Shown here in pieces: positions 1 to 64,000 of a stretch of 64,000 nucleotides of DNA. Both the position numbers and the translations under genes were made by a program. How positions within the stretch are numbered: position 1 is the stretch's first letter; every line of letters starts with the position of its first letter. A model generated the notes under the pieces. That model did no database searches. It saw only the letters and a program-made list of their open reading frames with translations, and was not told the DNA's origin. This DNA comes from an uncultured bacterium (GTDB lineage: Bacteria > Chloroflexota > UBA5177 > JANWHV01): positions 992,001-1,056,000 of the forward strand of contig CAWHAE010000009.1 of the NCBI GenBank assembly GCA_963827235.1, given 5' to 3'.

Positions 1-364
1 TATGGGCCAGGACCGGCGACGGATCGGTCCACACGCCGCTGGAACGCGACCAGTCCTGCTCAGCCTGGACGGCGAGTTGCTGTCGTACGGCCGGCTGGTC
101 TGCCAGAAACGGAACAGCAACTCCCTGCAGCTCGAAGGCCGCGGTGGTAGCCCACTGATAGTGGTGCTCGACACTCTAGAAGATTTTCCGAGCCCGCGCG
201 AATGCCTGGCAAGCGTCGTCGAGCCTGCCGAGGGCTGCGTATGCGACGCCCAGTGCCTGACAAGCATCGCCGAGGACGAACCACCGGGGTGACGATGTGC
301 GAGAACCGTACAGACGGGCATCATATGCGCGCGCTGCCGACGTGGTACCCGGCGTGGCTTGCTT

Positions 365-3014
365 CTAGACGGCGCTCACCGCTGCCATGAGTGCGCAGAG
401 CACGACCGGCGGCACGAGAAGCAGCAGCCACGTGCGCGTGCCGGGACCGTCCTTGACGCGCGTGGCGCCGCCGTGGTCGGCCCGGCGCAGGGCGAAATAG
501 GTGGCGGGCAATGAAGAGCACGCAGAAGGCGCCGAGGGCGCCCCAGTACCCCAGAAGGTGCGCCTGGTCCGGCGAGGCATACATCTCCTTGGGCCAGCCG
601 GCAGTGAGGTCGGTCAGGCTAGGATTGTGCGCGTAGGGCAGCGCCTGGCCGCTTCCGGGCACGCGCGTGACCAGGTCGTTGATCTTGACGGTAGAACCGA
701 GGGCGGCGAGACACCAGTGGCTGATGGTCAGGTAGGAGAGCAGCTTGGCCCAGCCCGTGAGGTCGAAGACAGCACCACTGAATATCACCTGCGGGATCAG
801 CACGATGGGCACAATGGTCATGGCACGGTCGGTAGAGCGCACGAGACTGGAGATCAGCAGCCCGCCCAGCAGCCCTGCGGCCGCGCAGAGCACGAGGCTG
901 ACTACCATCTCCACGGGTGCCGGCAGCAGAATGCCCTGCGTCGGCAGGTGCGGCGTCTTCAGGCGGACAATGCAGAAGAGCACGACAGTCTGCAGGATGG
1001 CCAGAATGGTCAGCACGCCGACCTTGGAGAGGATGTAGGGGAAGAGCTGCAGGTTGATGAGCCGTTCTCGCAGGTAGACAGCCCGCTCTTTGACGATCTC
1101 GCGGGCAGCATTGCTCATGCTGAACCAGAGCGTGGCGACGGCAAGCATGAGCAGCACCTGCTGGGTGTTGTTGATCTTGCTGGACGTGTAGAGCTCGCGA
1201 GAGGTAACCACGACGAGCGCGCAGGCCACGATGGGGGTCTGGGCGAGGAGCAGCGACAGATTCACCCTGTCCAGGCACACCAGCTCGGCGTAGCGTTCGC
1301 TGAGGATCTTCCATTGGCGGACCGCCGAGGCGTGGAGCCGGCGGTGCCCGGCCGGCGGGGAGACCGCGGCGTCGGGCAGCGCGGGCAGATTGCTCATGGT
1401 CTGCCGCTCGAGCACGTAGGCGCGGAAGAAGGGCGAGCGACGGAATCGCAACTCCTCAAGATCCGACTTCTTGATATCGGCGAGCCTGGTGTAGATGTCG
1501 GGGAAGCCGCCGGCGCCGAAGTATGCCGGGGCATCGGTGGGCGGCCCATAATAGACGAGGCGGCCTCCCGCCAGGAAGGCGACCAGGTCGCACCGGCCGA
1601 TGTTCTCGGTAGCGTGCGTGACGAGCACGATCGTACGACCCTGCTCGGAGAGGTCGCGGAGCAGACCCATGACCGCCTTGTCCAGTCCCGGGTCGAGGCC
1701 AGACGTCGGCTCGTCGAGAAAGAGGACGCTGGGGTTGGCGAGCAGCTCCACGGCGATGCTGACCCGTTTTCGCTGGCCGCCGGACAGCCTGCTGATTTGC
1801 TGGTCTCGCTGGGGCGCCATCTGCACCTCGGCCAGCACGGAGTCGATGCGGCGCTCGCGCTCGCCGGCGGAGGTGTCCGGCGGCAGACGAAGGCGCGCGG
1901 CATAGGCCAGGGCGCGACCCACGGTGAGCTCGCGGTGCAAGATGTCGTCCTGCGGAACGTAGCCGATCAGACCACCGAACGCCGTGGTACCGCGGTATAT
2001 GTCGCGGCCGTTGTAGAGTACCGCGCCTTCCTGAGCGGGCGCCACACCGGCCAGAGCGAGCAGGAGCGTCGACTTGCCGGCGCCGCTGCCGCCGATCAGC
2101 GCCACGAACTCCTGCGGCAGGACGCTGATCGAGACGTGGTCAAGGAGCACCTTGCCCGCCCGGCCACCGGCACGGCGCACCAATTCGACGGCGTCGAGCC
2201 GCACGCTGGGCTGCTCGTCTACCTGCTCGAGGGCATCACCCTGGAAGGCAAAGCGTACAGGGCCGATCTGGATCTCGTCGCCGACCTGCAGCTCGTGCAG
2301 AAGCCGGATGCGCCGGCCGCCGACGAAGGTGCCGTTGGTGCTGCGCAGATCGTGCACGAGCATATGGTGTTCGAGGTGCTCGAGCTGGGCGTGGAATCGC
2401 GAGACGAGCGGGTGGTCGACCACCACGTCGTTGCCGGGATCGCGTCCAATGGTCAGCGTGTCCTGCGCGGGACCGAAGCGAATGTCCACCGCACGACCGG
2501 CGAATCGTCCAAGCGCCCTGCCGCGGGCGATGGGGCGCAAGGCAAAGCTGATTGCTTTGCCAAGGCTGTTCGGGGCGTAGATCGGCACATCCGCCGTGAG
2601 CAGGGCCTCGCTCACCTTGACGCCGCCCGCGATCAGGCCACGGGCATGATGGAGATCGCGGATCAGGAAGTTGCCCTTGCGAGCCGCGACTTCCAGCCAG
2701 ACGGCGGCAAATGCGGGATCCTCGACGCGAAGATCGCACGCCGTGCCGGTGCCGATGCGCAGGGCGAGAGCGTCGAGCGGGCGTACTTGTTCCATCCCGC
2801 CGGGCAGTCTCATGACCAGGCAGAACTCTGCTGCCGGCGCGGGCTGCCCGTCCGTCCGGCCAAGCACCTGAGTTCCACCGGCGGCGGGCTGCCTCAAGGG
2901 AGCGCCGCACGAGCCACAGAAGCGAGATCCATGGCGCAGATCAGCGCCGCAACTCGCGCATTGCACGGCCGTGCTCCTCTCGCGGGCGACGAGTCCGCAT
3001 GAGCCGGACTGCAC
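365..3014 (-). CDS. Zinc-ribbon/FHA-FHA/ABC ATPase/ABC-2 permease fusion (Rv1747-like exporter); apparent 1-bp frameshift near 505
   Basis: CxxC..CxxC ribbon; FHA motifs (IGRDPGND..VSRFHA..STNGTFV); Walker A GGSGAGKST, signature LSGGQ, Walker B FLDEPT; hydrophobic C-terminus. The last TM segment continues in ORF 365..580 (TYFALRR..WLLLLVPPVVLCALM) if one C is removed from ATTGCCCGCC. True start may be the GTG near 2965. Confidence 0.88.
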
Positions 3015-3202
3015 AGGCGCCAGCGGAATTCGCGTGCTTCTCGTCCGCCAGTGCCAACCTGGAGGTAGTATACGGTGCGCCAGCGGCAGAACATATGGCT
3101 CGATTGATGCGCCGGCCGCTCGATACGGCGAGCGGCCCCATGCACGGTGTCGCTGACTCGTGCCCGGACATGCACGTGGCTCGATGGCAGCGTATGCACC
3201 GC

Positions 3203-5611
3203 TCAGGCGGAAAGCTGCAGATCTCTGGCCGGGAGCTCGCCGTCCTTGCCGTCCACGGCGGGGGCTCCGCCGGTGCGCCAGACGACCGGATATGCCGATG
3301 ACTGCACCATCGCCTGCCCAGACAGCAACGTCAGCCTACCTGCTTTCAGGGCCTGCTCGAAGGCAGCCACGACCTTGGGATGGAACTGCGTGCCCCTGCC
3401 TTCGAGTATGCGCCTCCGGGCCTCTTCCAGGGGGAGAGCCGGGCGATAGGTACGGCTGCTGGTCATGGCATCGAGCGAGTCGGCGACCATCAGGATGGTG
3501 GCATCGAGAGGAATGTCTTCGCCGCGCAGCCCATCGGGATAGCCCGTGCCGTCCCAGCGCTCGTGATGGTGCCGCACGGCGGGAAGAATGTCGTGCAGGA
3601 ATGGCACCGACGCAAGCATGCGCTCGCCCGTGAGCGTGTGCTGCCGAATAACGACGAACTCCTGTGGGCTCAACTTAGAGGGCTTGGCGAGGATGGCATC
3701 GGGCACGCCGATCTTGCCGACATCATGCAGCAGTCCGGCCAGCTCCACGCGAGCGATATCATCCGGCGTTCGCTGCATGAGCCTGGCCAACACGCCGGCG
3801 TAGGCGCTGACACGCTGCGAGTGGCCGCGTGTATAGGTGTCCTTGGCGTCGACCGCGGCGGCGAGAGCGGCAACGGTGGCGAGGTTGGCGTGCTCGAGCT
3901 GGGCCGCGAGCGAGGCGGGGTCCCGATCGAGCGTGAAGGCCGCGTCCTCGGGCCGTCCCACGCGGCCCTTGCCTGCATGCTTGGCGGCGTAGGCCGCCTG
4001 GTCCGCGGCTCGTATGAGCTCTTCACGCGACAGGGCATGCAACGGGAGCGCGGCGACGCCGATGCTGGCGTGCACGCAGATGGTCAGAGCGCCGTCCACC
4101 ACCACGAGCGACTCTATTGCTCCGCGCAGCCGCTCGGCGAGCCCCAAGGCGTCCTCCATCGAGGTCTCAGGCAGTATGACGACGAACTCGTCGCCGCCGT
4201 AGCGCGCGGCCACGTCCTGCGCCCGCACGGTACGGCGTATGGCAGTGGCGACCGCCGACAGCGTCGCGTCGCCGACCTGATGGCCATAGGCATTGTTGAT
4301 GGTGCCGAAGTCGTCCATGTCTGCCATCAGCAGGGTCAGGGGATGGGCGCCGCGATGCGCGCGCGCTACTTCTTCTTCCAGCCGCGTTTGAAACGCCCGA
4401 TGGTTGAGCAGGCCGGTCAGCCCGTCCTCCGATGCCTGGGCGAGCGCACGCTCGTGCATTCTCGCATTTTGCAGGGCAATGGCCCCTTGCGTGGCCAGGA
4501 TGGTCAGGGCGTCGCATTCGTCATGTCCCAGCTCTGGGGCCTCGCCGCTGAGCAGAAGAACGCCGTCGACACCGGCGCCATCGGACTCAAGCAGGATCGG
4601 TACCACCATGCCGACGTCGCCGAGCATCGTCTCCTGCATCTGCGTGCCGGCTTGGTATACCGGGAGATCCGCTGGACCCGAGCAGGCGGCCTCAGGCGGC
4701 ACGACTACCACGCGCTTCAGCATGGTGGGATCTTCCTCGTCGTGGAGATAGCCCGTGACGGCCTCAGCGCCGGAGATAGTGCATGCAGCCTCGGCGAGTG
4801 GCTGCAGGAGGTCGGCCTGGGTGTGCTGGAGGCGCAGGCGTTGGCCGGCGGTCAGTACCGCCTCAAGCTGGCCGCTACGCTTGCGCAATGCTTCGCTCTG
4901 TTCCTCCGCCTGGGATATGGCGTTGAACGCTACGCGCACGGCGACCACGGGAAACGCGGCAAAGGCCAGGGCGAGCGGGTCGAAGCGCCACATGATCACG
5001 GCTATCACGCCGATCGAGCTGCCGGCGAGCTCCGGCAGAAAGGCAGGCCGGTAGGACTGCCACCAGATCTGCCAGGGCGAGCACCGGCGCAGGAAGGCAA
5101 GGACGCCGATCATCAGACTGACGTCCAGCACGTAGAACAGCACCAGGAGGAGCGCCAGGGCCGGCATGGCGGAGGCCATCCGGCCGGGCTGCAACAGGTG
5201 CGTCGGCCGTACGGCCAGCGAGGAGAGACCCATGGTCAGCCCGACGACGACCGTGGGGTGGCTGACGTTGAAGGCGCGTCTATAGACCGGCGAGCCGGGC
5301 CTGAGGGCCTCGGAGGCCAGGGACGACACAAAGGTGAGCAGCACGGGAAGCGGAGACGGCAGAAGCAGGATGGCGCCGACGTGCACGGGCGTGGCCAGAT
5401 CCTGCGTCACGGACCGATTTACCTGCAGGACCATGTAGTGACCGGTGAAGGCGATCACCGTGAACAGGACGGCTGCTTTGAACACATCGTGCGGCTCGCC
5501 ATTCCAGCCCTGCCTGACCAGGAATACGACGGTCAATCCACCGACCAGCGCCAGGCAGGCCAGATTCAAGCAGCGGAGATACCAGCGGAGTGCTACCGGC
5601 AGCTCTTGCAT
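3203..5611 (-). CDS. Membrane-bound GAF + diguanylate cyclase (GGDEF) + HD-GYP phosphodiesterase
   Basis: About 7 N-terminal TM helices; DGLTGLLN, ARYGGDEF, HDVGK and HHHERWDGTGYPDGL motifs; start placed at MQELP. Confidence 0.92.
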   Translation of the reverse strand: MQELPVALRWYLRCLNLACLALVGGLTVVFLVRQGWNGEPHDVFKAAVLFTVIAFTGHYMVLQVNRSVTQDLATPVHVGAILLLPSPLPVLLTFVSSLASEALRPGSPVYRRAFNVSHPTVVVGLTMGLSSLAVRPTHLLQPGRMASAMPALALLLVLFYVLDVSLMIGVLAFLRRCSPWQIWWQSYRPAFLPELAGSSIGVIAVIMWRFDPLALAFAAFPVVAVRVAFNAISQAEEQSEALRKRSGQLEAVLTAGQRLRLQHTQADLLQPLAEAACTISGAEAVTGYLHDEEDPTMLKRVVVVPPEAACSGPADLPVYQAGTQMQETMLGDVGMVVPILLESDGAGVDGVLLLSGEAPELGHDECDALTILATQGAIALQNARMHERALAQASEDGLTGLLNHRAFQTRLEEEVARAHRGAHPLTLLMADMDDFGTINNAYGHQVGDATLSAVATAIRRTVRAQDVAARYGGDEFVVILPETSMEDALGLAERLRGAIESLVVVDGALTICVHASIGVAALPLHALSREELIRAADQAAYAAKHAGKGRVGRPEDAAFTLDRDPASLAAQLEHANLATVAALAAAVDAKDTYTRGHSQRVSAYAGVLARLMQRTPDDIARVELAGLLHDVGKIGVPDAILAKPSKLSPQEFVVIRQHTLTGERMLASVPFLHDILPAVRHHHERWDGTGYPDGLRGEDIPLDATILMVADSLDAMTSSRTYRPALPLEEARRRILEGRGTQFHPKVVAAFEQALKAGRLTLLSGQAMVQSSAYPVVWRTGGAPAVDGKDGELPARDLQLSA

Positions 5612-5618
5612 GGCCGGC

Positions 5619-5825
5619 TCAACTTGCCGGTGTAGGGACAACGGTGCCGAGAAGCGCTGCCGGAGCACTGCCGCTCGCGCTGCGCGCCTGGAGTGCAGGC
5701 CGGACGGCACGCGGTGCGGCCGACGAGTTGCCGGGACGCCGTGAAAGAGCGACGGGATGCCGGAATGGACCGGCTTCTACGCGTGCAAGGCCGGGTGCTT
5801 GGGGCAGCGAACCGACGAGCAGCAC
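5619..5825 (-). CDS. Small hypothetical protein upstream of the GGDEF/HD-GYP gene
   Basis: AGGAGG RBS 4 nt before GTG; stop 8 nt before the next ATG; no recognisable motif. Confidence 0.3.
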   Translation of the reverse strand: MLLVGSLPQAPGLARVEAGPFRHPVALSRRPGNSSAAPRAVRPALQARSASGSAPAALLGTVVPTPAS

Positions 5826-6344
5826 AATTCCTCCTGAGCTTCACGCCGGCCACTGGAACCGGCGCCGGACAGGCCACGTTTCTCAGCGGTCCAGCGTGCC
5901 GCGCGGCGCCGTACCCGCGCGTGCGCGGTGGACAGCACGCACGAGTATGGTTGCAATGGCAACAGGACCCTGGTGCACGTAGCATCGAGATCATCGAGCC
6001 GAGATCACGACGACGTGGCGCGCGATGCCGCAGCGCCGCCCACGACCACGCCGAACGCGGTGTGCTTCTGCTGTCCGGCTCCCAGCGTGCGGGCGAAGGT
6101 AGCGGACGGGGCCGGGCATACGGAGCACTCCGACTCTAGTATGAGCTCGGTATGCCGGTTGGTCAGCACCCATCCGGGGGTGCCTGTTGGGAGTAGATCT
6201 GAGGAGCGGCATGCTCACTCCCGGCGGGCGGGAGCATGGCACGCCCGTGGACAAGGGTGCTATCGCATAGGACTGTATAGGAACCTATACTGGCTGGCAG
6301 GGAAACCATATAGGCCGCATGGCCCGGTCCGCGGGAGAGGAACT

Positions 6345-7400
6345 ATGGCACGGCGTCTGGTGACCGCTCTGGTGCTGGCTCTCGGCATGGCAGGCTCGTG
6401 CCTGGGGCCCGCGGCAGCGGTCACCGCTGTCGCCGACCCCCTGCCGGCTGTGGAGCAGCAGATCGCGAAGCAGTTGCACGCGCACGCGACGACGTTCGAG
6501 ATTGCACTGGGACCGGTGCCATTCAAGTCCGTCGAGCCCGCGTTCCTGGCTGCGCTGGCCGAAGACGAGTATGTGGAGCAAGACTACCGCTCCATGGCGT
6601 GGGACGGGGTATCGAGCGGTGACGCCGAGACGGTGACTTTCCATGTGCAGTATTGGGAGGACGCCGCGCAGTACGCCTATGTGATGGCCAAGCTGCGAGC
6701 GATGGTGGGCACGCTCACCACGACGTCGATGACCGACGTGGGGAAGGAGAAAGCGATCCATGACTACATGGTGCTACATCTGGCATATGATGGGAGCCAA
6801 ACGCATCGGAGCCCCTACGATGCGCTGAAGCTGGGGATAACGGTGTGCCAGGGGTACGCGATGATCGCCTATCAGATGCTCAAAGATGCCGGCATCGCAG
6901 TGCGTCTCCTTACCGGCGGCTCGCATGCCTGGAACCTGGTGCAAGTGGGAGGACATTGGTACCACCTTGACGTGACCTGGGACGATCCGTATCCGGATCA
7001 GCCGGGCAAGGTCAGCTATGCGTACTTCAACCTCAGCGACTGAGAGGCGCTGCGCGACCACACCTGGACCGATGGCGGCGTTCCGGCGGCCGGTACCGAT
7101 TTCGTGGCCTGGCTGAGCGCGCTCGCTGGCCGGGCGTCGCCGGCAGGGGCTGTGGCACGGCGGTTGCTGTCGTCCACGGGCCTGTACCTGGAGACGCCGG
7201 CTTACACCTACCACTCGCCGGCAGAGATTCAGAAGGCGGTAGGCGGCAGCACGGGATGCACGGTGTCGTTTCGCTATCCGCTTGCCACGATAGGCCGCGA
7301 CGTGGAGAGCGTGCAAGTGAGCGGGTACCAGGTGTCGTGGCAGACGGACAGGCGGGATCCGCTGTACGTGCTGGTTACGTTTTCGCGTTCCTGTTCCTGA
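6345..7400 (+). pseudogene. Secreted transglutaminase-like (Cys-His-Asp) protein with an in-frame TGA at 7041-7043
   Basis: RBS GGAGAGG, signal peptide, VCQGYA, HAWNLV and YHLDVTWDD motifs; the same frame continues YFNLSD*EALRDHTW into ORF 7104..7400. Confidence 0.8.
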
Positions 7401-7646
7401 AGGCGCAACCAGCGTGACCGACGTCACGCTGGTTGCCGGAGCACAGCCTCGCGCCGAGGCAGGCGCAGGCCGGGACGTGTCGGGACCAGCCGTTTGCCGT
7501 CACTCCAGGCACACCGTCGCAGGTGCGGCGCACCACTCCGGCAGCTCGCGGGGCGAATCGCATTCATCCGCGCACAGCGGGCCGACGCATGCGATAGACC
7601 GCTCCCGCACCGGCGGCGATATCTCGCCGACCTGTGGCTCGCGTAC

Positions 7647-8558
7647 TCAGGCGTTGAACACGATCGCCCGGCTTAGATTGCGCGGCGCATCAGGGTCGAC
7701 GCCGCGCTTCTCGGCTATGCGCACCGAGAGGAGCTGCGCCTGGATCAGCGAGACCAACGGGTCGTCGCCGGTGCAGCGGAGCGTGGCGCCTGTTCGCCGC
7801 ACGTCGTCCATCACCGCGGCACTGAGCGAGTCATCCGGATCGTCGAAACACCAGACCAGGGTGTTGGAGTCTGCGCACGAAATCGGCCCGTGACGATACT
7901 CGAGGGTCTGCTGCGCCTCGGGCGGGAGCTGCGCGGTCTCCTGCAGGTTCATGGCGGCGGCGAGGGCAAGCGGATAGTGCCACCCACGCCCGAGGAACAC
8001 GTAGTGACCGAAGCGGGCAAGCGAGGTGGGATCGAACTCGCGTAGACCGCGCTCGACCAGGTCGGGCAGACTCTCAAGCTGCGGGTAGAGGCTGGGGCCG
8101 CCGACCAGCATGCGAAGGGCCAGCAAACTCGCGCTGATGAACCGCGTCTGAATGGTGCCGTGCTCGGGAGCGAATTCCAGCGGGAGGGCCACCGAGGCCT
8201 GAGCGCGTGCCGGGGAGCCCGGCTCGCCTTCGATGAGCGCGACGTCCAGACCGGCCGCTCGCGCACGAGCCATCGCCTCGACGACCTCGGTGGTCTGTCC
8301 GGTCCGGCTGATGGCGACGTTGGACCAGCCCTTGCGCGGAAGATACTCCGACCCCATGATGCCCTGGGCGGGGAACCCGGTCGAGCGCTCGTACAACGAG
8401 GCGGCGGCCATGCCGACGAACAGCGACGTGCCGCAGCCGATGAAGGCTGTTGGTCCCTGCAAGACGGGCGAGAGCAGCGGCGCGTATTCACGCGTGCGAG
8501 CCAGTGTCTGCCGCAGCGCCGAAGGGCTGCTGAGTATTTCCTGCTCGACGAACTTCAT
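7647..8558 (-). CDS. SIS-domain phosphosugar isomerase/deaminase (GlmS-C/AgaS/FrlB-like)
   Basis: EQEILSSP, GCGTS, ISRTGQTTE, LEYRHGP, DPDAPRNLSRAI motifs. Confidence 0.9.
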   Translation of the reverse strand: MKFVEQEILSSPSALRQTLARTREYAPLLSPVLQGPTAFIGCGTSLFVGMAAASLYERSTGFPAQGIMGSEYLPRKGWSNVAISRTGQTTEVVEAMARARAAGLDVALIEGEPGSPARAQASVALPLEFAPEHGTIQTRFISASLLALRMLVGGPSLYPQLESLPDLVERGLREFDPTSLARFGHYVFLGRGWHYPLALAAAMNLQETAQLPPEAQQTLEYRHGPISCADSNTLVWCFDDPDDSLSAAVMDDVRRTGATLRCTGDDPLVSLIQAQLLSVRIAEKRGVDPDAPRNLSRAIVFNA

Positions 8559-8901
8559 GTGTGGTGCCTCCCGATCAGCGTTGATATACCGTGGACCCGC
8601 CCCATGGCAGGTACCGGCGGTGGGCCGCAGGGCTTCAGGTCCCGGATGGACTTCGTTGTGCTTCTTTCCTGCGCCGCTTTGACGACAGTCTCCACCCTCT
8701 GGGTGCAGATTGCAAAGGTGCCCGAGGGGCCGAGTGCGAGCGGAGCGCTATCGGCGAGCGCGAGGCCGGCCTTCCATGCGGGGCCCGCGAGAGCGGCAAG
8801 CGGGACGAGTGCAAACACAGTACTGCCGGCTCCGGTCGGAATGCAGCGCTCCATCATTTGCCTATCCCAGCGCGGTCTCATGAGTCGGCCAAACTAGGAG
8901 T

Positions 8902-8930
8902 ACAATACACCGAGCTGTCTGGTGTGTCAA
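8902..8930 (-). promoter_or_regulatory. sigma70-type promoter for the SIS gene
   Basis: Minus strand TTGACA-17 bp-TATTGT. Confidence 0.65.
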
Positions 8931-9142
8931 GAACGAAACTGGTCGTTTTCGGCATGAATCGGCCAAACGATCTGATACAAAGCACGGGTGTAGCCGGCGT
9001 GACGGACGAGGCGGGCAAGATGCCAGCGGCCGGGGGCCGATGCCAGTGCGCTGCGTGCCTTGAACGGTCCCGGTCTGTGCAAACAACTTTCACTGCTTGA
9101 CCGGTCGTGGTACAATCTGACGCTGTCTAGGGAGGTACGCCA

Positions 9143-9901
9143 ATGCTTGCGACGGAACGACAGAGGCGGATTGTCGACTATGTGTCGTCTCACGGGACGG
9201 CGCGGATCCACGACCTGCGTGGCGACCTCCAGCTCAGCCTGTCGACACTGCGGCGCGATCTGCAGGAGATCGAGCGGCGTGGCGCCATCCGCCGCGTACA
9301 TGGCGGCGTGGTGTTCGTCGAGGAGAAAGCGCAGCCGCCGATCCTGCAGCGCAGCGCCTTCATGGCCTCGCAAAAGCGGCGGATCGGCGCCGCCGCTGCC
9401 GGGCTGGTGGGCAATGGTGAGACGATTATCGTCACCTCGGGCTCCACCACCCAGGCGATCGTGCCGCACCTGGCGTCGAAGACGAACCTGACCGTGATCA
9501 CGAACGCGGTGAACGTCGCCTACATGCTGGCCGATCAGCCGCAAATCGCGGTGATCGTGCTGGGAGGCTGGCTCAACCACACGGAGTGTTACGCCCTGGG
9601 CTATCTCACCGAGCTCTGCCTGCGGGACCTTCGCGCCGACAAGGTCTTTCACGGAGTCTACGGGCTCGAGCCGGAGAGTGGGTTCACGAGCACCTCGATA
9701 CAGGACGTGCAGACGGATCGCAGCCTGATCGGCATTGCCCGCGAGCTCATCGTGGTAGCCGATCACACGAAGTTCGAACGCAGCGGGCCCGTGCTGCTGG
9801 CGCCGCTCGGCGCCGCTTCCACGGTGGTCACGGACGACGAGGCGCCCGATGCTGCCGTGGATGCACTGCGCGGGCAAGGGGTGCGGGTGATACTGGCGTA
9901 G
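9143..9901 (+). CDS. DeoR/GlpR family transcriptional regulator
   Basis: ERQRRI..STLRRDL..RRVHGG HTH; SGSTT, ITN and ADHTKF sensor motifs; RBS GGAGG. Confidence 0.95.
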   Translation: MLATERQRRIVDYVSSHGTARIHDLRGDLQLSLSTLRRDLQEIERRGAIRRVHGGVVFVEEKAQPPILQRSAFMASQKRRIGAAAAGLVGNGETIIVTSGSTTQAIVPHLASKTNLTVITNAVNVAYMLADQPQIAVIVLGGWLNHTECYALGYLTELCLRDLRADKVFHGVYGLEPESGFTSTSIQDVQTDRSLIGIARELIVVADHTKFERSGPVLLAPLGAASTVVTDDEAPDAAVDALRGQGVRVILA

Positions 9902-10072
9902 CCCGGCAGCCGACGTACCTGGGTGACATCAGCCATCGCATGCACGTGCCCGGCGGAAGCGGTCCGCAGGTGAGGGCGCCGCGCCGTGTGATGGGTCCAG
10001 GAGAAGGCAGAATCTGGCAGGAAATGCCGACCGATGGAGTTCAATACAGTCCGAAATACGTCATGTCCGGTC

Positions 10073-10101
10073 TTGACATCGGCGAAGCGCTGGTCTATTG
10101 T
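10073..10101 (+). promoter_or_regulatory. sigma70-type promoter for sugar ABC operon 1
   Basis: TTGACA-17 bp-TATTGT, 77 nt before the ATG. Confidence 0.65.
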
Positions 10102-10177
10102 GAACGAGTCGAACACCGAACGACAGGATCGAGTCGTGTTGGCATCGCCGAGTTGTAAGTCTGGAGGTGCGCAGAAC

Positions 10178-11479
10178 ATGCGGGTAAGCACACTTCGCTC
10201 GTTGGCCGCGATTGCATCGGTTGGCGTGCTCTATCTACCGAGCAGCGTGATCCACGCGGCCAGCGATAAGCCATTCGCGGGGCAGACCGTCAACGTTCAG
10301 GAAGCGGGATTTCCGCCACCGGCAACGGTGCTGGCACAGTTCACGGCGCAAACAGGAATCAAAGTCAATTGGGTCAACATTGGATGGGACTCTCTGCAGA
10401 CCAAGATCACGGCGGCCATGGTGGCGCGCTCGTACTTCGCGGACGTGACCGACGTTGACTGGTCGCGCGTGGGCCAGTTCGCCAAGCTCAACTGGTTCCT
10501 ACCACTGAACAAGTACTTCGACATTCCGTCGCTGCAGAAGGACATGCCCCAGCTCGGTACTTTCATCGACAAGGGGACCTTGGTCGGCGTACCGGTCGAC
10601 GCGTCATTCATGGTGACGACGGTCAACGCGGCAGACTTCAAGAAGGCCGGCATCACGGTGATGCCCAAGACGATCGCGCAGTACCAGGCCGACCTGAAGA
10701 GGCTGCAGACGAGCGGCGTCGCGGCTCATCCCCTGGGCATTCCGTTCTCCGCCGCGGAAGGACTCTCCACCTATTGGTACGAGACGACGAACGCGTTCGG
10801 CGGCTCGATGCTCGATTCCTCGTTCAAGCCACTGTTTACCGATCCGAACTCTGCCGGCTACAAGGCCTTTGACTGGCTGGTGAGCGCATACAAGTCGGGT
10901 CTGGTGCCGCAGGCGAACATCAACATGGCGGACTCGGCCGTGCAGACGAACGAGATGGCTGTACACCGGGTTTCCTCCATATTCAGCGACTACTCCGGAA
11001 ACGTGTCCACCATTTACGGCGTGGCCAGCACCTCGAAGGTCGTGGGCCAGGTGGAGTACATCGACACTCCGGGAGTCAACGGTCCGGCAGGAAATCTCTC
11101 GAACCAGGACGGCATGGGTATCCCGGTGACCGCCAAGAACCCGGGCGCGGCGGCTGAGTTCATCAAGTGGTACGACACCACGGTCAACCAGGCAAACTGG
11201 TATGGCCTCAACGGCCCGAAGAACGCTATCGCCGGCTTCTCAATGCCGATGCGTCTTTCCAGTCTGCAACTCTTGATCAAGGCCGGGAAGTTCCCGCAAG
11301 GGGCACAGATCCTTGGGCTGCTGAAACAATCGAAGGCCGTATTCCCGAACGGCACTCCGCCCTGGTACACGCAGTTCAGCGCCGCGGTCAACACCAACCT
11401 GCACAACGCGGCTCTGGGATCGGAGAGCGTGGCCTCGGCGATCAGCAACATAGCGCGGACGGTCAACTCCCTGCAGTAA
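10178..11479 (+). CDS. Sugar ABC transporter substrate-binding protein
   Basis: RBS GGAGG, signal peptide, FTAQTGIKVNW motif; followed by two permeases. Confidence 0.9.
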   Translation: MRVSTLRSLAAIASVGVLYLPSSVIHAASDKPFAGQTVNVQEAGFPPPATVLAQFTAQTGIKVNWVNIGWDSLQTKITAAMVARSYFADVTDVDWSRVGQFAKLNWFLPLNKYFDIPSLQKDMPQLGTFIDKGTLVGVPVDASFMVTTVNAADFKKAGITVMPKTIAQYQADLKRLQTSGVAAHPLGIPFSAAEGLSTYWYETTNAFGGSMLDSSFKPLFTDPNSAGYKAFDWLVSAYKSGLVPQANINMADSAVQTNEMAVHRVSSIFSDYSGNVSTIYGVASTSKVVGQVEYIDTPGVNGPAGNLSNQDGMGIPVTAKNPGAAAEFIKWYDTTVNQANWYGLNGPKNAIAGFSMPMRLSSLQLLIKAGKFPQGAQILGLLKQSKAVFPNGTPPWYTQFSAAVNTNLHNAALGSESVASAISNIARTVNSLQ

Positions 11480-11530
11480 GCGCGCGCTACCGAGCGATAG
11501 AGAGCGCGAAATCGTTCCCGAGGATCAGGT

Positions 11531-11564
11531 GGGCCCGGCGGGCTGGAGAGCCGGCGCCGGGCCC
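11531..11564 (+). terminator. Intercistronic stem-loop after the SBP gene
   Basis: GGGCCCGGCG...CGCCGGGCCC 10-bp inverted repeat. Confidence 0.5.
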
Positions 11565-11653
11565 GCTTGTCCACCGGCTCCCAGGAGTTCACTCAAGAAG
11601 ACAGCGCCGGCAACCCATCCACGGCACGGTGCCGGCGCGAGTTGAGGCACAGG

Positions 11654-12616
11654 ATGCAGAAGGCAGTTGATAACGGCCCGGACCCCGGCGCCCCGGGCAG
11701 GCACGTGGCGGTGTTGCACGCACGGCAGCATCGCTCTTTCCTGGCCCGGTTGGGGGGAGCGGCATTCCCGTACATTCTGACGCTGCCGCTGGTCGTGATC
11801 ATCGTGGTGCTGGCCCTCTATCCGACCTGGATGACCCTGAGCCAGTCGTTCTACCGGGTCAACCCGCTCGATCCGCCCGAGCGCTTCATCGGGCTGCAGA
11901 ACTACGCGGATATTCTCTCCAACCCGGACGTCACCAACGCGTGGGCAAACACCTTCTACTACGCGCTGTTCGGCGTGACGCTCACCACGCTGGTGGGGCT
12001 GGTGATGGCACTGGCTCTACGGCGTGCGTTCCCCGGACGCGGCCTGGTACTGGCCGCGATGATTCTGCCGTGGGCACTGCCTGGGATCGTGGAAGGCATC
12101 ATATGGAACTGGATTTACGATCCCACGTTCGGCGTTCTGAACAGCGTGCTATATCAGCTCCATGTAATTCCGCAGTACCAGCTCTGGATCTCGGGACACC
12201 GGGTGGTGTCGATATTCTTCATCGACGTCGTGCAGGTGTGGCAGGTCGCCCCGCTGGCCGCGATATTGATGCTGGCCAGCCTGCAGAATATTCCCGACGA
12301 CCTCCATGATGCGGCCTCGATCGACGGAGCCGGCCGCTGGGGGGAGCTCTGGTCGATCACCATACCGCTGATCCGTCCCGGCATCGCCATCGCGGTCATC
12401 CAGGCACTCATTGCTTCTCTAAATATCTTCGACCAGGTATATGTCCTCAACGGCAACGCGACGACGAGCATATCCGTGATGATGCAGACCTACATGATTG
12501 CCTTCCAGAACCTCAACTTCGGCCAGGGCTACGCGATCTCCTTCATGCTCACGGCGCTCACCATGCTGATCTCGGTGTTCGCGCTTCGCTTCATCTACAG
12601 AAAGGTGGAGTATTAG
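11654..12616 (+). CDS. Sugar ABC transporter permease (MalF-type)
   Basis: Six TM segments, ILPWALP and the EAA loop DAASIDGAG. Confidence 0.92.
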   Translation: MQKAVDNGPDPGAPGRHVAVLHARQHRSFLARLGGAAFPYILTLPLVVIIVVLALYPTWMTLSQSFYRVNPLDPPERFIGLQNYADILSNPDVTNAWANTFYYALFGVTLTTLVGLVMALALRRAFPGRGLVLAAMILPWALPGIVEGIIWNWIYDPTFGVLNSVLYQLHVIPQYQLWISGHRVVSIFFIDVVQVWQVAPLAAILMLASLQNIPDDLHDAASIDGAGRWGELWSITIPLIRPGIAIAVIQALIASLNIFDQVYVLNGNATTSISVMMQTYMIAFQNLNFGQGYAISFMLTALTMLISVFALRFIYRKVEY

Positions 12617-13477
12617 GTGAGCACTCGACTGTGGCGTTACGTCCGGCGGCTGGTAATCGGCATGATCGTCTTCTGGTCTGTTTTCCCGGTGTACTGGGCC
12701 CTGAACACGAGTCTGATGAACAGCGACGCCGCCTCGGACGTGCCGGCGCACTACGTGCCTTACCCGATAACGCTCACCAACTACTCCCACCTTCTTGGCA
12801 TCGTCTCAGACCCGGCGAACGCGTCGAACAACTTGTGGCCCGAGTTCAGCCAGACGCTCGGCAACTCGGTGATCGAATGCGTCTCCGCGACGGTGTTGAC
12901 GGTGATCATCGCCATCTTCAGCGCGTACACGTTTGCCCGTATGCAGTTCCGCTTCAAGAACGTGATCTTCTACACGGTGATCGCGACGCTGGCGCTGCCG
13001 GCATACGCGACCTTGATACCGCTGTACCGGATCCTCGGCGACGCGGGCCTGGTCAACACGTACACGGGCATCGTGCTGGTCTACGTCTCCGGGTTTTTGC
13101 CGCTGGCCATGTGGATCATGTACAGCTACTTCCAGGGCATTCCGCTGGCCCTCGAGGAGGCGGCGCTCATCGACGGGACGTCGAGGATCGGCGTGCTGTT
13201 CCGCATCATGATCCCCGTGGGCATGCCGGGCATCACGGCAACGGCGATCATCACATTCCTGTCGGCCTGGGGTCAATTTCTCTTTCCCCTCGTTCTCGCC
13301 TCGGACATGTCCACGCAGCCGTTGACGATCATGATCACCTCGTTGCAGGGTCAGCACATCGTGCCATACACGTTGATCAACGCCACGGGTATCCTGTGCA
13401 TTCTGGTGCCGGCCGTGATCGTCATCTTCCTGAACCGCTACATCATCAGCGGCATGTTGGCCGGCAGCGTGAAGTAG
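12617..13477 (+). CDS. Sugar ABC transporter permease (MalG-type)
   Basis: EEAALIDG EAA motif; C-terminal GMLAGSVK. Confidence 0.93.
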   Translation: MSTRLWRYVRRLVIGMIVFWSVFPVYWALNTSLMNSDAASDVPAHYVPYPITLTNYSHLLGIVSDPANASNNLWPEFSQTLGNSVIECVSATVLTVIIAIFSAYTFARMQFRFKNVIFYTVIATLALPAYATLIPLYRILGDAGLVNTYTGIVLVYVSGFLPLAMWIMYSYFQGIPLALEEAALIDGTSRIGVLFRIMIPVGMPGITATAIITFLSAWGQFLFPLVLASDMSTQPLTIMITSLQGQHIVPYTLINATGILCILVPAVIVIFLNRYIISGMLAGSVK

Positions 13478-13488
13478 CGAGACTGGAA

Positions 13489-13573
13489 GCCTCCGGCTGC
13501 GGTCGGATGAGCGGGGGCACACTGTACCTCCAACTGCGGTCGAATGGCCGGGACGGGGCCGGCTGCGGCCGGG
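13489..13573. repeat. REP-like hairpin repeat cluster, copy 1
   Basis: GCCTCCGGCTGCGGTCGGATG and CCTCCAACTGCGGTCGAATGG followed by GGGCCGGCTGCGGCCGG, between convergent genes; related to 43067-43238, 50865-50926 and 52212-52256. Confidence 0.65.
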
Positions 13574-13739
13574 TGTGTGATTCTGCCCGCGTTTGTTCCG
13601 TGGCGAAGCCAAGGTGGGATGCCCACGCGTGGACGCGGGTCTACACTTGCCCGGCAGTGAGGCTCCTCGAGATTCAGCTCGAGGAGCCTCACGGCGTCAA
13701 TCCGGCGGTGGCGGATGTGGATCCGGACGCGGTGCCGCT

Positions 13740-15899
13740 TTAGGTCAACGGGGCGAGCAGCTCGCGGTAGACCGGGATGGGCCAGAGGTCGGCGGCCGTG
13801 GTCTCCTCAAGCTGGTCGAGCACGGTGCGCAGGCACTCCTGTGCCTGGCGGACGGCAGTGCCGAACGCCTCGGTGCGGGCGGGCAGCGCTTCCAACGCTT
13901 CGGCCTCGGCGAGGGCGGTCTTGAGCGCCACCAGCCGGTCCTGGGCGGTGCCCGCCAGGCAGGCCTGGGCGTGCAGCGCGGCCTTGAGAGATGCCGGAGC
14001 TTGCACGCCGGCTTGCTCCAGCTTGGCGAGCGCGGAGGCGCGGCGTCGCAGGTCTTCGATCACCGCGGGCAGGATCAAGGTCTCTCCCATCTGGCGCAGC
14101 ACCTGAGCCTCGATGGAGATGGCCTTCTGGTACTGCTCGTGGTGAATGTGGATGCGTGAGGCCACTTCCTCAGCGCTGAAGATGCCCTGGCGGATGAGAA
14201 CCGCCTGCGAGGCCGGCTCCTCGTAGATCTTGAGGGCAGCGACGGTGTCCCTGGCATGGGGCAAGCCGCGCCGCTCTGCCTCTTGTATCCACTCCTCGGC
14301 GTAGCCGTTGCCCTCGAAGCGGACGGCCTTTGTCTCCGTGATGGCCTTGCGAATGACGTCGATCACCGCCACGTCGCGGGCGGTACCGGCGGCAAGCCGC
14401 GCCGACAACTGGGCGTTCAGCTCGTCCAGGGCTTCAGCCATGGCCGCGTTGAGCATGGTCAGTGGCCGCGCGATCGGCTGGCTGCTGCCCACGGCACGAA
14501 ATTCGAACTTGTTGCCCGTGAAGGCGAAGGCGCCGGTACGGTTCCGGTCCGTGGCATCCTTGAGCACCTGGGGCAGATTTGCCAGCTCGAGATTCAACGT
14601 TCGCTTGCCGCGCTCGTCCACGACGTCGCCTGTTTCGACGGCGTCGAGCACGCGATTGAGCTGTTCGCCCAAGTAGACCGACATGATCGCCGGCGGGGCT
14701 TCGTTGGCGCCCAGGCGATGGTCGTTGCCCGCCGAGGCGATGGCGGCGCGCAGCAAGCCGCCGTGACGGTGCATTGCCTTCAGACAGGCGACGAGGAAGT
14801 AGAGGAACTGCAGATTCTCCTGCGGTGATTGGCTGGGCTCGAAGAGATTGTGGCCTTCGTCGGTGGCGAGGCTCCAGTTCAGGTGCTTGCCGCTGCCGTT
14901 GATGCCTGCGAAGGGTTTCTCGTGGAGCAGCGCGGCAAGGTGATGGCGCTCGGCCACGGTGGTCATGATCTCCATGAGCATCTGGTTGTGATCGAAGGCC
15001 ACGGCAGCATGCTCGTAGATGGGCGCGATCTCGAACTGATTCGGGGCGACCTCATTGTGGCGGGTCTTCACCGGGATGCCCAGCTTGTAGGCCTCCAGCT
15101 CCACCTCCTGCATGTAGGCCAGGACGCGCTCCTTGATGCTGCCGAAGTAGTGGTCTTCCAGCTCCTGGCCTTTGGGAGGGCGGGCGCCCTGGAGGGTCCG
15201 GTTGGCGAATAGCAGGTCGGGACGCTGCTGGGCGAGGGACAGATCCACCAGGAAATATTCCTGCTCGGGACCGCACTGCGCGGTGACGCGGGAGGCCCTG
15301 CTGCCGAGGACGGCCAGGGCCGCGAGAGCTGCCTTGTTCACCACCTCGATCGAGCGCAAGAGGGGCAGCTTGTAGTCGAGTGCCTCGCCGTTGTAGCCGA
15401 TGAAGGCGGTGGGAATGCACAGCGTGCTGCCCAGGGGACCTTCCTTAATAAAGGCGGGGCTGGCAGGGTCCCACATTGTATAGCCACGGGCCTCGAACGT
15501 GGCCCGTAGACCGCCGCTGGGGAAGGAACTAGCATCGGGCTCACCCTGGGTCAACTGGCTGCCCGAGAAGCGCTCGATCACGGTGCCGGGCTCGCTCCAG
15601 GCGATGAAGGCATCGTGCTTCTCGGCGGTGGCTCCGGTGAGCGGGGCGAACCAGTGCGTGAAGTGCGTGACGCCGCGGTCGATGGCCCATTCCTTCATTG
15701 CCTGGGCGACGCCATTGGCCACGGCCGGAGAGAGGGAAGTGCCCTGTTTCAAGCACTCTCTGAATGCCTGGTAGGTGTCTCCGGGAAGCCGCTCACGGGC
15801 GGTTTCCTCATTGAAGGTGTTGCTGCCAAAATACCGGCTGACTTTCGCCTGGTCCAGCCTCTTGATCTGCTGGCCATCGAGCTGTTCCGCTGCAACCAT
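13740..15899 (-). CDS. glnN: Glutamine synthetase type III
   Basis: THFTHWF.PLTG.TAEKHD, GEPDASSFPSGGLRATFEARGY, HNEVAP.QFE, HEKPFAGINGSGKH, NDHRLGANEAPP, FEFRAVGS motifs; RBS before MVAAE. Confidence 0.96.
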   Translation of the reverse strand: MVAAEQLDGQQIKRLDQAKVSRYFGSNTFNEETARERLPGDTYQAFRECLKQGTSLSPAVANGVAQAMKEWAIDRGVTHFTHWFAPLTGATAEKHDAFIAWSEPGTVIERFSGSQLTQGEPDASSFPSGGLRATFEARGYTMWDPASPAFIKEGPLGSTLCIPTAFIGYNGEALDYKLPLLRSIEVVNKAALAALAVLGSRASRVTAQCGPEQEYFLVDLSLAQQRPDLLFANRTLQGARPPKGQELEDHYFGSIKERVLAYMQEVELEAYKLGIPVKTRHNEVAPNQFEIAPIYEHAAVAFDHNQMLMEIMTTVAERHHLAALLHEKPFAGINGSGKHLNWSLATDEGHNLFEPSQSPQENLQFLYFLVACLKAMHRHGGLLRAAIASAGNDHRLGANEAPPAIMSVYLGEQLNRVLDAVETGDVVDERGKRTLNLELANLPQVLKDATDRNRTGAFAFTGNKFEFRAVGSSQPIARPLTMLNAAMAEALDELNAQLSARLAAGTARDVAVIDVIRKAITETKAVRFEGNGYAEEWIQEAERRGLPHARDTVAALKIYEEPASQAVLIRQGIFSAEEVASRIHIHHEQYQKAISIEAQVLRQMGETLILPAVIEDLRRRASALAKLEQAGVQAPASLKAALHAQACLAGTAQDRLVALKTALAEAEALEALPARTEAFGTAVRQAQECLRTVLDQLEETTAADLWPIPVYRELLAPLT

Positions 15900-16131
15900 A
15901 CGCCCCTCCGAAAGAGCTTGGAGTGGAACTCGGCAAGATCCGTGGCTTCGCGTATACAAACGGAAGTGCCACGTACCCGCTCTAGGGTACACGCCGCTTG
16001 CCCTCTCGACCAGGGACAGCGCGCGCAGTGCGGGCCGGCGCAACGGCCGGTGCCAGCGACCGACTATTGTCCCTTAATCGCTGGCCCATCCAGCCCTGCC
16101 GCAGCCCCATCGTGGTGAGCTATCCTTCTCA

Positions 16132-16169
16132 TTGACCGAAGTGTCAACCAGTATTAATGTCAGCATTAA
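16132..16169. promoter_or_regulatory. Two adjacent palindromes between the divergent glnN and NRAMP genes
   Basis: TTGAC-N6-GTCAA (16132-16147) and TTAATG-N4-CATTAA (16154-16169) in an AT-rich patch. Confidence 0.5.
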
Positions 16170-16208
16170 CCAAGGCTGACGGGACGGGGTAGCGGGAAAG
16201 GCCAAGCC

Positions 16209-17474
16209 GTGGCGGTGCAGGAGCTGGTACGCGGGCACGGGCGGGCGCGCGCGACTGGTCGCTGTCTCTGCTGGCTGGGGGTGCTCGGCCCAGGCGTCAT
16301 GGTCATGCTGGCCGACACGGACGCGGGAAGCGTGATCACGGCAGCGCAATCTGGAGCCCAGTGGGGCTACAGTCTCCTGCTGCCGCAGCTGCTGCTCATC
16401 CCTATCCTCTTCGGCATCCAGGAAGTCACCGTACGCCTGGGCGTGGTGACGCGCCGAGGACACGGCACGCTGATTCGCGAGCGCTTCGGCTTCGGCTGGG
16501 CCCTGCTTTCGGCGGCTACGCTGTTCGTGGCCTGCATGGGTGCCATCGTGACCGAGTTCTCGGGCATCGGCGGCGCCGGCGAGCTATTCGGCCTGCCTCG
16601 CGAGTTGACGGTGGGTGCCAGCGTGCTGCTGTTGCTTGCCGTGGCTTTCTCCGGCAGCTACCGGCGGGCCGAGCGCGTGGGGATCGCGCTAGGCGCGCTC
16701 GAGCTGCTGTTCATCCCGGCGGCGCTGCTGGTACATCCCAAGAGCACGGCGGTGGTACACGGGATGACGAACCTGCCGCTGGGTAATCATGCCTATGTGT
16801 ACCTGCTCGCCGCCAACGTCGGAGCCGTGATCATGCCCTGGATGGTCTTCTTCCAGCAGGGCGCGGTGGTAGACAAGGGCCTCCGGCGCGTCGATCTGGT
16901 GATGAGCCGCTGGGACACGCTGCTAGGCTCGATCGCGACGCAGCTGATCATGGGCGCAGTGGTTGTGGCTTCGGCGGCGACCTTTGCGGTGCGTGGCAGC
17001 CATGCCTCACTGGACACCGTGGGATCGATCGCCCACTCACTGGCGCCGTTTCTGGGCTGGGACGGTGCACGCATCTTCTTCGGCCTGGGCCTGGTCGGCG
17101 CCTCGTTCGTGGCCGCCCTGGTGGTCTCCCTGGCCGGCGCCTGGGGGGTCAGCGAGGTGTTTGGCTGGCGCCACAGCCTGAACGACCCGGTGCCGCACGC
17201 GCGCCACTTCTACTGGCTCTACGCGACGGCAGTGATCGGCGGCGCGGCGCTGGTGCTATGCACGCGGAACCTGGTCAACCTGGCCGTGGACGTGGAGATT
17301 ATGAACGCCATGCTGCTGCCGATCGTGCTGGGCTTCCTGCTCGTGCTGGAGGCGAAGGCGCTACCGCCGGCGGACCGCATGCGTGGGCTGCACCGCCTCG
17401 GTGTGTGGGGCAGCGCGGCCGTGGTCTGCGGCCTGGGCCTGTACATCTTCGCCGCCACGGTGCTTGGCGTCTGA
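16209..17474 (+). CDS. NRAMP-family divalent metal transporter (Mg/Mn-type, DxDAG subfamily)
   Basis: LGPG..MLADTDAGS, QEVTVRLG and ANVGAVIMPWM motifs; about 11 TM segments. Confidence 0.9.
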   Translation: MAVQELVRGHGRARATGRCLCWLGVLGPGVMVMLADTDAGSVITAAQSGAQWGYSLLLPQLLLIPILFGIQEVTVRLGVVTRRGHGTLIRERFGFGWALLSAATLFVACMGAIVTEFSGIGGAGELFGLPRELTVGASVLLLLAVAFSGSYRRAERVGIALGALELLFIPAALLVHPKSTAVVHGMTNLPLGNHAYVYLLAANVGAVIMPWMVFFQQGAVVDKGLRRVDLVMSRWDTLLGSIATQLIMGAVVVASAATFAVRGSHASLDTVGSIAHSLAPFLGWDGARIFFGLGLVGASFVAALVVSLAGAWGVSEVFGWRHSLNDPVPHARHFYWLYATAVIGGAALVLCTRNLVNLAVDVEIMNAMLLPIVLGFLLVLEAKALPPADRMRGLHRLGVWGSAAVVCGLGLYIFAATVLGV

Positions 17475-17642
17475 CCACGCACGGAGGCGTTCAGGAGCCC
17501 GAGCTTGGGCCGGACGCGCGTTGCACACATGCCCGAGGCGGGAGGTGTCCGCGGCGGCCGCACGGCGAGCGTCGCGGCAGCGGCCAGAGAAGCTTGTCCC
17601 TTCTTGTGAGTAGCCGGCAGACGGAGACTGCGCGGATCGCGT

Positions 17643-18563
17643 ATGGTACTTCACAGCCCGCACGCGACGCCAGAGTGTGACGTGACCGGCGCGGGACGAA
17701 CGGAGCGCCTCGAGTTGCAAGCGATACCAAGCAGACCGGCCAGCCTGAAGCCGCCCCTCAAGTGGGCGGGAGGAAAGCGCTGGCTGGTGCCGCACCTGCA
17801 GCCGTACTGGCAGGCGCACCGGCAGAGGCGGCTCGTCGAGCCGTTCGTGGGCGGACTGGCGGTTACGCTCGGGCTTCTGCCGGAACGGGCTCTGCTCAAC
17901 GACATCAATCCCCACCTGATCTCCTTCTATCGCCGGCTGCGGCAGGGACTCAATCTCACGATCGAGATGGACAACGATGCGGAATTGTATTACCGGCAGC
18001 GGGCGCGGTTCAACGAGCTGATCGGCGGCGGCCAGCAGGATGGTGAGGAAGCCGCACAACTGTTCCTGTTCCTGAACCGATCGTCCTACAACGGACTATG
18101 CCGCTTCAACAAGAGGGGTACATTCAACGCGCCTTTCGGCCGCTACAAGACGATCAGCTTTCCCAAGGATTTGAGTGCTTACCGCGAGGCACTACAACCG
18201 TGGTCGTTTACCTGCACGCCATTCGATCAGATCGAGCTACAGGCGGACGACTTCGTCTATGCCGATCCGCCGTACGACGTGCAGTTCACGGCCTACTCGC
18301 GCGAGCGCTTCGGCTGGGAGGAGCAGAGGCGACTGGCCGAGTGGCTCACGCAGCACAAGGGGCCGGTGATTCTGTCGAACCAGGCGACGCCGCGCATCGT
18401 GGCGCTGTACGAGAGTCTGGGCTACGACACGAGCTTGCGTCTGCAGGCACCGCGGATGATCAGCTGCACGGGCGATCGCACGCGTGCCGAGGAGGTGGTG
18501 GCGACGCGAAACTTGCCCAGGCCGGTCGATATGCCGACAACGCGGTCTGCCCGTTCCGACTAG
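17643..18563 (+). CDS. Dam-family (D12 class) N6-adenine DNA methyltransferase, no adjacent endonuclease
   Basis: PLKWAGGK, EPFVGG, LNDIN, YNGLCRFN, YADPPY motifs; start uncertain (GTG near 17682 possible). Confidence 0.92.
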   Translation: MVLHSPHATPECDVTGAGRTERLELQAIPSRPASLKPPLKWAGGKRWLVPHLQPYWQAHRQRRLVEPFVGGLAVTLGLLPERALLNDINPHLISFYRRLRQGLNLTIEMDNDAELYYRQRARFNELIGGGQQDGEEAAQLFLFLNRSSYNGLCRFNKRGTFNAPFGRYKTISFPKDLSAYREALQPWSFTCTPFDQIELQADDFVYADPPYDVQFTAYSRERFGWEEQRRLAEWLTQHKGPVILSNQATPRIVALYESLGYDTSLRLQAPRMISCTGDRTRAEEVVATRNLPRPVDMPTTRSARSD

Positions 18564-18833
18564 TCTGCTGCGTCGAGACCGATTGCCGTGCTTGCTCTGC
18601 TGCATGCATCCTCCGCACTCGTTGGGCGTGGGCCTCCCTTGTTGTAGGACGAGTGCGATCAGCGCCTCGATCACGCCGGTTTTGCACTTGCGCATTGATT
18701 CGCGCGTGCCGTGATCCAGATCGCCGTTGTATTTCTCTACACCGGAGCGCTACGCCCACGCGGCATCGAAGCGCGCATGCGGGTTCTCTGCCGCGAGAAT
18801 TGACGACTGACTAAAGAACGGCCATGTCTTGGT

Positions 18834-19334
18834 TTGGCAATGAGAGGACTCGAAAAAGACCCATTGCCTTTTGTGGTACCGTACTACAACATCGTAGCGA
18901 TGGCGATTCATGCCGAGCCGGGTCTGACGTGGGAGATGGTGGAGATTGTCAAGGAAGGCAAGGACCTGCCCTTCCACCATGTGACCATGGACGAGGGCTC
19001 TGGGCGGAACACCGCGTCCCTGGATCGGGTTGCCGGAGCGCTGCTCATCCACCAGGCCCAGGGGTCCCACGACACCGCGGCGTGGCCTGACGGCGCTACG
19101 CCGCCGGCCAACCCGGTGGCGGACAGGCGGCTGATCGACTCGCCTCCGCCGAAACGGGTGGATCGCGTAGCCGGCGAACATGCGTCTCTAGCATGCTGGC
19201 GCCAGACGATCAAGGAAAGCACCAACGGGCTGATCGGTAGTCGGCCGGCGCGGCGTCGCCGACCGACCCGGCGATCCATGCACCCGACCTCCTCACCCTG
19301 TACTGCCATTACAACTCAAGAGGACGAGGCATGA
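18834..19334 (+). CDS. Hypothetical protein or gene fragment
   Basis: ORF with protein-like central part, overlapping the next start (ATGA); no motif recognised. Confidence 0.3.
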   Translation: MAMRGLEKDPLPFVVPYYNIVAMAIHAEPGLTWEMVEIVKEGKDLPFHHVTMDEGSGRNTASLDRVAGALLIHQAQGSHDTAAWPDGATPPANPVADRRLIDSPPPKRVDRVAGEHASLACWRQTIKESTNGLIGSRPARRRRPTRRSMHPTSSPCTAITTQEDEA

Positions 19335-21241
19335 ACCACCTGCAGCTTCAGAACATTCTTGCACAGATAAGAAGGCTCAAAGTCGGTATCATCGGCGACT
19401 TCTGCCTTGATGCCTACTGGATCATCGATGAGAACCGGCGTGAGCCCTCGCTCGAAACCGGCATTCCGACAACACCAATAACAACGCAGCGGTACTCCCT
19501 CGGCGGCGCCGGCAACGTCGCGAGCAACCTCGTGGCGATGGGCGTAGACATCGTACTGGCGTTCGGAATTATCGGAAACGATCCCTTCGGCGTCGAGATG
19601 CTACGGGTCATGGAACAGACAGGAAGCATTGAGACCCACGGCATGGTTGTTCAGGACAACCAGTGGTCTACCAACGTCTACATTAAGCCCTACCTCAATG
19701 CAAACGAACAGAGCCGTATCGATTTTGGCGGTGCAAACTGCCTGGCTCGGTCAGCCGCCGATTCATTGCTAAATAGGATCGAGGATGCAATAGCAGCCCT
19801 GGACGTCGTGCTCATCAATCAGCAGGTTACCGGTACAATCGACGATGCGTATCTGCGGACCAAACTTGTTAACCTCATTGCACGCAACCCTACTACGATG
19901 TTCCTTGTTGACAGCCGAAGCTTCAGCGATGCATTCGATGGCACATGCCGCAAGCTGAACGATCTGGAAGCGGCAGCGTTGTGCGGCATAAAGAAGAACC
20001 CCGGCGACACTATCCTCTATTCCGAAGTCATCGAAGCCGCGTCCCAGCTGCACCGGCGATGGAAGAAGCCCATGTTCATCACACGGGGCGCCCGGGGATG
20101 TATTGCAGTCGACAGCACCGGAAGGTGCCACGAGATACAGGGCCTCTTGACTCTCTCCCGGATCGACACAGTAGGCGCCGGTGACAGCTTTCTTGCAGGA
20201 GCGGCTTCGGCACTTGCGGTCGGTTGCGATATGGCTGAGGCGGCTGAGCTAGGGAACATCGTCGCAGGCGTTACGGTGCAAAAGTTACTTCAGACCGGTA
20301 CGGCCACTCCCGCTGAGATTCTCGCGATAGGCAGAGACCCCGACTACATCTACAGACCGGAACTCGCCGCCGATGTTCGTGGCGCGCACTATCTCGAAGG
20401 CACTGAGATCGAGATAATCAGCCCGCCGGCTGCCAACCTCACAGTCAGACATGCAATCTTCGATCATGACGGAACAATTTCCACACTCCGAGAAGGATGG
20501 GAAGGCATCATGGAGCCGATGATGCTGCGCGCCGTCCTGGGATCAAGGTACTTTGATGCCGATGTGGCACTCCTTGATAAGGTAAGACTTCGGGTAAAGG
20601 ACTATATCGACAAGACTACAGGTATACAGACTTTGGTCCAGATGAAAGGGCTTGTCGGTATCATCCAGGAGTTCGGCTGTGTGCCCCAGGATCAGATGCT
20701 TGATGAGTTTGGGTACAAGAGAATCTACAATGACGAGTTGCTGAACGTCGTACGAGAACGAGAAGGAAAGCTGGAAAGGCAGGAGTTGTCTGTTGACGAC
20801 TTCACAGTAAAGAACGCCGTTCGACTGCTTCGCCACCTTTACGATAGAGGCGTTCGGTTGTATCTGGCAAGTGGTACCGATGAGGAGGACGTAAGGCGCG
20901 AGGCAAGGATACTCGGATATGATCACTTCTTTGAGGGTAGGATATACGGCGCTGTGGGTGACATCGCAAAGGAAGCAAAGAAGCTTGTGCTAGAAAGGAT
21001 TCTTCAGGATATTGGGCCCGAATCGGCGAGGAACATCGTGACGTTCGGCGATGGGCCTGTTGAGATCCGTGAGACTGTGAAGCGCGGAGGCTTCACTATC
21101 GGGGTCGCAAGTGATGAAGTCAAACGATTCGGACTGAACATGAAGAAGAGGGAGCGATTGATCAGAGCCGGCGCATCGGTGATCGTTCCGGACTTTTCTC
21201 AGCTATCCTCATTGCTCTCGCTTATTGGCATCACGCTATAG
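19331..21241 (+). CDS. PfkB/RfaE(HldE)-like sugar kinase fused to a HAD-family phosphatase
   Basis: IGDFCLD, LGGAGNVASN and DTVGAGD (PfkB); C-terminal IFDHDGT, LASGT and FGDG (HAD); visibly lower GC than flanks. Confidence 0.9.
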   Translation: MNHLQLQNILAQIRRLKVGIIGDFCLDAYWIIDENRREPSLETGIPTTPITTQRYSLGGAGNVASNLVAMGVDIVLAFGIIGNDPFGVEMLRVMEQTGSIETHGMVVQDNQWSTNVYIKPYLNANEQSRIDFGGANCLARSAADSLLNRIEDAIAALDVVLINQQVTGTIDDAYLRTKLVNLIARNPTTMFLVDSRSFSDAFDGTCRKLNDLEAAALCGIKKNPGDTILYSEVIEAASQLHRRWKKPMFITRGARGCIAVDSTGRCHEIQGLLTLSRIDTVGAGDSFLAGAASALAVGCDMAEAAELGNIVAGVTVQKLLQTGTATPAEILAIGRDPDYIYRPELAADVRGAHYLEGTEIEIISPPAANLTVRHAIFDHDGTISTLREGWEGIMEPMMLRAVLGSRYFDADVALLDKVRLRVKDYIDKTTGIQTLVQMKGLVGIIQEFGCVPQDQMLDEFGYKRIYNDELLNVVREREGKLERQELSVDDFTVKNAVRLLRHLYDRGVRLYLASGTDEEDVRREARILGYDHFFEGRIYGAVGDIAKEAKKLVLERILQDIGPESARNIVTFGDGPVEIRETVKRGGFTIGVASDEVKRFGLNMKKRERLIRAGASVIVPDFSQLSSLLSLIGITL

Positions 21242-21251
21242 GAGCCTTGCT

Positions 21252-22376
21252 ATGCCGTACCCCGAGATAAGCCGGACTGATCTCGTGATAAAGAAACTGA
21301 GTGAGCGTAAGAACAAGGTTCTGATCGCAAGGGATCATGTTCCAGTTGCATCGGCTCCCAGGGCTCTCTCCATCCAGAGTCGGGAGCTGGTGAGAAAGGC
21401 CGCGGACAGGATCCGTAGAGCCCGGGATGCCGGCAGCTCGGTTATGCTGACGTTCGGTGCGCATACAATCAAGAACGGTATGGCTCCAACTCTGATCGCA
21501 CTGATCAAGGACGGCTGGGTCACGCATTTGGCTACGAATGGGGCCGGTATTATCCATGATTGGGAATTCGCGTTTCAGGGAATGTCTAGCGAGGATGTCA
21601 GGTCGAATGTCCATGACGGTCAGTTTGGTATCTGGGATGAGACTGGGTACTTCATCAATCTCGGCCTGATTGTCGGCGCGTTTGAGGGTCTTGGGTATGG
21701 CGAATCGATCGGCAGGATGATCTCTCGGGAGTGCCTCGAGATACCTGATGTCAGGGATCTTTACGCTGAGATCGATCGAATCAAGCTCACCGATCCCGAT
21801 AGGTGCGCGGCCATATTCGACTTACTCAGTACTCTAGCTTCATTCAACCTCAACTGCGGCTCTCTGAAGATCCCTCACCCGTACAAGCAGTATTCCATTC
21901 AGGCGTCGGCATATGAGTTGAAGATACCGTTTACCGGGCATCCAATGTTCGGTCACGATATCATTTACAATCATCCGATGAATTCTGGCGCGGCCATTGG
22001 CCGGACTGCGCTCAGGGACTTCCTGTGCTTTGCCGAGAGTGTAACAGGGCTTGAAAGGGGAGTATATCTGTCGGTTGGCTCTGCAGTGATGTCGCCGATG
22101 ATCTTTGAGAAGTCACTTTCGATGGCGCAGAATCTGGCGATCCAGCACGGAAAGCGCATTGAGAACCACTACATGCTGGTCGTTGACCTTGCCGAGGCGA
22201 ACTGGGACTGGCATCGCGATGGTGAGCCGCCGGTCAACCATGCCGCCTACTATTTGCGATACTGCAAGACGTTCAGCCGAATGGGCGGGGAGATGGACTA
22301 TCTGACAATGGATAACCGGGATTTTCTGCTGGCGTTGCATCAAGAGCTGCAAGGTGGCGAAGGTGGAGCTGTATAG
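21252..22376 (+). CDS. Uncharacterised deoxyhypusine-synthase-like (DHS/NAD-binding fold) protein
   Basis: FGAHTIKNG, HLATNGAG.IHD.E and GSAVMSP.IFEK motifs resemble DHS-like hypothetical proteins; RBS GGAG; lower GC. Confidence 0.65.
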   Translation: MPYPEISRTDLVIKKLSERKNKVLIARDHVPVASAPRALSIQSRELVRKAADRIRRARDAGSSVMLTFGAHTIKNGMAPTLIALIKDGWVTHLATNGAGIIHDWEFAFQGMSSEDVRSNVHDGQFGIWDETGYFINLGLIVGAFEGLGYGESIGRMISRECLEIPDVRDLYAEIDRIKLTDPDRCAAIFDLLSTLASFNLNCGSLKIPHPYKQYSIQASAYELKIPFTGHPMFGHDIIYNHPMNSGAAIGRTALRDFLCFAESVTGLERGVYLSVGSAVMSPMIFEKSLSMAQNLAIQHGKRIENHYMLVVDLAEANWDWHRDGEPPVNHAAYYLRYCKTFSRMGGEMDYLTMDNRDFLLALHQELQGGEGGAV

Positions 22377-22378
22377 CG

Positions 22379-23520
22379 GTGCGGCGTCTGGCGGCTATAT
22401 ATCCTGGCCGCATCCCTGTTCTACTTGCTCCCCGCGCACAGCATTGGCGCATCAGCGGTTCGTGCGGAAGCCGGCTACCAGCGCAGCGAAGCCACGGTGT
22501 TTCAACAGGCCATGGCTGCGCTGCCGATGACGACGACCTTCGCCACGTTCACCGACTGGGCGCTGATCAAGCAGTATGACGATGCGGCCCAGCTGACCAG
22601 CGCCAGTTCTGCGGCAGCCCAGCGCAGGGTCTTTGCCGATCCGCGGCAAGCATATACCTACGCGCTCGGCCTCGATGACCTGACCCTCGAGCCTCAGGCT
22701 TAGGCCCGGGATTGGTCGTGGGGCCTTCTGGACCTGCTCTGGGCGGCAGACGTGCAGGAGACGATCGGCGATTCCGGGACCGGTGCCAGCATCCTGCGGT
22801 TCCGGGAGGACTTCGATTTCGCACCCGTCATCGCCCACTACGCACGGCGCAAGTTCGCCAAGGCAACGTACAGCGGCGCCACCATCTACACGCAGTCGCC
22901 GGCTGCCCTCGGCTTCGGCCCCTCGGCGCTGGCGGTGTCGAACACGGCGATCGACCAGGCGCGGCATATCATGGTGGTGTCCGGCAACCTCCAGACGCTG
23001 CACGCGCTCATCGACGCCTACCGGGGGCACTGCGCCCGGGCTCGCTGGCCTGCCAACGGCAAGCGACACGATCGCGGGTCTCGGTGCGCTCGCGTCCGGC
23101 GCGTTGCTGCAGCCGGCGTCGTCGGCCTGCCAGAACAACCTGCCATCGCTTTCCGTCAGCGGCGAGCTCGATACATACAAGAAGGCGTTCCTCAAGCTGC
23201 TGCAATTGCGCTCGCACTTGCACCTGATCGACGCGCTCGGCATCGGATACCGGTACGAGGGCAGCGAGGCCGTCATCGTCGTCTCTTTGCAATTCGGCAG
23301 CGCTGCCGATGCCAAAGCAGACCCGTATGTTCGGCGCTCGCTCGCACAGCAAGGCATCAGCCAGTCCTCTGGCAAGCCGTACAGCCAGTTGTTCTCGCTG
23401 CAGAGCGTCTCGGTCGTGGGCAGCAGCCTGGTCCTGCGCCTGTATCCCGTGCAGAACCGGCCCAGTATCGTCTTCCAGTTGCTCGACAACAGGGACCTAC
23501 TCTTCGCGATGTGCCCGTAG
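22379..23520 (+). pseudogene. Disrupted secreted protein (frameshift near 22400, TAG at 22701, frameshift near 23030)
   Basis: ORFs 22425..22703, 22752.. and 22783..23520 join into one signal-peptide-bearing protein ending DLLFAMCP. Confidence 0.7.
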
Positions 23521-23843
23521 AGCGCCGGCGGTGCACGCCGATGTTTACGCCGCCGTCGTGCCTCTTCGAGCCGGTGTCGCCGGGTCGTTGTCATATGCTT
23601 CGTAGTCGACAAGCGAATTGAGGCCCTGGCCGGACAGCAGAAAGCCCACCTTAAAGTAGGCTGCCTGCGCGCTGGACGGGGTGCGCCAGGACCCTGCGTG
23701 CGGGACGTCTTCGCGGCGGTGGTGGTCTACGCGAACGGCGAGGATGCACGGCCGTGGTGGGCGTTCACGCCGGCGCGCAAGGCCCGTGATGGGCAGATAA
23801 CCGGAAGAGGCAGAACGGGAGCGTGCTGACGCTCCGGCCGGGA

Positions 23844-24062
23844 TCACGGCCGATAGCCGGCGTCCATCCACTGCCGGAACAACGCTACACGCTCGGGCGG
23901 CCAGGCACCATCACAGGGCATGTCGCCGCTGGCGAGCTGTGCATGGATGGCGTCGGCATGGTCGCGCACGGCCGCATAATCGCTCAAGTCGAAGGCATAC
24001 CGCATTGCCTGTACGTCCCGATCGCGGAATAGGGGACGAATATCCTGCGCAAAGCCTGGCAC
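23844..24062 (-). CDS. Small conserved hypothetical protein (FxxDIRPLF...MPCDGAWP...LFRQW)
   Basis: RBS GAGGAG before GTG; pattern resembles a cytochrome-c-like fold but has no CxxCH. Confidence 0.75.
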   Translation of the reverse strand: MPGFAQDIRPLFRDRDVQAMRYAFDLSDYAAVRDHADAIHAQLASGDMPCDGAWPPERVALFRQWMDAGYRP

Positions 24063-24662
24063 GACCGCACTCCTCTCGATCTCCAAGACGAAATACCGAT
24101 TGTCGAACTGCCGGAGCATGCCTCTGGGCGTATGCCCGAGTCTTCCCTTGATCATTGTGACAGTTATTTGTTCAGACGGTCAGGAAGGGCGCAGGACTTG
24201 GCGTCCAATGATAGGACACGGTCATTCGCAGGCGCGGCTGCTGCCTGTTTGGGCCACCAGACGATGATTGCGGCCCCTGTGGTTGGCCGGACGGTGAGAT
24301 ATTCACGCTTTGCTTCCTGTGTCAACGGTTCTGGGTGCATTTCCGCTTCTAGGGGTGTCATCGAGCAGGTGCTGGCAGCCAGCAGCGTACCGGCAACGGT
24401 TTGATAGTCTCGCCGGGCAAACCCCGTGCGATTGCATAGACAGCCGCCGCGGCGCCAGACATCCTTGGGACATCTGCTACGTGCTGGCAGCGCCAAGAGC
24501 GGATCAGCACGCCGTGGACGCATAGCCAGTGCGGAACATTGCAGCAGGGCTCACCGACCTCGATTCGTGCGCTTAACTGCTCGCAGTGCGAGAATAGACG
24601 GCGTATGCGGTCCGGAGAACATGGCACCGTTGGGCGACGTGTAAGGATAAGAGGTGCGGTCT

Positions 24663-25088
24663 ATGGAGCACTCGGAGGTCATCAAGGAGATCTACCAGCG
24701 CAGCTACGAGATGTACTCGAGCGGCGATGCCGCCGTCACGGCCCGTTTCGTCTCCCGCCATCCGGGCGCGCTGATCCTTGGCACCGATCCGGCGGAATGG
24801 ATCGAGGGCGCGGACCAGATTGTCGACGTTATCCCAACCTACGCCCCGATACTGGGCCAAGCCGGCATCACCCTCCGTCCGGGCGAATGCCGCGCTTACG
24901 TTGAGGGGAACGTCGGCTGGGTCATCGACAACCCGGCATTCACGCGGAATGGGCGCCAGTATCTGTGCCGTGCAACAACGATCCTCCATCAGGAGGAGGG
25001 CGGATGGAAGATCGTGCATCAGCATTTCTCCTTCGGCGTTTCAAACGACGAGGTGGAGGTTTTCAAGGACGTAGCGGCGTCGCCGTAG
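24663..25088 (+). CDS. SnoaL/NTF2-like protein
   Basis: IGTDP.EW, EG.VGWV and WKIVHQHFSFGV motifs. Confidence 0.88.
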   Translation: MEHSEVIKEIYQRSYEMYSSGDAAVTARFVSRHPGALILGTDPAEWIEGADQIVDVIPTYAPILGQAGITLRPGECRAYVEGNVGWVIDNPAFTRNGRQYLCRATTILHQEEGGWKIVHQHFSFGVSNDEVEVFKDVAASP

Positions 25089-25297
25089 CTCTGCGGCACG
25101 GCCTGGGGCTGCGTCCGGATCTTGCGGTCGGCGAGGGTGAACAGGAGGGCGACGGCACTGACGCCGATCATGATCAGGGCGATGACGTGCAAACGGTGAT
25201 CGGTGACGCTCGTGTGAGAGACAATGCTGATCATGGCCGAGGAGGCGCTGGAGCCGAGGTAGCTGAAGGTACGGAACAGACCCGAGGCGGCGCCGAC
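25089..25297 (-). pseudogene. C-terminal remnant of an MFS (DHA2-type) transporter
   Basis: GAASGLFRTFSYLGSSASSAMISIV followed by one TM helix; no upstream part present. Confidence 0.6.
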
Positions 25298-26079
25298 TGA
25301 CGCAGTTTCCTCTTGCTGGATCCACGACGATTCTACGGGAGAGGGCCAGTCCGTAATAGGGTGGAAGAATTGGGTCCGACGGCTCGCTCGGGCAAGACGC
25401 GGGGCGTGCGCGGGCAGTGCGGAACACGTGTCAATACTCGTGCTGACGAGGCGAGCGCGCGCTGGCTGGGTTCACCGCTCGGCGGCGCAGCGTCGTCAAT
25501 TCGGATCCAGGTTTGAGCCGCGGACCCCGGCTAGAAGCAGTCTGAGCACTTGACCCCCGGCTCCACTGCGGTGCCGAATCACCCATATGGGTCTGCCGTA
25601 CCCGGTGGAAGCTCCACTGCTTTGGGCTCACCGGCTGAGCCAGAGCTGTTCGGAGGACCGCGGCACACCCACAGGCATTCTCCTCTGGTGCGGCGATCCT
25701 GCGCCGAGCTCGTTTTCTGACGACCTATACCACGGGACGTAGTACCATGTGGAGCATAGGCCGCCCGTGCCGGCGTCCCCGCGCGGGGGCGCGGGGCGCA
25801 GCATGCGGACGCCTGGGTCGCCGTCCCGGCGAGGCGGGGACGCGTCCCGACGCGCCGGCGAGCATGCTCACGTGGTTGATGGGCACCACGGCACGCTCAG
25901 CCACGATGCCTGGACCGTCGAGTGGGCGGTCATCGTATCGTGTCCCGTAGCGGGCGCTCGCGACATGAGTGCGCCAGTGGGGCTGAGTTGCTGCGGGGAG
26001 CTTGGGCGAGCCCCGGGGCCCACGAGGCGGTTGCGGCGCAGTGCAGGTCAACCTGGATGTCCCCAATGAAAGTGAACCA

Positions 26080-26982
26080 GTGAATCACAACGAGGCCAAG
26101 AACAGCAGTATCGACGGCGAGGAGCGGCGAGACGGTGTGCTCAGCAGTGCCGGCATGGCGCCGGCTCCTGAAGTACGCGAGGAAGCAGCGCCCCGTGCTC
26201 CCACGGCACGGAGGATGCGCATCCCTGCGCGCCACAACGCGAAGCTCAGTCAGATCGTAGACCGCATGAACGACGATATCGAGCTGCAACAGCTCTGGAA
26301 GTGTGCCAACGTCACGGCGGTTGAGCGACTCACCATGTCCGACCACGGGCCGGTCCACGTGCGGATCGTGACCAACATTGCCCTGCGCTTGCTCCGCCTG
26401 CTGGCCGAGGCAAACATCGCATTCGGCATCGTGCGCGACTTTGCTATGCAGTCAGACGATGCCGAGGTCGTGGTGGTGTTGGCAGCCTCGATGCATGACG
26501 TCGGCATGAGCATTCACCGGCCCAATCACGAGCAATACAGCTTGATGCTCGCCGCTCCAATTATCAGAAGGCTGCTCACGGGCATTTATGAAGAGCCTGA
26601 GCGCACCATCGTGACGAGTGAGACGCTGCACGCCATCATCAGCCATCGTTCTGACATGCGTGGCCTCACTGCCGAGGCGGGCTGTGTGAAGGTGGCGGAC
26701 GCGCTGGACATGGCCGAGGGCCGATCCCGCATCGGCTTCCAGACCGGCAAGATCGACGTGCACTCGCTCTCGGCCGCGGCGATCGACACGGTCACCATTC
26801 AGCGCGGTGAGCATCGGCCGATCGGCATTAGCGTGGCGATGAACAATTCAGCCGGTATTTTCCAGCTTGACGAGCTCCTCAAACCCAAGATCGCGACGTC
26901 GGGAATCGCCGAGTATATCGAGGTACATGCGAGCATCGAGGGCGAGACCGAGCGACGACTGCTGCCCGTGTACAACCTCTGA
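26080..26982 (+). CDS. HD-domain metal-dependent phosphohydrolase
   Basis: SDHGPVH, MHDVG, HAIISH and KVADALD motifs; start uncertain. Confidence 0.88.
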   Translation: MNHNEAKNSSIDGEERRDGVLSSAGMAPAPEVREEAAPRAPTARRMRIPARHNAKLSQIVDRMNDDIELQQLWKCANVTAVERLTMSDHGPVHVRIVTNIALRLLRLLAEANIAFGIVRDFAMQSDDAEVVVVLAASMHDVGMSIHRPNHEQYSLMLAAPIIRRLLTGIYEEPERTIVTSETLHAIISHRSDMRGLTAEAGCVKVADALDMAEGRSRIGFQTGKIDVHSLSAAAIDTVTIQRGEHRPIGISVAMNNSAGIFQLDELLKPKIATSGIAEYIEVHASIEGETERRLLPVYNL

Positions 26983-26999
26983 CGGCGATGGTCACCAGC

Positions 27000-27265
27000 C
27001 GCCCGGTGGCGTCGTGCGGCTCCACGACCTCATCTACGACTTCCAGCCCGCCGACGCAGCAGAGGTCTTCGGCCGCTGGCTCGATGCCGCTGCGCAAGAC
27101 GCGGCAAGTGGCTATACCTGCGACGACTTTGCCACGCATATTCGCACTGAACACAGCACCTTCCGGTGGCTGTTCGAGCCCATGCTCGCCGCCGCAGGGC
27201 TCGACGTCGTGACTGCCCACTTTGACCGCTCGGTGGATGGAGCCTATACGTGCGTGAAGCGCTGA
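27000..27265 (+). pseudogene. C-terminal remnant of a class I SAM methyltransferase
   Basis: PGG.VRLHDLIYDF...EHSTFRWL.EPML.AAG; lacks the N-terminal SAM-binding motif and a start. Confidence 0.6.
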
Positions 27266-27472
27266 ACCGTCTATGGTCAGGTACCGCGGCCGCGATGAGT
27301 CGCGCTCGAGCGTCACATGGGGCTGTCCGGCGCCGGCTTTGAGCCCGCGGCGTGCACGTCATCGTGGCCACGGTCCAAGCTGGTTGGGCACCCCTCGGCG
27401 GTGAGGCGGCCGCCGGCCGCTAGGCGAGAACTGTCACGCATCTTGCGGAGCACACGATCTCGTGCTAGGATG

Positions 27473-27490
27473 ATAGAAATCGATTTCTAT
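27473..27490. promoter_or_regulatory. LacI-family operator upstream of sugar ABC operon 2
   Basis: Perfect 18-bp palindrome ATAGAAATCGATTTCTAT with central CG, just downstream of TTGCGG-17 bp-TAGGAT; LacI gene at 31310. Confidence 0.8.
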
Positions 27491-27709
27491 GTGGACCCGG
27501 CGGCGGTGAGATGAGTTGTTGAATGCATGCACCGCTATGTTGGCGTCACACAGAGAGAAAGGAGGCAACAGGTCTTTGCTACGTCCGAATCATGGGTCAG
27601 CTCCCTGCGTGGCTCGGCTTCAGGACTCGCTGACGAGCAGGTCGAGCCGGCGAGAGCACAGCGTGATTCGGCCAAAGGAGTGCATTGTCCGCTACTGAGG
27701 AAGAAGGAG

Positions 27710-29068
27710 ATGACGTTGAAGTCCAGCACGTTTCTCGTGTCAGCGTTACTGACCACGGCCACGGTGCTTTCACTGACCCCGGCGCTTCCGGCCACTGTCC
27801 ATGCCGCCAGGGTGGCGGATAGCGCGACACTCAATGCGCCTGCCGTGCCCAACGCCGCCGCGCTGAAAGCCAAGTACGGCGGCACCAGCATCACCTACGT
27901 GGGCGGCTCGGTCGGCAGTGACCATAACCGCGACCTCATTCTCGCCGCGGAGTTCACCAAGGACACGGGCATCGGGGTCAACATCGTCGAGGGTGCTGCT
28001 TCGTCCACCGACCACTACTCCCAGCTGGTGCGCAACTTCCAGGGCAAGTCGAGCGCCTTCGACGTGATGGTGATCGACGTGATCTGGCCGGGCGCCTTTG
28101 CTCCCTACCTGGTGGACCTCAAGTCCTACTTCAGCAGTGCCGAGATCGCACGGCAGGCACCGGGCATCGTCGCCAACGACACGGTGGGCGGTCACCTGGT
28201 CGCCATGCCCTGGTTCGGCGATTTCGGCATCCTCTACTATCGCACCGACCTGCTCAAGAAGTACGGCTTCAGCGCGCCACCCACCACCTGGGACCAGCTC
28301 ACCACGATGGCCACGACCATCGCGACGGGCGAGCGCAAGTCCAACGCGAACTTTTCCGGTTTCGTCTTCCAGGGCGACTCCTACGAGGGCCTGACCTGTG
28401 ACGCACTCGAATGGCTGGCCTCCAGCGGCACGCCCGGCTTCATCGTGAATGGCAAGGCGGATCTGAACAACCCAGCCTTCATCAAGATGCTCACCCTGGT
28501 GAAGGGCTGGGTGGGCACGATCAGCCCGCGCGGCGTCACCAGCATGGAGGAGGAGGGGGCCCGCAATATCTTCGACTCCGGCAACGCGGCGTTCATGCGC
28601 AACTGGCCCTATGCGTACGCCCTATCCGCGGCCAAGGGCAGCAAAGTCGCCGGCAAGTTTGACGTGACCACGCTCCCCGCCGAGCCGGGCAGCAAGCCGG
28701 TAGGCACCGTCGGTGGCTGGCAGTTGGCCGTGTCCAAGTACTCCAAGAACATCCCTGCCTCGGTGGAGTTCGTGCGCTATCTGACCAGCCCGGCGGTCGA
28801 GAAGTTCGATGCCCTGTTTGCCAGCTACGTGCCGACCATCGCCTCGGTGGCCAACGACGCCACCGTGCGCGCCGCGAACCCCTATCTGAAGCCCGCCATT
28901 GCCAACGTCATGCGCGTGGCACGGCCGGCCGGTCTGCTGGGCATCAACTACCAGCAGGCCTCGACAGACATCTATCAGGGCATCAACCAGGTGCTCAACG
29001 GCTCGAATCCCTCCTCCGTGCTGCCGGGGATCGACAGCAAGCTGAACGCCCTGATGGCCAAACACTAG
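27710..29068 (+). CDS. Sugar ABC substrate-binding protein (trehalose/maltose ThuE-like)
   Basis: DVIWPG, LYYRTDLL.KYG, YEGLTCDALEW, FMRNWPYA and GGWQLAV motifs; RBS AAGGAG. Confidence 0.92.
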   Translation: MTLKSSTFLVSALLTTATVLSLTPALPATVHAARVADSATLNAPAVPNAAALKAKYGGTSITYVGGSVGSDHNRDLILAAEFTKDTGIGVNIVEGAASSTDHYSQLVRNFQGKSSAFDVMVIDVIWPGAFAPYLVDLKSYFSSAEIARQAPGIVANDTVGGHLVAMPWFGDFGILYYRTDLLKKYGFSAPPTTWDQLTTMATTIATGERKSNANFSGFVFQGDSYEGLTCDALEWLASSGTPGFIVNGKADLNNPAFIKMLTLVKGWVGTISPRGVTSMEEEGARNIFDSGNAAFMRNWPYAYALSAAKGSKVAGKFDVTTLPAEPGSKPVGTVGGWQLAVSKYSKNIPASVEFVRYLTSPAVEKFDALFASYVPTIASVANDATVRAANPYLKPAIANVMRVARPAGLLGINYQQASTDIYQGINQVLNGSNPSSVLPGIDSKLNALMAKH

Positions 29069-29107
29069 GCGACCCAGCGCGCGGCACCTAGCGTCCCACG
29101 TTGATAC

Positions 29108-29139
29108 GCCGGGACTGGAAGGCAGCTTCCAGTCCCGGC
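29108..29139 (+). terminator. Intercistronic stem-loop after the SBP gene
   Basis: Perfect 14-bp stem GCCGGGACTGGAAG-GCAG-CTTCCAGTCCCGGC. Confidence 0.7.
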
Positions 29140-29156
29140 CAGTGCCCGGAGGGGAC

Positions 29157-30101
29157 ATGAACGAGCAAGTCAGCCTGCCGGCCGGTGCGGCCAAGCGGCG
29201 AGGCGGGCTCACCCTGCAAGCGCGGCAAGTCCGTCTGGCCTGGTTGATGCTGGTCCCGGCCCTGGCCGTGTTGGTCTTTGTCGCGTTGTACCCGTTGGTC
29301 CGCACGATCTACAGCAGCTTCACGAACGAGCAGTTTCTGGGCAGCGGCACCAAGTTCGTGGGGTTCGAGAACTACTACAACATCGTCACCAACAACGTCA
29401 ACGGCGGCTACCCCGACTTCTTCGCCGCGATCGGGACGACGCTCAAGTTCGCGGTGTGGTCCGTGGTGCTGGAGTTCATCATCGGGCTGGGCATCGCCCT
29501 GGTGCTCAACTCCCACTTCAAGGGCCGAGGCGGGATGCGCGCTGCCATGCTGGTGCCCTGGGCCATCCCGACCGTCGTCTCCTCCCAGATGTGGAAGTGG
29601 ATGCTCGACGATACCTTCGGCGTGGTGAACGACTTCCTGGTCAAGCTCCATGTCCTCAAGGCACCAGGACAGGCGTGGCTGGAAGACCCGAGCACGGCGC
29701 TGGCCTCGACCATCGCCGTGGACGTCTGGAAGACCACGCCGTTCGTGGCCCTGCTCCTGCTGGCCGGCCTGCAGGTCATCCCCACCGACATCTACGAGGC
29801 CGCTGCCGTGGATGGCGCCACGGGGCTGCAGAAGCTCTGGCGCATCACCCTGCCGCTGCTGCGGCCGGCGATCGCGGTCACCCTGATCTTCCGCACCCTG
29901 GACGCGATCCGCGTCTTCGATATCTTCAACGTGTTCTTCGGCAACCGCGCCGATACGCAGACCATGGCCACGACGATTCAGAATGAGATTGTGACGGGCA
30001 ATCAAGTGGGCTACGGCTCCGCCCTGAGCGTCGTGATGTTCTTGATCATCGCCGTCTTCGTCGTGCTCTACACGACGGTATTCAAGGTGGAGCAGCAATG
30101 A
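29157..30101 (+). CDS. Sugar ABC permease (ThuF/MalF-type)
   Basis: LVPWAIP, DVWKTTPF and YEAAAVDGA motifs. Confidence 0.93.
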   Translation: MNEQVSLPAGAAKRRGGLTLQARQVRLAWLMLVPALAVLVFVALYPLVRTIYSSFTNEQFLGSGTKFVGFENYYNIVTNNVNGGYPDFFAAIGTTLKFAVWSVVLEFIIGLGIALVLNSHFKGRGGMRAAMLVPWAIPTVVSSQMWKWMLDDTFGVVNDFLVKLHVLKAPGQAWLEDPSTALASTIAVDVWKTTPFVALLLLAGLQVIPTDIYEAAAVDGATGLQKLWRITLPLLRPAIAVTLIFRTLDAIRVFDIFNVFFGNRADTQTMATTIQNEIVTGNQVGYGSALSVVMFLIIAVFVVLYTTVFKVEQQ

Positions 30102-30997
30102 GCGTCACTACGATCCCAGGATCTGCCCGCGTTGCCCGGCTGCACCCGGCACGCGGCGCCCAGCGCCAGAACCTCCTGCTGCGGGGCCTCTTCTACGTGG
30201 TGATCGTCGTGATCGCCTTCTACATGCTGTTCCCGTTCTACTGGGCGATCCGGTCGGCCCTGACGCCGGAGACCGATCTGTTCCTCACGCCCGTGCAGTA
30301 CTTTCCCAGCCACCCGACGCTCGACAACTTCAATAGCGCCCTGACGGGCGGCGTGCTCAAGCCGGCCCTGATCAACTCGGCGATCGTCGCCGCCTCGGTG
30401 ACCCTGCTGTCGCTGGTCGTCGGCTCCTCCGCTGCGTACGCCCTCGGCCGTCTGCGCTTCCGCGGCCGCCTGGTGATGATGTATGTCATCCTCTCGATGA
30501 CCATCTTTCCCCAGATCGCCATCCTTGGCGCCCTGTATACCCTGTTCAGCGACTTCGGCCTGATCAACACCTCGTGGTCGCTGATCATCTCCTACCTGAT
30601 CTTCACCCTGCCGTTCACGATCTGGGTGCTGCAGAGCTTCTTCCGCACCATGCCGCGCGAGCTGGAGGAGTCGGCCTACGTCGACGGCGCCTCGCCGTTC
30701 CGTACCTTCTGGTCCATCATGCTGCCCCTGGCGGCCCCCGGACTGGTGACCACCGGGTTACTGGCGTTCATCAATGCCTGGAACGAGTACCTGTACGCCG
30801 TCTCGTTCCTGCAGACGTCGGATCACTATACCGTTCCCGTCACCATTGCCGCCTGGCCGGGCAACAGCCAGTACGCCCGCCCCTGGGGTGACATCATGGC
30901 GGCCACCGTGGTGGTGACTGTGCCCCTCATCGTCCTCGTCCTGATCTTCCAGCGGCGTCTCGTGGCCGGTCTCACCGCCGGCGCTGTGAAAGGGTAG
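30098..30997 (+). CDS. Sugar ABC permease (ThuG/MalG-type)
   Basis: LEESAYVDGA, AWNEY and GLTAGAVKG motifs; ATGA coupling to the previous gene. Confidence 0.93.
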   Translation: MSVTTIPGSARVARLHPARGAQRQNLLLRGLFYVVIVVIAFYMLFPFYWAIRSALTPETDLFLTPVQYFPSHPTLDNFNSALTGGVLKPALINSAIVAASVTLLSLVVGSSAAYALGRLRFRGRLVMMYVILSMTIFPQIAILGALYTLFSDFGLINTSWSLIISYLIFTLPFTIWVLQSFFRTMPRELEESAYVDGASPFRTFWSIMLPLAAPGLVTTGLLAFINAWNEYLYAVSFLQTSDHYTVPVTIAAWPGNSQYARPWGDIMAATVVVTVPLIVLVLIFQRRLVAGLTAGAVKG

Positions 30998-31309
30998 CGC
31001 ATCGCGATCGCCGATCGGGCCATACTTCACTACCGCGGTATCTCGATATCATGCAACAGCCTTCCCCGTGCGGCACGGCGGCCATGTTCCAGGCAGTACT
31101 CCCCGATGCGTCAAGGAGGTCAGGCAACCGTCCCGTGAAGATGGGCCACGAGCAGGCGCCTTCGCGGCGACTCAACCGGCGGACGCTGCGGCGCAGTAGC
31201 CCCCTGAGGAGAGACCTTCATGGTTGAGCGGCGAGCTAAGGTGCTATGGTAGTACTGACTCGATTAGCGCCAATGCATTTGCTTTGGCGATCTTAGGGAA
31301 TTTGGCGGC

Positions 31310-32320
31310 GTGTCGACGATAAAGGATGTGGCCGAGAGGGCTGGTGTTGCGCGCTCGACGGTGTCCCACGCGCTCAACGGCAACTATCCAGTCAGTGATG
31401 AAACGCGGAAAAGGGTGCTTGCTGCCGCGAGTCAGCTCGACTATCATCCTGACGCCATTGCCAGCAGTCTGCGTTCCCGGCGGACGCGTATCACGGGGCT
31501 GGCAATACCGCTCGACGTACCTGATCGCTCGTTGTCCCATAGCTCTTTCTCCCAGTTCATCGAATGCATCGCTGACGAGCTAAGTCGCCACGATTACAGA
31601 TTGCTGTGCCTGATCTCGCGCAGCCCTCAGGCACCAGAACTGGTGCGGCTGGCGCGCGAAGGCCATGTGGACGGCATGCTGCTCCTTCAGATGCGTGTCG
31701 ATGACCCACGCGTTGACGCGCTGCGAGCGACGGGACTTCCATTTGTTGCCATGGGCAAGCCCGTCAGAACAAGAGACTGCATATGGGTCGAGCATGACCT
31801 TCGCGGCGGAGCGGGGATCGCCGTCGAACATTTGCTCCGCGGTGGACATCGGCGTATCGCCTTCCTTGGCGACAACCCTGTGTTTGGCTACCAGTACAAC
31901 GCTCTGGCCGGGTTCCGGCAGGCACACCGCACGTTCAAGCTCCCGTGGCAGCGTGAATTGGTCTTGCATTGTGAGGGCGTCCAGGAGGTTGGTACAGCCT
32001 TACGGCCTTTTGCAGATAGGAAAGACGGGCCGACGGCACTGATTACAACGACCGACATTGAGGCGGTGGCGGCATTGCATGCGCTAGTGGGTATGGGCCT
32101 GCGAGTGCCCGACGATGTGGCCATCGTAACGCTGGGCGACAGCGTGTTCACCCAGCTTGTGCAGCCCCCGATCACGGCAGTGTACTATTCGGTGGAGGAA
32201 TTCTGCCGGCTGGCAGTCCAGATGCTGCTCGCGATGATGTCGGGCCAGCATCCGGCACAGCGGCACCAGATTCTTCCAATGACGCTGATTCCGCGGGGCA
32301 GTACTACGTCGTCCCGGTAG
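31310..32320 (+). CDS. LacI family transcriptional regulator
   Basis: TIKDVAERAGVARSTVSHALN HTH, A.SL hinge and RVPDDVAIV. Confidence 0.95.
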   Translation: MSTIKDVAERAGVARSTVSHALNGNYPVSDETRKRVLAAASQLDYHPDAIASSLRSRRTRITGLAIPLDVPDRSLSHSSFSQFIECIADELSRHDYRLLCLISRSPQAPELVRLAREGHVDGMLLLQMRVDDPRVDALRATGLPFVAMGKPVRTRDCIWVEHDLRGGAGIAVEHLLRGGHRRIAFLGDNPVFGYQYNALAGFRQAHRTFKLPWQRELVLHCEGVQEVGTALRPFADRKDGPTALITTTDIEAVAALHALVGMGLRVPDDVAIVTLGDSVFTQLVQPPITAVYYSVEEFCRLAVQMLLAMMSGQHPAQRHQILPMTLIPRGSTTSSR

Positions 32321-33986
32321 GCGCCTCGACCTCCAGCAACGAGACGCCCGGCAGCGGGAGCGGGAAGGTCACGCGGAGTTCCCGGCCATCGAGTTGGATC
32401 AGCCGCTCCGGCGCATACGCCTCCAGGCGCGCCCGCCCGCGCAGTACGTCCAGCTGTCCGGCAGTCGGTGCCTGGGGGTAACCCATCTCCACCCAGGCGG
32501 TATGAGCATTGCTATGCTGCCGGTCGATCCGGTAGTGTCGCAGCCGCACCGGTCCACGGTCAAAGGGCAGATCGCGGAGCACCACCGTCACCTCCGCGCG
32601 ATCTTGCCGATACTGATCGTCACTGTGGTGCCAGACCAGCACAGCGACCCGGCTGCGCCCGTCGGTTGCCGCCAACCCGTCAATCTCCGCGCGCTCGTCG
32701 GGCTGGTCCAGTTGTGCCAGGCCACGGCCACGGCTACTGGTTACCAGCACTCGCTCGCCAGGGAGCCGGGCCAGCAGACGGTAGGCGTTGAGCAGTGGCA
32801 TGCACACGTTCTCCGCCGTGAAGAGGCATCGCGTGCCCTCGAAGAAGCGGTCCCCTTCCAGATACCAGGACCAGGTGGTCGCGGCATGGACCCGAGCCAG
32901 GCTCAGGCTGTCCAGATCCAGCAACTTCTTCATCAGTTGCACCTGAAATACCGGGTAGTACGCCGTATTGCGGTAGCCGAAGTTGGCATTGTCGTAGACG
33001 CCCCAGTGCGCCGGTACCGAGGCGTCGCATTCGTCGACCAGCACAGGCAGGTCCCGAAATCGCGGGTAGCCCGTGATGGTCCGCAGGTTGGCTGCCACCT
33101 CGCCGAGTATCTTGGGCGTGCTTGGCGAGGCAGACGACGCAGTCGCCACCCCATCCGGGCCGCATGTGCCGTAGCTGCGCCAGGGCGTGAACGCAGCGCC
33201 TTTCGTGTGGAAAGAGATGAAGTCGAGCTGGCTGCCGCGCGCGCCGGATACCGCGTTGGTGCCGTGGGCACAGTGGGCCAGGAACTGGTCGAGAAACGCC
33301 GTCCCACTGCCCGTAGTGGCGGGGCCACCCACACGCGCGGCCGGCAACACGCTCTTGACGGCCGCGGCGGAGATGTCGTAGAGGCGGCAGTAGGCGTCCA
33401 CGCTACCCTGCCAATAGGCAATGTCGGGCTCGTTCCACACTTCCCAGTACCACTCGCGCACTATGTCTGGGCCGAAGCGATCCGAGTAATGGCGCACGGT
33501 GGCCTGCACAAGGTCGTGCCAGCGTTGGAGATCATTTGGCGGCCAAGCCCACAGACCCGCCTCATAGGCGCTATAGACCGACGGCATCGGTGTGAAGGCC
33601 AGAACGGCGGTACTTGGAACCAGGTCCCGCGGGCAGAAACCCAGCTCGACTATGGGCCTGCAGCCATGCTTGACCCAGGCGTCGAACACCGGGTCGACTA
33701 TGAACCAGTCATAGTCCGGCCGGCCCGCCTGGTCTTCATGGTAGATGTTGCCGCTGCTCCAGTGCGGCAGGCCGCGGCCGGGCCCGCTCGTGTACAGGTT
33801 GTGGGCCCGGACGGCGTAGGGCACCTCCATGAAGGTCTGCAGCGTGGCCAGGTTGTCCAGGCCGCGCGAGGTGGCGGTCCAGTTGATCTCGTCGTATCCG
33901 AAGCTGGCCCACAGGCGCCGGAGGGGACCGAGTGCCGCCTGGCAGTCCACGACTACCTGGGCCGGTTGCGCTGTCCCTTCGCCCAC
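32304..33986 (-). CDS. GH39 glycoside hydrolase (beta-xylosidase-like)
   Basis: WEVWNEPD acid/base motif, VGGPAT, LDFISFH, HYRID..HSN; 3' end overlaps lacI by 17 bp. Confidence 0.9.
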   Translation of the reverse strand: MGEGTAQPAQVVVDCQAALGPLRRLWASFGYDEINWTATSRGLDNLATLQTFMEVPYAVRAHNLYTSGPGRGLPHWSSGNIYHEDQAGRPDYDWFIVDPVFDAWVKHGCRPIVELGFCPRDLVPSTAVLAFTPMPSVYSAYEAGLWAWPPNDLQRWHDLVQATVRHYSDRFGPDIVREWYWEVWNEPDIAYWQGSVDAYCRLYDISAAAVKSVLPAARVGGPATTGSGTAFLDQFLAHCAHGTNAVSGARGSQLDFISFHTKGAAFTPWRSYGTCGPDGVATASSASPSTPKILGEVAANLRTITGYPRFRDLPVLVDECDASVPAHWGVYDNANFGYRNTAYYPVFQVQLMKKLLDLDSLSLARVHAATTWSWYLEGDRFFEGTRCLFTAENVCMPLLNAYRLLARLPGERVLVTSSRGRGLAQLDQPDERAEIDGLAATDGRSRVAVLVWHHSDDQYRQDRAEVTVVLRDLPFDRGPVRLRHYRIDRQHSNAHTAWVEMGYPQAPTAGQLDVLRGRARLEAYAPERLIQLDGRELRVTFPLPLPGVSLLEVEAPTGTT

Positions 33987-34501
33987 TCCTCCTCCCGACA
34001 GTTACCGCCGTTTCCAGATGTCCGGACGCTGCCTGCATCGCGCACCGGCCTCGTGCGGCCGACGCATCCGCGCACTGTCATAGCCGATGACGGGCTGCGC
34101 GATGTCCCACTCGATCGGGCCCAACCCGTGGGGTGAGTCAGATGGAGGGACAGATCTTCTCGATCGTACACCGAACTGACTTCGAGGGCAGTCAAGGGCG
34201 GGAGGCCCGCATCTTGTCTGAAGGACTTACAGCCGGAGACGCGCCCGGGCTCGCCCGATCGCCGGCCGGCCGGAGTCTTGCTAGAGGCGCGCGGCAGGTG
34301 CACTGATGCGGACAGGCTCACCTGGGCTGCGGCTGCCACGGATGATCATCGAGCTCCGGGTGGAGGGAGAGATCGGTTGCGGCGGTGCATGCCGCGTATT
34401 CCGTAGCGTCAGAACTATCTGACGTATGCCGCAGCGTGTCAGCTTCTCCGGCGTGCCCTGCTTCCAGGCAGACTGTGTGCTCAGGCCCCGATTGGCGGAT
34501 G

Positions 34502-35017
34502 CTACTTGTTCAGCTGGATGCTGTTGAGCATCTGCTGCACAGTCTTGGTTTCCGCCTTGTAGGTTGGACCATTGTAGAGCAGGAGCGCGTCAAAATCATA
34601 GAGATAGGCGCCATGCAACGTGTCGAGCAATGCCATGTCGAGCACCTTGCCCTGGGCCGTCTTGGTGACGATCTCAGACAAGGCATAGGTGATGCCATGA
34701 ATGGACACGAGCTTATAGGACAGTGGTCCCTGGGCTTTGCCTGCGGCCTTGAGCACCTTGGCCTGCTGGGCCTTGATCTCAGCCTCGGTGGCGCTACCTG
34801 CAGTGGCCGAAGCGGTGACAATGGCGTTCGTGTCCGGTGCACCGAACTCAACATCCGTGTTGGACGCGTGCGGCGTGACGGTCCAGGTCGCCGGATACTG
34901 CATATGGTAGCCGTGGATCTTATTCGTATAGGTCTTCATGCCGGCTGCCTGTGCAATGCCGGCAAGGCCCAGGCTCCCGAGCAGGACGGCAAGTGCGAAG
35001 GTGTGCTTGATGCGCAT
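34502..35017 (-). CDS. Secreted PsbP/DcrB-like protein
   Basis: Signal peptide, TYTN..GY.MQYP.TW and C-terminal QMLNSIQL pattern. Confidence 0.7.
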   Translation of the reverse strand: MRIKHTFALAVLLGSLGLAGIAQAAGMKTYTNKIHGYHMQYPATWTVTPHASNTDVEFGAPDTNAIVTASATAGSATEAEIKAQQAKVLKAAGKAQGPLSYKLVSIHGITYALSEIVTKTAQGKVLDMALLDTLHGAYLYDFDALLLYNGPTYKAETKTVQQMLNSIQLNK

Positions 35018-35364
35018 CGGCGTACTCCCTGACGTTGGCGCCACTGCCGCAGCTAACCGGTCCCCGAACCTCTCGAGAACCTCGATGTTGAAGCATGCCA
35101 GCCGCTCCCGGTTCGTCTGCGGATGGCGTACGAGCGCGGCGGCGGATTATTGGCTCGGCACCCGGCCCCACCAACGGGCTGTGCCGCAGTGAATCCACTA
35201 TTGATGAGTGATTGCTAATTGTCAATACGCGCTGCATGACTTGCATCGGCCCTCGTTGCCGCCAGACCGCTGTCGTGTTACTCCGGATGTACCGGATCAG
35301 TCGCGCGGACCCGGGTCCGTGCAAATGCCGCGCGGCCACGGGACAGGGCGCGGGCGGACAGCCG

Positions 35365-37236
35365 TTAGGTGACGAGGAACGTAGCGGCCGCGTTGTCCCA
35401 CAGATACAGCGGCTTCCAGCCTGGGCCGAAGATGCCGATCTTGAAGGTGTAGGTACCGGACGAGCGGCCAGCGGGCACGTGCCATGCGATGCTGAAGGAG
35501 CGCGGCGTGCCGGCGGCGAAGCTCTGCCCGGCGGCAAACCACTGGAAGACCTTGGCGCCGGCGGCGTCGTAGACCTCGAAGTCGACGACCGTGCCGCTCA
35601 GGCGCACATTGACCCGGATCGCGGCACCCAGGTGCTCCGAGCCGCCGCGCGGCACGCGACCGGGGACGGCCGAGGACCGGACGATCGCGGGGGTGACAAC
35701 CGTAGCCACGGCGCTCGCTCTTGCCCCGGCAACAAGGGTGGCGGTTGCCGCGGCCAGTGCCTGACCAGGACTGCCGTTCGGGGTGGCAGTCTTCGTACTG
35801 GCGGCGCCTCCGCTTGGAGAGGCTGCGGCCGTGGGGCCGGCCAGGCGGTAGCCGCCGCCGGCATAGTACTGCCGCGCCTTCATGCGCAGGTACCCCCCAT
35901 CGTCGTCGGTCACGGTGCTGATATGGTCGTTACAGATGCGGCCGCTGCTCAATCCGTCGCCGGTGCAGAAGCTGGGAGGGTTGGTGATGCCGTCTCTCTT
36001 GCCGTCCCAGTGCACCGTACTGCCCGCGTTGCCGGCTCCGAACAGCAAGCCGACGATGCCCGCCTGAGCGAGCTGGCCGATGTGCGCGAAGAAGTATTCG
36101 GCGCGATTGTCTTGATAGTGGCCGTCGGTATTGTTCTCACTGTCGAAGTACTGGTTGCCTTCGGGGATCTGCCAGATGAGGAAGGGGCGCCCGGCTGCCA
36201 GGTGCGCGGCGCGTATGTAGCTCTCCCAACGGAGAAAGTTGGGAAACGCGACGCTGAGACGATCCCACCAGACGGAGGGGTTGTGCTCGACGTACTTGTA
36301 GTACCCCGCATCGCGATCCAGGACGTCGTTGGTGAGCAGATCGTAGGCACCGGTGCCAGCCGGCAGACCGGCAATACCGCTCTGGGCGGCGAAGCGTCCG
36401 GCCTCGGTGCCCAGCGCCGCGGCGTCCAGCGATGGGCTCGTGTCGCTGCCGACGTCGCGCAGGGTACCCCAGTTGCTGATGTGGAAGGCGAGGAGGACAT
36501 TGGGCGCATAGCGGTCGCGCAGATGCAGCAGCGCCCAGTTGAAGCCCTGGAACGTATTGGGATAGGCGGCTACATCGGCGTCTCCGGAGCCGGCCACGGA
36601 CGCCTTCAGATAGGACGGATTATTGCCGCTTCTCGTGCAGTAGCCGGAGCAGAGGCTGTTGTCGAGAACGGCCTGCAAGGCATAACCACCGGTGAAATCG
36701 GGCTCGATCTGCACGACGACGGTCTTGCCGAAGCCGGCGACGCCGTCGTACGTTCCGGGACCGAGCCGCTTCATGAGCAGAGCGAAGTTCCGATAGTAGC
36801 TTGCCATCAGGCTTGCGTCGTTCAGGTTGGCGAGGTCCCGCCGGTTCTCGCCGCAGCCCCCGCAGCTCCCACTACTCTGCAACAGCTCATAGTAGGAGAA
36901 GAAGGGGATGTATCCATGCTTGGCGGCACTCTCGGCGTACCAGAGGGGATACTGTCCCTTCGTATTCCAGGTCTCCCAGCCGGTTCCAGTATTGACGCCT
37001 CCTGCCAGGTAGGCGTACGCGTAGTCCCATGGGATGCCGGATGCCGGCATCCAGCCGGTGAGGCCCGTGGCGTCCGGCGCGGCGGAAAGGCCAATGCCGA
37101 AATGGCCCGGCAACCTGCCCGGCACGGCGGCTGCCCGCGCCTGGCGCAGCGGATCGATGCGCGGCCCGCCTCCGGGCAGGGCTATGACGCACGCGGCAGC
37201 AGCCGCGAGGGCAATCCGCAGCAAGCCGGTCTGCAT
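35365..37236 (-). CDS. Secreted putative TIM-barrel glycoside hydrolase with Ala/Thr linker and C-terminal Ig-like domain
   Basis: RBS AAGGAG, signal peptide, Trp/Tyr-rich core with IEPD, low-complexity linker, GTYTFKIGIF beta domain. Confidence 0.65.
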   Translation of the reverse strand: MQTGLLRIALAAAAACVIALPGGGPRIDPLRQARAAAVPGRLPGHFGIGLSAAPDATGLTGWMPASGIPWDYAYAYLAGGVNTGTGWETWNTKGQYPLWYAESAAKHGYIPFFSYYELLQSSGSCGGCGENRRDLANLNDASLMASYYRNFALLMKRLGPGTYDGVAGFGKTVVVQIEPDFTGGYALQAVLDNSLCSGYCTRSGNNPSYLKASVAGSGDADVAAYPNTFQGFNWALLHLRDRYAPNVLLAFHISNWGTLRDVGSDTSPSLDAAALGTEAGRFAAQSGIAGLPAGTGAYDLLTNDVLDRDAGYYKYVEHNPSVWWDRLSVAFPNFLRWESYIRAAHLAAGRPFLIWQIPEGNQYFDSENNTDGHYQDNRAEYFFAHIGQLAQAGIVGLLFGAGNAGSTVHWDGKRDGITNPPSFCTGDGLSSGRICNDHISTVTDDDGGYLRMKARQYYAGGGYRLAGPTAAASPSGGAASTKTATPNGSPGQALAAATATLVAGARASAVATVVTPAIVRSSAVPGRVPRGGSEHLGAAIRVNVRLSGTVVDFEVYDAAGAKVFQWFAAGQSFAAGTPRSFSIAWHVPAGRSSGTYTFKIGIFGPGWKPLYLWDNAAATFLVT

Positions 37237-37353
37237 GGGCTTGACTCCTTCCGGCGCTCCATCACACAGGAAGTCATTCGTACCATGGAGGACCACAACG
37301 CCACAATCCCCTATCGCGGGTGGACCAGGTGTCTGACCCGGGGGACGTGCGTG

Positions 37354-40300
37354 CTAGGTGCGGGCCAGCAATACGGCCTGCTCCAGGGTGAGACGCCGTC
37401 CGCGGTCACGGGCGTCCGCCTCCCGCTTTTCGCCGAGCTGCTCGCGCGCTGCCTGCACGGACCGCTGCAGTCCGGACCACTCACTGCCGGCGGCGGCGAT
37501 GCCAAGCTCTTCGCATTGGGCGGCAACCGTGCCGGCCAGGCAGGTGGCGCGCTCGTACTGGCCCAGGCCGATCAGGGCCTCGGAGAGCACGACCAGGGAG
37601 GCTAGCACGTTGCGCCGGTCGCCACATTCCTGGAACAGCTCGGCGCTGAGGCGCATGAGATCGGCCGAGCGGGCGAAATTCCCGCCGCGAAAGGCCACGT
37701 CGCCGAGATTGTTGAGGACGTGTGCCGTCTCGACGGCGGCGCTGGAGAGGCGCGCGTGCACAAGGCTCTCCTCCAGTGCCTTCGTGGCCAGGTCGAGCCG
37801 GCCAAGCTCCCGGTAGGCCGCGCCAGTGTTGGAGAGCGTGGCTGCCAGGGCGACGGAGTCGCCGATCGCACGGAAGAGGTCGAGCGCATCGGCATACGTG
37901 GCGATGGCTTGCTCGTAGTGGCCCCGGAAGTAGGCGATATTGCCGAGGTTGCAGAGCATGGCGGCAATACGATGCTTGATGCCGAGCGGTCGATAGAGCG
38001 CCAACGCTTCCTCGTAGAGCCTGGTGGCGCCGTCGAGATCCTCTTTGTCACTGGCGATCATACCCAGCACGTTAAGACAATCGGCGACGCCCTCCAAGTT
38101 GCCGAGGTCCCGGCACAGCGCGCGACCCTGCTCGGCTCGCACGGTGGCGCGGTCGTAGCTGTTCAGGGAGTAGGCGAGAGTGGCGCTGCCCACCAACGCC
38201 TTGGCGCGTGCCGCGGGGGTGGCGGCGCCTGCCGCGTCATCCATGCGCAAGAGTGTCTCCAGCCACTCGGAGCCTTCGCCGCTGTAGCCCCGGATGTCCC
38301 AATATCGCCTCAAGGCGCCGGCGAGTCTGAGGCCCGGGCTGAGCTTCAACTGCTCGACGGTCCAGCGGAGGGCGGCGCGGAAGTTCTCCTGCTCGCTTTC
38401 CAGGTGATCCAGGCAGGCGGCCTGCTCGGCGCCGCCCCACAGGCTGGGCTCGGCATGCTCGGCCAGGGCAAGGTAGCAGTCCAGATGGCGGTCGCGTAGC
38501 AACGGCAGCTCACCGGCGGCCAGGCAGAGCTCGTGCGCATACTGGCGCACCGGTTCCAGGAAGCGGTAGTGAGCTTCGCCGCTGCGTGCCTCGATGTGGA
38601 CGAGCGACTTGCCGACCAGGCTGCTGGTGAGGTCGAGGACGGCGTCCTGGGCGACGTCCGGCGGGTTGCCCGCTCGCTTCTTCTGCGTGAGGGGGCAGAC
38701 GGCTTCGGCTGCTTCGAGCGTCCAGCCACCGACGAATACCGCCAGCCGCCGGAGAAGCACGCGCTCGGGCTCGGAGAGCAGCGTGTAGCTCCAGTCGAGC
38801 GTGGCGTGGAGCGTGCGCTGCCGCGGCAAGGCCGTGCGCGGGCCGTCGGTCAGCATGTGGAAGCAATCGTCGAGGCGGGAAGCAAGGGCCTGCACAGGGT
38901 AGACGTTGGTGCGCGCGGCAGCCAGCTCGATAGCCAGGGGAATACCGTCCAACGTGCGGCAGATCTGTGCCACTGCCCGGCGCGCGGCGGCGCTCTCGAG
39001 GTTTTCCACGGACGCGGCTTTGGCGCGAGCGAGGAAGAGGGTGACGGCTTCGAAGCCGGTGAGCGCGGCGTCCAGCGCGTCGAGCGGCGGGATCGAGAGC
39101 GAGTCGACGTGATACACTGCCTCGCCGGGCACACCGAGCCGTTCGCGACTGGTGGCCAGCACCTTCAGCTCCGGGCACGCCGTGAGAAGGGTGGCGACCA
39201 GGGCGGCGCTGGGCGAAAGGAGGTGCTCGCAGTTGTCGAGGATCAGGAGCAGCCTCCGGGGAGCGAGAAAGGCGGCCAGGGTTGCCGAGAGCGATCGCGA
39301 GGCCTCCTCTTTCACGCCGAGCGTCGCGGCGATGCGGCGCGCCACCATCTGACGATCGACTTCGTCGGCGGTCAGCGCTGCCAGCTCCACCAGCCACACG
39401 CCGTCCGCGTAGGCATCGACCAACCGATCCGCAGTCTCGAGGGCCAGGCGGGTCTTGCCACAGCCGCCAGCGCCGGTGAGCGTCAGCAGCCGCGCGCGGG
39501 CAAGCTCCAACGCGATTTCCTCCCGCTCACGGGCCCGACCGACGAAGCTGGTGAGCGCGACCGGCAGGTTGGTGAGGCGCGGCGGCCTGGTCTCACGGGG
39601 TGGGCGGGTGGCCGGGACGGGTGCACTCTCCTGATCGCGCAGGCGAGCGCGCAAGGCGACGAGATCGCGCGAGGGAGAGACGCCGAGATCGCGCGCAAGG
39701 TTGGCCGTGATCTGCTCGTAGGCACGGAGGGCATCCGTGCGACGACCTGCCGCGGCAAGCAGTCCCATCAGCCTGGCCGTCGCCTCTTCGTTGCAGGAGT
39801 CCTGAGCCAGAACGGCGTGCAGACAGGCCTCCGCCTCCGCGAAATTGCCCTGGGCGCCGCAGAGATCGGCGAGATGGAGGAGAAGGGCGGCGTGCAGATC
39901 GCGCAGACCGTCGCGCCGGGCAAGAACCCACTCCTCGTACGGATCGTCCGGCAGGTAGTCTCCCTTGTAGAGGTCGAGAGCTCGGCGGCTTAGCTCCGCG
40001 TCCTCGCCTGCCAGAGCGGCCCGGGCGCGGGTCTCGAACGCCTGCGCGTCGAGCCACTCGCTTCCGCTGGGGACGGTCAGGCGCAGAACGTCGTCCTCCA
40101 GCGATACCAGGTAGGCGGCGTCGCCCAGGATGCTGCGCAGAGCATGCAGGGCCGTGTAGAGGTTGCGGGTGGCGGCGGAGGGATCGGCCTCCGGCCAGAG
40201 CAACTCGAGCAACTGCTCGCGCGCCAAGGTCTGTGCCGGGGCGCCGATCAGAGCCTTGAACAGGCTACCGGCCTTTCGCCGCCTCCATGGCTCGGCGGGG

Positions 40301-40575
40301 AGCGGCTGCCCCGACCAGGATACCGAGAAGCCGCCCAGCGTACGCACCCGCAGTGGAAGGGCGTGAGCGGCCGGATCGGGGGGCGGCGCGACGTCTCGCG
40401 GTGCATTGGCGCCGAGGTAGCGGCGGCGCACCCTGCCCTCTTCACGCCAGACGGCATACCAGTATGGGCCATGGCCGGCGCCGTCGCGACAGGTGGCGCA
40501 GGCAAGCTTGCCGCAGCGGCGAAACTGGCGGCTATAGGTAATATGAGTTCCCGGCGGCGGCAACGTCGACACCAT
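37354..40575 (-). CDS. DUF6788-like zinc domain + wHTH/BTAD + NB-ARC ATPase + TPR transcriptional regulator
   Basis: RRCGK.AC.TC..G.GHGPYWY; LYKGDYL.D..YEEW; FVGR..E, GAGGCGKT, LILDNCEH, GIPLAIELAA; TPR-like repeats. Confidence 0.9.
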   Translation of the reverse strand: MVSTLPPPGTHITYSRQFRRCGKLACATCRDGAGHGPYWYAVWREEGRVRRRYLGANAPRDVAPPPDPAAHALPLRVRTLGGFSVSWSGQPLPAEPWRRRKAGSLFKALIGAPAQTLAREQLLELLWPEADPSAATRNLYTALHALRSILGDAAYLVSLEDDVLRLTVPSGSEWLDAQAFETRARAALAGEDAELSRRALDLYKGDYLPDDPYEEWVLARRDGLRDLHAALLLHLADLCGAQGNFAEAEACLHAVLAQDSCNEEATARLMGLLAAAGRRTDALRAYEQITANLARDLGVSPSRDLVALRARLRDQESAPVPATRPPRETRPPRLTNLPVALTSFVGRAREREEIALELARARLLTLTGAGGCGKTRLALETADRLVDAYADGVWLVELAALTADEVDRQMVARRIAATLGVKEEASRSLSATLAAFLAPRRLLLILDNCEHLLSPSAALVATLLTACPELKVLATSRERLGVPGEAVYHVDSLSIPPLDALDAALTGFEAVTLFLARAKAASVENLESAAARRAVAQICRTLDGIPLAIELAAARTNVYPVQALASRLDDCFHMLTDGPRTALPRQRTLHATLDWSYTLLSEPERVLLRRLAVFVGGWTLEAAEAVCPLTQKKRAGNPPDVAQDAVLDLTSSLVGKSLVHIEARSGEAHYRFLEPVRQYAHELCLAAGELPLLRDRHLDCYLALAEHAEPSLWGGAEQAACLDHLESEQENFRAALRWTVEQLKLSPGLRLAGALRRYWDIRGYSGEGSEWLETLLRMDDAAGAATPAARAKALVGSATLAYSLNSYDRATVRAEQGRALCRDLGNLEGVADCLNVLGMIASDKEDLDGATRLYEEALALYRPLGIKHRIAAMLCNLGNIAYFRGHYEQAIATYADALDLFRAIGDSVALAATLSNTGAAYRELGRLDLATKALEESLVHARLSSAAVETAHVLNNLGDVAFRGGNFARSADLMRLSAELFQECGDRRNVLASLVVLSEALIGLGQYERATCLAGTVAAQCEELGIAAAGSEWSGLQRSVQAAREQLGEKREADARDRGRRLTLEQAVLLART

Positions 40576-40969
40576 AGCTAGCGTCCCCACCCGACTCGAG
40601 CTGCGTGCGCGGTGAACTGTTTCCCAGGACGGCGCCAGTGTAGCACAAGATGAGGCCGTTCACTAGAGGCAAAAGGTCCGATCCGGCGCCAGTGGCTCAG
40701 GACGTTGCCCAAGATCCAGCATGCGTATCACAAGACAGATCCAAGGCACCAGAGAAGTAGTGCCTGGGGGTCGTGCAAGAAGTATGCAAGAGGGCGCACG
40801 TATGATGGCCTCATGACCGGAGGCAACCGGCCACCACGATCCCGCTGGTTGACGACGGGCAAGGAAGGTTGAACCCGCTCGCCGGGGCAGTGACGCCGCC
40901 ATCGCGTCGGGGAGGGATGCAACGGCACAGGTGCAGGGCAGCGACAAGAGGTGCCGGAGTAAAGGAGGA

Positions 40970-41200
40970 ATGCCGATTGCTCGCTATCGTTCGTATCTCG
41001 TGCGCGTGTGGACGAGTGCCGGCAGGGATGGGCCACAGTGGGCCGGCCGCGTGCAGTGCATTCAGGATGAAACGGAGCAGCGCCGCTTCCACGATCCCGA
41101 CGCGATGCTGGACTACCTGAGACTTGCCGTGCGGGAGGGCGAGGCTGATGGCAGCGAGCCCGGGCCGGGCGGTCGACGCGACCGCTGTTCCGAGGCCTGA
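40970..41200 (+). CDS. Small hypothetical protein (SYLVRVW...W.GRV)
   Basis: RBS AAAGGAGG; divergent from the BTAD regulator. Confidence 0.65.
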   Translation: MPIARYRSYLVRVWTSAGRDGPQWAGRVQCIQDETEQRRFHDPDAMLDYLRLAVREGEADGSEPGPGGRRDRCSEA

Positions 41201-41398
41201 CACTCGCGTGCTCAGCAGGTGACCACCCGCATACCGAGAGCCGGAAGCGTGATGGGGTGTTCGCCCTGGTGCGGGGCAGCCGGCTCGACTACTGAAAGAG
41301 GCGGCAGGCAAGCAGAAAGGAGGAGCCACGAAACCCCGGAACGGACTCTGCATTGGCGGAGACTGCTTGGCCAGCAATCATGATGAAAGGATGCCCAC

Positions 41399-42946
41399 AT
41401 GGTTAGCCTTCGATCTCTGCGCGTAGCGGCGCTCGCCCTGCTCACCTTCGCAAGCCTGGCGTTACCGGTGCACACATCCGCGCTGGCGTCCCCAGCCGGC
41501 AGCGGTGTCGTGGCCAAGGGCCCGATGCCCGTCCTCGACATGACGAAAAGCTTCTACACAGACCTACAAGGCGCGATCTACGACAACAACAAGACGGTGA
41601 TCGGTCACGTGTACCTGAGCGTGACCAAAGATGCGGATTCCTCGACCATCGATCTGGACGTCAGCGTCACCAACGCCTCCAACTCAGCGACGGGCAGCTA
41701 TATCTTCCGTGTGCCCGCCACGACGGACCTGACTCTGGCGCCCAAGGGCAAGACCACGATCAGCAGTGCGCAGCCGTACTTCGCCGTGCTGGATACCGGG
41801 ACGGATGCGTACGACAAGACCGACCCGAAGAACACGATCAAGAACCACATCGTCGTTGATTGGACATACCAGTCGGCTAGTCCCGTCAACATCCAGGCGG
41901 ACCCGTGCACCGGGACCAAGGCAAGCACCGCGATCCAGGTAGTGACCACGGCCACGGCGACCGTAGACCTTCCCTACCCATGCGATGGTGCGACGGGCGT
42001 GACGGTCAGCGGCAGCGCGAATCTGGATAGCGCGCGGTTACCCGTCAAATATGAATACCAGGACAAAGTGATCTACTACACGACCGTCACCGCGATAAAG
42101 GTATTGAGCGGGTTGCCCACCGCATCCACGACGGCGACCAAGGGGCCCATGAAGTCGCTCATGGTGATGGGTTCGAAGCGCGGAACGGCGACCAGCCTCA
42201 CGGTTTACGAGACGACGGCCATGAGCGTCGACGTCGGGCTGCAGTATGAAATGCAAATGGCCACGGACGACAAATCGGCCAGCACCCTGACTACCGGCGG
42301 CGGCCACGCGGCAACGCTCAACTACAGTGGGAACCTGGGCACCGCCGATCTCGTGTTCGACGGCAGCTCATCGACGACCCCGACCACCGGCACGTGCGTC
42401 AATCCAAACGCGGTAAAGGGCGATCTATCCAAACCCGTCGACAAAGTGGATACCCAGGGAACGGTGAGCGGGCCGGTCGATCTGAAGCTGTGCAGCGCCG
42501 AGATCAAGGCCACGTACGGTACCGGCGACATCGGCTCGGTCACGGCATATCAGAAGGGGTCGGCCGCGCTCATACATGGCAAGATGTCCGGGCTGCCGGG
42601 CGGTGTCTACATCAAAGGCACCATACCCACGATCACAGGCATCGATCCCGCTCCCGGGTCCACGATCTCCCCGACGCAGAGTGTGACTGTGACTTTCGCG
42701 TCGGCGCTGCCGGCGGGATCGATGGTGATGATCACGCTCACGCCCTCAGCGGGAGGGACATCGTCGATGATGGGGCCCGCCATGTTGACCAGTGGCGGAA
42801 CGTCGCAGGTATCCTTGACGCCCAAGTCGGCACTGGCGGCCGGCACGTACAATCTGTCGGTGTCGGCGATAGCTCCCGGGGGGCAGAATATGGCGATATA
42901 CCCGTCGCCCATGGGAGGTTACAAGGCGACCTATACCGTGAAGTGA
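41399..42946 (+). CDS. Secreted Thr/Ser-rich beta protein with a C-terminal Ig-like (Big_5/CopC-like) domain
   Basis: Signal peptide; C-terminal PAPGSTI..VTVTF..LTP...LAAGTY.L pattern. Confidence 0.75.
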   Translation: MVSLRSLRVAALALLTFASLALPVHTSALASPAGSGVVAKGPMPVLDMTKSFYTDLQGAIYDNNKTVIGHVYLSVTKDADSSTIDLDVSVTNASNSATGSYIFRVPATTDLTLAPKGKTTISSAQPYFAVLDTGTDAYDKTDPKNTIKNHIVVDWTYQSASPVNIQADPCTGTKASTAIQVVTTATATVDLPYPCDGATGVTVSGSANLDSARLPVKYEYQDKVIYYTTVTAIKVLSGLPTASTTATKGPMKSLMVMGSKRGTATSLTVYETTAMSVDVGLQYEMQMATDDKSASTLTTGGGHAATLNYSGNLGTADLVFDGSSSTTPTTGTCVNPNAVKGDLSKPVDKVDTQGTVSGPVDLKLCSAEIKATYGTGDIGSVTAYQKGSAALIHGKMSGLPGGVYIKGTIPTITGIDPAPGSTISPTQSVTVTFASALPAGSMVMITLTPSAGGTSSMMGPAMLTSGGTSQVSLTPKSALAAGTYNLSVSAIAPGGQNMAIYPSPMGGYKATYTVK

Positions 42947-43066
42947 GGCGACCATCTGCTCCGAAGGTGACCGCAGTCACCGGATAGAGTCGGCGGCAAG
43001 CATGGCCCGGCGGACCGTCCGCCGGGCCATGCTTGCTGGGTGAGATGGGGACGGGGCCTCCCCAGA

Positions 43067-43238
43067 GCCTCCAGCTGCCGCAGGATGGCAGGGTGCGGGC
43101 CAGCTGCGGCCGGTTGTGGTGGGTGGTGTCGGCTCCAACCGCGGCGAGGATGGTAGCGACGGGCCGGCTGCGGTCCCGGGTGGACGGTGGCGGTACCTTC
43201 AGCTGAGGATGGCAGGGTACGGGCCGGCTGCGGCCAGG
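43067..43238. repeat. REP-like repeat cluster, copy 2 (three degenerate units about 64 bp apart)
   Basis: Three units of CTYCA.C..GGATGG.AG..CGGGCC.GCTGCGG between convergent genes. Confidence 0.65.
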
Positions 43239-43276
43239 TGGAGGGGGATACGGGTCAGGCGGGCCGGGGTGGGGCG

Positions 43277-43477
43277 CTATGAGTGGTGAATGGCGCGTCT
43301 GAGGCTGATGCCGAGGAAAACGAGGACGACGAGCGGGAGGATCCACCAGACAGAGAGGTGGTGGTGGGCCAGGACGCCGATCACGGCCAGCGCGACCACG
43401 ACGGCGGCGGCGCTCGTCCAGTCATCGCCGATGATGAAGTCGTACCAGAACAGGGCGAAGTTCTTCACGAAGGGCAT
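43277..43477 (-). CDS. Small membrane protein (FWYDFIIGDDW motif)
   Basis: Two TM segments; directly follows the COG4280-type gene. Confidence 0.75.
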   Translation of the reverse strand: MPFVKNFALFWYDFIIGDDWTSAAAVVVALAVIGVLAHHHLSVWWILPLVVLVFLGISLRRAIHHS

Positions 43478-43487
43478 GGGCAATCTC

Positions 43488-44234
43488 CTATGCCGCCGCG
43501 CCGAGCACCAGGGCATGCCGGCGCTCGAGGACACGCACGAGAGCCAGGGAGGCCAGGGCGTACAGGGCCAGGATGCCGAGGATAGCGCCGTCTGAGCCGG
43601 GCCAATCGGCGCCGGCGCCCTCGGTCGACCAGAATGTGCCAAAGGTGCAGAGCATCAGACCAACGGCGAACTTGAGTGTATTCTCCGGCACGCGGCTGAG
43701 CGGCGCGTGCACGGCAACGCCGGCAGTCAGCACGATGACCAGGGCCGCCACGGCGCCGAAGGTGGCCAACCAAATGTTGCCGGCACTGGCGCCGAAGGTG
43801 ACCACGATGAAGGCCACTTCCAGGCCTTCGAGCAGCACGCCCTTGAAGCACAGCGTGAAGGCATACCAGTCCAGCCCAGCGCGCAGCTCGGTGCCGGTGT
43901 TGAGTGCGGCGGCGCGCTGGCGCTCAAAGATGGCCGCTTCGTCGTGAATCGCCTTGTAGCCGCTGGCCCGCAGGATTGCCTTGCGCAGCCATTGGAGGCC
44001 AAAGGTCAGGAGGAGCGCGCCGACGACCAGGCGCAGCGCGTCGATGGGGATGACGGTGAGGGCGGGTCCGAGCACGGCCACGATCACGGACAGCACGGCG
44101 AGGCCCGCCGCCACGCCGACGAGCGAGGAGCGCCAGCCGCGTGTGAGGCCGGCGGCCAACACGATCGTAAGCGCTTCTACCATCTCCACGGCCGAGGCCA
44201 GGAAGCTGGAGAAGAACAGAAACAGGTTACTCAT
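43488..44234 (-). CDS. COG4280 / TMEM165-GDT1-like membrane protein
   Basis: Two internal repeats VEMVEA and LEGLEV; WLRKAILR and PLSRVPEN.LKF. Confidence 0.85.
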   Translation of the reverse strand: MSNLFLFFSSFLASAVEMVEALTIVLAAGLTRGWRSSLVGVAAGLAVLSVIVAVLGPALTVIPIDALRLVVGALLLTFGLQWLRKAILRASGYKAIHDEAAIFERQRAAALNTGTELRAGLDWYAFTLCFKGVLLEGLEVAFIVVTFGASAGNIWLATFGAVAALVIVLTAGVAVHAPLSRVPENTLKFAVGLMLCTFGTFWSTEGAGADWPGSDGAILGILALYALASLALVRVLERRHALVLGAAA

Positions 44235-44334
44235 ACACGCAGCGCTCCATCGGCATCACGATAACAGACCGGGGCGCTACTCGCCGGCCGGCAAGACCGC
44301 GAGTGCCGCCTACCACCGTCAGCCATGATACGGT

Positions 44335-44346
44335 TAACAGCTGTTA
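44335..44346. promoter_or_regulatory. Palindromic operator in the COG4280 promoter
   Basis: TAACAGCTGTTA lies between minus-strand TTGCAC (44349-44354) and TATCAT (44325-44330). Confidence 0.45.
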
Positions 44347-44422
44347 CAGTGCAATGACTGCTACGCCGGCTATGCGTGGTATGCCGCGCGTGTGAAGCCG
44401 GTTTCCGGGCTGTGTGGTGCAT

Positions 44423-44451
44423 AACGGACCTGCAAACGGACCTGCAAACGG
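44423..44451. repeat. 12-bp tandem repeat
   Basis: AACGGACCTGCA twice plus AACGG. Confidence 0.8.
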
Positions 44452-44655
44452 CCCGGCTTGAGGGTGCACGGCGTACGCGGCCGGGCGTGCGATGGGAGGC
44501 ATCCCAGTCTGCCGCTTGCTCTTGCCGTGGCCATGGGCGTCAGGTGCGCGGCATACGGCCGGCTAGCGATTCCATTGTTCCATCCGCCAGGGCGGTAGCG
44601 GCAGATACTCCGGCAGCGGCTACAATTCCGCCATCCGCCGTCGGCAATGTTTTCC

Positions 44656-44710
44656 TTGACAAAGGCAATTCTCGTGCTATGCTGGGCATGATTCTAGAAC
44701 ATATGTACTA
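44656..44710 (+). promoter_or_regulatory. sigma70 promoter plus LexA (SOS) box for the phage-like operon
   Basis: TTGACA-16 bp-(TG.)TATGCT, then TAGAACATATGTACTA (GAAC-N4-GTAC, one mismatch to GAAC-N4-GTTC), then GGAGG RBS. Confidence 0.75.
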
Positions 44711-44725
44711 ATAACTGGAGGCAGG

Positions 44726-46423
44726 ATGGGGACTCGGTGGATGACCGAAGGTGCCAGAGCGCTAGCAGCGAACGGGGCGGACGGCACGGCAGTCTCCGAG
44801 CGGCTGGCGGAGGGGCAGTTCGACCCGACGGCGAATGCGACGTTCCCGATGCAGGAGGACTACTACTGGGGCCGGCTGGGCGCGGGCATGGAGGAGGACT
44901 ACTACTGGCGGCGCCTCTCCGACAACTGGTACCAGAAGGACGTCATCCCCAGCACGTACCTCGAGATCCACAACCAGTGCTACGAGCAGTTCAACGCGAA
45001 CCCGATTGCCGGCTACCTGGTGGAGATGATCACCAACTTCGTGCTGGGCACGGGGATCAGCGTGACGGCGGCGAACAAGAAGGTGCAGAAGCTGGTCGAC
45101 GCCTTCTGGGAGGACCCGGACAACCACATGGCGACGCGGGTGTACAGCCTGTGCACGGAGCTCTCGCTGTACGGGGAGCAGTTCGTGCGCTTCTTCGTGA
45201 ACCCGTTCAGCGGGCAGGTGAAGGTGGCGCAGATCGACCCCAGCCTGATCGACCAGATCGAGACGGACCCGGACAACATCGAGCGGACGATTCGGTTCCA
45301 CCAGCGGCCGGTGGGGCCGGGCGGGGCGATGTGGAGCGCCACGGCGCCGATCGGCGGGGTGCAGCCGCCGGCACCGACGTTGGAGCCGACGGGAGCGAGC
45401 TATCCGGGCGACGCGGTGATGGCGGGCAAGTGGTTCGCCGCGGGCACGGAGGTGGTGCAGTTCAAGATCAACTCGGTCAGCAACGCGAAGCGGGGCAAGA
45501 GCGACCTGGCGACGCTGCTGCCCTGGCTGCGGCGGTACCGGGATTGGCTGACCGACCGGGTGCGCATCAACAAGTACAAGGGCGCCTTCCTGTGGGACAT
45601 CAAGCTGGCGGGGGCGGACGCGAAGACGATCGACCGCAAGCGGATGCAGTACGCCTACGCGCCGGAGCCGGGGAGCATCGTGGTGCACAACGAGTCGGAG
45701 ACGTGGACGGCGGTGCAGCCGATGATCCATGCCGACGAGGTGGAGGCGGACGGGCGGGCGATCAAGATGATGATTGCCATGGGGGCTGGCGTGCCCGAGC
45801 ACTATCTCGGTGAAGGCGGGAACACGAACCGGGCGACGGCGAGCGAGATGGGGCTGCCGACCTTCCGCAAGTTCGAGCGGCGGCAGGACACGTTCGGGCT
45901 GCTGCTGCGGGCGATTCTGGACCGGGTGCTGGAGGAGGCGGTGAAGGCGGGGAAGCTGGGGGCGTCGGCGGACAAGAGCTACCAGATCATCTTCCCGGAG
46001 CTGGTGCCGAGCGACAACAAGGACCTGGCGACGGCGGGCAGCCAGATCATGTCCGCCCTGCTGGCGGCGAACCAGGCGGGGTGGATCAGCCGGGAGACGG
46101 GGATGCGGCTGTTCTTCGGCATGATCGGGCAGAACGTGGACGTGGCGGAGGAGATGGGGCGTGTGGCCTCGGAAGGAGTGAGCGCGGATGCTGGATGGAA
46201 CGACGGTGGTGCAGTCGGTGGCGGGGACGGTGGTTCCCGCGGAGAACCAGGGGACAAGCAAGTCCGTGGCAGGGGCGAGTACGGGCGGGGCGGGGTCGAC
46301 GAGCGAGCGCGAGGTAGCGGCGGCGGCGCGGTTCCTGGGGCGGGGGCTGGTGGACGTGCTGGTGCTGCTGCTGGCCGTGGTGCTGCTGGGACTCCTTCTG
46401 TACCTGGTGGTAGCGGCGATTAG
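44726..46423 (+). CDS. Phage portal protein; the Gly-rich tail after about 46180 is probably spurious read-through
   Basis: NPIA..LVE..TNFVLG.G, ELSLYGEQF, RGKSDL..LL.WL, GVPEHYL..G.TNRATA and FPEL motifs. Confidence 0.8.
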   Translation: MGTRWMTEGARALAANGADGTAVSERLAEGQFDPTANATFPMQEDYYWGRLGAGMEEDYYWRRLSDNWYQKDVIPSTYLEIHNQCYEQFNANPIAGYLVEMITNFVLGTGISVTAANKKVQKLVDAFWEDPDNHMATRVYSLCTELSLYGEQFVRFFVNPFSGQVKVAQIDPSLIDQIETDPDNIERTIRFHQRPVGPGGAMWSATAPIGGVQPPAPTLEPTGASYPGDAVMAGKWFAAGTEVVQFKINSVSNAKRGKSDLATLLPWLRRYRDWLTDRVRINKYKGAFLWDIKLAGADAKTIDRKRMQYAYAPEPGSIVVHNESETWTAVQPMIHADEVEADGRAIKMMIAMGAGVPEHYLGEGGNTNRATASEMGLPTFRKFERRQDTFGLLLRAILDRVLEEAVKAGKLGASADKSYQIIFPELVPSDNKDLATAGSQIMSALLAANQAGWISRETGMRLFFGMIGQNVDVAEEMGRVASEGVSADAGWNDGGAVGGGDGGSRGEPGDKQVRGRGEYGRGGVDERARGSGGGAVPGAGAGGRAGAAAGRGAAGTPSVPGGSGD

Positions 46424-46553
46424 CTTCGAGAGCGCGCTGGCCAAGGACTGGGTGGAGGCGATCAGCAAGCAGTTGGCGTTCCCGGTGGTGGGGCTGCTGG
46501 TGTACAGCGCGGGCCTGATCACGAAGCGGCCGGAGTGGGCCGGTGGTGAGTAG
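46188..46553 (+). CDS. Two-TM membrane protein, possible holin
   Basis: RBS AAGGAG; two hydrophobic helices; same operon as the lysin. Confidence 0.55.
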   Translation: MLDGTTVVQSVAGTVVPAENQGTSKSVAGASTGGAGSTSEREVAAAARFLGRGLVDVLVLLLAVVLLGLLLYLVVAAISFESALAKDWVEAISKQLAFPVVGLLVYSAGLITKRPEWAGGE

Positions 46554-46845
46554 CGTGGCGACGCCGGCAGGGGCCGGTTGTGAGGCGGGCACACCGGACT
46601 CCTATCAGCGTGAGCAGTCGGTGTTCACGGACCTGGTGAACGAGATGGACCGGGCGCGGAGATTGCACCGGGACATGACGTCGCCGCACGAGGCGATCGC
46701 GGTGATCCGGGAGGAGTACCTGGAGGCGGAGCGGGAGGTCTTCCAGAAGCACGTCGACCGGGCGAAGCTGCGCAAGGAGCTGATCCAGACGGCGAACGTG
46801 TGCCTGCGGGCGGTGATCGACCTGCGGCTCGAGCCGGGGTCATAG
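46543..46845 (+). CDS. MazG-like all-alpha NTP pyrophosphohydrolase-type phage protein
   Basis: HEAIAVIREEYLE...ELIQTANV matches the EExxE...E.xQ pattern. Confidence 0.6.
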   Translation: MVSSVATPAGAGCEAGTPDSYQREQSVFTDLVNEMDRARRLHRDMTSPHEAIAVIREEYLEAEREVFQKHVDRAKLRKELIQTANVCLRAVIDLRLEPGS

Positions 46846-46848
46846 CGC

Positions 46849-48561
46849 ATGCCACGAAAGAACTCGTATGTGACCGTGACGGATCTCTTCTGCGGCGCCG
46901 GCGGCAGCTCGATCGGCGTGCGGGCGGCCGGGGCGGAGCTGAAGCTGGGCCTGAACCACTGGCGCAAGGCGATCGAGACACACAGCACGAACTTCCCGGA
47001 GGCGATGCACGAGGTGTGCGACGTGCGTTCGACCGACCCGCGGCGGTACCCGTCGACGGACGTGCTGATCGCCTCGCCGGAGTGTACGGCGCACACCCTG
47101 GCGAAGGGCAGGCGCCGGAAGAACATCGCGCAGCAGGATCTGTTCGGCAAGGACGGCCTCGACCCGGCAGAGGAACGGTCGCGAGTGACCATGTGGGACG
47201 TGCCGCGGTTTGCGGAGTACCACCAATACAACCTGGTGATCGTCGAGAACGTGGTGGACGCGCGGCTCTACTGGCGGCCGTTCGACGCGTGGCTGCAGAG
47301 CATGGCCTGCCTGGGCTACAGCCATCAGCTCGTGTTCTTCAACAGCATGTTTGCCCATCCGACGCCGCAGAGTCGCGATCGGCTCTACGTGGTGTTCCAC
47401 CGGACGGGCAGCAAGGCGCCGGATCTGCGCATCACGCCGCGTGCCTGGTGCTTCCAGTGCGGTCGCGATGTGGCGAGCGTGCAGGCATGGAAGAACCCGC
47501 AGCGCCGCTGGGGCAAGTACGGCAAGCGGAACCAGTACCTCTACTGCTGCCCGGTGTGCGCCAGGGTGATGGAGCCGTACTACTTCGCCGCCGCGAACGC
47601 GATCGACTGGTCGTTGAAGGGCGAGCGCATCGGCGATCGCAGGGTGCCGCTCAAGGAGAAGACGCTGGAGCGCATCCGCTATGGCCTGGCCAAGTTCAGC
47701 CGGCCGTACATCGTGGGTCTTGACCATGGCGGTGAGTCAGGCAAGTGCTACGACCCGCTGGACCCCTTCCGCACCCAGACGGCTCGCGACAACACGGCAC
47801 TGGTCGAGCCGTTCATCGCGGAGCTGCGCGCGCACAAACACGCCAGCGGCATGGATGAGCCGCTCTCAACGCTCTGTGCCGGCGGCGGCCATCACGGTTT
47901 GGTGGTGCCGGCAGGGGGCACCTGGAACCTGGAGGCGCGGTCGACGGACGAGGCGATGCCGACCATGACCACGCGGGATGCCTACGGCGTGGCGTTCCTG
48001 GCATCGACGAACTACTTCAAGACGAGCCACGGCGTGGGGGAGCCGATGCCGACTCAGGTGACTGAGATCCAGCACGGCCTGGTCGAAGGTCCGCGGCCGT
48101 TCCTGATCTCGCACTACGGCGGCCGGCACGCCACGCACGACATCGGCGACGCGCTGCCCACGCAGCCAGGGTGGCCGATCCACGCGCTGATCATGGGTCA
48201 GCAGGGTGGCGCGGTAGCGCGGCCGGCGAGTCGCGAGCTGCCCACTGTTTCCACCGGAGGCGCCATCAGTCTGCTCGTGTCGTACACCCGGACAGGCAGC
48301 GCGCATCCGGTGGAGGAACCATTCCACACCGTGCATACGCACGACGGAGAGGCACTGCTTGAGGGGCGGGGCATTCCGGAGGTCGACGATTGCACGTTCC
48401 GCATGCTCAAGCCGCACGAGATCCAGCGGGCGATGGCGTTCCCGGAGGATTACCGGGTCTTGGGCACGGAGCGGGACAAGGTGAAGCAATTGGGGAATGC
48501 CGTCACGCCGCCGGTCATGTCGTTGCTGTTCGAGCGCGCCGTGGCGACGTTGGCAGGCTAG
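46849..48561 (+). CDS. Phage-type C5-cytosine DNA methyltransferase with a repetitive variable region
   Basis: DLFCGAGG (I), SPEC (IV), ENV (VI), QSRDR (VIII), R.MAFP (IX), GNAV (X). Confidence 0.93.
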   Translation: MPRKNSYVTVTDLFCGAGGSSIGVRAAGAELKLGLNHWRKAIETHSTNFPEAMHEVCDVRSTDPRRYPSTDVLIASPECTAHTLAKGRRRKNIAQQDLFGKDGLDPAEERSRVTMWDVPRFAEYHQYNLVIVENVVDARLYWRPFDAWLQSMACLGYSHQLVFFNSMFAHPTPQSRDRLYVVFHRTGSKAPDLRITPRAWCFQCGRDVASVQAWKNPQRRWGKYGKRNQYLYCCPVCARVMEPYYFAAANAIDWSLKGERIGDRRVPLKEKTLERIRYGLAKFSRPYIVGLDHGGESGKCYDPLDPFRTQTARDNTALVEPFIAELRAHKHASGMDEPLSTLCAGGGHHGLVVPAGGTWNLEARSTDEAMPTMTTRDAYGVAFLASTNYFKTSHGVGEPMPTQVTEIQHGLVEGPRPFLISHYGGRHATHDIGDALPTQPGWPIHALIMGQQGGAVARPASRELPTVSTGGAISLLVSYTRTGSAHPVEEPFHTVHTHDGEALLEGRGIPEVDDCTFRMLKPHEIQRAMAFPEDYRVLGTERDKVKQLGNAVTPPVMSLLFERAVATLAG

Positions 48562-48565
48562 AGCG

Positions 48566-49069
48566 GTGCTCGATGTTGTGCCGCTGACGCTGGCGCAGGC
48601 GAACGAGCTCGTGGTGCGGCTGAGCAGGCACCATGGGCCGGCGTGGGGACACCGCTGGAGCATCGGGGTGCAGGCGGATGGCCGGCTGGTGGGCGCCGCG
48701 GTTGCCGGCCGTCCGGTGTCGCGGATTCTGGACGATGGCCGCACGGTCGAGGTGACGCGGCTGGTCAGCGACGGCACGCCGAACGCCTGCAGTTGCCTGC
48801 TGGGGGCCATGGTGCGCATCGCGCGGGCCATGGGCTACGAGAAGGTGATTACCTACACGCTGCAGACGGAGGGCGGTGCCAGCCTGCGGGCGGCGGGCTG
48901 GACGGTGGCGGCGGTGGCCACGCGAGTGCGCACGTGGGACACGCCCTGCCGGCCGCGGCAGCATCACGAGCACGAGGACACGCCCAAGGTGCGATGGGAA
49001 TGCCAGCTCAAGCCGGCGGCGAAGCGGGCGCCGCGGCACAGGCCGGTGTTCGGTGAGAGTGAAGTCTGA
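48566..49069 (+). CDS. XF1762-family / Mom-like GNAT-fold protein
   Basis: AN..V...RHH, VG.A..GRPV.R.LDDG.T.EVTRL, NACS.L.G and ITYT..E.G.SLRAAGW. Confidence 0.8.
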   Translation: MLDVVPLTLAQANELVVRLSRHHGPAWGHRWSIGVQADGRLVGAAVAGRPVSRILDDGRTVEVTRLVSDGTPNACSCLLGAMVRIARAMGYEKVITYTLQTEGGASLRAAGWTVAAVATRVRTWDTPCRPRQHHEHEDTPKVRWECQLKPAAKRAPRHRPVFGESEV

Positions 49070-49092
49070 CCCGGAGGGGTCTGGAGGAGAGG

Positions 49093-49890
49093 ATGCCCGA
49101 ACTGAAGGGGATTGACGTCTCGCAGTGGCAGGGGGCTATCGACTGGGCGATGGTGCAGGCGGACGGGTATAGCTTCGCGGTGGTCAAGGCGACGGAGGGA
49201 CTGTCGCTGGTGGACCCGGAGTTCGCCGCCAACTGGGCGGGGGCGAAGGCGGCGGGGCTGGTGAGGGGGGCCTATCACTTCTGCCGGCCGGAGCTGGGGA
49301 ACGCGCGGCAGCAGGCACAGCACGTCGTGAACACGGTGGGGACGCTGGAGGCGGGGGACATCCTGGCGCTGGACCTGGAGACGCCGGCGGGGACGGTCGA
49401 CCAGTCGGCGTTCGCGCTGGACTGCGCGGGCATGGTGGCGAAGCTGGCGGGCTTCCCGCCGCTGCTCTACTGCAGCCAGGATTGGGCGAGGAACCGGCTG
49501 ACGGATGCGGCGCTGGCGGCCTATCCGCTGTGGCTGGCGTGTCCGGGCAGCAGTTGTCCGGCCTCGATCGGGGTGTGGCCGAGCGTGGCGCTGCAGCAGG
49601 AGTCGTGGACGCTCGCGGTGCCGGGGATTGAGGGGGAGGTGGACGGGGACGAGCTGGCGCGCACGCTGGACGGGCTGCGGGCGCTGGGCAAGCCGGCGGT
49701 GAGTCTGCGGACGGTGGTGTCGTGCGCGATGAAGCCGACGCCGGACCATACGAGCCCGGCGGTGGTGCTGCTGGCGGCGGGGGCTCTCGTGGCGCCGGAC
49801 GGGCCGCAGACGACGCACTGGCTGCACTGCCACACGAGCAGCTACAGCGGCTGGCTGCTGAAGGCGGAGCTGGCGGCGGTGGCATCGTGA
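49093..49890 (+). CDS. GH25 muramidase (endolysin) with a C-terminal SH3-like domain
   Basis: GIDVSQWQG.IDW, VKATEG, GAYHF, LDLE and VPGI.G.VD motifs. Confidence 0.92.
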   Translation: MPELKGIDVSQWQGAIDWAMVQADGYSFAVVKATEGLSLVDPEFAANWAGAKAAGLVRGAYHFCRPELGNARQQAQHVVNTVGTLEAGDILALDLETPAGTVDQSAFALDCAGMVAKLAGFPPLLYCSQDWARNRLTDAALAAYPLWLACPGSSCPASIGVWPSVALQQESWTLAVPGIEGEVDGDELARTLDGLRALGKPAVSLRTVVSCAMKPTPDHTSPAVVLLAAGALVAPDGPQTTHWLHCHTSSYSGWLLKAELAAVAS

Positions 49891-50396
49891 TCGTGCCGAG
49901 GCATCCCTGGCCCAAGCTGAGCGAGACGCTGCCGTACCCGCGCGACCCGCGGCGGTGCCAGGCGTGCGGGGCGGTGGGGGACGGCAACCGGGTGCCCAGA
50001 GACGGCGCAGCGTGTCTGCCGGCGCTGCACCGCTGGCGGGAGCATGACGAGGCGGACCGGCCCACGGCGGTGGTGGTCGTGCTGTGCGCGGGGTGCAGCG
50101 ACAGGATGATCGGGCCACATCCGCGGCTGTACAGCCGGCTGCACGACTTCGAGCCGGTGCCGGGCAGCATGGCGCTGTGCGAGGAGTGCGCGTGCCGGGA
50201 TGGCCTGCGCTGCACGCACGGCGACCTGAAGGCCAACGGCGGCGGTGGGTTGGCGGTCAGCGTGGCGAAGCCGCACGTGGCCATCCTCTGCTCGAGGGGC
50301 GGCACGCAGCACGGCTGCCGGCAGATGGTGATCTGGCCGTCGGCGCCGACCGGTTGCAGGGGCCGCAGCGTGGCGGTGCGCGAGGCCGCGGGCTAG
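49887..50396 (+). CDS. Cys-rich hypothetical phage protein
   Basis: GTGA coupling; CQAC, W.EHD, LCAGC and CEEC motifs (Zn-binding/HNH-like). Confidence 0.65.
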   Translation: MIVPRHPWPKLSETLPYPRDPRRCQACGAVGDGNRVPRDGAACLPALHRWREHDEADRPTAVVVVLCAGCSDRMIGPHPRLYSRLHDFEPVPGSMALCEECACRDGLRCTHGDLKANGGGGLAVSVAKPHVAILCSRGGTQHGCRQMVIWPSAPTGCRGRSVAVREAAG

Positions 50397-50476
50397 CAGC
50401 CAGCGTGCTTCGAGTCCAATACTGATAGAGTGGCTAAGGGATTGACTCTGGATGTATCATGCGGACGGAGGGTGCG

Positions 50477-50857
50477 ATGAGCGTGCGGGCGGTGGTCTCG
50501 GACCGGAGCCGGCATGAGGGCAGCGGGCACAGTGCTCGCCATGCCGGCGTCTCGCACGTGGTGGCGACGGCGGTCGCGGTGCAGGACGTGACGGCGGGGG
50601 AGTCGTCGAGCGGCTCGCGGGCGGTCTCCGGCGCCCGGGCGAGCGATGAGTTCTCGGAGTTGGGGGTGCTGCAGTCCTACGACTCGGGCAGCAACACGGC
50701 GATGGTGCAGCTGCTGGGCGCGCAGTCGAACGTGGTGGGGCCGCTCTCGGTGAACAAGGCGATCGGCTCCAGTCTGCTGGTGGCGGGTGCGCAGTGCTTG
50801 GTGGTGCTGATGGACGCCGCGAACCCGGCCGACGGGTCGCTGGTGAGCGTGTGGTGA
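50477..50857 (+). CDS. Hypothetical protein, possible OB-fold spike/baseplate-like
   Basis: RBS GGAGGG; GVLQSYD....TA.VQL...G.QCLVV pattern. Confidence 0.55.
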   Translation: MSVRAVVSDRSRHEGSGHSARHAGVSHVVATAVAVQDVTAGESSSGSRAVSGARASDEFSELGVLQSYDSGSNTAMVQLLGAQSNVVGPLSVNKAIGSSLLVAGAQCLVVLMDAANPADGSLVSVW

Positions 50858-50864
50858 GGCCGCT

Positions 50865-50926
50865 GGCTGCGGTCCCAAGCCTCCGACTGCGGTCGGATGG
50901 CAGCAGAGGGGGGACTGCGGTCCGGG
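50865..50926. repeat. REP-like hairpin, copy 3
   Basis: Hairpin TCCGAC-TGCG-GTCGGA; 50878-50904 is identical to 52212-52238. Confidence 0.75.
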
Positions 50927-50962
50927 TGAAGCGGGGTTGGTGTGAGCGGTGAGGGAGGAGTG

Positions 50963-51370
50963 ATGCCGAGACAGGTGGGTTCCCCGGTGGTGGTGGAAGG
51001 ATCGATAGTCCCGAGGGGCGATGGAGCGGCCCTGCCCGAGCCGTGGACCCGAAGCTGCCGCAAGGGGCCGCGGGGTGGGCTGAAGCGGGAGCCGCGGGTG
51101 GACGAGAGCGACCTGTACGTGCTGTTCCGGGAGCGCGGCGCCGGGCGGTATCCGTTCCTGCTGGCATGGCTGAACCGGCACGGGCTGACCTCCGGGTACG
51201 AGGTGCAGCACGCGGCACGCTTCGGGCGGGTGCTGGTGGTGGGGCAGCCGGACGGGCTCTCGCTGCCGGAGACGTGCGACACGTCGTACGTCAACGCGGA
51301 GACGGCGGACGTGCTGTTCCGCGGCCTGCCGAGCGTGCGGAGCTTCTTTGGGAGGGGGCATGGAGAGTAG
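50963..51370 (+). CDS. Hypothetical phage protein
   Basis: RBS GGAGG; overlaps the start of the protease ORF. Confidence 0.6.
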   Translation: MPRQVGSPVVVEGSIVPRGDGAALPEPWTRSCRKGPRGGLKREPRVDESDLYVLFRERGAGRYPFLLAWLNRHGLTSGYEVQHAARFGRVLVVGQPDGLSLPETCDTSYVNAETADVLFRGLPSVRSFFGRGHGE

Positions 51371-53460
51371 GGAGAGCCGGATACGGTTCGGCATCAGCCT
51401 GCGGGAGGGGCTGGTGGGGCCGGCGGACAAGCGGGAAGTGGAGGTGGTGTGCATCCGGCCGGGTCTCTCGCGGAACGGCAACTACTACGGGCCGGAGTGC
51501 CTGGCGGAGGCGGTGCCGCTGTTCGAGGGGGCGCGGGCCTACGTGGACCATTCGGACGCCACGCTGCGCAGCGTGCGGGACCTGGCGGGGTCATACAAGA
51601 AGGTGCGGCTGGGCGGTGAGGGCGAGGTCCGGGCGACGCTGCGCATCTCGAAGAGCCAGGAGTGGCTGTGGGCGCTGATCCAGGAGTCGGTGGAGGAGGG
51701 GACGGACCTGGTGGGGCTGTCCATCGACGTGCAGGCGAAGGTGGTGGAGGGGCAGGTAGGCGGCCGGCGGGCGCGCATCGTGGAGCACATCCACACGCTC
51801 TCCAGCGTGGACGTGATCACGAAGGCATCGGCGGGTGGCACGTGGAGATCGTCGAGGAAGCGGGAACGAGGGCGCGTTCCAAGAAGCGGACAAGCAGAGT
51901 TGGTGGGACCAGTGCGAGCCGCTGAACGAGCAGGGGGCGGTGCTGGCGGAGCGGGCGGTGCGCGGCGGGACGTCGGTCGTGGGGCAGCAGCAGCCGGTGC
52001 CGGCGGGGCAGGTGAATCCGGTGCAGCTGGGACCGAGCGTTGGGCAGGCGATTCCTGGGGGTGAAGTGCAGTTGGGAGGGACGTACGTGGTGCAGACCGG
52101 CAGCAATCAGGTGGCGGGCGGCGGTGAGGGTCCGGCTACGGTGGCTCCGGTGGCGCCGCCTGCGCAGATGGTCTCGGCGAGCCAGGCGATCCGGGAGGGG
52201 AACGCGGCTGGAGCCTCCGACTGCGGTCGGATGGCAGCGAACGGGGGCACTGCGGTGCCCGGCGGCGGGATGGCGGTGCGCGAGGGCGAGAGCGCGGCGG
52301 GGGACGTGGCGCGGCTGCCGGAGGAAGTGCGGCAGGAGCGGGCGGTCTTCGCCGGCGAACGGTTGGTGGAGAGCACGCTGGGCAAGACAGAGCTGCCGGC
52401 GGCGATCCGGGCGCGGGTGGCACGGCGGTTTGCCGGTCAGGTGGTCCAGGAGGCGGACCTGCAGGCGGCAATCGACGAGGAGCGGGCCGTGCTGGCGGAG
52501 CTGACGGCGGGCGGGCTGATCCGGGGCATGGGCTACGAGAAGCGGGTCAGCATCGGCATGACGGAGGCGGAGCGGCTGCAGAAGGCGTTCGACCAGCTCT
52601 TCGACATCCAGGAGGGCGACAAGGTACCGGCGCTCTCGGGCATTCGGGAAGCCTACGCGGTGGCCACGCACGACTACGCGGTGACGGGCATCACGCCGTT
52701 GGAGCGGTTGCAGGAAGCGGACACCACGACCTCGACCTTCAGCTACCTGCTGGGCACGAGCATGAACAAGCGGCTGCTCAAGGACTACCAGGCATGGCCC
52801 AGCGAATGGCAGAAGTGGTGCACGATCACGCCGATCAAGGACTTCAAGCTGCAGAACCGGGTGCGGCTGGGTGCCTTCGGCTCGCTGACCACGGTGAGTG
52901 AAGACACGGCGTACACCACGATCACGCTCTCGGACGTGCAGGCGACCTACTCGCCGGCCAAGCGGGGCAACCTGGTGGCGGTGACGCGGGAGACGATCGT
53001 GAACGACGACCTGTACGCGATCAAGCAGATCCCGGGGAAGCTGGCGGTGGCGGCGGCGTTCACGCTGGCGGAGTTCGTATACGGGCTGGTGGCGGCGAAC
53101 GGGGGCAACATCTACGACGGCAACAAGCTGTTCGACTCGATCAACCACCTGAACACGGGCATCATTACCGCCAACCTGGGCACGGCGAACTCGGGGGCGG
53201 CGCTGGCGTCCGCGGCGCTGCAGACGGCGGTGACGAAGATGCGGCGGCAGGCGAACCTGGCGAGCAAGCCGATCGGGCTCAAGCCGCGCTTCATCGTGGT
53301 GCCGCCGGAGCTGGAGTGGACGGCGATGGTGATCACCAAGAGTGCCGGTGCGCCGGGTGGGAACAATAACGACATCAACCCGATGCTGGGCTACTGCGAG
53401 GTGATGGTGGCGCCGCAGATCTGTCAGTTTAAGCATAGGTTTGCGTATCGCGCAACCTGA
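51360..53460 (+). pseudogene. Prohead protease-scaffold-Mu gpT-like major capsid polyprotein; frameshifted near 51845-51865 and truncated at 53421
   Basis: Protease motifs G.SRNG.YY, YVDH, GLSI, SVDVI...SAGG; capsid motifs NKRLL..Y, DFK, K.G....TRETIVNDDL, IP.KLA.AA, YDG.KLF..H.N, P.FIVVPPELE; expected C-terminus replaced by transposon-end sequence. Confidence 0.85.
52212..52256. repeat. REP-like hairpin, copy 4, in frame inside the capsid linker
   Basis: AGCCTCCGACTGCGGTCGGATGGCAGC encodes ASDCGRMAA. Confidence 0.75.
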
Positions 53461-53495
53461 TCGTTAAAATCGGCGCACGCAAATATATGCTTAAA
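53422..53495. repeat. Transposon end with three putative TnsB binding sites
   Basis: TGTCAG then TTTAAGCATAGGTTTGCG (53428-53445); inverted copies at 53451-53468 (TTTAACGATCAGGTTGCG) and 53478-53495 (TTTAAGCATATATTTGCG). Confidence 0.85.
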
Positions 53496-54063
53496 GAACC
53501 GTCCGACGTGCTTGTCTTGTGACACTGATACTTCGGTGCGGAGCCTTCACTGAACCTCATCGCAAGACCAAGAATGGCCAACGCTTAAGTCGCTGCTCAC
53601 ACTTCGCTTACCCTGCAACTGCCTATGCCCGCTTCGGCAGCAACCACCACGCCGAACAGCACACCGCAGTGCATCCAGCAAGCAACTGCGGCGATCATTG
53701 CCACATTTGCATTACGCTGCGGCAGACCTCTCGAGCACCCAAAGTGAAGGGGCAGATACGCATGTCAACGCACGCACGCCGCGAGAATCGGTTATCGCGT
53801 GCGCCTAGAAGCACGCCGCGGCATGCCGACGCGCGGCAGCGTTTAGGCGACGGGAGCCTGCACCGACGTGACCGCACGATGGCCTCCGATGCCTTCAGCA
53901 CGAAGAACACGCCGGGCAAGGCGTGCACCAACCAAACGGTGATCAACATCTACGCGCGTGCCGATCTCGCCTGACGTCCGGCGTCTGCATACTCTACCCC
54001 GTGGAATAGCAGTGTCCACTTCCACGCCGGCGGCCACGTGTCGACCAGATTCATCGAGATCGC

Positions 54064-55551
54064 TCAGAGACTTGGCAGGTCGCGTTCACCACCCGGAGTC
54101 CATCCAGACTTCTCAAGCGCAGACTCCCAGACAGCGTAAAAGATCGGATCCGCGTGATGCGCAGGTGTAGCAAGTCGCTCAATCACTTTCGCCTGGCTGG
54201 GATACTCATCGGCAGCTGTAAGCTCACGTACAATCACATCTACCTCGCGAGCAAGTCCGGCCATTCGGTTGAGACTCCGGTTGCGCTCGTAGCGCCCGTG
54301 AAACTGCGCGATGCGCGCGCACTGCTTTGGATACATGTTCGTGAGCAAAGCAGCATCACACTCAAGACGGCGCGCCAATTGATGTACCGAGGGTGGAGGC
54401 ACGATGTGCCCCGCCAACGCAGCCTCCAGCACCTGGTTGATATCGTCAGACCAGCGGCTTCGATGTGGGCGGGTTGGCGCGCGCATAGGCACGTATTCGT
54501 TCACGAGCGGAGTCAGCGTATCGTGAGGATCAGGCAACTCACCAGTCAGGAAAGTCACCACTCCCACACCCAACCCGGCGCATAACCGCAGGAGTTCGGG
54601 AAATGAAGGCACGCTCACTCCTGTAAGCCATCTTCGTACGGTGTCTTGATGCTGCCCAGTCTTCTGCGCCAGCGCGCGCACCCCAGTGCCATTGACTCTC
54701 CGGGTGGCGGCAGGAGACGCAGTCTCATGCAGTCGCGAAGCAACCCTCTCCTTACCCGGCGGTGAGACGCGGGGAGCTACGGCCACTAGATCTCCTGCCT
54801 GCCGGGCGACCCACATTTCCCAGCGCCCCTCATGGGTTTCGGTTGCTACAGGGTGCTGGGCCGCACGTATCCCATGAACCTTGCTACCCAACGAATCCCC
54901 ACAATGGGGACAAAAGCCAGGACGCGTTATCGGACCCAGCACCGGCATTTCTCGCCAGCACCTTGGATTTGCGCATCGGTCCAGGAGATAGACGTGATGC
55001 CGTAGGCAGACTTGAACAGCGCCGATGGCCCACACCAATCGGTCAGACACAATACCGCCATCTTGCTGCATCTCTTGATAGCAGTATGGACAGTACGCAC
55101 GCATGGATCGTAGCAAGCCTCTAGACGCGATCACGCTACGCCACGTCAGCAGAGTCAGAGATCCGAGCAGTGCTGGCTGGCAAGTCAGCACTTCGACCGC
55201 GTTGACGATCGCCTCAGCCTGACCATCCAACCCATTAATGGCCACAGCGTCCCGCAGCAGCATCCTGCCGAGGGTACGGTCCGACAAGTTGGGCCGCTGC
55301 GCCATCGGGAAGATCTCCTCACCCATCAGCGTGCGAAGGTGTACACAGTGCGCAAACGCCAGGCGTGCCAAATAACCGCTCATACCTTCCACGTCCGGCG
55401 TACCAACCCACTGCGGTGCCAGACGATATAAACGGCTTCGAGCTGAGATCTGGGGAAGTGTGAGGTCAAACACGGCATTGCCGCCGACAGTGGAATTCCA
55501 GGCGGCTTCGTCATCACTCAGATTGTCGATGACAATCACGCTTCTTTCCAC
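54064..55551 (-). CDS. tniQ: TniQ/TnsD-family target selector with zinc fingers and C-terminal HTH domains
   Basis: SRLY.L.P..VGTP.VE..SGYL.RLA.AH, YCPYC, C..H...L.D.C and FCPHCG; XRE-like VRALAQKTG..TVRRW. Confidence 0.9.
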   Translation of the reverse strand: MERSVIVIDNLSDDEAAWNSTVGGNAVFDLTLPQISARSRLYRLAPQWVGTPDVEGMSGYLARLAFAHCVHLRTLMGEEIFPMAQRPNLSDRTLGRMLLRDAVAINGLDGQAEAIVNAVEVLTCQPALLGSLTLLTWRSVIASRGLLRSMRAYCPYCYQEMQQDGGIVSDRLVWAIGAVQVCLRHHVYLLDRCANPRCWREMPVLGPITRPGFCPHCGDSLGSKVHGIRAAQHPVATETHEGRWEMWVARQAGDLVAVAPRVSPPGKERVASRLHETASPAATRRVNGTGVRALAQKTGQHQDTVRRWLTGVSVPSFPELLRLCAGLGVGVVTFLTGELPDPHDTLTPLVNEYVPMRAPTRPHRSRWSDDINQVLEAALAGHIVPPPSVHQLARRLECDAALLTNMYPKQCARIAQFHGRYERNRSLNRMAGLAREVDVIVRELTAADEYPSQAKVIERLATPAHHADPIFYAVWESALEKSGWTPGGERDLPSL

Positions 55552-56819
55552 GCTTGACCCCCTTCGCCACCAACTGGGTCTCGTGTCGGACGGCGTTCAC
55601 CGACCCCGCGCTTGGAATCACGCCGACCAGTCGTTTTTCCGCTGGTCCTGCCATCGCCGTCAGAAACACCGGCGTACTCAGCACCGGGTAGCGTCATGCG
55701 ACCGGCGCCATGACAAAGAGCGTCAAACTGCCGGGTCCTCCACGCGCGCTCCACCGCAGGACTCACCAGAACGGATCTTTCCCCCGTCTGCGCAGCGTCG
55801 ATGAGCCTATCAATATCTTCTGGCGATTGCATGTACTGCTCCACCTGCTTCATGGTAACCTTCGGCGGATCCTTGCTGAGCCCATCAGCCAACACGTGGG
55901 TGAGCAGGTCCTTGAGCGTACCGATACAGCCAATGCATGCCAGGTAGCACTGTCTCCATCGAGTCATCAACTCTATGGGAGTCTCGGGAACTGGCATCTG
56001 AAGCAGCAACGTCTTAAGCGCTGACTGAAAACTGGCGACGTGTTCCTTTTGCGCAATATCGTAACGCGGGATATAGATCTGGTGTCCACCGGAAAGCATG
56101 TCAGTATTGACCTCCCGCAGTGCGTGAAGGTCATCCGTGCCCACCAATACATGCACTACCTTGCAGCGCTTTGCCATCCCTCGGATGACTTCTGCGCGGA
56201 CCTCCAGCGAGTCCGATGAGCACGACAACAACAGGCGCTGCGCTTCGAAGATGAAGAACGCAAGCGGCCTACGTTTATTCAGCGCAGACTCAACAGCATC
56301 CTGCAAGCCCGCAGTTGAATGGTTATAGTGCTTCGATGGCACTGGAGCCAGCGCAGGCCACAATGGGAGCTGGCCAGGTTGGTGCTCAAACGCACGGATC
56401 CGAGCAATCATCGGGACTTGCAGCGCACGCAGGGCATCGCTGTAATGTCGAGCCCAGCCATACCCCCCATTTTCCGGTGCTTTCGCCTCTATTTGTGGAA
56501 GCAGCACACGACCCCTATCTGACTCAAGCTCCTCACGATATTCATCCGCAAGAAGCTTAATGACCTCAGCGCAAGCCGTACGCTTACCTACGCCTTGGGG
56601 GCCACACACCAAGATATGCGACCAACTACCCGGCGTTCGAATCGCATTCAACAGGTCATCACGCGCAGTAGTAAGCGCTGGATGTTCAATCACCGTTTGC
56701 TGAAAGTACGCAAGCCGCTCAGCCGCTGGCTGTCGGAGCAAATCACGCGGAAAGAGACCAGGGCCTAGGGGATTCGCTGTAGATCCTTCGCTCTCGCCTG
56801 CGTCGAACGTTTGATCCAT
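55536..56819 (-). CDS. tnsC: TnsC/TniB AAA+ ATPase with atypical Walker motifs
   Basis: ERL.YF....I.HP; Walker A GPQGVGKR, Walker B FFIFEAQ, HVLVGT and GCIG.LKD; lies between tnsAB and tniQ. Confidence 0.88.
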   Translation of the reverse strand: MDQTFDAGESEGSTANPLGPGLFPRDLLRQPAAERLAYFQQTVIEHPALTTARDDLLNAIRTPGSWSHILVCGPQGVGKRTACAEVIKLLADEYREELESDRGRVLLPQIEAKAPENGGYGWARHYSDALRALQVPMIARIRAFEHQPGQLPLWPALAPVPSKHYNHSTAGLQDAVESALNKRRPLAFFIFEAQRLLLSCSSDSLEVRAEVIRGMAKRCKVVHVLVGTDDLHALREVNTDMLSGGHQIYIPRYDIAQKEHVASFQSALKTLLLQMPVPETPIELMTRWRQCYLACIGCIGTLKDLLTHVLADGLSKDPPKVTMKQVEQYMQSPEDIDRLIDAAQTGERSVLVSPAVERAWRTRQFDALCHGAGRMTLPGAEYAGVSDGDGRTSGKTTGRRDSKRGVGERRPTRDPVGGEGGQAWKEA

Positions 56820-56820
56820 C

Positions 56821-59800
56821 TCACGTCAACCGTTCGGTCGTGGGTATCGCGTCAAAATCGAGCGCGAGATCGTCAGCATCGTAAGCACCACGAACACCGT
56901 GCTCAGTCGGGACCGTGCTCCTATTCCGCAGAACCTGCTGGCTCGAGGAGGGAAGCAACACCAGCGGTGGGCGGTCAGATTCGGGGGACTGCTGCGATAC
57001 GGTCGGACTTCCCTCAGCACGATCACTTGGTGCCGGAGAGACTTGCAGTGCAGAGTCCTGCACCTTATCCTCCGGATTACCGGGAAGCACGGCGTCATCG
57101 ATTCTAACAGTGAGTAGGGTCAAAACCGGTTCATGATTCACGTCTTCAGGAGCGACAGGTCGCACCACCAGCGCAGACTGTGCTGGAGCAACCCCGCCAG
57201 CTGGAACCGGCCCACCGGCAATCCGTTGGTTAACAGCAATGTGTAGTGCATCGCGTTTACGTTGCATCAACACTGCCTGGGTCACATCGACGCTGTGCAG
57301 ATAAGCCGCCAGATCCCCAACGTTCAACGTCTTTGAAGCTCGATACGATGCGCGGTTCTTCGCCCGCAACTCCGCAGACGCCAGGCGAAGCAAGCGCTCA
57401 GACATGCCTTTGAACAGGTGGGAGTGGTAGTACGAGAAGCACTTCACCCAACGTCCCACCCGCACCAAGATATACCCCGCATCAAAGGGATCGTACTTCA
57501 CCTCAACACGCGTCCCATTGAACCTGCCCGGAATTGGCGAGGGCACCTTGTAGATCACGTGGTGGAGTTGCACCTGCCCTTTCTTATTAAGCTTCGCAAC
57601 CCCGGTCCGCGTCGTCGGGAGAGTCTCACGCAGAAAGTCATCATCATAGGCGATACGCTTGAAGTCCCGCTCACCAGAGAGGCGCACGCTCTGCTCAAAG
57701 GCATTCCGCGGCGAATCCAAGACGCCCCGGTGTACCGCGGTGTCGTATGTCCCGTAGGCCCAAGCGCAGATCTCCAAGTACAACGTCTCCAGGGACCAGA
57801 TTGCGTGCCGCGCAGGATCCACGGACACAGTCACCTGTCGCACATTGCGCATCACCGTGGTATTTCCCTCGAGGTTATGGATCAACTGTGTATTCAGCGT
57901 GCCGAAGAGTCGCTCGCCTATCGCACCGTGACGCGGCTCAGCGCTGGGACGCTGTCGCTTGATACAACCGTTCTGGGTCAACAACGATTCAAAGTACACC
58001 GAATCGAACTCAGATCCCCCATCAACCACGAGTGCACTAGGAAGGCGATTCCATCGCCGAACACAGTCGCGAATCACCATCATACACGACCGATAACTCG
58101 GCTCGTCAAACGTCAGATAGAGCGCCAGGATACGTCGCGAGAACGCATCCACCATCAGCGTCAGCCACGGTCGACCCAGCACCCTGTTGCTGTACATATC
58201 CATAAGTTGCACGTCAAGCTGCGTGTGATCGAGATGGGCCATCTCCCACGCTCGCACCCCGTGGCGCTCAGGGCCCTCGATTTCCAGGGGAACGTCTTCC
58301 TTGATCCCATAGGCCGCACGCCTCCCCTCACGACGTACTTTTTGCTCGTAGAGCGAAGTGTTGTTAACAGCCCTATAGAACGTCACGTGGCTGGGAGGCG
58401 GCAACCCTTTCTCCTGTGCCAAACGACACACCTCCACGTATGATGACCACGCCCTCCCACGCTTGAGGCCGAGAGCATTCTGTCCCAGATGCTTGTCCCT
58501 GATAACATCGCGCATGATCGCGTAGAGGCGGACATCCAATCGTTGCGAGGAATTCCCGGACCGCGGTTTCGGCAGCAAGCCAACATGACCGTTACCGTAG
58601 CAAACTTCAGCATCGCGGTAGTCCTTGCACCATTGCTGGCACGTACGCAGCGGCGGTGCCTTTGCCGGCAGATGTTCTCCACGCAGAAGCAGTTGCACGA
58701 AAGGATGCCGCCGCGTCGCTTCTGCGTGATCCTGCCGGGACGCGTGAAGCATTCTTTCCCGGCCGGCGGGGGTCATACTTCCTGTATGCGCGGGCAACTC
58801 TGGTAGGTTTGCTATTTCCCCACGGCCGACGAGGTCATCGAAGTCTCGATGCGAAACAGCAAGGACATCCCCGCTTGGACCGACGAGCCTGACGTTGTCA
58901 GCGTCGCCCCCTATCCACGAGAATCGTCCACCGCGCCACGTGACCGTCGCGCCCGGCGTCAAAGCCCGTATGCGAGCGATGCGCGAAACAGCCTCTGTCT
59001 TTGCTTGCTCTGCCAGCGCCCAAGACTGCGCGCTTTCGGCGTCCGCGTAGATCCGCATGCCTGGCCGACGCGCCAGTTGCTCGCTATGGAGGTCAACGCA
59101 GACCTCGCCACGTGCAATGAGCAGATACAGACTATCAGCAACGTTCGGAAAGCGCTGGAGGGATTCAGCGTCAATGATGTCGTGAGTCCGCACACCCGGC
59201 TGCGAACAAACAATGTCGATAAGAGCTTGGCGCAGTTCGGCCCGTACCTCTACGGGGCTTTCACACTGTAGATACTCAGCCAGGAATGAGATGTTCTCCT
59301 GGAACTTCCAGTTGATAGCCTTGGACGAGAAGACCCGATACTCAAGGCCGAACTGCGCCGCGTATGCTTGCCCAGGGGGACAGATCCAATCGGTATCGCC
59401 CACTCTCTGATAGCGATTCGGCTGCTCTACAGAAAGTTCCTGAAGCTTCTCTTCCTGCTTGCATTCCACCCACCAAGCCCCGCGCGCGGCCAGGACGAAG
59501 AAGTCAGGAGTATGCATTCCGCGCCATCGCCGCCCAGCCTTGGCCTGGTAGTCAAGGGGAATCTGCGGCGGTTGATCCCAGATCTCCAGGATGTCATCGT
59601 CGAACTCAGACAGCATGATAAACGGCAACTCGACGGTATGACTCTCGAACTGGACCGAATGACCCATCTTGCGACTCGGATACCGTCCGTGCACGTTTCC
59701 TGCGCGACCACTAACCAAGCGACTGGGAGGGGAACCACGGATGCCCGCGACTTCCGCACGCGCGGCATCAGATAGCCCCACCTCGCCGCACCACGCAGCA

Positions 59801-59823
59801 AACCCCGACTCCGAGAGTTTCAT
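56821..59823 (-). CDS. tnsAB: Fused TnsA endonuclease-TnsB DDE transposase
   Basis: TnsA motifs YPSRKMG..VQFES..E, TPDF and VECK; TnsB motifs HLDHT.LD, GRPWLT..VD, VVDGGSEF and ERLFGT; RBS GGAGAG before MKLS. Confidence 0.93.
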   Translation of the reverse strand: MKLSESGFAAWCGEVGLSDAARAEVAGIRGSPPSRLVSGRAGNVHGRYPSRKMGHSVQFESHTVELPFIMLSEFDDDILEIWDQPPQIPLDYQAKAGRRWRGMHTPDFFVLAARGAWWVECKQEEKLQELSVEQPNRYQRVGDTDWICPPGQAYAAQFGLEYRVFSSKAINWKFQENISFLAEYLQCESPVEVRAELRQALIDIVCSQPGVRTHDIIDAESLQRFPNVADSLYLLIARGEVCVDLHSEQLARRPGMRIYADAESAQSWALAEQAKTEAVSRIARIRALTPGATVTWRGGRFSWIGGDADNVRLVGPSGDVLAVSHRDFDDLVGRGEIANLPELPAHTGSMTPAGRERMLHASRQDHAEATRRHPFVQLLLRGEHLPAKAPPLRTCQQWCKDYRDAEVCYGNGHVGLLPKPRSGNSSQRLDVRLYAIMRDVIRDKHLGQNALGLKRGRAWSSYVEVCRLAQEKGLPPPSHVTFYRAVNNTSLYEQKVRREGRRAAYGIKEDVPLEIEGPERHGVRAWEMAHLDHTQLDVQLMDMYSNRVLGRPWLTLMVDAFSRRILALYLTFDEPSYRSCMMVIRDCVRRWNRLPSALVVDGGSEFDSVYFESLLTQNGCIKRQRPSAEPRHGAIGERLFGTLNTQLIHNLEGNTTVMRNVRQVTVSVDPARHAIWSLETLYLEICAWAYGTYDTAVHRGVLDSPRNAFEQSVRLSGERDFKRIAYDDDFLRETLPTTRTGVAKLNKKGQVQLHHVIYKVPSPIPGRFNGTRVEVKYDPFDAGYILVRVGRWVKCFSYYHSHLFKGMSERLLRLASAELRAKNRASYRASKTLNVGDLAAYLHSVDVTQAVLMQRKRDALHIAVNQRIAGGPVPAGGVAPAQSALVVRPVAPEDVNHEPVLTLLTVRIDDAVLPGNPEDKVQDSALQVSPAPSDRAEGSPTVSQQSPESDRPPLVLLPSSSQQVLRNRSTVPTEHGVRGAYDADDLALDFDAIPTTERLT

Positions 59824-60234
59824 GATACTCTCCAGCGAGCCGTTGACCGCGGCAACCAGCTTGAAATCCGCCTGGTGCTTGTAGCCACCATCATCGCGCA
59901 TGCTTGCCCGGCACCCAGACGCACCCTGCGCCGAGAAGCCGCAGAATTCGGGCCTAGTGTACACCGCACTCTACCCATTGAATACTCCCAATTCAGTTCG
60001 CCAGACCTCACGGATGGTGCGCGGGCAATCGGCAAGCCTCTGCAGTTTCGCGTCACCCAGTCGCTACTAAGCTCGAGCGGCTAACACCGACGTCAGAGGA
60101 ACGGCCCGGAACACCGTCCGTAGCTCCGCCGCCAAACCCGATACAACACCTGCGACGGCTCTAGTTGCCGACAACAGCAGTTCCCGCATCATCGTGCGCC
60201 CACCTGCTCCACCTGCGTGTCAACATGTAACTTC

Positions 60235-60975
60235 CTATAGGAGCCCCATAACCTCCGCCCAGGCAAGCGTAACATCGAGTTCCTGGCCGTTCTCAAGCGA
60301 AACTAAGATGATCCTCGACATGCAATGGGGCACCACGGCAAGACACTGCTGCAGCACGTAGTGATCGCGAGCCGAGAGTATCCGTACGGCCGACCAATCC
60401 GCAGCGATCGGAAGCACAGGGCAAAACTCAAGCACTTCGACCGCACCATCACTCGCCTGTACCACCGCGTCGGGGCGGGACCCTAACCCGCGACAGCCGT
60501 AGACCGCGTGCAAGTACGGTTGGACAGCCACCAGATGCCGGCCCATTCTCAGACAGGGCACATCCTGGGCATACGAGCGCAACCAGTAATATCCGGCAAG
60601 ATCCGGATGATCGTCTCCGCCAGCGTGCACCCACGCAGCCGCCCAGATAGCGCCGAGAGCCGCGCGCTCGATGATGGCACCTTGCAAGAGGTGCCGATGT
60701 ATCGCCACAGCGGCGCAATGCTGCGCCGTGTACCAGAGCGATGCCAGGCGCGACATGTCCGAAGCACAAGCCAATCCGTGCACTAGCTTGTGGTATTCAC
60801 CAAACCCCCAGCGCCAATCTGGATAAACCGGCGCGTCGTAAAGGGCGTGCATATCCAGACCGGGAAAGCAGCGCCCTTCTTGGTTCCTGTACACCACCCG
60901 TCCCACCTCACGCAGAGTCATCGTTCCCTTGTCGCCTTCGGTCACAAGAGGGGTCACAATGCGCACATAGCGCAA
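60235..60975 (-). CDS. Degenerate PD-(D/E)XK-fold protein, paralogue of 61772..62542
   Basis: Aligns by eye with the upstream paralogue (WAAAWVHAGG, RPDAVVQASDGAVEVLEF); lacks the catalytic Lys and the C-terminal Cys cluster; start uncertain. Confidence 0.7.
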   Translation of the reverse strand: MRYVRIVTPLVTEGDKGTMTLREVGRVVYRNQEGRCFPGLDMHALYDAPVYPDWRWGFGEYHKLVHGLACASDMSRLASLWYTAQHCAAVAIHRHLLQGAIIERAALGAIWAAAWVHAGGDDHPDLAGYYWLRSYAQDVPCLRMGRHLVAVQPYLHAVYGCRGLGSRPDAVVQASDGAVEVLEFCPVLPIAADWSAVRILSARDHYVLQQCLAVVPHCMSRIILVSLENGQELDVTLAWAEVMGLL

Positions 60976-61418
60976 TCACGGCCAGTAAAACCATCGGAGA
61001 CACCACGTCTCGATGCTGGATAGACCTGCAATTCACGCAACAACGACTCAATTCGTGTGTGGACGGAACCCAACCGCAACTGTATACTGCCGCTGGATTG
61101 CATCACCTCCAGACCGGTGAACGAATGTGTGGTTCCACGGCCAGCTCGTTTCTCCTGGATACCTTTGAGGTCCTGGTCCTGATCAAGGTGTGTCACGGCA
61201 TCGGGCGAGACGCCGATCCACTTGATACCGGTCATCGGCCCCACGATCACGGCAACCGCCCAATCCTGCATCCGCGTATACTGCGTCGCTTGCATGAGAG
61301 CGACCACGGCAGCGAGCGCTTGCGGCAGCGTCTCGCAACTCGCCACGATCGTGCCCTTCTTTACGCTGACATCCGGCCGCGGGCCGCGGCTATGGCTGCG
61401 CCCAAACACGTCATCCAT
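60954..61418 (-). CDS. Hypothetical protein
   Basis: RBS GGAGG before MDDVF; co-directional with its neighbours. Confidence 0.5.
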   Translation of the reverse strand: MDDVFGRSHSRGPRPDVSVKKGTIVASCETLPQALAAVVALMQATQYTRMQDWAVAVIVGPMTGIKWIGVSPDAVTHLDQDQDLKGIQEKRAGRGTTHSFTGLEVMQSSGSIQLRLGSVHTRIESLLRELQVYPASRRGVSDGFTGRDCAMCAL

Positions 61419-61771
61419 TTCTACCTCCATACACCGGGTCTATCCCGACGCGACACGCGCCATGCCTGACGCACAAGACCAACTGCGAATTGCGATACGC
61501 GCGGGGCTACACGCGGCCAACGGAGCGTTCAAAGACGCCACGGGGGCGTCGCAGGCGTCTGCTGGTGAGGGGTCAATAGGCAGGGATCCAGAGTCAGAAC
61601 GCCTGACCACCCTCACGTCCTCCCTCCTCCTGCGGGGACGATTACCTGCAACGGCGCCGAGCGGGGCGCTGGCCTGCCGAGGGTCACAGACAGAGTTGTC
61701 GTGCGAGGGATCGAACCCATCCAAGATGTGGGGTGGATCACCGGTCGCCGAGCGCGGCGCCGGGACGCGCG

Positions 61772-62542
61772 CTAGGTCGCGCGGTACGGCAGGATGAAGC
61801 TTTCGGGGCAATCGTCGCGGAAGGAGCAGCGCGAGCAGGTATCGAGCGTCGACGTTGCTTTCAGATCGTCCGGACGCAGCGCGTCAAGCCAGTCCAGCAC
61901 CGATCGGAGGTGATCCTGCACGTCCTCCCAATCCATAGTGATGTCGATCATCTCGTAGGTGTTGAGGTCTGCCACGACGACGCGATGCCAGCAATCCCGC
62001 ATCCGCGGCGGGACCTGCGGCCCTCTCAGAACGATGCCGTCGATGGCTGCCATCATGTGGGTGGCGAGCACATCCAGCGTGGGATGCTTGGCCGAGGATA
62101 GCTCCAGCGCGACGACGGTGCCGTCCGGATCTTCGGCCAGCACGTCCGGCCGGGCCTGAAACACGCGGCCGTCGAACACGTTCTGCAGGGTGTACTCCAC
62201 GGCGACGATACGCCGGCCTTCAACGGCACCGATGAACGGGTTTTCGCGAGCGTACCGCACGAGCCACGCGAGCCCGGCCGGGTTGGGCTCCGCTTCCCCG
62301 CCGGCCCGCACCCAGGCCGCCTTCCACAGATCGCCGAGCACGTTTTCGTCCACGACGGCGCGGCGCTGCGACAGGAGGCGGTGCAAGGCGGCCACAGCGG
62401 TATGGCGAGCCCGATACGCGATCAGAAACTCGTTGGGCGCTGGCGCCGGCGCGTTGCCGTATTCCCCGCGCACGATCTGCCGGTACGCCCGCACGTCGCA
62501 GGCGCTCCCCGCCAGCACTGCCGTCTTCGTAATGGGTCCCAC
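61772..62542 (-). CDS. PD-(D/E)XK (RecB/AddB/Cas4-like) protein with a putative 4Fe-4S staple
   Basis: RBS GAGGAG before GTG; N-terminal Cys (SAC), H helix (ALH), AVE, ARPD..LELSS and C-terminal CSRCSFRDDC. Confidence 0.8.
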   Translation of the reverse strand: MGPITKTAVLAGSACDVRAYRQIVRGEYGNAPAPAPNEFLIAYRARHTAVAALHRLLSQRRAVVDENVLGDLWKAAWVRAGGEAEPNPAGLAWLVRYARENPFIGAVEGRRIVAVEYTLQNVFDGRVFQARPDVLAEDPDGTVVALELSSAKHPTLDVLATHMMAAIDGIVLRGPQVPPRMRDCWHRVVVADLNTYEMIDITMDWEDVQDHLRSVLDWLDALRPDDLKATSTLDTCSRCSFRDDCPESFILPYRAT

Positions 62543-62605
62543 GGTCTTGGTTCTCCTCTCCGGTATGGCCTCTAGACATCGCTCTATCAGTAGCGTACAA
62601 TTGCA

Positions 62606-62647
62606 ACTATACGCGGATGGACGATCAATGTCAAGAACACGTGTTCT
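62606..62647 (-). promoter_or_regulatory. sigma70 promoter abutting a perfect LexA box
   Basis: Minus-strand TTGACA (62634-62629)-17 bp-TATAGT (62611-62606); AGAACACGTGTTCT at 62634-62647. Confidence 0.85.
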
Positions 62648-62707
62648 AGGATTCGTCTCGCGTCCGCAAGGCGCGACGAACGAGCAGAGAAGGAGAGGGA
62701 GGGGACC

Positions 62708-63251
62708 ATGAGCGACCAAGAAGGACCGGCGCGATCGCCAAAACGCGGGGAGGGTCGCCGGCAGCGCACGCCCATCACGGAGGTCGATCAACGAGTGCAG
62801 GATCGCCTGGTACGGTTCCGCAAGTACCTCACCGACGTGCTGAAGGAACGCGGCATCTCGATGCGCAAGCTGTCGCTGCAGACCGGCAAGTACGAGGGCT
62901 ACTACCTGAACCTGCTCACAGCGCCGGAACTCGGAGCGCAGGCGCTGCCCACGCCCGAAGACCTGCGCCTGCTGGCGCCGATCATCGGCGCCCCGGTCGG
63001 CCAACTGTTCGAACTGGTCTGGGGCATCACGCGCTCAGAGATCGAGAGCGATCTCAGAAGCGGTAGCCGCGCACTCCGGCGTCTGCGCCGAGAACCGCAC
63101 CGGGTTTTCCAGGGCAGAGTTCGCCGACTTTACGCCCCAAGAGCAAGAGGAGATCCGCAACTTCCTGGGCTACGTGCGCGCCAAGCAGGAGAAGCGCAGG
63201 CTCGAGCAGGCCGAGGCACGAGCGAACAAAGGCGGCAAGGAGCGAAAGTAA
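62708..63251 (+). CDS. XRE/ImmR-like HTH repressor (apparent 1-bp frameshift near 63057)
   Basis: KERGISMRKLS..TG HTH; the alternative frame gives FTPQEQEEIRNFLGYVRAK..* ending in TAATG coupled to the next gene. Confidence 0.75.
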
Positions 63252-63730
63252 TGAATGCCTGGCCACCCCTTTGCCTGCCGCCTGTGGACCCGGATCAGGT
63301 GGCGCAGGACCTCGGCATCGCCGTGAGCTACTGGGACCGCTTGCCGTGCCTGGGCATCTTCGCACGCACTCGCGACGGCTGCGCCGAAATCGCGCTGCGC
63401 GGAGATTTGCAACAACCGCGGAACGAGCGATTGCGCCGGGTCACGCTGGCGCACGAGCTGGGGCACGCGGCGCTGCACGCTGGCACGTACACCTCGCCGC
63501 TACACTGCCACCGGCCCGACTTCACGGCGTCGCGCATCGAGTTCCAGGCCGAGCGCTTTGCCGGCGAGATGCTCTGCCCGGAGAGCCTGGTACAAGCGCT
63601 CTGCCGCGATCGCGGCGAGATCGGACCCGAAGAGATCGAAGAACTAGCAGACGCGGTGCAGGCTCCGAACGAGTTCGTCGGCTGGTGGGTAGCGTTCTTG
63701 GCCCGAAGCGGTCGAATAGTGTTGCCTTGA
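63251..63730 (+). CDS. ImmA/IrrE family Zn metallopeptidase
   Basis: PVDP..VA..LGI.V, RRVTLAHELGH (HExxH) and E.QA.RFAGEML.P; RBS AAGGAG. Confidence 0.9.
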   Translation: MNAWPPLCLPPVDPDQVAQDLGIAVSYWDRLPCLGIFARTRDGCAEIALRGDLQQPRNERLRRVTLAHELGHAALHAGTYTSPLHCHRPDFTASRIEFQAERFAGEMLCPESLVQALCRDRGEIGPEEIEELADAVQAPNEFVGWWVAFLARSGRIVLP

Positions 63731-64000
63731 GCGCGGGACAAATCCACACATCAAGCGCAGTAATTTAGGCGGCCAAATCGATCAGCAGCGTAACCATCCA
63801 TGCGGGAGCACGAAGGAGCGGGTTGATGCGAGGAGAGGGATGGTCTTCTGAGCGTTGGGCGCGTAGAAAGGATCGAGCATGGGGATCTGCTTGCGAACCG
63901 GGAGCTATCACCAGCAACCACGTTGATGAAACTGCAAAACCGCATCGAACGAAATTTGACGCAAGCCCACAACAGAACGATGAGGAGAGGCCAATGTGAT

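Follow-up and report, generated by a model that had tools for sequence, protein, structure and literature searches.

A phage-derived head, lysis and packaging cluster behind a predicted LexA-type operator in a Chloroflexota genome

Gene content of the cluster

The window is a 64,000-nt stretch of an uncultured Chloroflexota genome (GCA_963827235.1, contig CAWHAE010000009.1, positions 992,001 to 1,056,000). Positions 44656-53421 of the window were found to hold the first 8.8 kb, the front third, of a phage-derived head, tail, lysis and packaging cluster. Its genes lie on a single strand in the order promoter and operator, portal, holin-like ORF, endolysin, protease-scaffold-capsid fusion, connector, adaptor and fibre genes, 719-aa and 190-aa proteins, small ORFs and large terminase. 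From portal to terminase the cluster measures about 25 kb in relatives, and in the source genome it is spread over 86 kb. The features are listed below in window coordinates; positions outside the window are given on contig C9.

43488..44234, minus strand: host membrane gene, OFeT_1/GDT1-like, left flank of the element (Pfam; single copy in the genome; 88% identical same-position orthologue in G001)
44645..44655, plus strand: left edge of the DNA common to relatives (blastn homology to G001 begins at 44645)
44656..44683, plus strand: sigma70-type promoter, TTGACA (44656-44661), 16-nt spacer, TG-extended TATGCT (44678-44683); 10/12 positions match
44695..44710, plus strand: predicted LexA-type operator TAGAAC-ATAT-GTACTA, between -10 hexamer and RBS
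44726..46423, plus strand: portal gene (phrog_10963, E 4e-43; single copy in the genome)
46188..46553, plus strand: 121-aa ORF, candidate holin (hydrophobic segment at about residues 49-79 of the hydropathy profile; 76% identical in G001)
46543..49069, plus strand: three-gene cassette of a 100-aa ORF, C5 cytosine methylase (46849-48561) and Mom-like modification protein (48497-49069) (Pfam/PHROG gene calls)
49093..49890, plus strand: GH25 muramidase, the endolysin (PF01183, E 5e-35; phrog_291, E 7e-40; 67% identical in G001)
50459..51370, plus strand: two conserved small ORFs of 132 and 142 aa, separated by a spacer that holds REP-like copy 1
51348..53421, plus strand: broken protease-scaffold-capsid fusion gene (HK97-type capsid PF25209, E 3e-27; cut after 53421)
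53417..53421, no strand: left copy of the 5-bp target-site duplication AGATC (right copy at C9:1092997-1093001, after the transposon)
53422..64000, minus strand: first 10.6 kb of a 47,575-bp Tn7-like transposon, C9:1045422-1092996 (terminal repeat and tns-type genes)
Transposon genes, minus strand: tniQ 54064-55551, tniB/tnsC-like 55536-56819, fused tnsA-tnsB 56821-59964 (Pfam TniQ, AAA_22/TniB, TnsA_N with rve and Mu-transposase C)

The left edge carries the shared string (A/C)(T/C)GTTTTCCTTGACA, upstream of which the sequence differs among G001, G002, G003, G004 and an IMG/VR contig. The promoter is the sole sigma70-like site in 44200-53500 (9.3 kb; 1 found vs a shuffle mean of 0.7). The operator core GAAC-N4-GTAC at 44697-44708 reads GAACATATGTAC and is followed by GGAGG at 44717 and the portal ATG at 44726. 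Portal homology to distant relatives stops near codon 485 (46180). The 121-aa ORF had no family match and is a putative holin. No homologous DNA or protein for the methylase/Mom cassette was found in G001, and the cassette is absent from IMG/VR locus L032 too. One domain (family F2) is common to the 132-aa ORF and the tail fibre.

Part of the initial annotation was borne out, namely a near-consensus sigma70 promoter with a GAAC-N4-GTAC box between -10 and RBS, a portal directly behind it, a host membrane gene on the left and nothing of integrase, replication or terminase type ahead of the operon. The upstream genes that were read comprise a secreted 515-aa protein, a BTAD/NB-ARC/TPR regulator, GH39, LacI and ABC-transporter genes, and integrase, replication and terminase genes were absent among them. 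GC content, described as host-like, equals or slightly exceeds that of the host, with 0.67-0.72 in the operon block and 0.634-0.676 in individual contigs of the genome. The view of a self-contained operon ending at 53421, with terminase and tail genes elsewhere in the genome, had to be abandoned. Position 53421 is the last base ahead of the Tn7-like transposon, a junction within the major capsid gene, and the remaining capsid gene, tail genes and large terminase belong to the same cluster, 48-77 kb downstream of 53421 and beyond the window. The capsid remainder and tail genes are found at C9:1092997-1104700 and the terminase gene at the far end, C9:1121703-1122995 (phrog_5909, E 2e-6). A terminase homologue in G044 matches PF17289, and a profile built from 6 terminase homologues matches 5tge and 5m1f, terminase nuclease domains of solved structure (E 3e-4 to 5e-4).

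Scanned against Pfam and PHROG, the cluster ORFs of the window and G001 returned solely structural, lysis, methylase or esterase families, with the one exception of a Y-family polymerase (PF00817) in G001. Integrase, replication and repressor families gave 0 matches among the scanned ORFs of the cluster proper, of which the small ORFs (76-225 aa) were covered in part. The cluster showed neither tail sheath nor tube genes.

Lesions in the source copy

The transposon opens with the terminal repeat TGTCAGTTTAAGCATA at 53422-53437. Its inverted terminal repeats agree at 15/16 positions, the sole such pair in the genome, and its GC content is 0.57-0.62. The insertion takes away the last 70 or so codons (73) of the capsid, which resumes at C9:1092997, outside the window. 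In common with Tn7-like transposons, the insert has TGT...ACA ends, duplicates 5 bp of its target and carries TnsA-N, rve/Mu-C, AAA and TniQ genes. Unlike in Tn7, a single 1047-aa ORF encodes TnsA and TnsB as a fusion and the tns genes face the nearer end, whereas those of Tn7 point inward.

Protease and capsid form a single 808-aa ORF in G001 and lie in two frames in the source copy because of a 25-bp indel; the protease spans 51348-51845, the indel falls at about 51846-51870, and scaffold and capsid follow from 51871. The fibre, adaptor and 719-aa genes of the source copy also change frame, and the terminase is cut off from the rest of the cluster by a serine-integrase element of 16.7 kb. 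The REP-like hairpin noted twice inside the operon was found at 50878-50913 and 52212-52247 and is a member of a family dispersed in the genome; host REP-like repeats have colonised the cluster in the source genome. The second copy sits within coding sequence, in an in-frame 81-bp insert (~52200-52290) in the scaffold/capsid part. Read from its sequence, the source copy is a dead relic that would be incapable of making particles. Insertions strike copies often, being present in G000, G001, the G103 portal and the G127 terminase.

Inheritance among relatives

Single copy, synteny, congruence with the species tree and low dN/dS had been proposed as checks on the cluster. Portal and capsid were single-copy in 5/5 genomes of the genus, and the portal identities of the genus-mates (87, 81, 76 and 74%) rank as their recA identities (93, 88, 83 and 83%). 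G001 has an uninterrupted, syntenic cluster with the same left flank as the source genome, but the chromosomal site varies in the genus, the portal having another left flank in G003 and G004 and host-like genes after it in G003. For G000 vs G001, dN/dS was 0.15-0.6 once a minus-strand ORF at 1.25 is set aside; for G003 vs G004 it was 0.05-0.27. The fibre evolves fast (48% identity, dN/dS 0.6). The portal to terminase order is common to G004, G047 and a 24-kb IMG/VR contig. Synonymous divergence between G000 and G001 was 0.43-0.82 for the cluster, 0.52-0.54 for the neighbouring membrane gene and 1.54 for recA. As the cluster matches the membrane gene and is far below recA, the whole region may possibly have been transferred later within the genus.

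The portal was found in 22/61 relatives and in 60/301 genomes of the phylum. In the sister family f22 it was present in 22/24 genomes, the capsid in 42/61 and the terminase in 45/61, and all 16 terminase-less genomes also lacked the capsid. Mostly one match per genome was obtained, two or three listed matches usually being pieces of one gene, and most were stop-free; G321 has a second full-length terminase. Gene positions are rearranged in f22. Three species of one genus have the terminase 380-450 kb away from portal and capsid, and in G355 it is 680 kb from the capsid. Capsid identity to G047 drops with that of recA, from 80% at 93% to roughly 70% at 89-91% and about 66% at 81-85%. The best portal match in 50,697 phage records was 28.6% identical. 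Similarity to Ktedonobacteria proteins had been suggested in the initial annotation, and portal homologues ~59-60% identical do carry the names Ktedonobacteraceae and Thermogemmatispora. Two relatives are on contigs classed as viral by IMG/VR.

Control, origin and known systems

The genome has a bona fide lexA with a GAACAGACGTTC box, and its own recA carries TAGAACGTACGTTC. The operator agrees with the LexA operators of recA, lexA and the DnaE2-type polymerase. TAGAAC-N4-GTACTA occurs 5 times in the 8-Mb genome vs 0 at N3 or N5 spacing, and two of the five sites precede a 1067-aa DnaE2-type Pol III alpha and an XPB-type helicase (XPB/DUF790 pair). Promoter and box are kept ahead of the portal in 4/4 genus-mates (G001-G004) and in L032. 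The right half-site is GTAC in G001, G002 and G003, GTCC in G004 and TTTC in L032, each one mismatch from GTTC. The promoter, initially assigned to the host, moves with the portal into a different left flank in G003 and G004 and therefore belongs to the element. Judged by the genome's own SOS genes and by conservation in the genus, the operator can plausibly be read as a LexA site, and to this extent the initial call stood. A search for the box gave nothing at the portal of 8 more distant loci, nor in L076-L082, seven loci from four f22 genomes covering portal, capsid or first terminase piece. The family as a whole does not share SOS control.

It is unlikely that the box instead serves another repressor, whether phage- or host-encoded, or is a conserved leader element, in which case the cluster would not be damage-inducible. 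One half-site departs from GAAC-N4-GTTC in every copy, GTAC-N4-GTAC is equally near at one mismatch, each element has just one box and the sister-family loci yielded none, all of which would suit such a reading. Against it, the same variant and flanks precede the DnaE2-type polymerase and XPB helicase genes, TAGTAC-N4-GTACTA occurs 0 times in the genome, and the right half drifts while GAAC is constant, as expected of a weak LexA site and not of a symmetric alternative operator. As to origin, a complete temperate phage is very improbable; its early region for lysogeny and replication would be the serine-integrase block (integrase, primase-helicase and small regulators in G001), which would then be no foreign insert. 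The G001 block does hold a serine integrase (phrog_95, E 9e-76), primase/helicase and small ORFs on the same strand between tail genes and terminase, and an integrase 57% identical to it occupies the corresponding place in G000. The blocks, 15-17 kb in size and placed in front of the terminase, are however opposite in orientation and differ in cargo (a tape-measure-like gene in G000, primase and second terminase in G001), and the integrases show a dS of 1.7 vs about 0.5 for the cluster. In G004 and the IMG/VR contig the structural genes directly abut the terminase with no block between, and no homologue of the two integrases was found in the other fetched loci, including G004, G047 and IMG/VR contigs.

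A remnant of an ordinary temperate phage that has no host function is a possible, if rather doubtful, explanation. A common, podovirus-like lineage of Chloroflexota phages would have integrated, lost its early region and be decaying, conservation elsewhere reflecting repeated infection by a widespread phage group and slow decay. The source copy, with at least six lesions, fits this, as do the patchy distribution beyond the two families, the unfixed chromosomal site, the relatives on viral contigs, the methylase/Mom moron cassette, which like the fast fibre is typical of live phages, and the canonical terminase-portal-capsid order in the more distant G060 and G043. Frequent insertions could also mean weak selection. 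Decay is harder to reconcile with the f22 capsid and terminase, which are intact, mostly single-copy and co-occurring or co-absent even 380-680 kb apart, with the low G003 vs G004 dN/dS, with a portal-to-terminase span that has no integrase or replication match among the scanned G001 ORFs, with the restriction of the serine integrases to G000 and G001 among fetched loci, and with cultured-phage portals all below 29% identity. The lack of self-propagation genes, single copy throughout the genus, purifying selection and intact scattered sister-family homologues lead us to favour, with modest confidence, a domesticated GTA- or PBSX-like particle system, which accounts for the pattern better than an ordinary prophage would. 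Selection acting through the host appears to maintain the cluster. In intact relatives LexA would occupy the operator immediately past the -10 hexamer, and DNA damage would cause LexA self-cleavage and transcription of the entire cluster, leading to capsid assembly, DNA packaging and lysis. The domesticated, damage-inducible system first proposed would apply to relatives, where the cluster seems inherited and selected like chromosomal genes, and not to the disabled source copy.

In GIL01, a temperate phage of Bacillus thuringiensis and a self-replicating linear tectivirus, host LexA directly represses the late virion and lysis promoter, using tandem boxes of the Gram-positive GAAC-N4-GTTC motif class and requiring the phage proteins gp7 and gp6 (PMC6182141). 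LexA control of head genes is therefore no proof of domestication. As in GIL01, a LexA-type box of the same motif class lies before head genes; unlike it, there is one box, and no LexA-like or other repressor family was found among scanned cluster ORFs. PBSX-type elements are SOS-inducible defective prophages or phage-like bacteriocins of Bacillus, myovirus-like and controlled via their own repressor. The cluster resembles them in having structural, lysis and terminase genes only, in being chromosomal and host-inherited and in its predicted damage induction, and differs in an operator that looks like a direct LexA site and in that no sheath or tube genes were seen.

GTAs of the RcGTA type, whose function is random packaging of host DNA and its transfer, are phage-derived head, tail and packaging sets without integration or replication genes of their own. 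The cluster, as a candidate for such a system, is alike in this gene set, in predicted host-type regulation and in being single-copy and clade-wide. It differs in its independent ancestry (podovirus-like set, protease-scaffold-capsid fusion, GH25 lysin, phylum Chloroflexota), in control that would act through a direct LexA operator and not through the regulators of RcGTA, and in a prevalence lower than that of RcGTA in Rhodobacterales. The f22 genes, scattered over the chromosome yet intact, resemble the multilocus organisation reported for RcGTA (PMC5026251, PMC9632790).

Anatomy of the capsid operon and the insertion that ends it

The genome bearing the window (G000; 7.98 Mb in 21 contigs, 95.9% complete, 9% contamination) carries the capsid operon on contig C9, whose positions are given here with the prefix C9; the window corresponds to C9:992001-1056000. 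The promoter, the box and the leading portal gene described in the initial annotation were all found in the window where that annotation had placed them, and the promoter was the sole sigma70-like site within 44200-53500.

Features of the operon in the window
44656 and 44678, plus strand: sigma70-like promoter, TTGACA (44656), 16-nt spacer, TG-extended TATGCT (44678)
44697-44708, plus strand: LexA-type box GAACATATGTAC
44717 and 44726, plus strand: RBS GGAGG (44717) and portal ATG (44726)
Plus strand: portal gene (phrog_10963, E 4e-43)
Plus strand: 121-aa hydrophobic ORF, then 100-aa ORF
Plus strand: C5 cytosine methylase and Mom-like protein
Plus strand: GH25 endolysin, then two small ORFs
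Plus strand: head protease and HK97-type capsid protein (PF25209, E 3e-27 for the capsid)

The left side is occupied by host-type genes for a membrane protein, a secreted 515-aa protein, a BTAD/NB-ARC/TPR regulator, GH39, LacI and an ABC transporter. The large regulator, of STAND type, spans 37354-40590; large STAND-type regulators of family F5 also lie within 5-15 kb of portal, capsid or terminase in six other loci (L019, L020, L021, L056, L059, L060), a recurrence that may be due to chance given the abundance of such regulators in these genomes.

On the right, what had been read as the end of a terminase-less capsid operon at 53421 turned out to be a transposon junction. A transposon end, TGTCAGTTTAAGCATA, begins directly after 53421 and its inverted copy (15/16 positions) ends at C9:1092996, both ends being bordered by AGATC, a 5-bp target duplication. 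The two inverted ends are the sole such pair in the genome. The 47,575-bp insert begins, on the minus strand, with tniQ, a TniB/TnsC-like ATPase and a fused TnsA-TnsB, and has a GC content of 0.57-0.62 vs 0.67-0.72 for the phage-like block. With its TnsA, TnsB, TnsC-like and TniQ genes, TGT...ACA inverted ends and 5-bp target duplication it is a Tn7-like transposon. TnsA and TnsB are fused into one 1047-aa ORF. The transposon cargo, about 40 kb, holds a perfect LexA-type box, AGAACACGTGTTCT, at 62635-62646, 73 nt upstream of a 340-aa ORF (62708-63730), and may be damage-regulated too.

Damage to the G000 copy was evaluated against the genus-mate G001, in which the protease-scaffold-capsid gene is an uninterrupted 808-aa gene. 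The transposon cuts off the last 73 codons of the G000 capsid gene, the sequence continuing at C9:1092997, a 25-bp indel throws the protease part out of frame with the capsid part, and an 81-bp (27-aa) piece of REP-like repeat is inserted in frame within the protease-capsid coding sequence. Frame changes were also observed in each of the fibre, adaptor and 719-aa genes, so that an intact gene set is lacking in G000. Against G001, each of the six flanking host genes gave an unbroken alignment, in five cases over about the full length. REP-like copies were located at 50878-50913, 52212-52247 and 13487, with at least 3 more further downstream in the cluster. The REP/MITE-like family, with core CCGACTGCGGTCGG plus GGATGGCAGC, is dispersed over contigs C9, C10 and C12, and four tandem copies occur at C9:121374-121629. 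These lesions, including the frame changes and the extra REP-like copies, indicate a dead G000 copy whose decay is not recent. What the window holds of the operon is certainly a fragment of a larger cluster that the Tn7-like insertion and frameshifts have inactivated.

The remainder of the cluster and its integrase blocks

Terminase and tail genes had been expected elsewhere in the genome. Both were found downstream in the same cluster, beyond the window.

Features of the G000 cluster beyond the transposon
C9:1093-1104.7 kb: two small head-tail proteins (like the other genes of this stretch, homologues of G001 post-capsid genes)
C9:1093-1104.7 kb: GDSL/gp53-type tail fibre
C9:1093-1104.7 kb: 366-aa protein, weakly matching the SU10 adaptor and a head-closure family (E about 5e-4 and 5e-5)
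C9:1093-1104.7 kb: 719-aa protein, 190-aa protein and 78-aa ORF
C9:1104775-1105005: 76-aa ORF resembling the first ~90 terminase residues of other genomes
C9:1105006-1121702: 16.7-kb block ending with a 581-aa serine integrase, minus strand
C9:1121703-1122995: 430-aa large terminase

Host-type genes come after the terminase. The order of the downstream genes places terminase and tail in the same one-stranded cluster, which in G000 two large inserts have lengthened to 86 kb. Identification of the G000 terminase was made only via synteny with G001 and a further genome, G044; a Pfam PF03237 search of the G000 genome gave no terminase match. A PDB search with the single G044 terminase sequence returned nothing, and matches were obtained with a profile of 6 terminase sequences.

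The terminase gave the first impression of being interrupted at codons about 73-89 in both G000 and G001, a reading that was later doubted. In three genomes of the sister family f22 (G255, G325, G330) a stop codon falls at residue ~85-89 of the terminase, the boundary at which the G000 and G001 inserts also lie, and the 76-aa ORF at this boundary in G000 is complete, which together suggest that the insert is possibly intergenic and the terminase body possibly whole. The first ~90 terminase residues may then be a separate small gene.

The G001 cluster lies at the same place as that of G000, in the order secreted protein, membrane gene, promoter, portal, with all ORFs open and no methylase/Mom cassette. 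This DNA-modification cassette of C5 methylase and Mom-like protein with a small ORF (46543-49069) was observed in the G000 copy only, being missing in G001 and in an IMG/VR virus-database contig with a related cluster. In G001 a 15-kb block on the same strand as the cluster lies between the small terminase-like ORF and the terminase body (L028, reverse complement 37215-52370); it encodes a serine integrase, a primase-helicase, a radical-SAM protein and another terminase, of PF03237/PF17289 type, but no capsid genes. The block of G000 and that of G001 occupy the same point in the cluster, in opposite orientation and with different cargo, and their integrases are 57% identical, with a dS of 1.7 vs about 0.5 for the cluster. 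The terminase directly follows the 78-aa ORF in the genus-mate G004, and in the IMG/VR contig it directly follows a 719-aa homologue and a 152-aa ORF; an integrase block is present in neither. We read the G000 and G001 blocks as separate mobile elements, that of G001 resembling a phage satellite that targets packaging genes. As in the initial annotation, the cluster proper showed no integrase among its scanned ORFs, the sole serine integrase belonging to a separate block missing from G004 and the IMG/VR contig.

The LexA-type operator and its promoter

In G000 a LexA with S24 domain is encoded downstream of GAACAGACGTTC, and recA downstream of TAGAACGTACGTTC. Perfect GAAC-N4-GTTC sites numbered 87 in the genome vs ~84 expected by chance, a hand estimate from base composition made without shuffling, and the bare core is thus uninformative. 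The extended form TAGAAC-N4-GTACTA occurred at 5 sites, against 0 at N3 or N5 spacing and a chance expectation of about 0.2 (rough hand estimate, base composition), and TAGTAC-N4-GTACTA occurred at 0. The portal has one of the five sites; others stand at a DnaE2-type Pol III alpha of 1067 aa, an XPB-type helicase partnered by DUF790 and a phage-related gene on contig C8, whose operator equals that of the portal at 19/20 positions, and there is one further site. Besides the portal, the positions are C8:163256, C14:242950, C19:165232 and C16:633216, and the form is commoner in G000 than the perfect palindrome (5 vs 2). Among the genes that it marks is a phrog_22961 gene, a homologue of which lies inside the G001 integrase block.

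Promoter and box before the portal were kept in 4/4 genus-mates, with the right half-site GTAC in G001-G003 and GTCC in G004; the IMG/VR contig has TTTC. Every variant is one mismatch from GTTC, and the retention of single-mismatch boxes before the portal fits a weak LexA operator. The box matches others in its own genome, sits downstream of the -10 hexamer and ahead of the RBS, and is conserved in the genus. Outside the genus it was found at 0/8 more distant portal loci (one of the 8 from the unpublished genome G055) and at none of the f22 loci L076-L082; L083 has one LexA box, away from its terminase piece, and the further genome G047 only a weak look-alike, GAACAAGTTTTC. The LexA-type box proposed in the initial annotation gained from the same variant at the genome's own DnaE2-type and XPB genes. 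Its conservation, which that annotation had proposed to test across Chloroflexota, was seen within the genus (4/4) and failed at the 8 distant portal loci and L076-L082. Taken together, these patterns make control of the cluster by LexA likely. The motif class GAAC-N4-GTTC has been described for Gram-positive bacteria (PMC3323433), and a literature full-text search returned no title on LexA boxes preceding a portal gene.

The promoter had been taken for one of the host. Portal and promoter have a different left flank in G003 and G004, and in G003 host-like genes follow the portal. As the promoter accompanies the portal into another flank it belongs to the element, whose site is unfixed across the genus. 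The membrane-gene orthologue of G002 and G003 adjoins a ChrB-like gene that sits on another contig in G000; this shows that the site is not common to the whole genus, and the search for an empty site gave no clean empty junction.

Prophage or host-maintained particle system

Distribution and divergence in the genus and in f22, with the family scans and portal searches described after them, were counted in favour of domestication. Portal and capsid are single-copy in 5/5 genomes of the genus, and the identity ranking follows recA (portal 87, 81, 76, 74%; recA 93, 88, 83, 83%). Estimates of dN/dS were 0.15-0.6 for G000 vs G001, one minus-strand ORF apart (1.25), and 0.05-0.27 for G003 vs G004. 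In the sister family f22, which appears to be Ktedonobacteria-like to judge from the names of portal homologues and from genome sizes of 3.3-11 Mb, the portal was present in 22/24 sampled genomes, the capsid fusion in 42/61 and the terminase in 45/61 (unpublished G279, G352 and G354 counted), and 16/16 terminase-lacking genomes were also without capsid. There was mostly one match per genome, 2-3 listed matches usually being pieces of one gene, stops were rare, and G321 carried two full-length terminases. Portal and capsid stand side by side in divergent orientation in three species of one f22 genus, with the terminase 380-450 kb away, and the capsid-terminase distance reaches 680 kb in G355; four other f22 genera (three without the unpublished G279) share the order terminase (minus), capsid (plus), portal (minus), in mirror image in G287, within 25-40 kb. 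The f22 cluster genes read as rearranged yet intact. Capsid identity to G047 declines as recA identity does, with similar values among congeners (unpublished G352 and G354 counted). Beyond the four-genera order and the 8-locus box count, no conclusion rests on unpublished genomes. Separately, the portal of G103 is split by ~41.6 kb (G103:C1:1040339-1083310) and the terminase of G127 by ~20.7 kb (G127:C1:4458534-4480676).

A temperate prophage would be expected to bring early genes and integration functions. None of the scanned ORFs of the cluster proper, from portal to terminase, in the window and G001 matched integrase, replication, replication-initiation or repressor families in Pfam and PHROGs, a scan that took in the 76-225-aa ORFs only partly. 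Early genes are missing, no integrase adjoins either end of the cluster proper and there is no tRNA gene in the window, which also removed a tRNA-gene att site from consideration, and the broken structural genes of the G000 cluster count against a functional temperate prophage. The portal family comprises 543 protein clusters at E<=1e-20, many on contigs of 0.3-1.3 Mb, and the best portal identity to a cultured phage is 28.6%; a chromosomal and very large portal family would point towards domestication. Some homologues are named Ktedonobacteraceae or Thermogemmatispora, in agreement with the similar portal proteins of Ktedonobacteria mentioned in the initial annotation. The impression that portals of other families are lone genes is doubtful, as the G006 and G011 pieces fit one cluster split between contigs.

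Several findings counted against domestication. Occurrence is patchy, with the portal in 22/61 relatives (G055 and G018, both unpublished, counted here and in the recA comparison) and in 60/301 genomes of the phylum (unpublished G055 and G279 counted in the survey that gave this and the f22 portal figure), and insertions often disrupt members, as in G000, G001, the G103 portal and the G127 terminase. Two relatives are classed as viral in IMG/VR (CheckV completeness 50% and 19%), the canonical phage order terminase-portal-capsid is found in relatives further away, the site differs between members of the genus and no LexA box was found at the fetched f22 loci. The synonymous divergence of the cluster matches that of the adjacent membrane gene but is far below that of recA, and was likewise counted against domestication; dS seems gene-dependent and the test is ambiguous. 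A LexA-repressed virion operon is also known from a genuine phage, GIL01, whose late virion/lysis promoter is directly repressed by host LexA (PMC6182141), and the box alone is thus no proof of domestication. On balance we lean slightly towards the cluster family being a host-maintained, GTA- or PBSX-like particle system and not a plain prophage. A wider proposal is tentative and rather doubtful: much of the Chloroflexota, including the Ktedonobacteria-like family (42-45/61 genomes), might keep an independently domesticated, podovirus-derived GTA-like system, the whole of which the genus of the window would have wired to the SOS response via a deliberately weak LexA operator, such that damaged cells would lyse and release capsids with host DNA.

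If the cluster makes particles with host DNA in intact relatives, gene transfer agents would have arisen once more and independently, in a phylum whose members abound in soils and hot springs and from which no GTA is known, and with a simple switch of one LexA operator before one operon. A literature full-text search found no paper on such a system in Chloroflexota or Ktedonobacteria. Portal, protease-capsid fusion and terminase form a marker-gene set for screening growable, inducible Ktedonobacteria isolates. A practical lesson is that a seemingly integrase-less and terminase-less capsid operon was the stump of a 47.6-kb transposon insertion. In that Tn7-like element tnsAB-tniB-tniQ is directed at the nearer transposon end, with tniQ stopping 640 bp from it, whereas the tns genes of Tn7 point inward.

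Follow-up and report, generated by a model that had tools for sequence, protein, structure and literature searches.

To our knowledge, the attachment sites used by the Tn7 family are housekeeping genes, tRNA genes, competence genes and CRISPR repeats, and these elements are of interest for their precise, re-programmable target choice. Members of the clade in which TnsA and TnsB are fused, among them the I-B2 and I-D CASTs, insert mostly at tRNA genes (PMC9881144). In the tRNA-homing elements of this clade, represented by the TnsABCD core of I-B2/I-D CASTs (9bw1, 8v32), the target gene reads toward the attachment-proximal end and its recognised part lies ~30 nt away (PMC9881144, PMC10293859), and a distance of 30-33 nt between the element end and the tRNA 3' end was reported (PMC10293859). 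A Tn7-like family that targets CRISPR repeats has the same fused TnsAB-TnsC-TnsD set, and its TnsD has evolved to recognise a target other than tRNA genes; it sits inside arrays and is mostly devoid of cargo (PMC11837452). Tn5469, with fused TnsAB and a single TniQ, was discovered as a gene-disrupting insertion, carries no cargo and is thought to have no attachment site (PMC9881144). Tn6022/AbaR-type elements and I-B1 CASTs use attachment sites inside comM and comEC and inactivate the gene (PMC9881144); they belong to another Tn7 branch, have a separate TnsA and target host competence genes at sites that are recurrently occupied in many genomes, for the CASTs under the direction of a guide RNA.

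Here we describe a 47,575-bp Tn7-family transposon inside the capsid gene of a resident phage. It starts within the analysed window, a 64,000-nt stretch of contig C9 of a metagenome-assembled genome, and ends 47.6 kb downstream at C9:1092996 (window-equivalent 100996), beyond the window. The 5' part of the split gene was assigned to Pfam Phage_capsid_4 (3.4e-27, Mu-like gpT; profile positions 7-175 of 262) and to PHROG 4523, 'major head and protease protein', and was 75-81% identical to intact same-genus genes. The 3' part was 92% identical to residues 512-587 of an intact homologue and covered profile positions 198-260 of 262. Capsid homology stopped at 53421 after ...VMVAPQI and TGTCAG followed from 53422, exactly as the sequence-only reading had described, so that the insertion splits the gene 71 codons upstream of its stop. 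The far junction reads ...CGCAGAATTATGCCTAAACTGACA/AGATC/GCGAGC... and continues into the capsid C-terminus. This far end, with a second AGATC and the rest of the capsid, had been predicted from the window, with its absence as the refuting outcome, and it was found almost to the letter. In intact same-genus capsid homologues, the two flanks overlap by exactly these 5 bp; AGATC is thus a real target-site duplication. When an intact homologue was used as query, a split match was obtained in this genome only. The phage cluster is chromosomal and shows synteny with a sister species.

The transposition genes and the other features are listed in the table below. The TniQ matched Pfam TniQ (3.8e-18) and HTH_31/HTH_3, and its residues 28-464 aligned to the solved TnsD 8v32_J (E 2.8e-55), which identifies it as a full-length TnsD-type target selector with predicted DNA binding. 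TnsC aligned to the solved TnsC 8fcu_Q (E 1.1e-46). The transposase contained a TnsA-like N domain (PF08722), rve and Mu-transpos_C, and residues 54-919 aligned to 9bw1_M (E 4.6e-199). The D, D and E columns of TnsB were invariant across 21 sequences including this one, and the TPD...ECK motif of TnsA, whose residues are probably the catalytic ones, was conserved. The locus thus encodes a DDE TnsB, a TnsA-type endonuclease, an AAA+ TnsC and a TniQ/TnsD selector, as expected of the Tn7 family, with the TnsA and TnsB domains in a single polypeptide as in the fused-TnsAB clade. As judged from these alignments, TnsAB, TnsC and TniQ are homologous to the components of the solved TnsABCD transpososome. 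The domain and structure matches bear out the earlier identification of the element as Tn7-like, with TnsC, a TnsA-TnsB fusion and a long TniQ resembling TnsD, and the family assignment proposed with it, to the mostly tRNA-targeting I-B2/I-D CAST clade, agrees with both PMC9881144 and the 80 related loci described below. One TniQ and one TnsAB were found in the whole genome.

Table. Features of the transposon and of the split capsid gene. Positions refer to the window; those with the prefix C9 refer to the contig, with window-equivalents in brackets.
Feature	Position	Strand	Remarks
Phage major head/protease gene, 5' part	51835..53421	+	529 codons, cut by insertion
Candidate TnsD recognition block, TAACGACATCAACCCGATGCTGGGCTAC	53367..53394	+	codes for NDINPMLGY; 28-55 nt from element terminus
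Target-site duplication, left copy	53417..53421		AGATC, 5 bp
tniQ-proximal ('left') end	53422..53495	+	starts TGTCAG
Left-end terminal site, TTTAAGCATAGGTTTGCG	53428-53445		
Left-end inner site, weaker	about 53451-53468		inverted copy, 13/18
Left-end inner site	53478-53495		inverted copy of TTTAAGCATAGGTTTGCG, 2 mismatches
Stretch between end repeats and tniQ stop	53496..54063		~570 bp, no assigned function
TniQ/TnsD-type target selector	54064..55551	-	495-aa ORF; database copy called at 413 aa
TnsC AAA+ regulator	55536..56819	-	427 aa; AAA_22, AAA_16, TniB matches
Fused TnsA-TnsB transposase	56821..59964	-	1047-aa ORF
Cargo	60235 to C9:1092892		~41 kb; 60235..64000 in window, 64001-100892 (window-equivalent) beyond
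Cargo ORFs in window			246, 158 and 410 aa, no assigned function
IrrE/ImmA-like M78 peptidase, cargo	62708-63730		
GNAT + FtsK/SpoIIIE ATPase			cargo beyond window
SMC/LmuB-like ATPase + metallophosphatase			cargo beyond window, with two proteins of no assigned function
AAA_15 OLD/AriA/GajA-like ATPase			cargo beyond window
C5 DNA methylase + HhH-GPD glycosylase			cargo beyond window
SspF/DndF-like, MAD7-like and RuvB-like AAA proteins			cargo beyond window; the RuvB-like protein has 1885 aa
Orphan CRISPR array	C9:1091198-1092090		14 repeats of 29 nt, 61-nt period, and a degenerate 15th
Far ('right') end	C9:1092893-1092996 (100893-100996)		three same-orientation sites, ending ...GCCTAAACTGACA
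Target-site duplication, right copy	C9:1092997-1093001		AGATC
Capsid gene, 3' part	C9:1093002-1093217 (101002-101217)		last 71 codons and stop, beyond window

The element has termini of the form TGT...ACA, several putative transposase-binding repeats and a 5-bp duplication, all of which are features of the Tn7 family. Of the three 18-bp repeats that had been noted at the left end, two are strong (2 copies at no more than 3 mismatches, where chance predicts 0.01), whereas the third is weak and is supported by its position, at which relatives also carry a site. In relatives, the end reads site, 8 bp, site, 3 bp, inverted terminal site and GTCACA. This layout was present in all 14 tRNA-relative junctions examined and at further non-tRNA loci, and the left end here is alike; the putative sites thus display the unusual end architecture of the fused-TnsAB clade. 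An ORF between the left end and tniQ (53519-53974) had no Pfam match.

The element accordingly shares with the tRNA-homing fused-TnsAB elements the TnsA-TnsB fusion, TnsC, a full-length TnsD, the direction of the operon toward the attachment-proximal end, sites in both orientations at that end and the 5-bp duplication, at an identity of only ~40% for TnsAB and ~30% for TniQ. It differs from them in its target, the coding sequence of a phage capsid that is interrupted 71 codons from the stop, in ~130 extra C-terminal residues of TnsAB and in a tniQ-to-end gap of 640 bp. Unlike in the I-B2/I-D CASTs, neither Cascade genes nor a second TniQ were found in it. The flank is a capsid gene and not the tRNA gene typical of the clade.

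By annotation, the cargo consists of predicted anti-phage defence genes and an orphan I-E-like CRISPR array, which lies ~0.9 kb from the right end and has a degenerate repeat after its last spacer. The 410-aa cargo ORF gave a weak PD-(D/E)XK match. Cas1, Cas3-HD, Cse1, Cas7e and Cas6e had no match in the genome (95.9% complete); the positive controls for Cse1, Cas7e and Cas6e gave a signal in just 1 of the 14 control genomes. A Pfam scan of 22 cargo ORFs of 92-1885 aa matched no cas gene, nor did scans of 10 of these ORFs in PADLOC and 10 in NCBIfam. No spacer matched at least 19 nt of the capsid gene or its neighbourhood, and comparison of the array with phages gave only matches of 26-29 nt (E 0.08-0.3), which are not significant. 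The last spacer matched 25 of 27 nt in a 1881-aa ORF (E 4.7e-4); this match was rejected as a homing spacer because it lies on another contig (C18). No Rfam family was found inside the element at gathering score.

Eighty related loci were collected with a TnsAB alignment, and 9 loci from the same phylum were also examined. The gene order tnsAB-tnsC-tniQ was found at 64 of the 80 loci. At 16 of these 64, an opposite-strand tRNA gene began 164-226 bp past the end of the TniQ match, which indicates that the tniQ-to-end gap of these relatives is much shorter than that seen here. The terminus lay 30-32 nt from the tRNA 3' end in 14 of 14 junctions examined, in agreement with PMC10293859. Relatives at non-tRNA sites adjoin the 3' ends of genes with the same polarity, namely dnaN (L044, L109), dcd (L059, L063) and DUF5685 (L067). 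The dnaN and dcd elements share with ours a protein-coding target and the polarity, and those at dnaN have, as here, a conserved coding block (DLWV[IV]MPLYD) 30-60 nt from the terminus. They differ in that their targets are housekeeping genes and that insertion occurs at or just past the stop codon, and therefore the gene survives. Every resolvable relative leaves its target gene intact, whereas the capsid insertion destroys its gene. The closest TniQ relatives share at most 36% identity over the full length and belong to elements at tRNA, dnaN and dcd sites, L109 (36%) being the nearest found in the same phylum; TnsAB relatives reach at most 45%. One same-phylum locus (L111), whose tRNA-Arg gene lies ~0.3 kb beyond the end and not at 30 nt, was left unclassified.

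With the phage-cluster ORFs as queries, no capsid homologue was detected in the flanks of the 80 relatives or of the 9 same-phylum loci. A single TniQ query against metagenome contigs gave 128 pattern matches, none of them a relative, and the end-motif pattern had no match in metagenome or viral contigs. The TnsAB alignment yielded no relative among 49 pattern matches in viral contigs (IMG/VR), and TnsAB matched only distant TniA-like proteins (23-27% identity) in GenBank phages. These searches revealed neither a close relative nor a second copy of the element.

The insertion point coincides with the start of an indel-variable stretch of the capsid gene. Just upstream, the block at -55 to -28 was the top-ranked conservation window at widths of 24, 28 and 32 nt (rank 2-3 of 1531 at 28 nt) and ranked 33 of 1539 at 20 nt and 53 of 1523 at 36 nt, as computed over the capsid genes of 10 to 11 relatives with an offset picked post hoc, after the alignment had been inspected. 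In the intact sites of the sister species, 0-4 positions of the block are changed. It shares its side and distance with the 3' ends of tRNAs and with the conserved block in dnaN at the loci of relatives, with a spacing of 27 nt to the terminus versus 30-32 nt at tRNAs, and the polarity of the capsid gene relative to the tniQ-proximal end is that of the family. A comparison by eye of the block with a tRNA T-arm gave a resemblance too weak to be put forward. Eleven other genomes of the class carry the capsid gene, one of them unpublished (G018), and the site is uninterrupted in all of these.

Polarity and distance fit a rule based on conserved sequence, for one insertion and with the offset chosen post hoc. 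Since the polarity is shared and a conserved block lies 28-55 nt from the end, TnsD-directed homing to the capsid sequence is favoured, and on this comparative evidence we consider it somewhat probable as the whole explanation. The earlier suggestion that a TnsD recognises a conserved capsid sequence thereby gains circumstantial support from the polarity, the distance and the conservation peak of a single insertion. What was observed directly comprises the element with its ends and duplication, intact catalytic motifs, relatives with an unoccupied site and the geometry of the family; binding of the capsid block by TnsD, and a choice of this site as opposed to a chance hit, are inferred. That this TnsD evolved to home on a conserved capsid-coding block common to the phages of this class has about an even chance. 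In such a process, the element would enter the major head/protease gene of the phage-derived cluster by cut-and-paste. TnsD would bind the conserved DNA block of the target gene, here 53367-53394, and recruit TnsC, and TnsAB would insert the element ~28 nt downstream of the block, oriented so that its tniQ-proximal end points to the bound site. The capsid sequence would be the attachment site of the element or a very close mimic of it, and the insertion would disarm the phage cluster while installing a 41-kb island of defence genes.

A one-off insertion at a non-cognate site, whether a TnsD pseudo-attachment event or untargeted transposition, is a serious possibility that falls short of an even chance. 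The true attachment site would then lie elsewhere and be a tRNA gene or the 3' end of a gene, as in relatives, and the copy would have persisted because the phage gene is dispensable. DNA of phage origin readily tolerates insertions. The target here is destroyed, all resolved relatives spare theirs at the 3' ends of tRNA genes, dnaN, dcd or DUF5685, and a second occupied capsid site was absent from the 11 genomes; Tn5469, which resembles our element in its fused TnsAB and one TniQ and is compared by description only, was found as a spontaneous insertion mutagen (PMC9881144). Against a one-off event stand the polarity, which is that of the family, and the conservation peak of the gene, which falls on the expected side and at the spacing typical of the family. 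In addition, TniQ is homologous to TnsD over its full length and has a predicted DNA-binding region, and no alternative attachment-site candidate could be named.

The remaining readings are less probable. TnsE of Tn7 favours conjugating plasmids and filamentous phage, and a functionally similar second pathway, directed at mobile elements as the sequence-only reading had also proposed, or at phage DNA under replication, could be concealed in the cargo ORFs next to tnsAB (246, 158 and 410 aa). This proposal found no support and is improbable: the genome has a single TniQ and no TnsE-like or Cas selector was found, IMG/VR and GenBank phages gave no relatives, the phage cluster is part of the chromosome, in synteny with the sister species, and the insertion geometry is that of the TnsD pathway. 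RNA-guided insertion, by the element's own array and a Cascade encoded elsewhere, is suggested by the 14-repeat I-E-like array close to the right end with its degenerate last repeat, and by the membership of I-B2 and I-D CASTs in the same clade (PMC9881144). It is very improbable and close to refuted, as there is no small TniQ, no cas match in the genome or the scanned cargo ORFs and no spacer matching the capsid region; the array was the only CAST feature found, Cascade or Cas12k effector genes being absent from the matches. No cas genes were found, and therefore the element is not regarded as a CAST. In the CRISPR-repeat-targeting family the array is the site of insertion, whereas here it is cargo. 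An assembly chimera or rearrangement might be suspected in a metagenome-assembled genome with an estimated 9% contamination, but its likelihood is negligible, and it was rejected: both junctions are on one 1.3-Mb contig, the duplication is exact, the inverted ends match, and the capsid halves abut perfectly in relatives.

If TnsD-directed homing is correct, this would be the first Tn7-family attachment site within a phage structural gene. Among the papers listed by full-text searches and judged by title and abstract, none described such a Tn7-like site; the supplementary attachment-site tables of PMC9881144, PMC10293859 and PMC8649781 may bear on this. The target would represent a new class, in which the site belongs to a different mobile element, is conserved throughout a clade of hosts and serves as a dispensable, clade-wide landing pad which the host can lose, or even prefers to. 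The capsid gene of a resident phage would be knocked out and a multi-system defence island delivered in one step, and the same recognition might allow insertion into incoming phage genomes. Homing would be linked directly to mobile-element conflict, because the element kills a prophage-like cluster and imports defence systems. The TnsD-DNA pair, distant from the solved one, would be useful for studying the evolution of specificity. If the insertion is a one-off event, the locus still provides a clean and fully bounded case, from outside cyanobacteria, of a large transposon that carries a defence island and an orphan CRISPR array.

The element extends 37 kb past the end of the window. The end coordinate first given for it, 59823, therefore covers the transposition genes and falls short of the element. 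The lower GC first noted past the junction was confirmed, with a fall from 0.69-0.72 to 0.57-0.62. Mean GC was 0.610 in the element, 0.690 in the phage cluster and 0.652 in the genome.

The capsid gene, whose PHROG match is 'major head and protease protein', loses homology at window 53421 (last residues ...VMVAPQI), and the GC content falls across this junction from about 0.70 to about 0.60. A repeat search at the left end returned 2 matches against 0.01 expected. The window covers positions 992001-1056000 of contig C9. When the whole genome (a 7.98 Mb assembly of 21 contigs) was searched with the 18-nt repeat, C9 proved to carry one more copy, 47.6 kb farther downstream. The right junction there reads ...CGCAGAATTATGCCTAAACTGACA, AGATC and GCGAGCGCGACC... 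in this order. The sequence-only reading had predicted a far end with AGATC and the capsid C-terminus, and beyond the right AGATC the capsid frame indeed resumes for 71 codons to a stop. This 3' piece corresponds to Phage_capsid_4 positions 198-260 of 262, and the 5' part to positions 7-175. The far repeat copy, the second AGATC and the resumed capsid frame therefore delimit the element as C9:1045422-1092996 (47,575 bp). Its inverted ends match imperfectly, whereas the 5-bp duplication around it is perfect. The insertion and the anatomy of the element are established.

Features of the split capsid gene and of the element
Feature	Position	Strand	Length	Description
Capsid ORF (5' part)	starts at window 51835			Phage_capsid_4 (3.4e-27) and Mu-like gpT (Pfam)
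Element start TGTCAG	window 53422			directly after the capsid homology
Terminal repeat TTTAAGCATAGGTTTGCG	window 53428-53445			just inside TGTCAG
Weaker inverted copy of the terminal repeat	about window 53451-53468
Inverted copy of TTTAAGCATAGGTTTGCG	window 53478-53495			2 mismatches
TniQ		minus	495 aa	TniQ with HTH
TnsC		minus	427 aa	AAA+ protein
TnsAB		minus	1047 aa	TnsA-like, rve and Mu-transposase C-terminal domains
Orphan CRISPR array	C9:1091198-1092090 (window-equivalent 99198-100090; L006:15198-16090)			about 0.9 kb from the right end

Capsid gene homologues were found in 22 of 61 related genomes (this one counted, and the unpublished G018 and G055 included in the tally) and in all four other genomes of the genus. 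BLASTN against 11 relatives showed that the left and right flanks overlap by exactly the 5 duplicated bp. When the intact homologue L008:1501-3261 was used as the query against 21 genomes of the class, the match was split in this genome only (residues 3-518 and 512-587, 47.6 kb apart), and the gene was uninterrupted at the insertion position in 11/11 other genomes with a match. The phage-derived cluster encodes portal, endolysin, protease, capsid and tail proteins. All of it is collinear in the sister species G001 and lies there between the same host genes, with the two parts of the capsid gene directly adjoining (284248/284247). Together with the exact flank overlap and the uninterrupted relatives, this collinearity practically excludes an assembly artefact. 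Since both capsid halves remain open, with 76-92% identity to the sister-species genes, and all transposition genes are intact, the element probably inserted recently and may have stayed active.

Without the transposon, the cluster spans about 23 kb and shows 53-92% protein identity to its counterpart (window 41399-53421 plus C9:1093002-1104000 compared with G001:C8:271949-295208). Two genomes of other families share the protease-capsid module only. None of the cluster ORFs scanned was recognisable as a terminase, integrase or repressor, and the cluster may be old, either domesticated or GTA-like, and not a recent prophage. A DNA methyltransferase gene and a Mom-like DNA-modification gene lie between the portal and endolysin genes (window 46849-49069) and have no counterpart in the syntenic G001 cluster. 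Window 19000-22400, where GC dips to 0.53-0.59 and two ORFs (636 and 383 aa) have low third-position GC, may be another acquired island.

TnsAB aligned with the solved 9bw1_M (E 4.6e-199, residues 54-919), TnsC with 8fcu_Q (E 1.1e-46) and TniQ with the solved TnsD 8v32_J (E 2.8e-55, residues 28-464); all three are full-length homologues of components of a solved TnsABCD transpososome. TnsAB keeps the nuclease motif TPD...ECK and the D/D/E positions, residues that are probably catalytic. Its C-terminus (window 56821-57200) extends ~130 residues beyond the roughly 900-aa relatives and the solved homologue, the 9bw1_M alignment stopping at residue 919 of 1047. The genome encodes one TnsAB and one TniQ. 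TnsAB is at most 45% identical to its relatives (557 proteins at E<=0.001 among 8000 candidates scored), and at least 516 of 599 pattern-matched stretches in the genome collection encode a relative. TniQ gave 2862 matches at E<=0.001, with full-length identity of at most 36% except for a 211-aa fragment (61% over 125 residues); within the phylum, 10/401 genomes have a TniQ match, this one counted. The element ends show the layout reported for the fused-TnsAB clade described by Hsieh and Peters (PMC9881144). In 14 relatives the end scheme is near-identical base by base: site, 8 bp, site, 3 bp, inverted terminal site, GTCACA.

The order tnsAB-tnsC-tniQ on a single strand was found in 64 of 80 relative loci; 12 lacked a TniQ match and 4 were arranged differently. 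Sixteen of the 64 have an opposite-strand tRNA gene that begins 164-226 bp past the TniQ match; in this element, by contrast, about 570 bp (window 53496-54063), containing a 151-aa ORF without Pfam match, separate the left-end repeats from the tniQ stop. In 14/14 junctions shown, the distance between the terminus and the tRNA 3' end was 30-32 nt, in agreement with the 30-33 nt measured for I-D CAST homing (PMC10293859). Five of the seven non-tRNA loci whose terminus was located adjoin the 3' end of a protein gene reading toward the element: dnaN in L044 and L109, where the frame continues into the terminus and takes its stop codon from it; dcd in L059 and L063, with the stop about 10 nt from the terminus; and DUF5685 in L067. 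The exceptions are L083, where rpoN comes next and points away from the element end, and L069, whose flank is too short to show the arrangement. In dnaN, the conserved stretch encoding DLWV[IV]MPLYD is 30-60 nt away from the terminus, and the 30 nt next to the terminus are variable. L044 (Chloroflexota) and L109, of the window's phylum, are distant fused-TnsAB elements at the last dnaN codon, and the portion of the Tn7-like literature covered makes no mention of a dnaN-end attachment site.

The orientation of the capsid gene, towards the tniQ-proximal end, is that of every resolved target. When about 1.4 kb of the gene was aligned from 11 relatives, which are not independent, a 28-nt window (TAACGACATCAACCCGATGCTGGGCTAC) covering -55 to -28 relative to the terminus, an offset chosen after the alignment was inspected, ranked 3 of 1531 in conservation. 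Without the sequence of the unpublished genome G055, the block ranked 33 of 1539, 5 of 1535, 2 of 1531, 24 of 1527 and 53 of 1523 at widths of 20, 24, 28, 32 and 36 nt, respectively. The gene-wide peak at widths 24, 28 and 32 starts at -53 or -54, within a base of the block, and the insertion point begins an indel-bearing stretch in the lowest 7% of windows. A conserved block beside a variable insertion point appears to be the TnsD pattern; TnsD would bind the capsid block, and the element would have been inserted next to it. We lean towards the block being a TnsD-recognised site, as judged from a single insertion. The resolved relatives spare their targets, whereas here the capsid gene is destroyed, and a one-off insertion, non-cognate or untargeted, is a real though less probable alternative to set against the shared polarity and the conserved block. 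Gene-inactivating attachment sites (comM, comEC; PMC9881144) and CRISPR-repeat targeting (PMC11837452) have already been published. A separate pathway aimed at mobile elements is improbable here. Judged by title or abstract, none of the papers listed in full-text searches places an attachment site of a Tn7-like element within a structural gene of a phage.

RNA-guided insertion is the least expected mode of targeting, although the element carries a CRISPR array. The array has 14 repeats of 29 nt with a 61-nt period, which we take to be I-E-like, and a degenerate 15th repeat; as assembled, one repeat contains 12 consecutive G. Five Pfam families (Cas1, Cas3-HD, Cse1, Cas7e and Cas6e) had no match in the genome, the sensitivity for the last three being uncertain because their controls were positive in only 1/14 control genomes. 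No cas genes were found among the cargo ORFs and no spacer matched the capsid region, and we therefore rejected the identification of the element as a CAST. The last spacer has a 25/27-nt match (E 4.7e-4) on another contig at C18:22317-22343 (L099:7317-7343), inside an 1881-aa ORF without Pfam match; the gene that follows it (1472 aa) is likewise unannotated.

The cargo occupies 41 kb upstream of tnsAB. About 2.3 kb of it (C9:1057750-1060000; window-equivalent 65750-68000) lacks codon-position GC bias, has no Rfam match and includes a flat-bias 537-aa ORF on the minus strand (C9:1057935-1059548). The cargo encodes an IrrE/ImmA-like peptidase, a GNAT protein with an FtsK/SpoIIIE ATPase, an SMC/LmuB-like ATPase with a metallophosphatase and two unknown proteins, and an AAA_15 OLD/AriA/GajA-like ATPase. 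Tn7-like elements typically carry defence-rich cargo (PMC8649781). A methylation-associated defence flavour marks C9:1078785-1090135 (window-equivalent 86785-98135), which encodes a C5 methylase, an HhH-GPD glycosylase, SspF/DndF-like and MAD7-like proteins and an 1885-aa protein recognisable only by its C-terminal RuvB-like AAA module.
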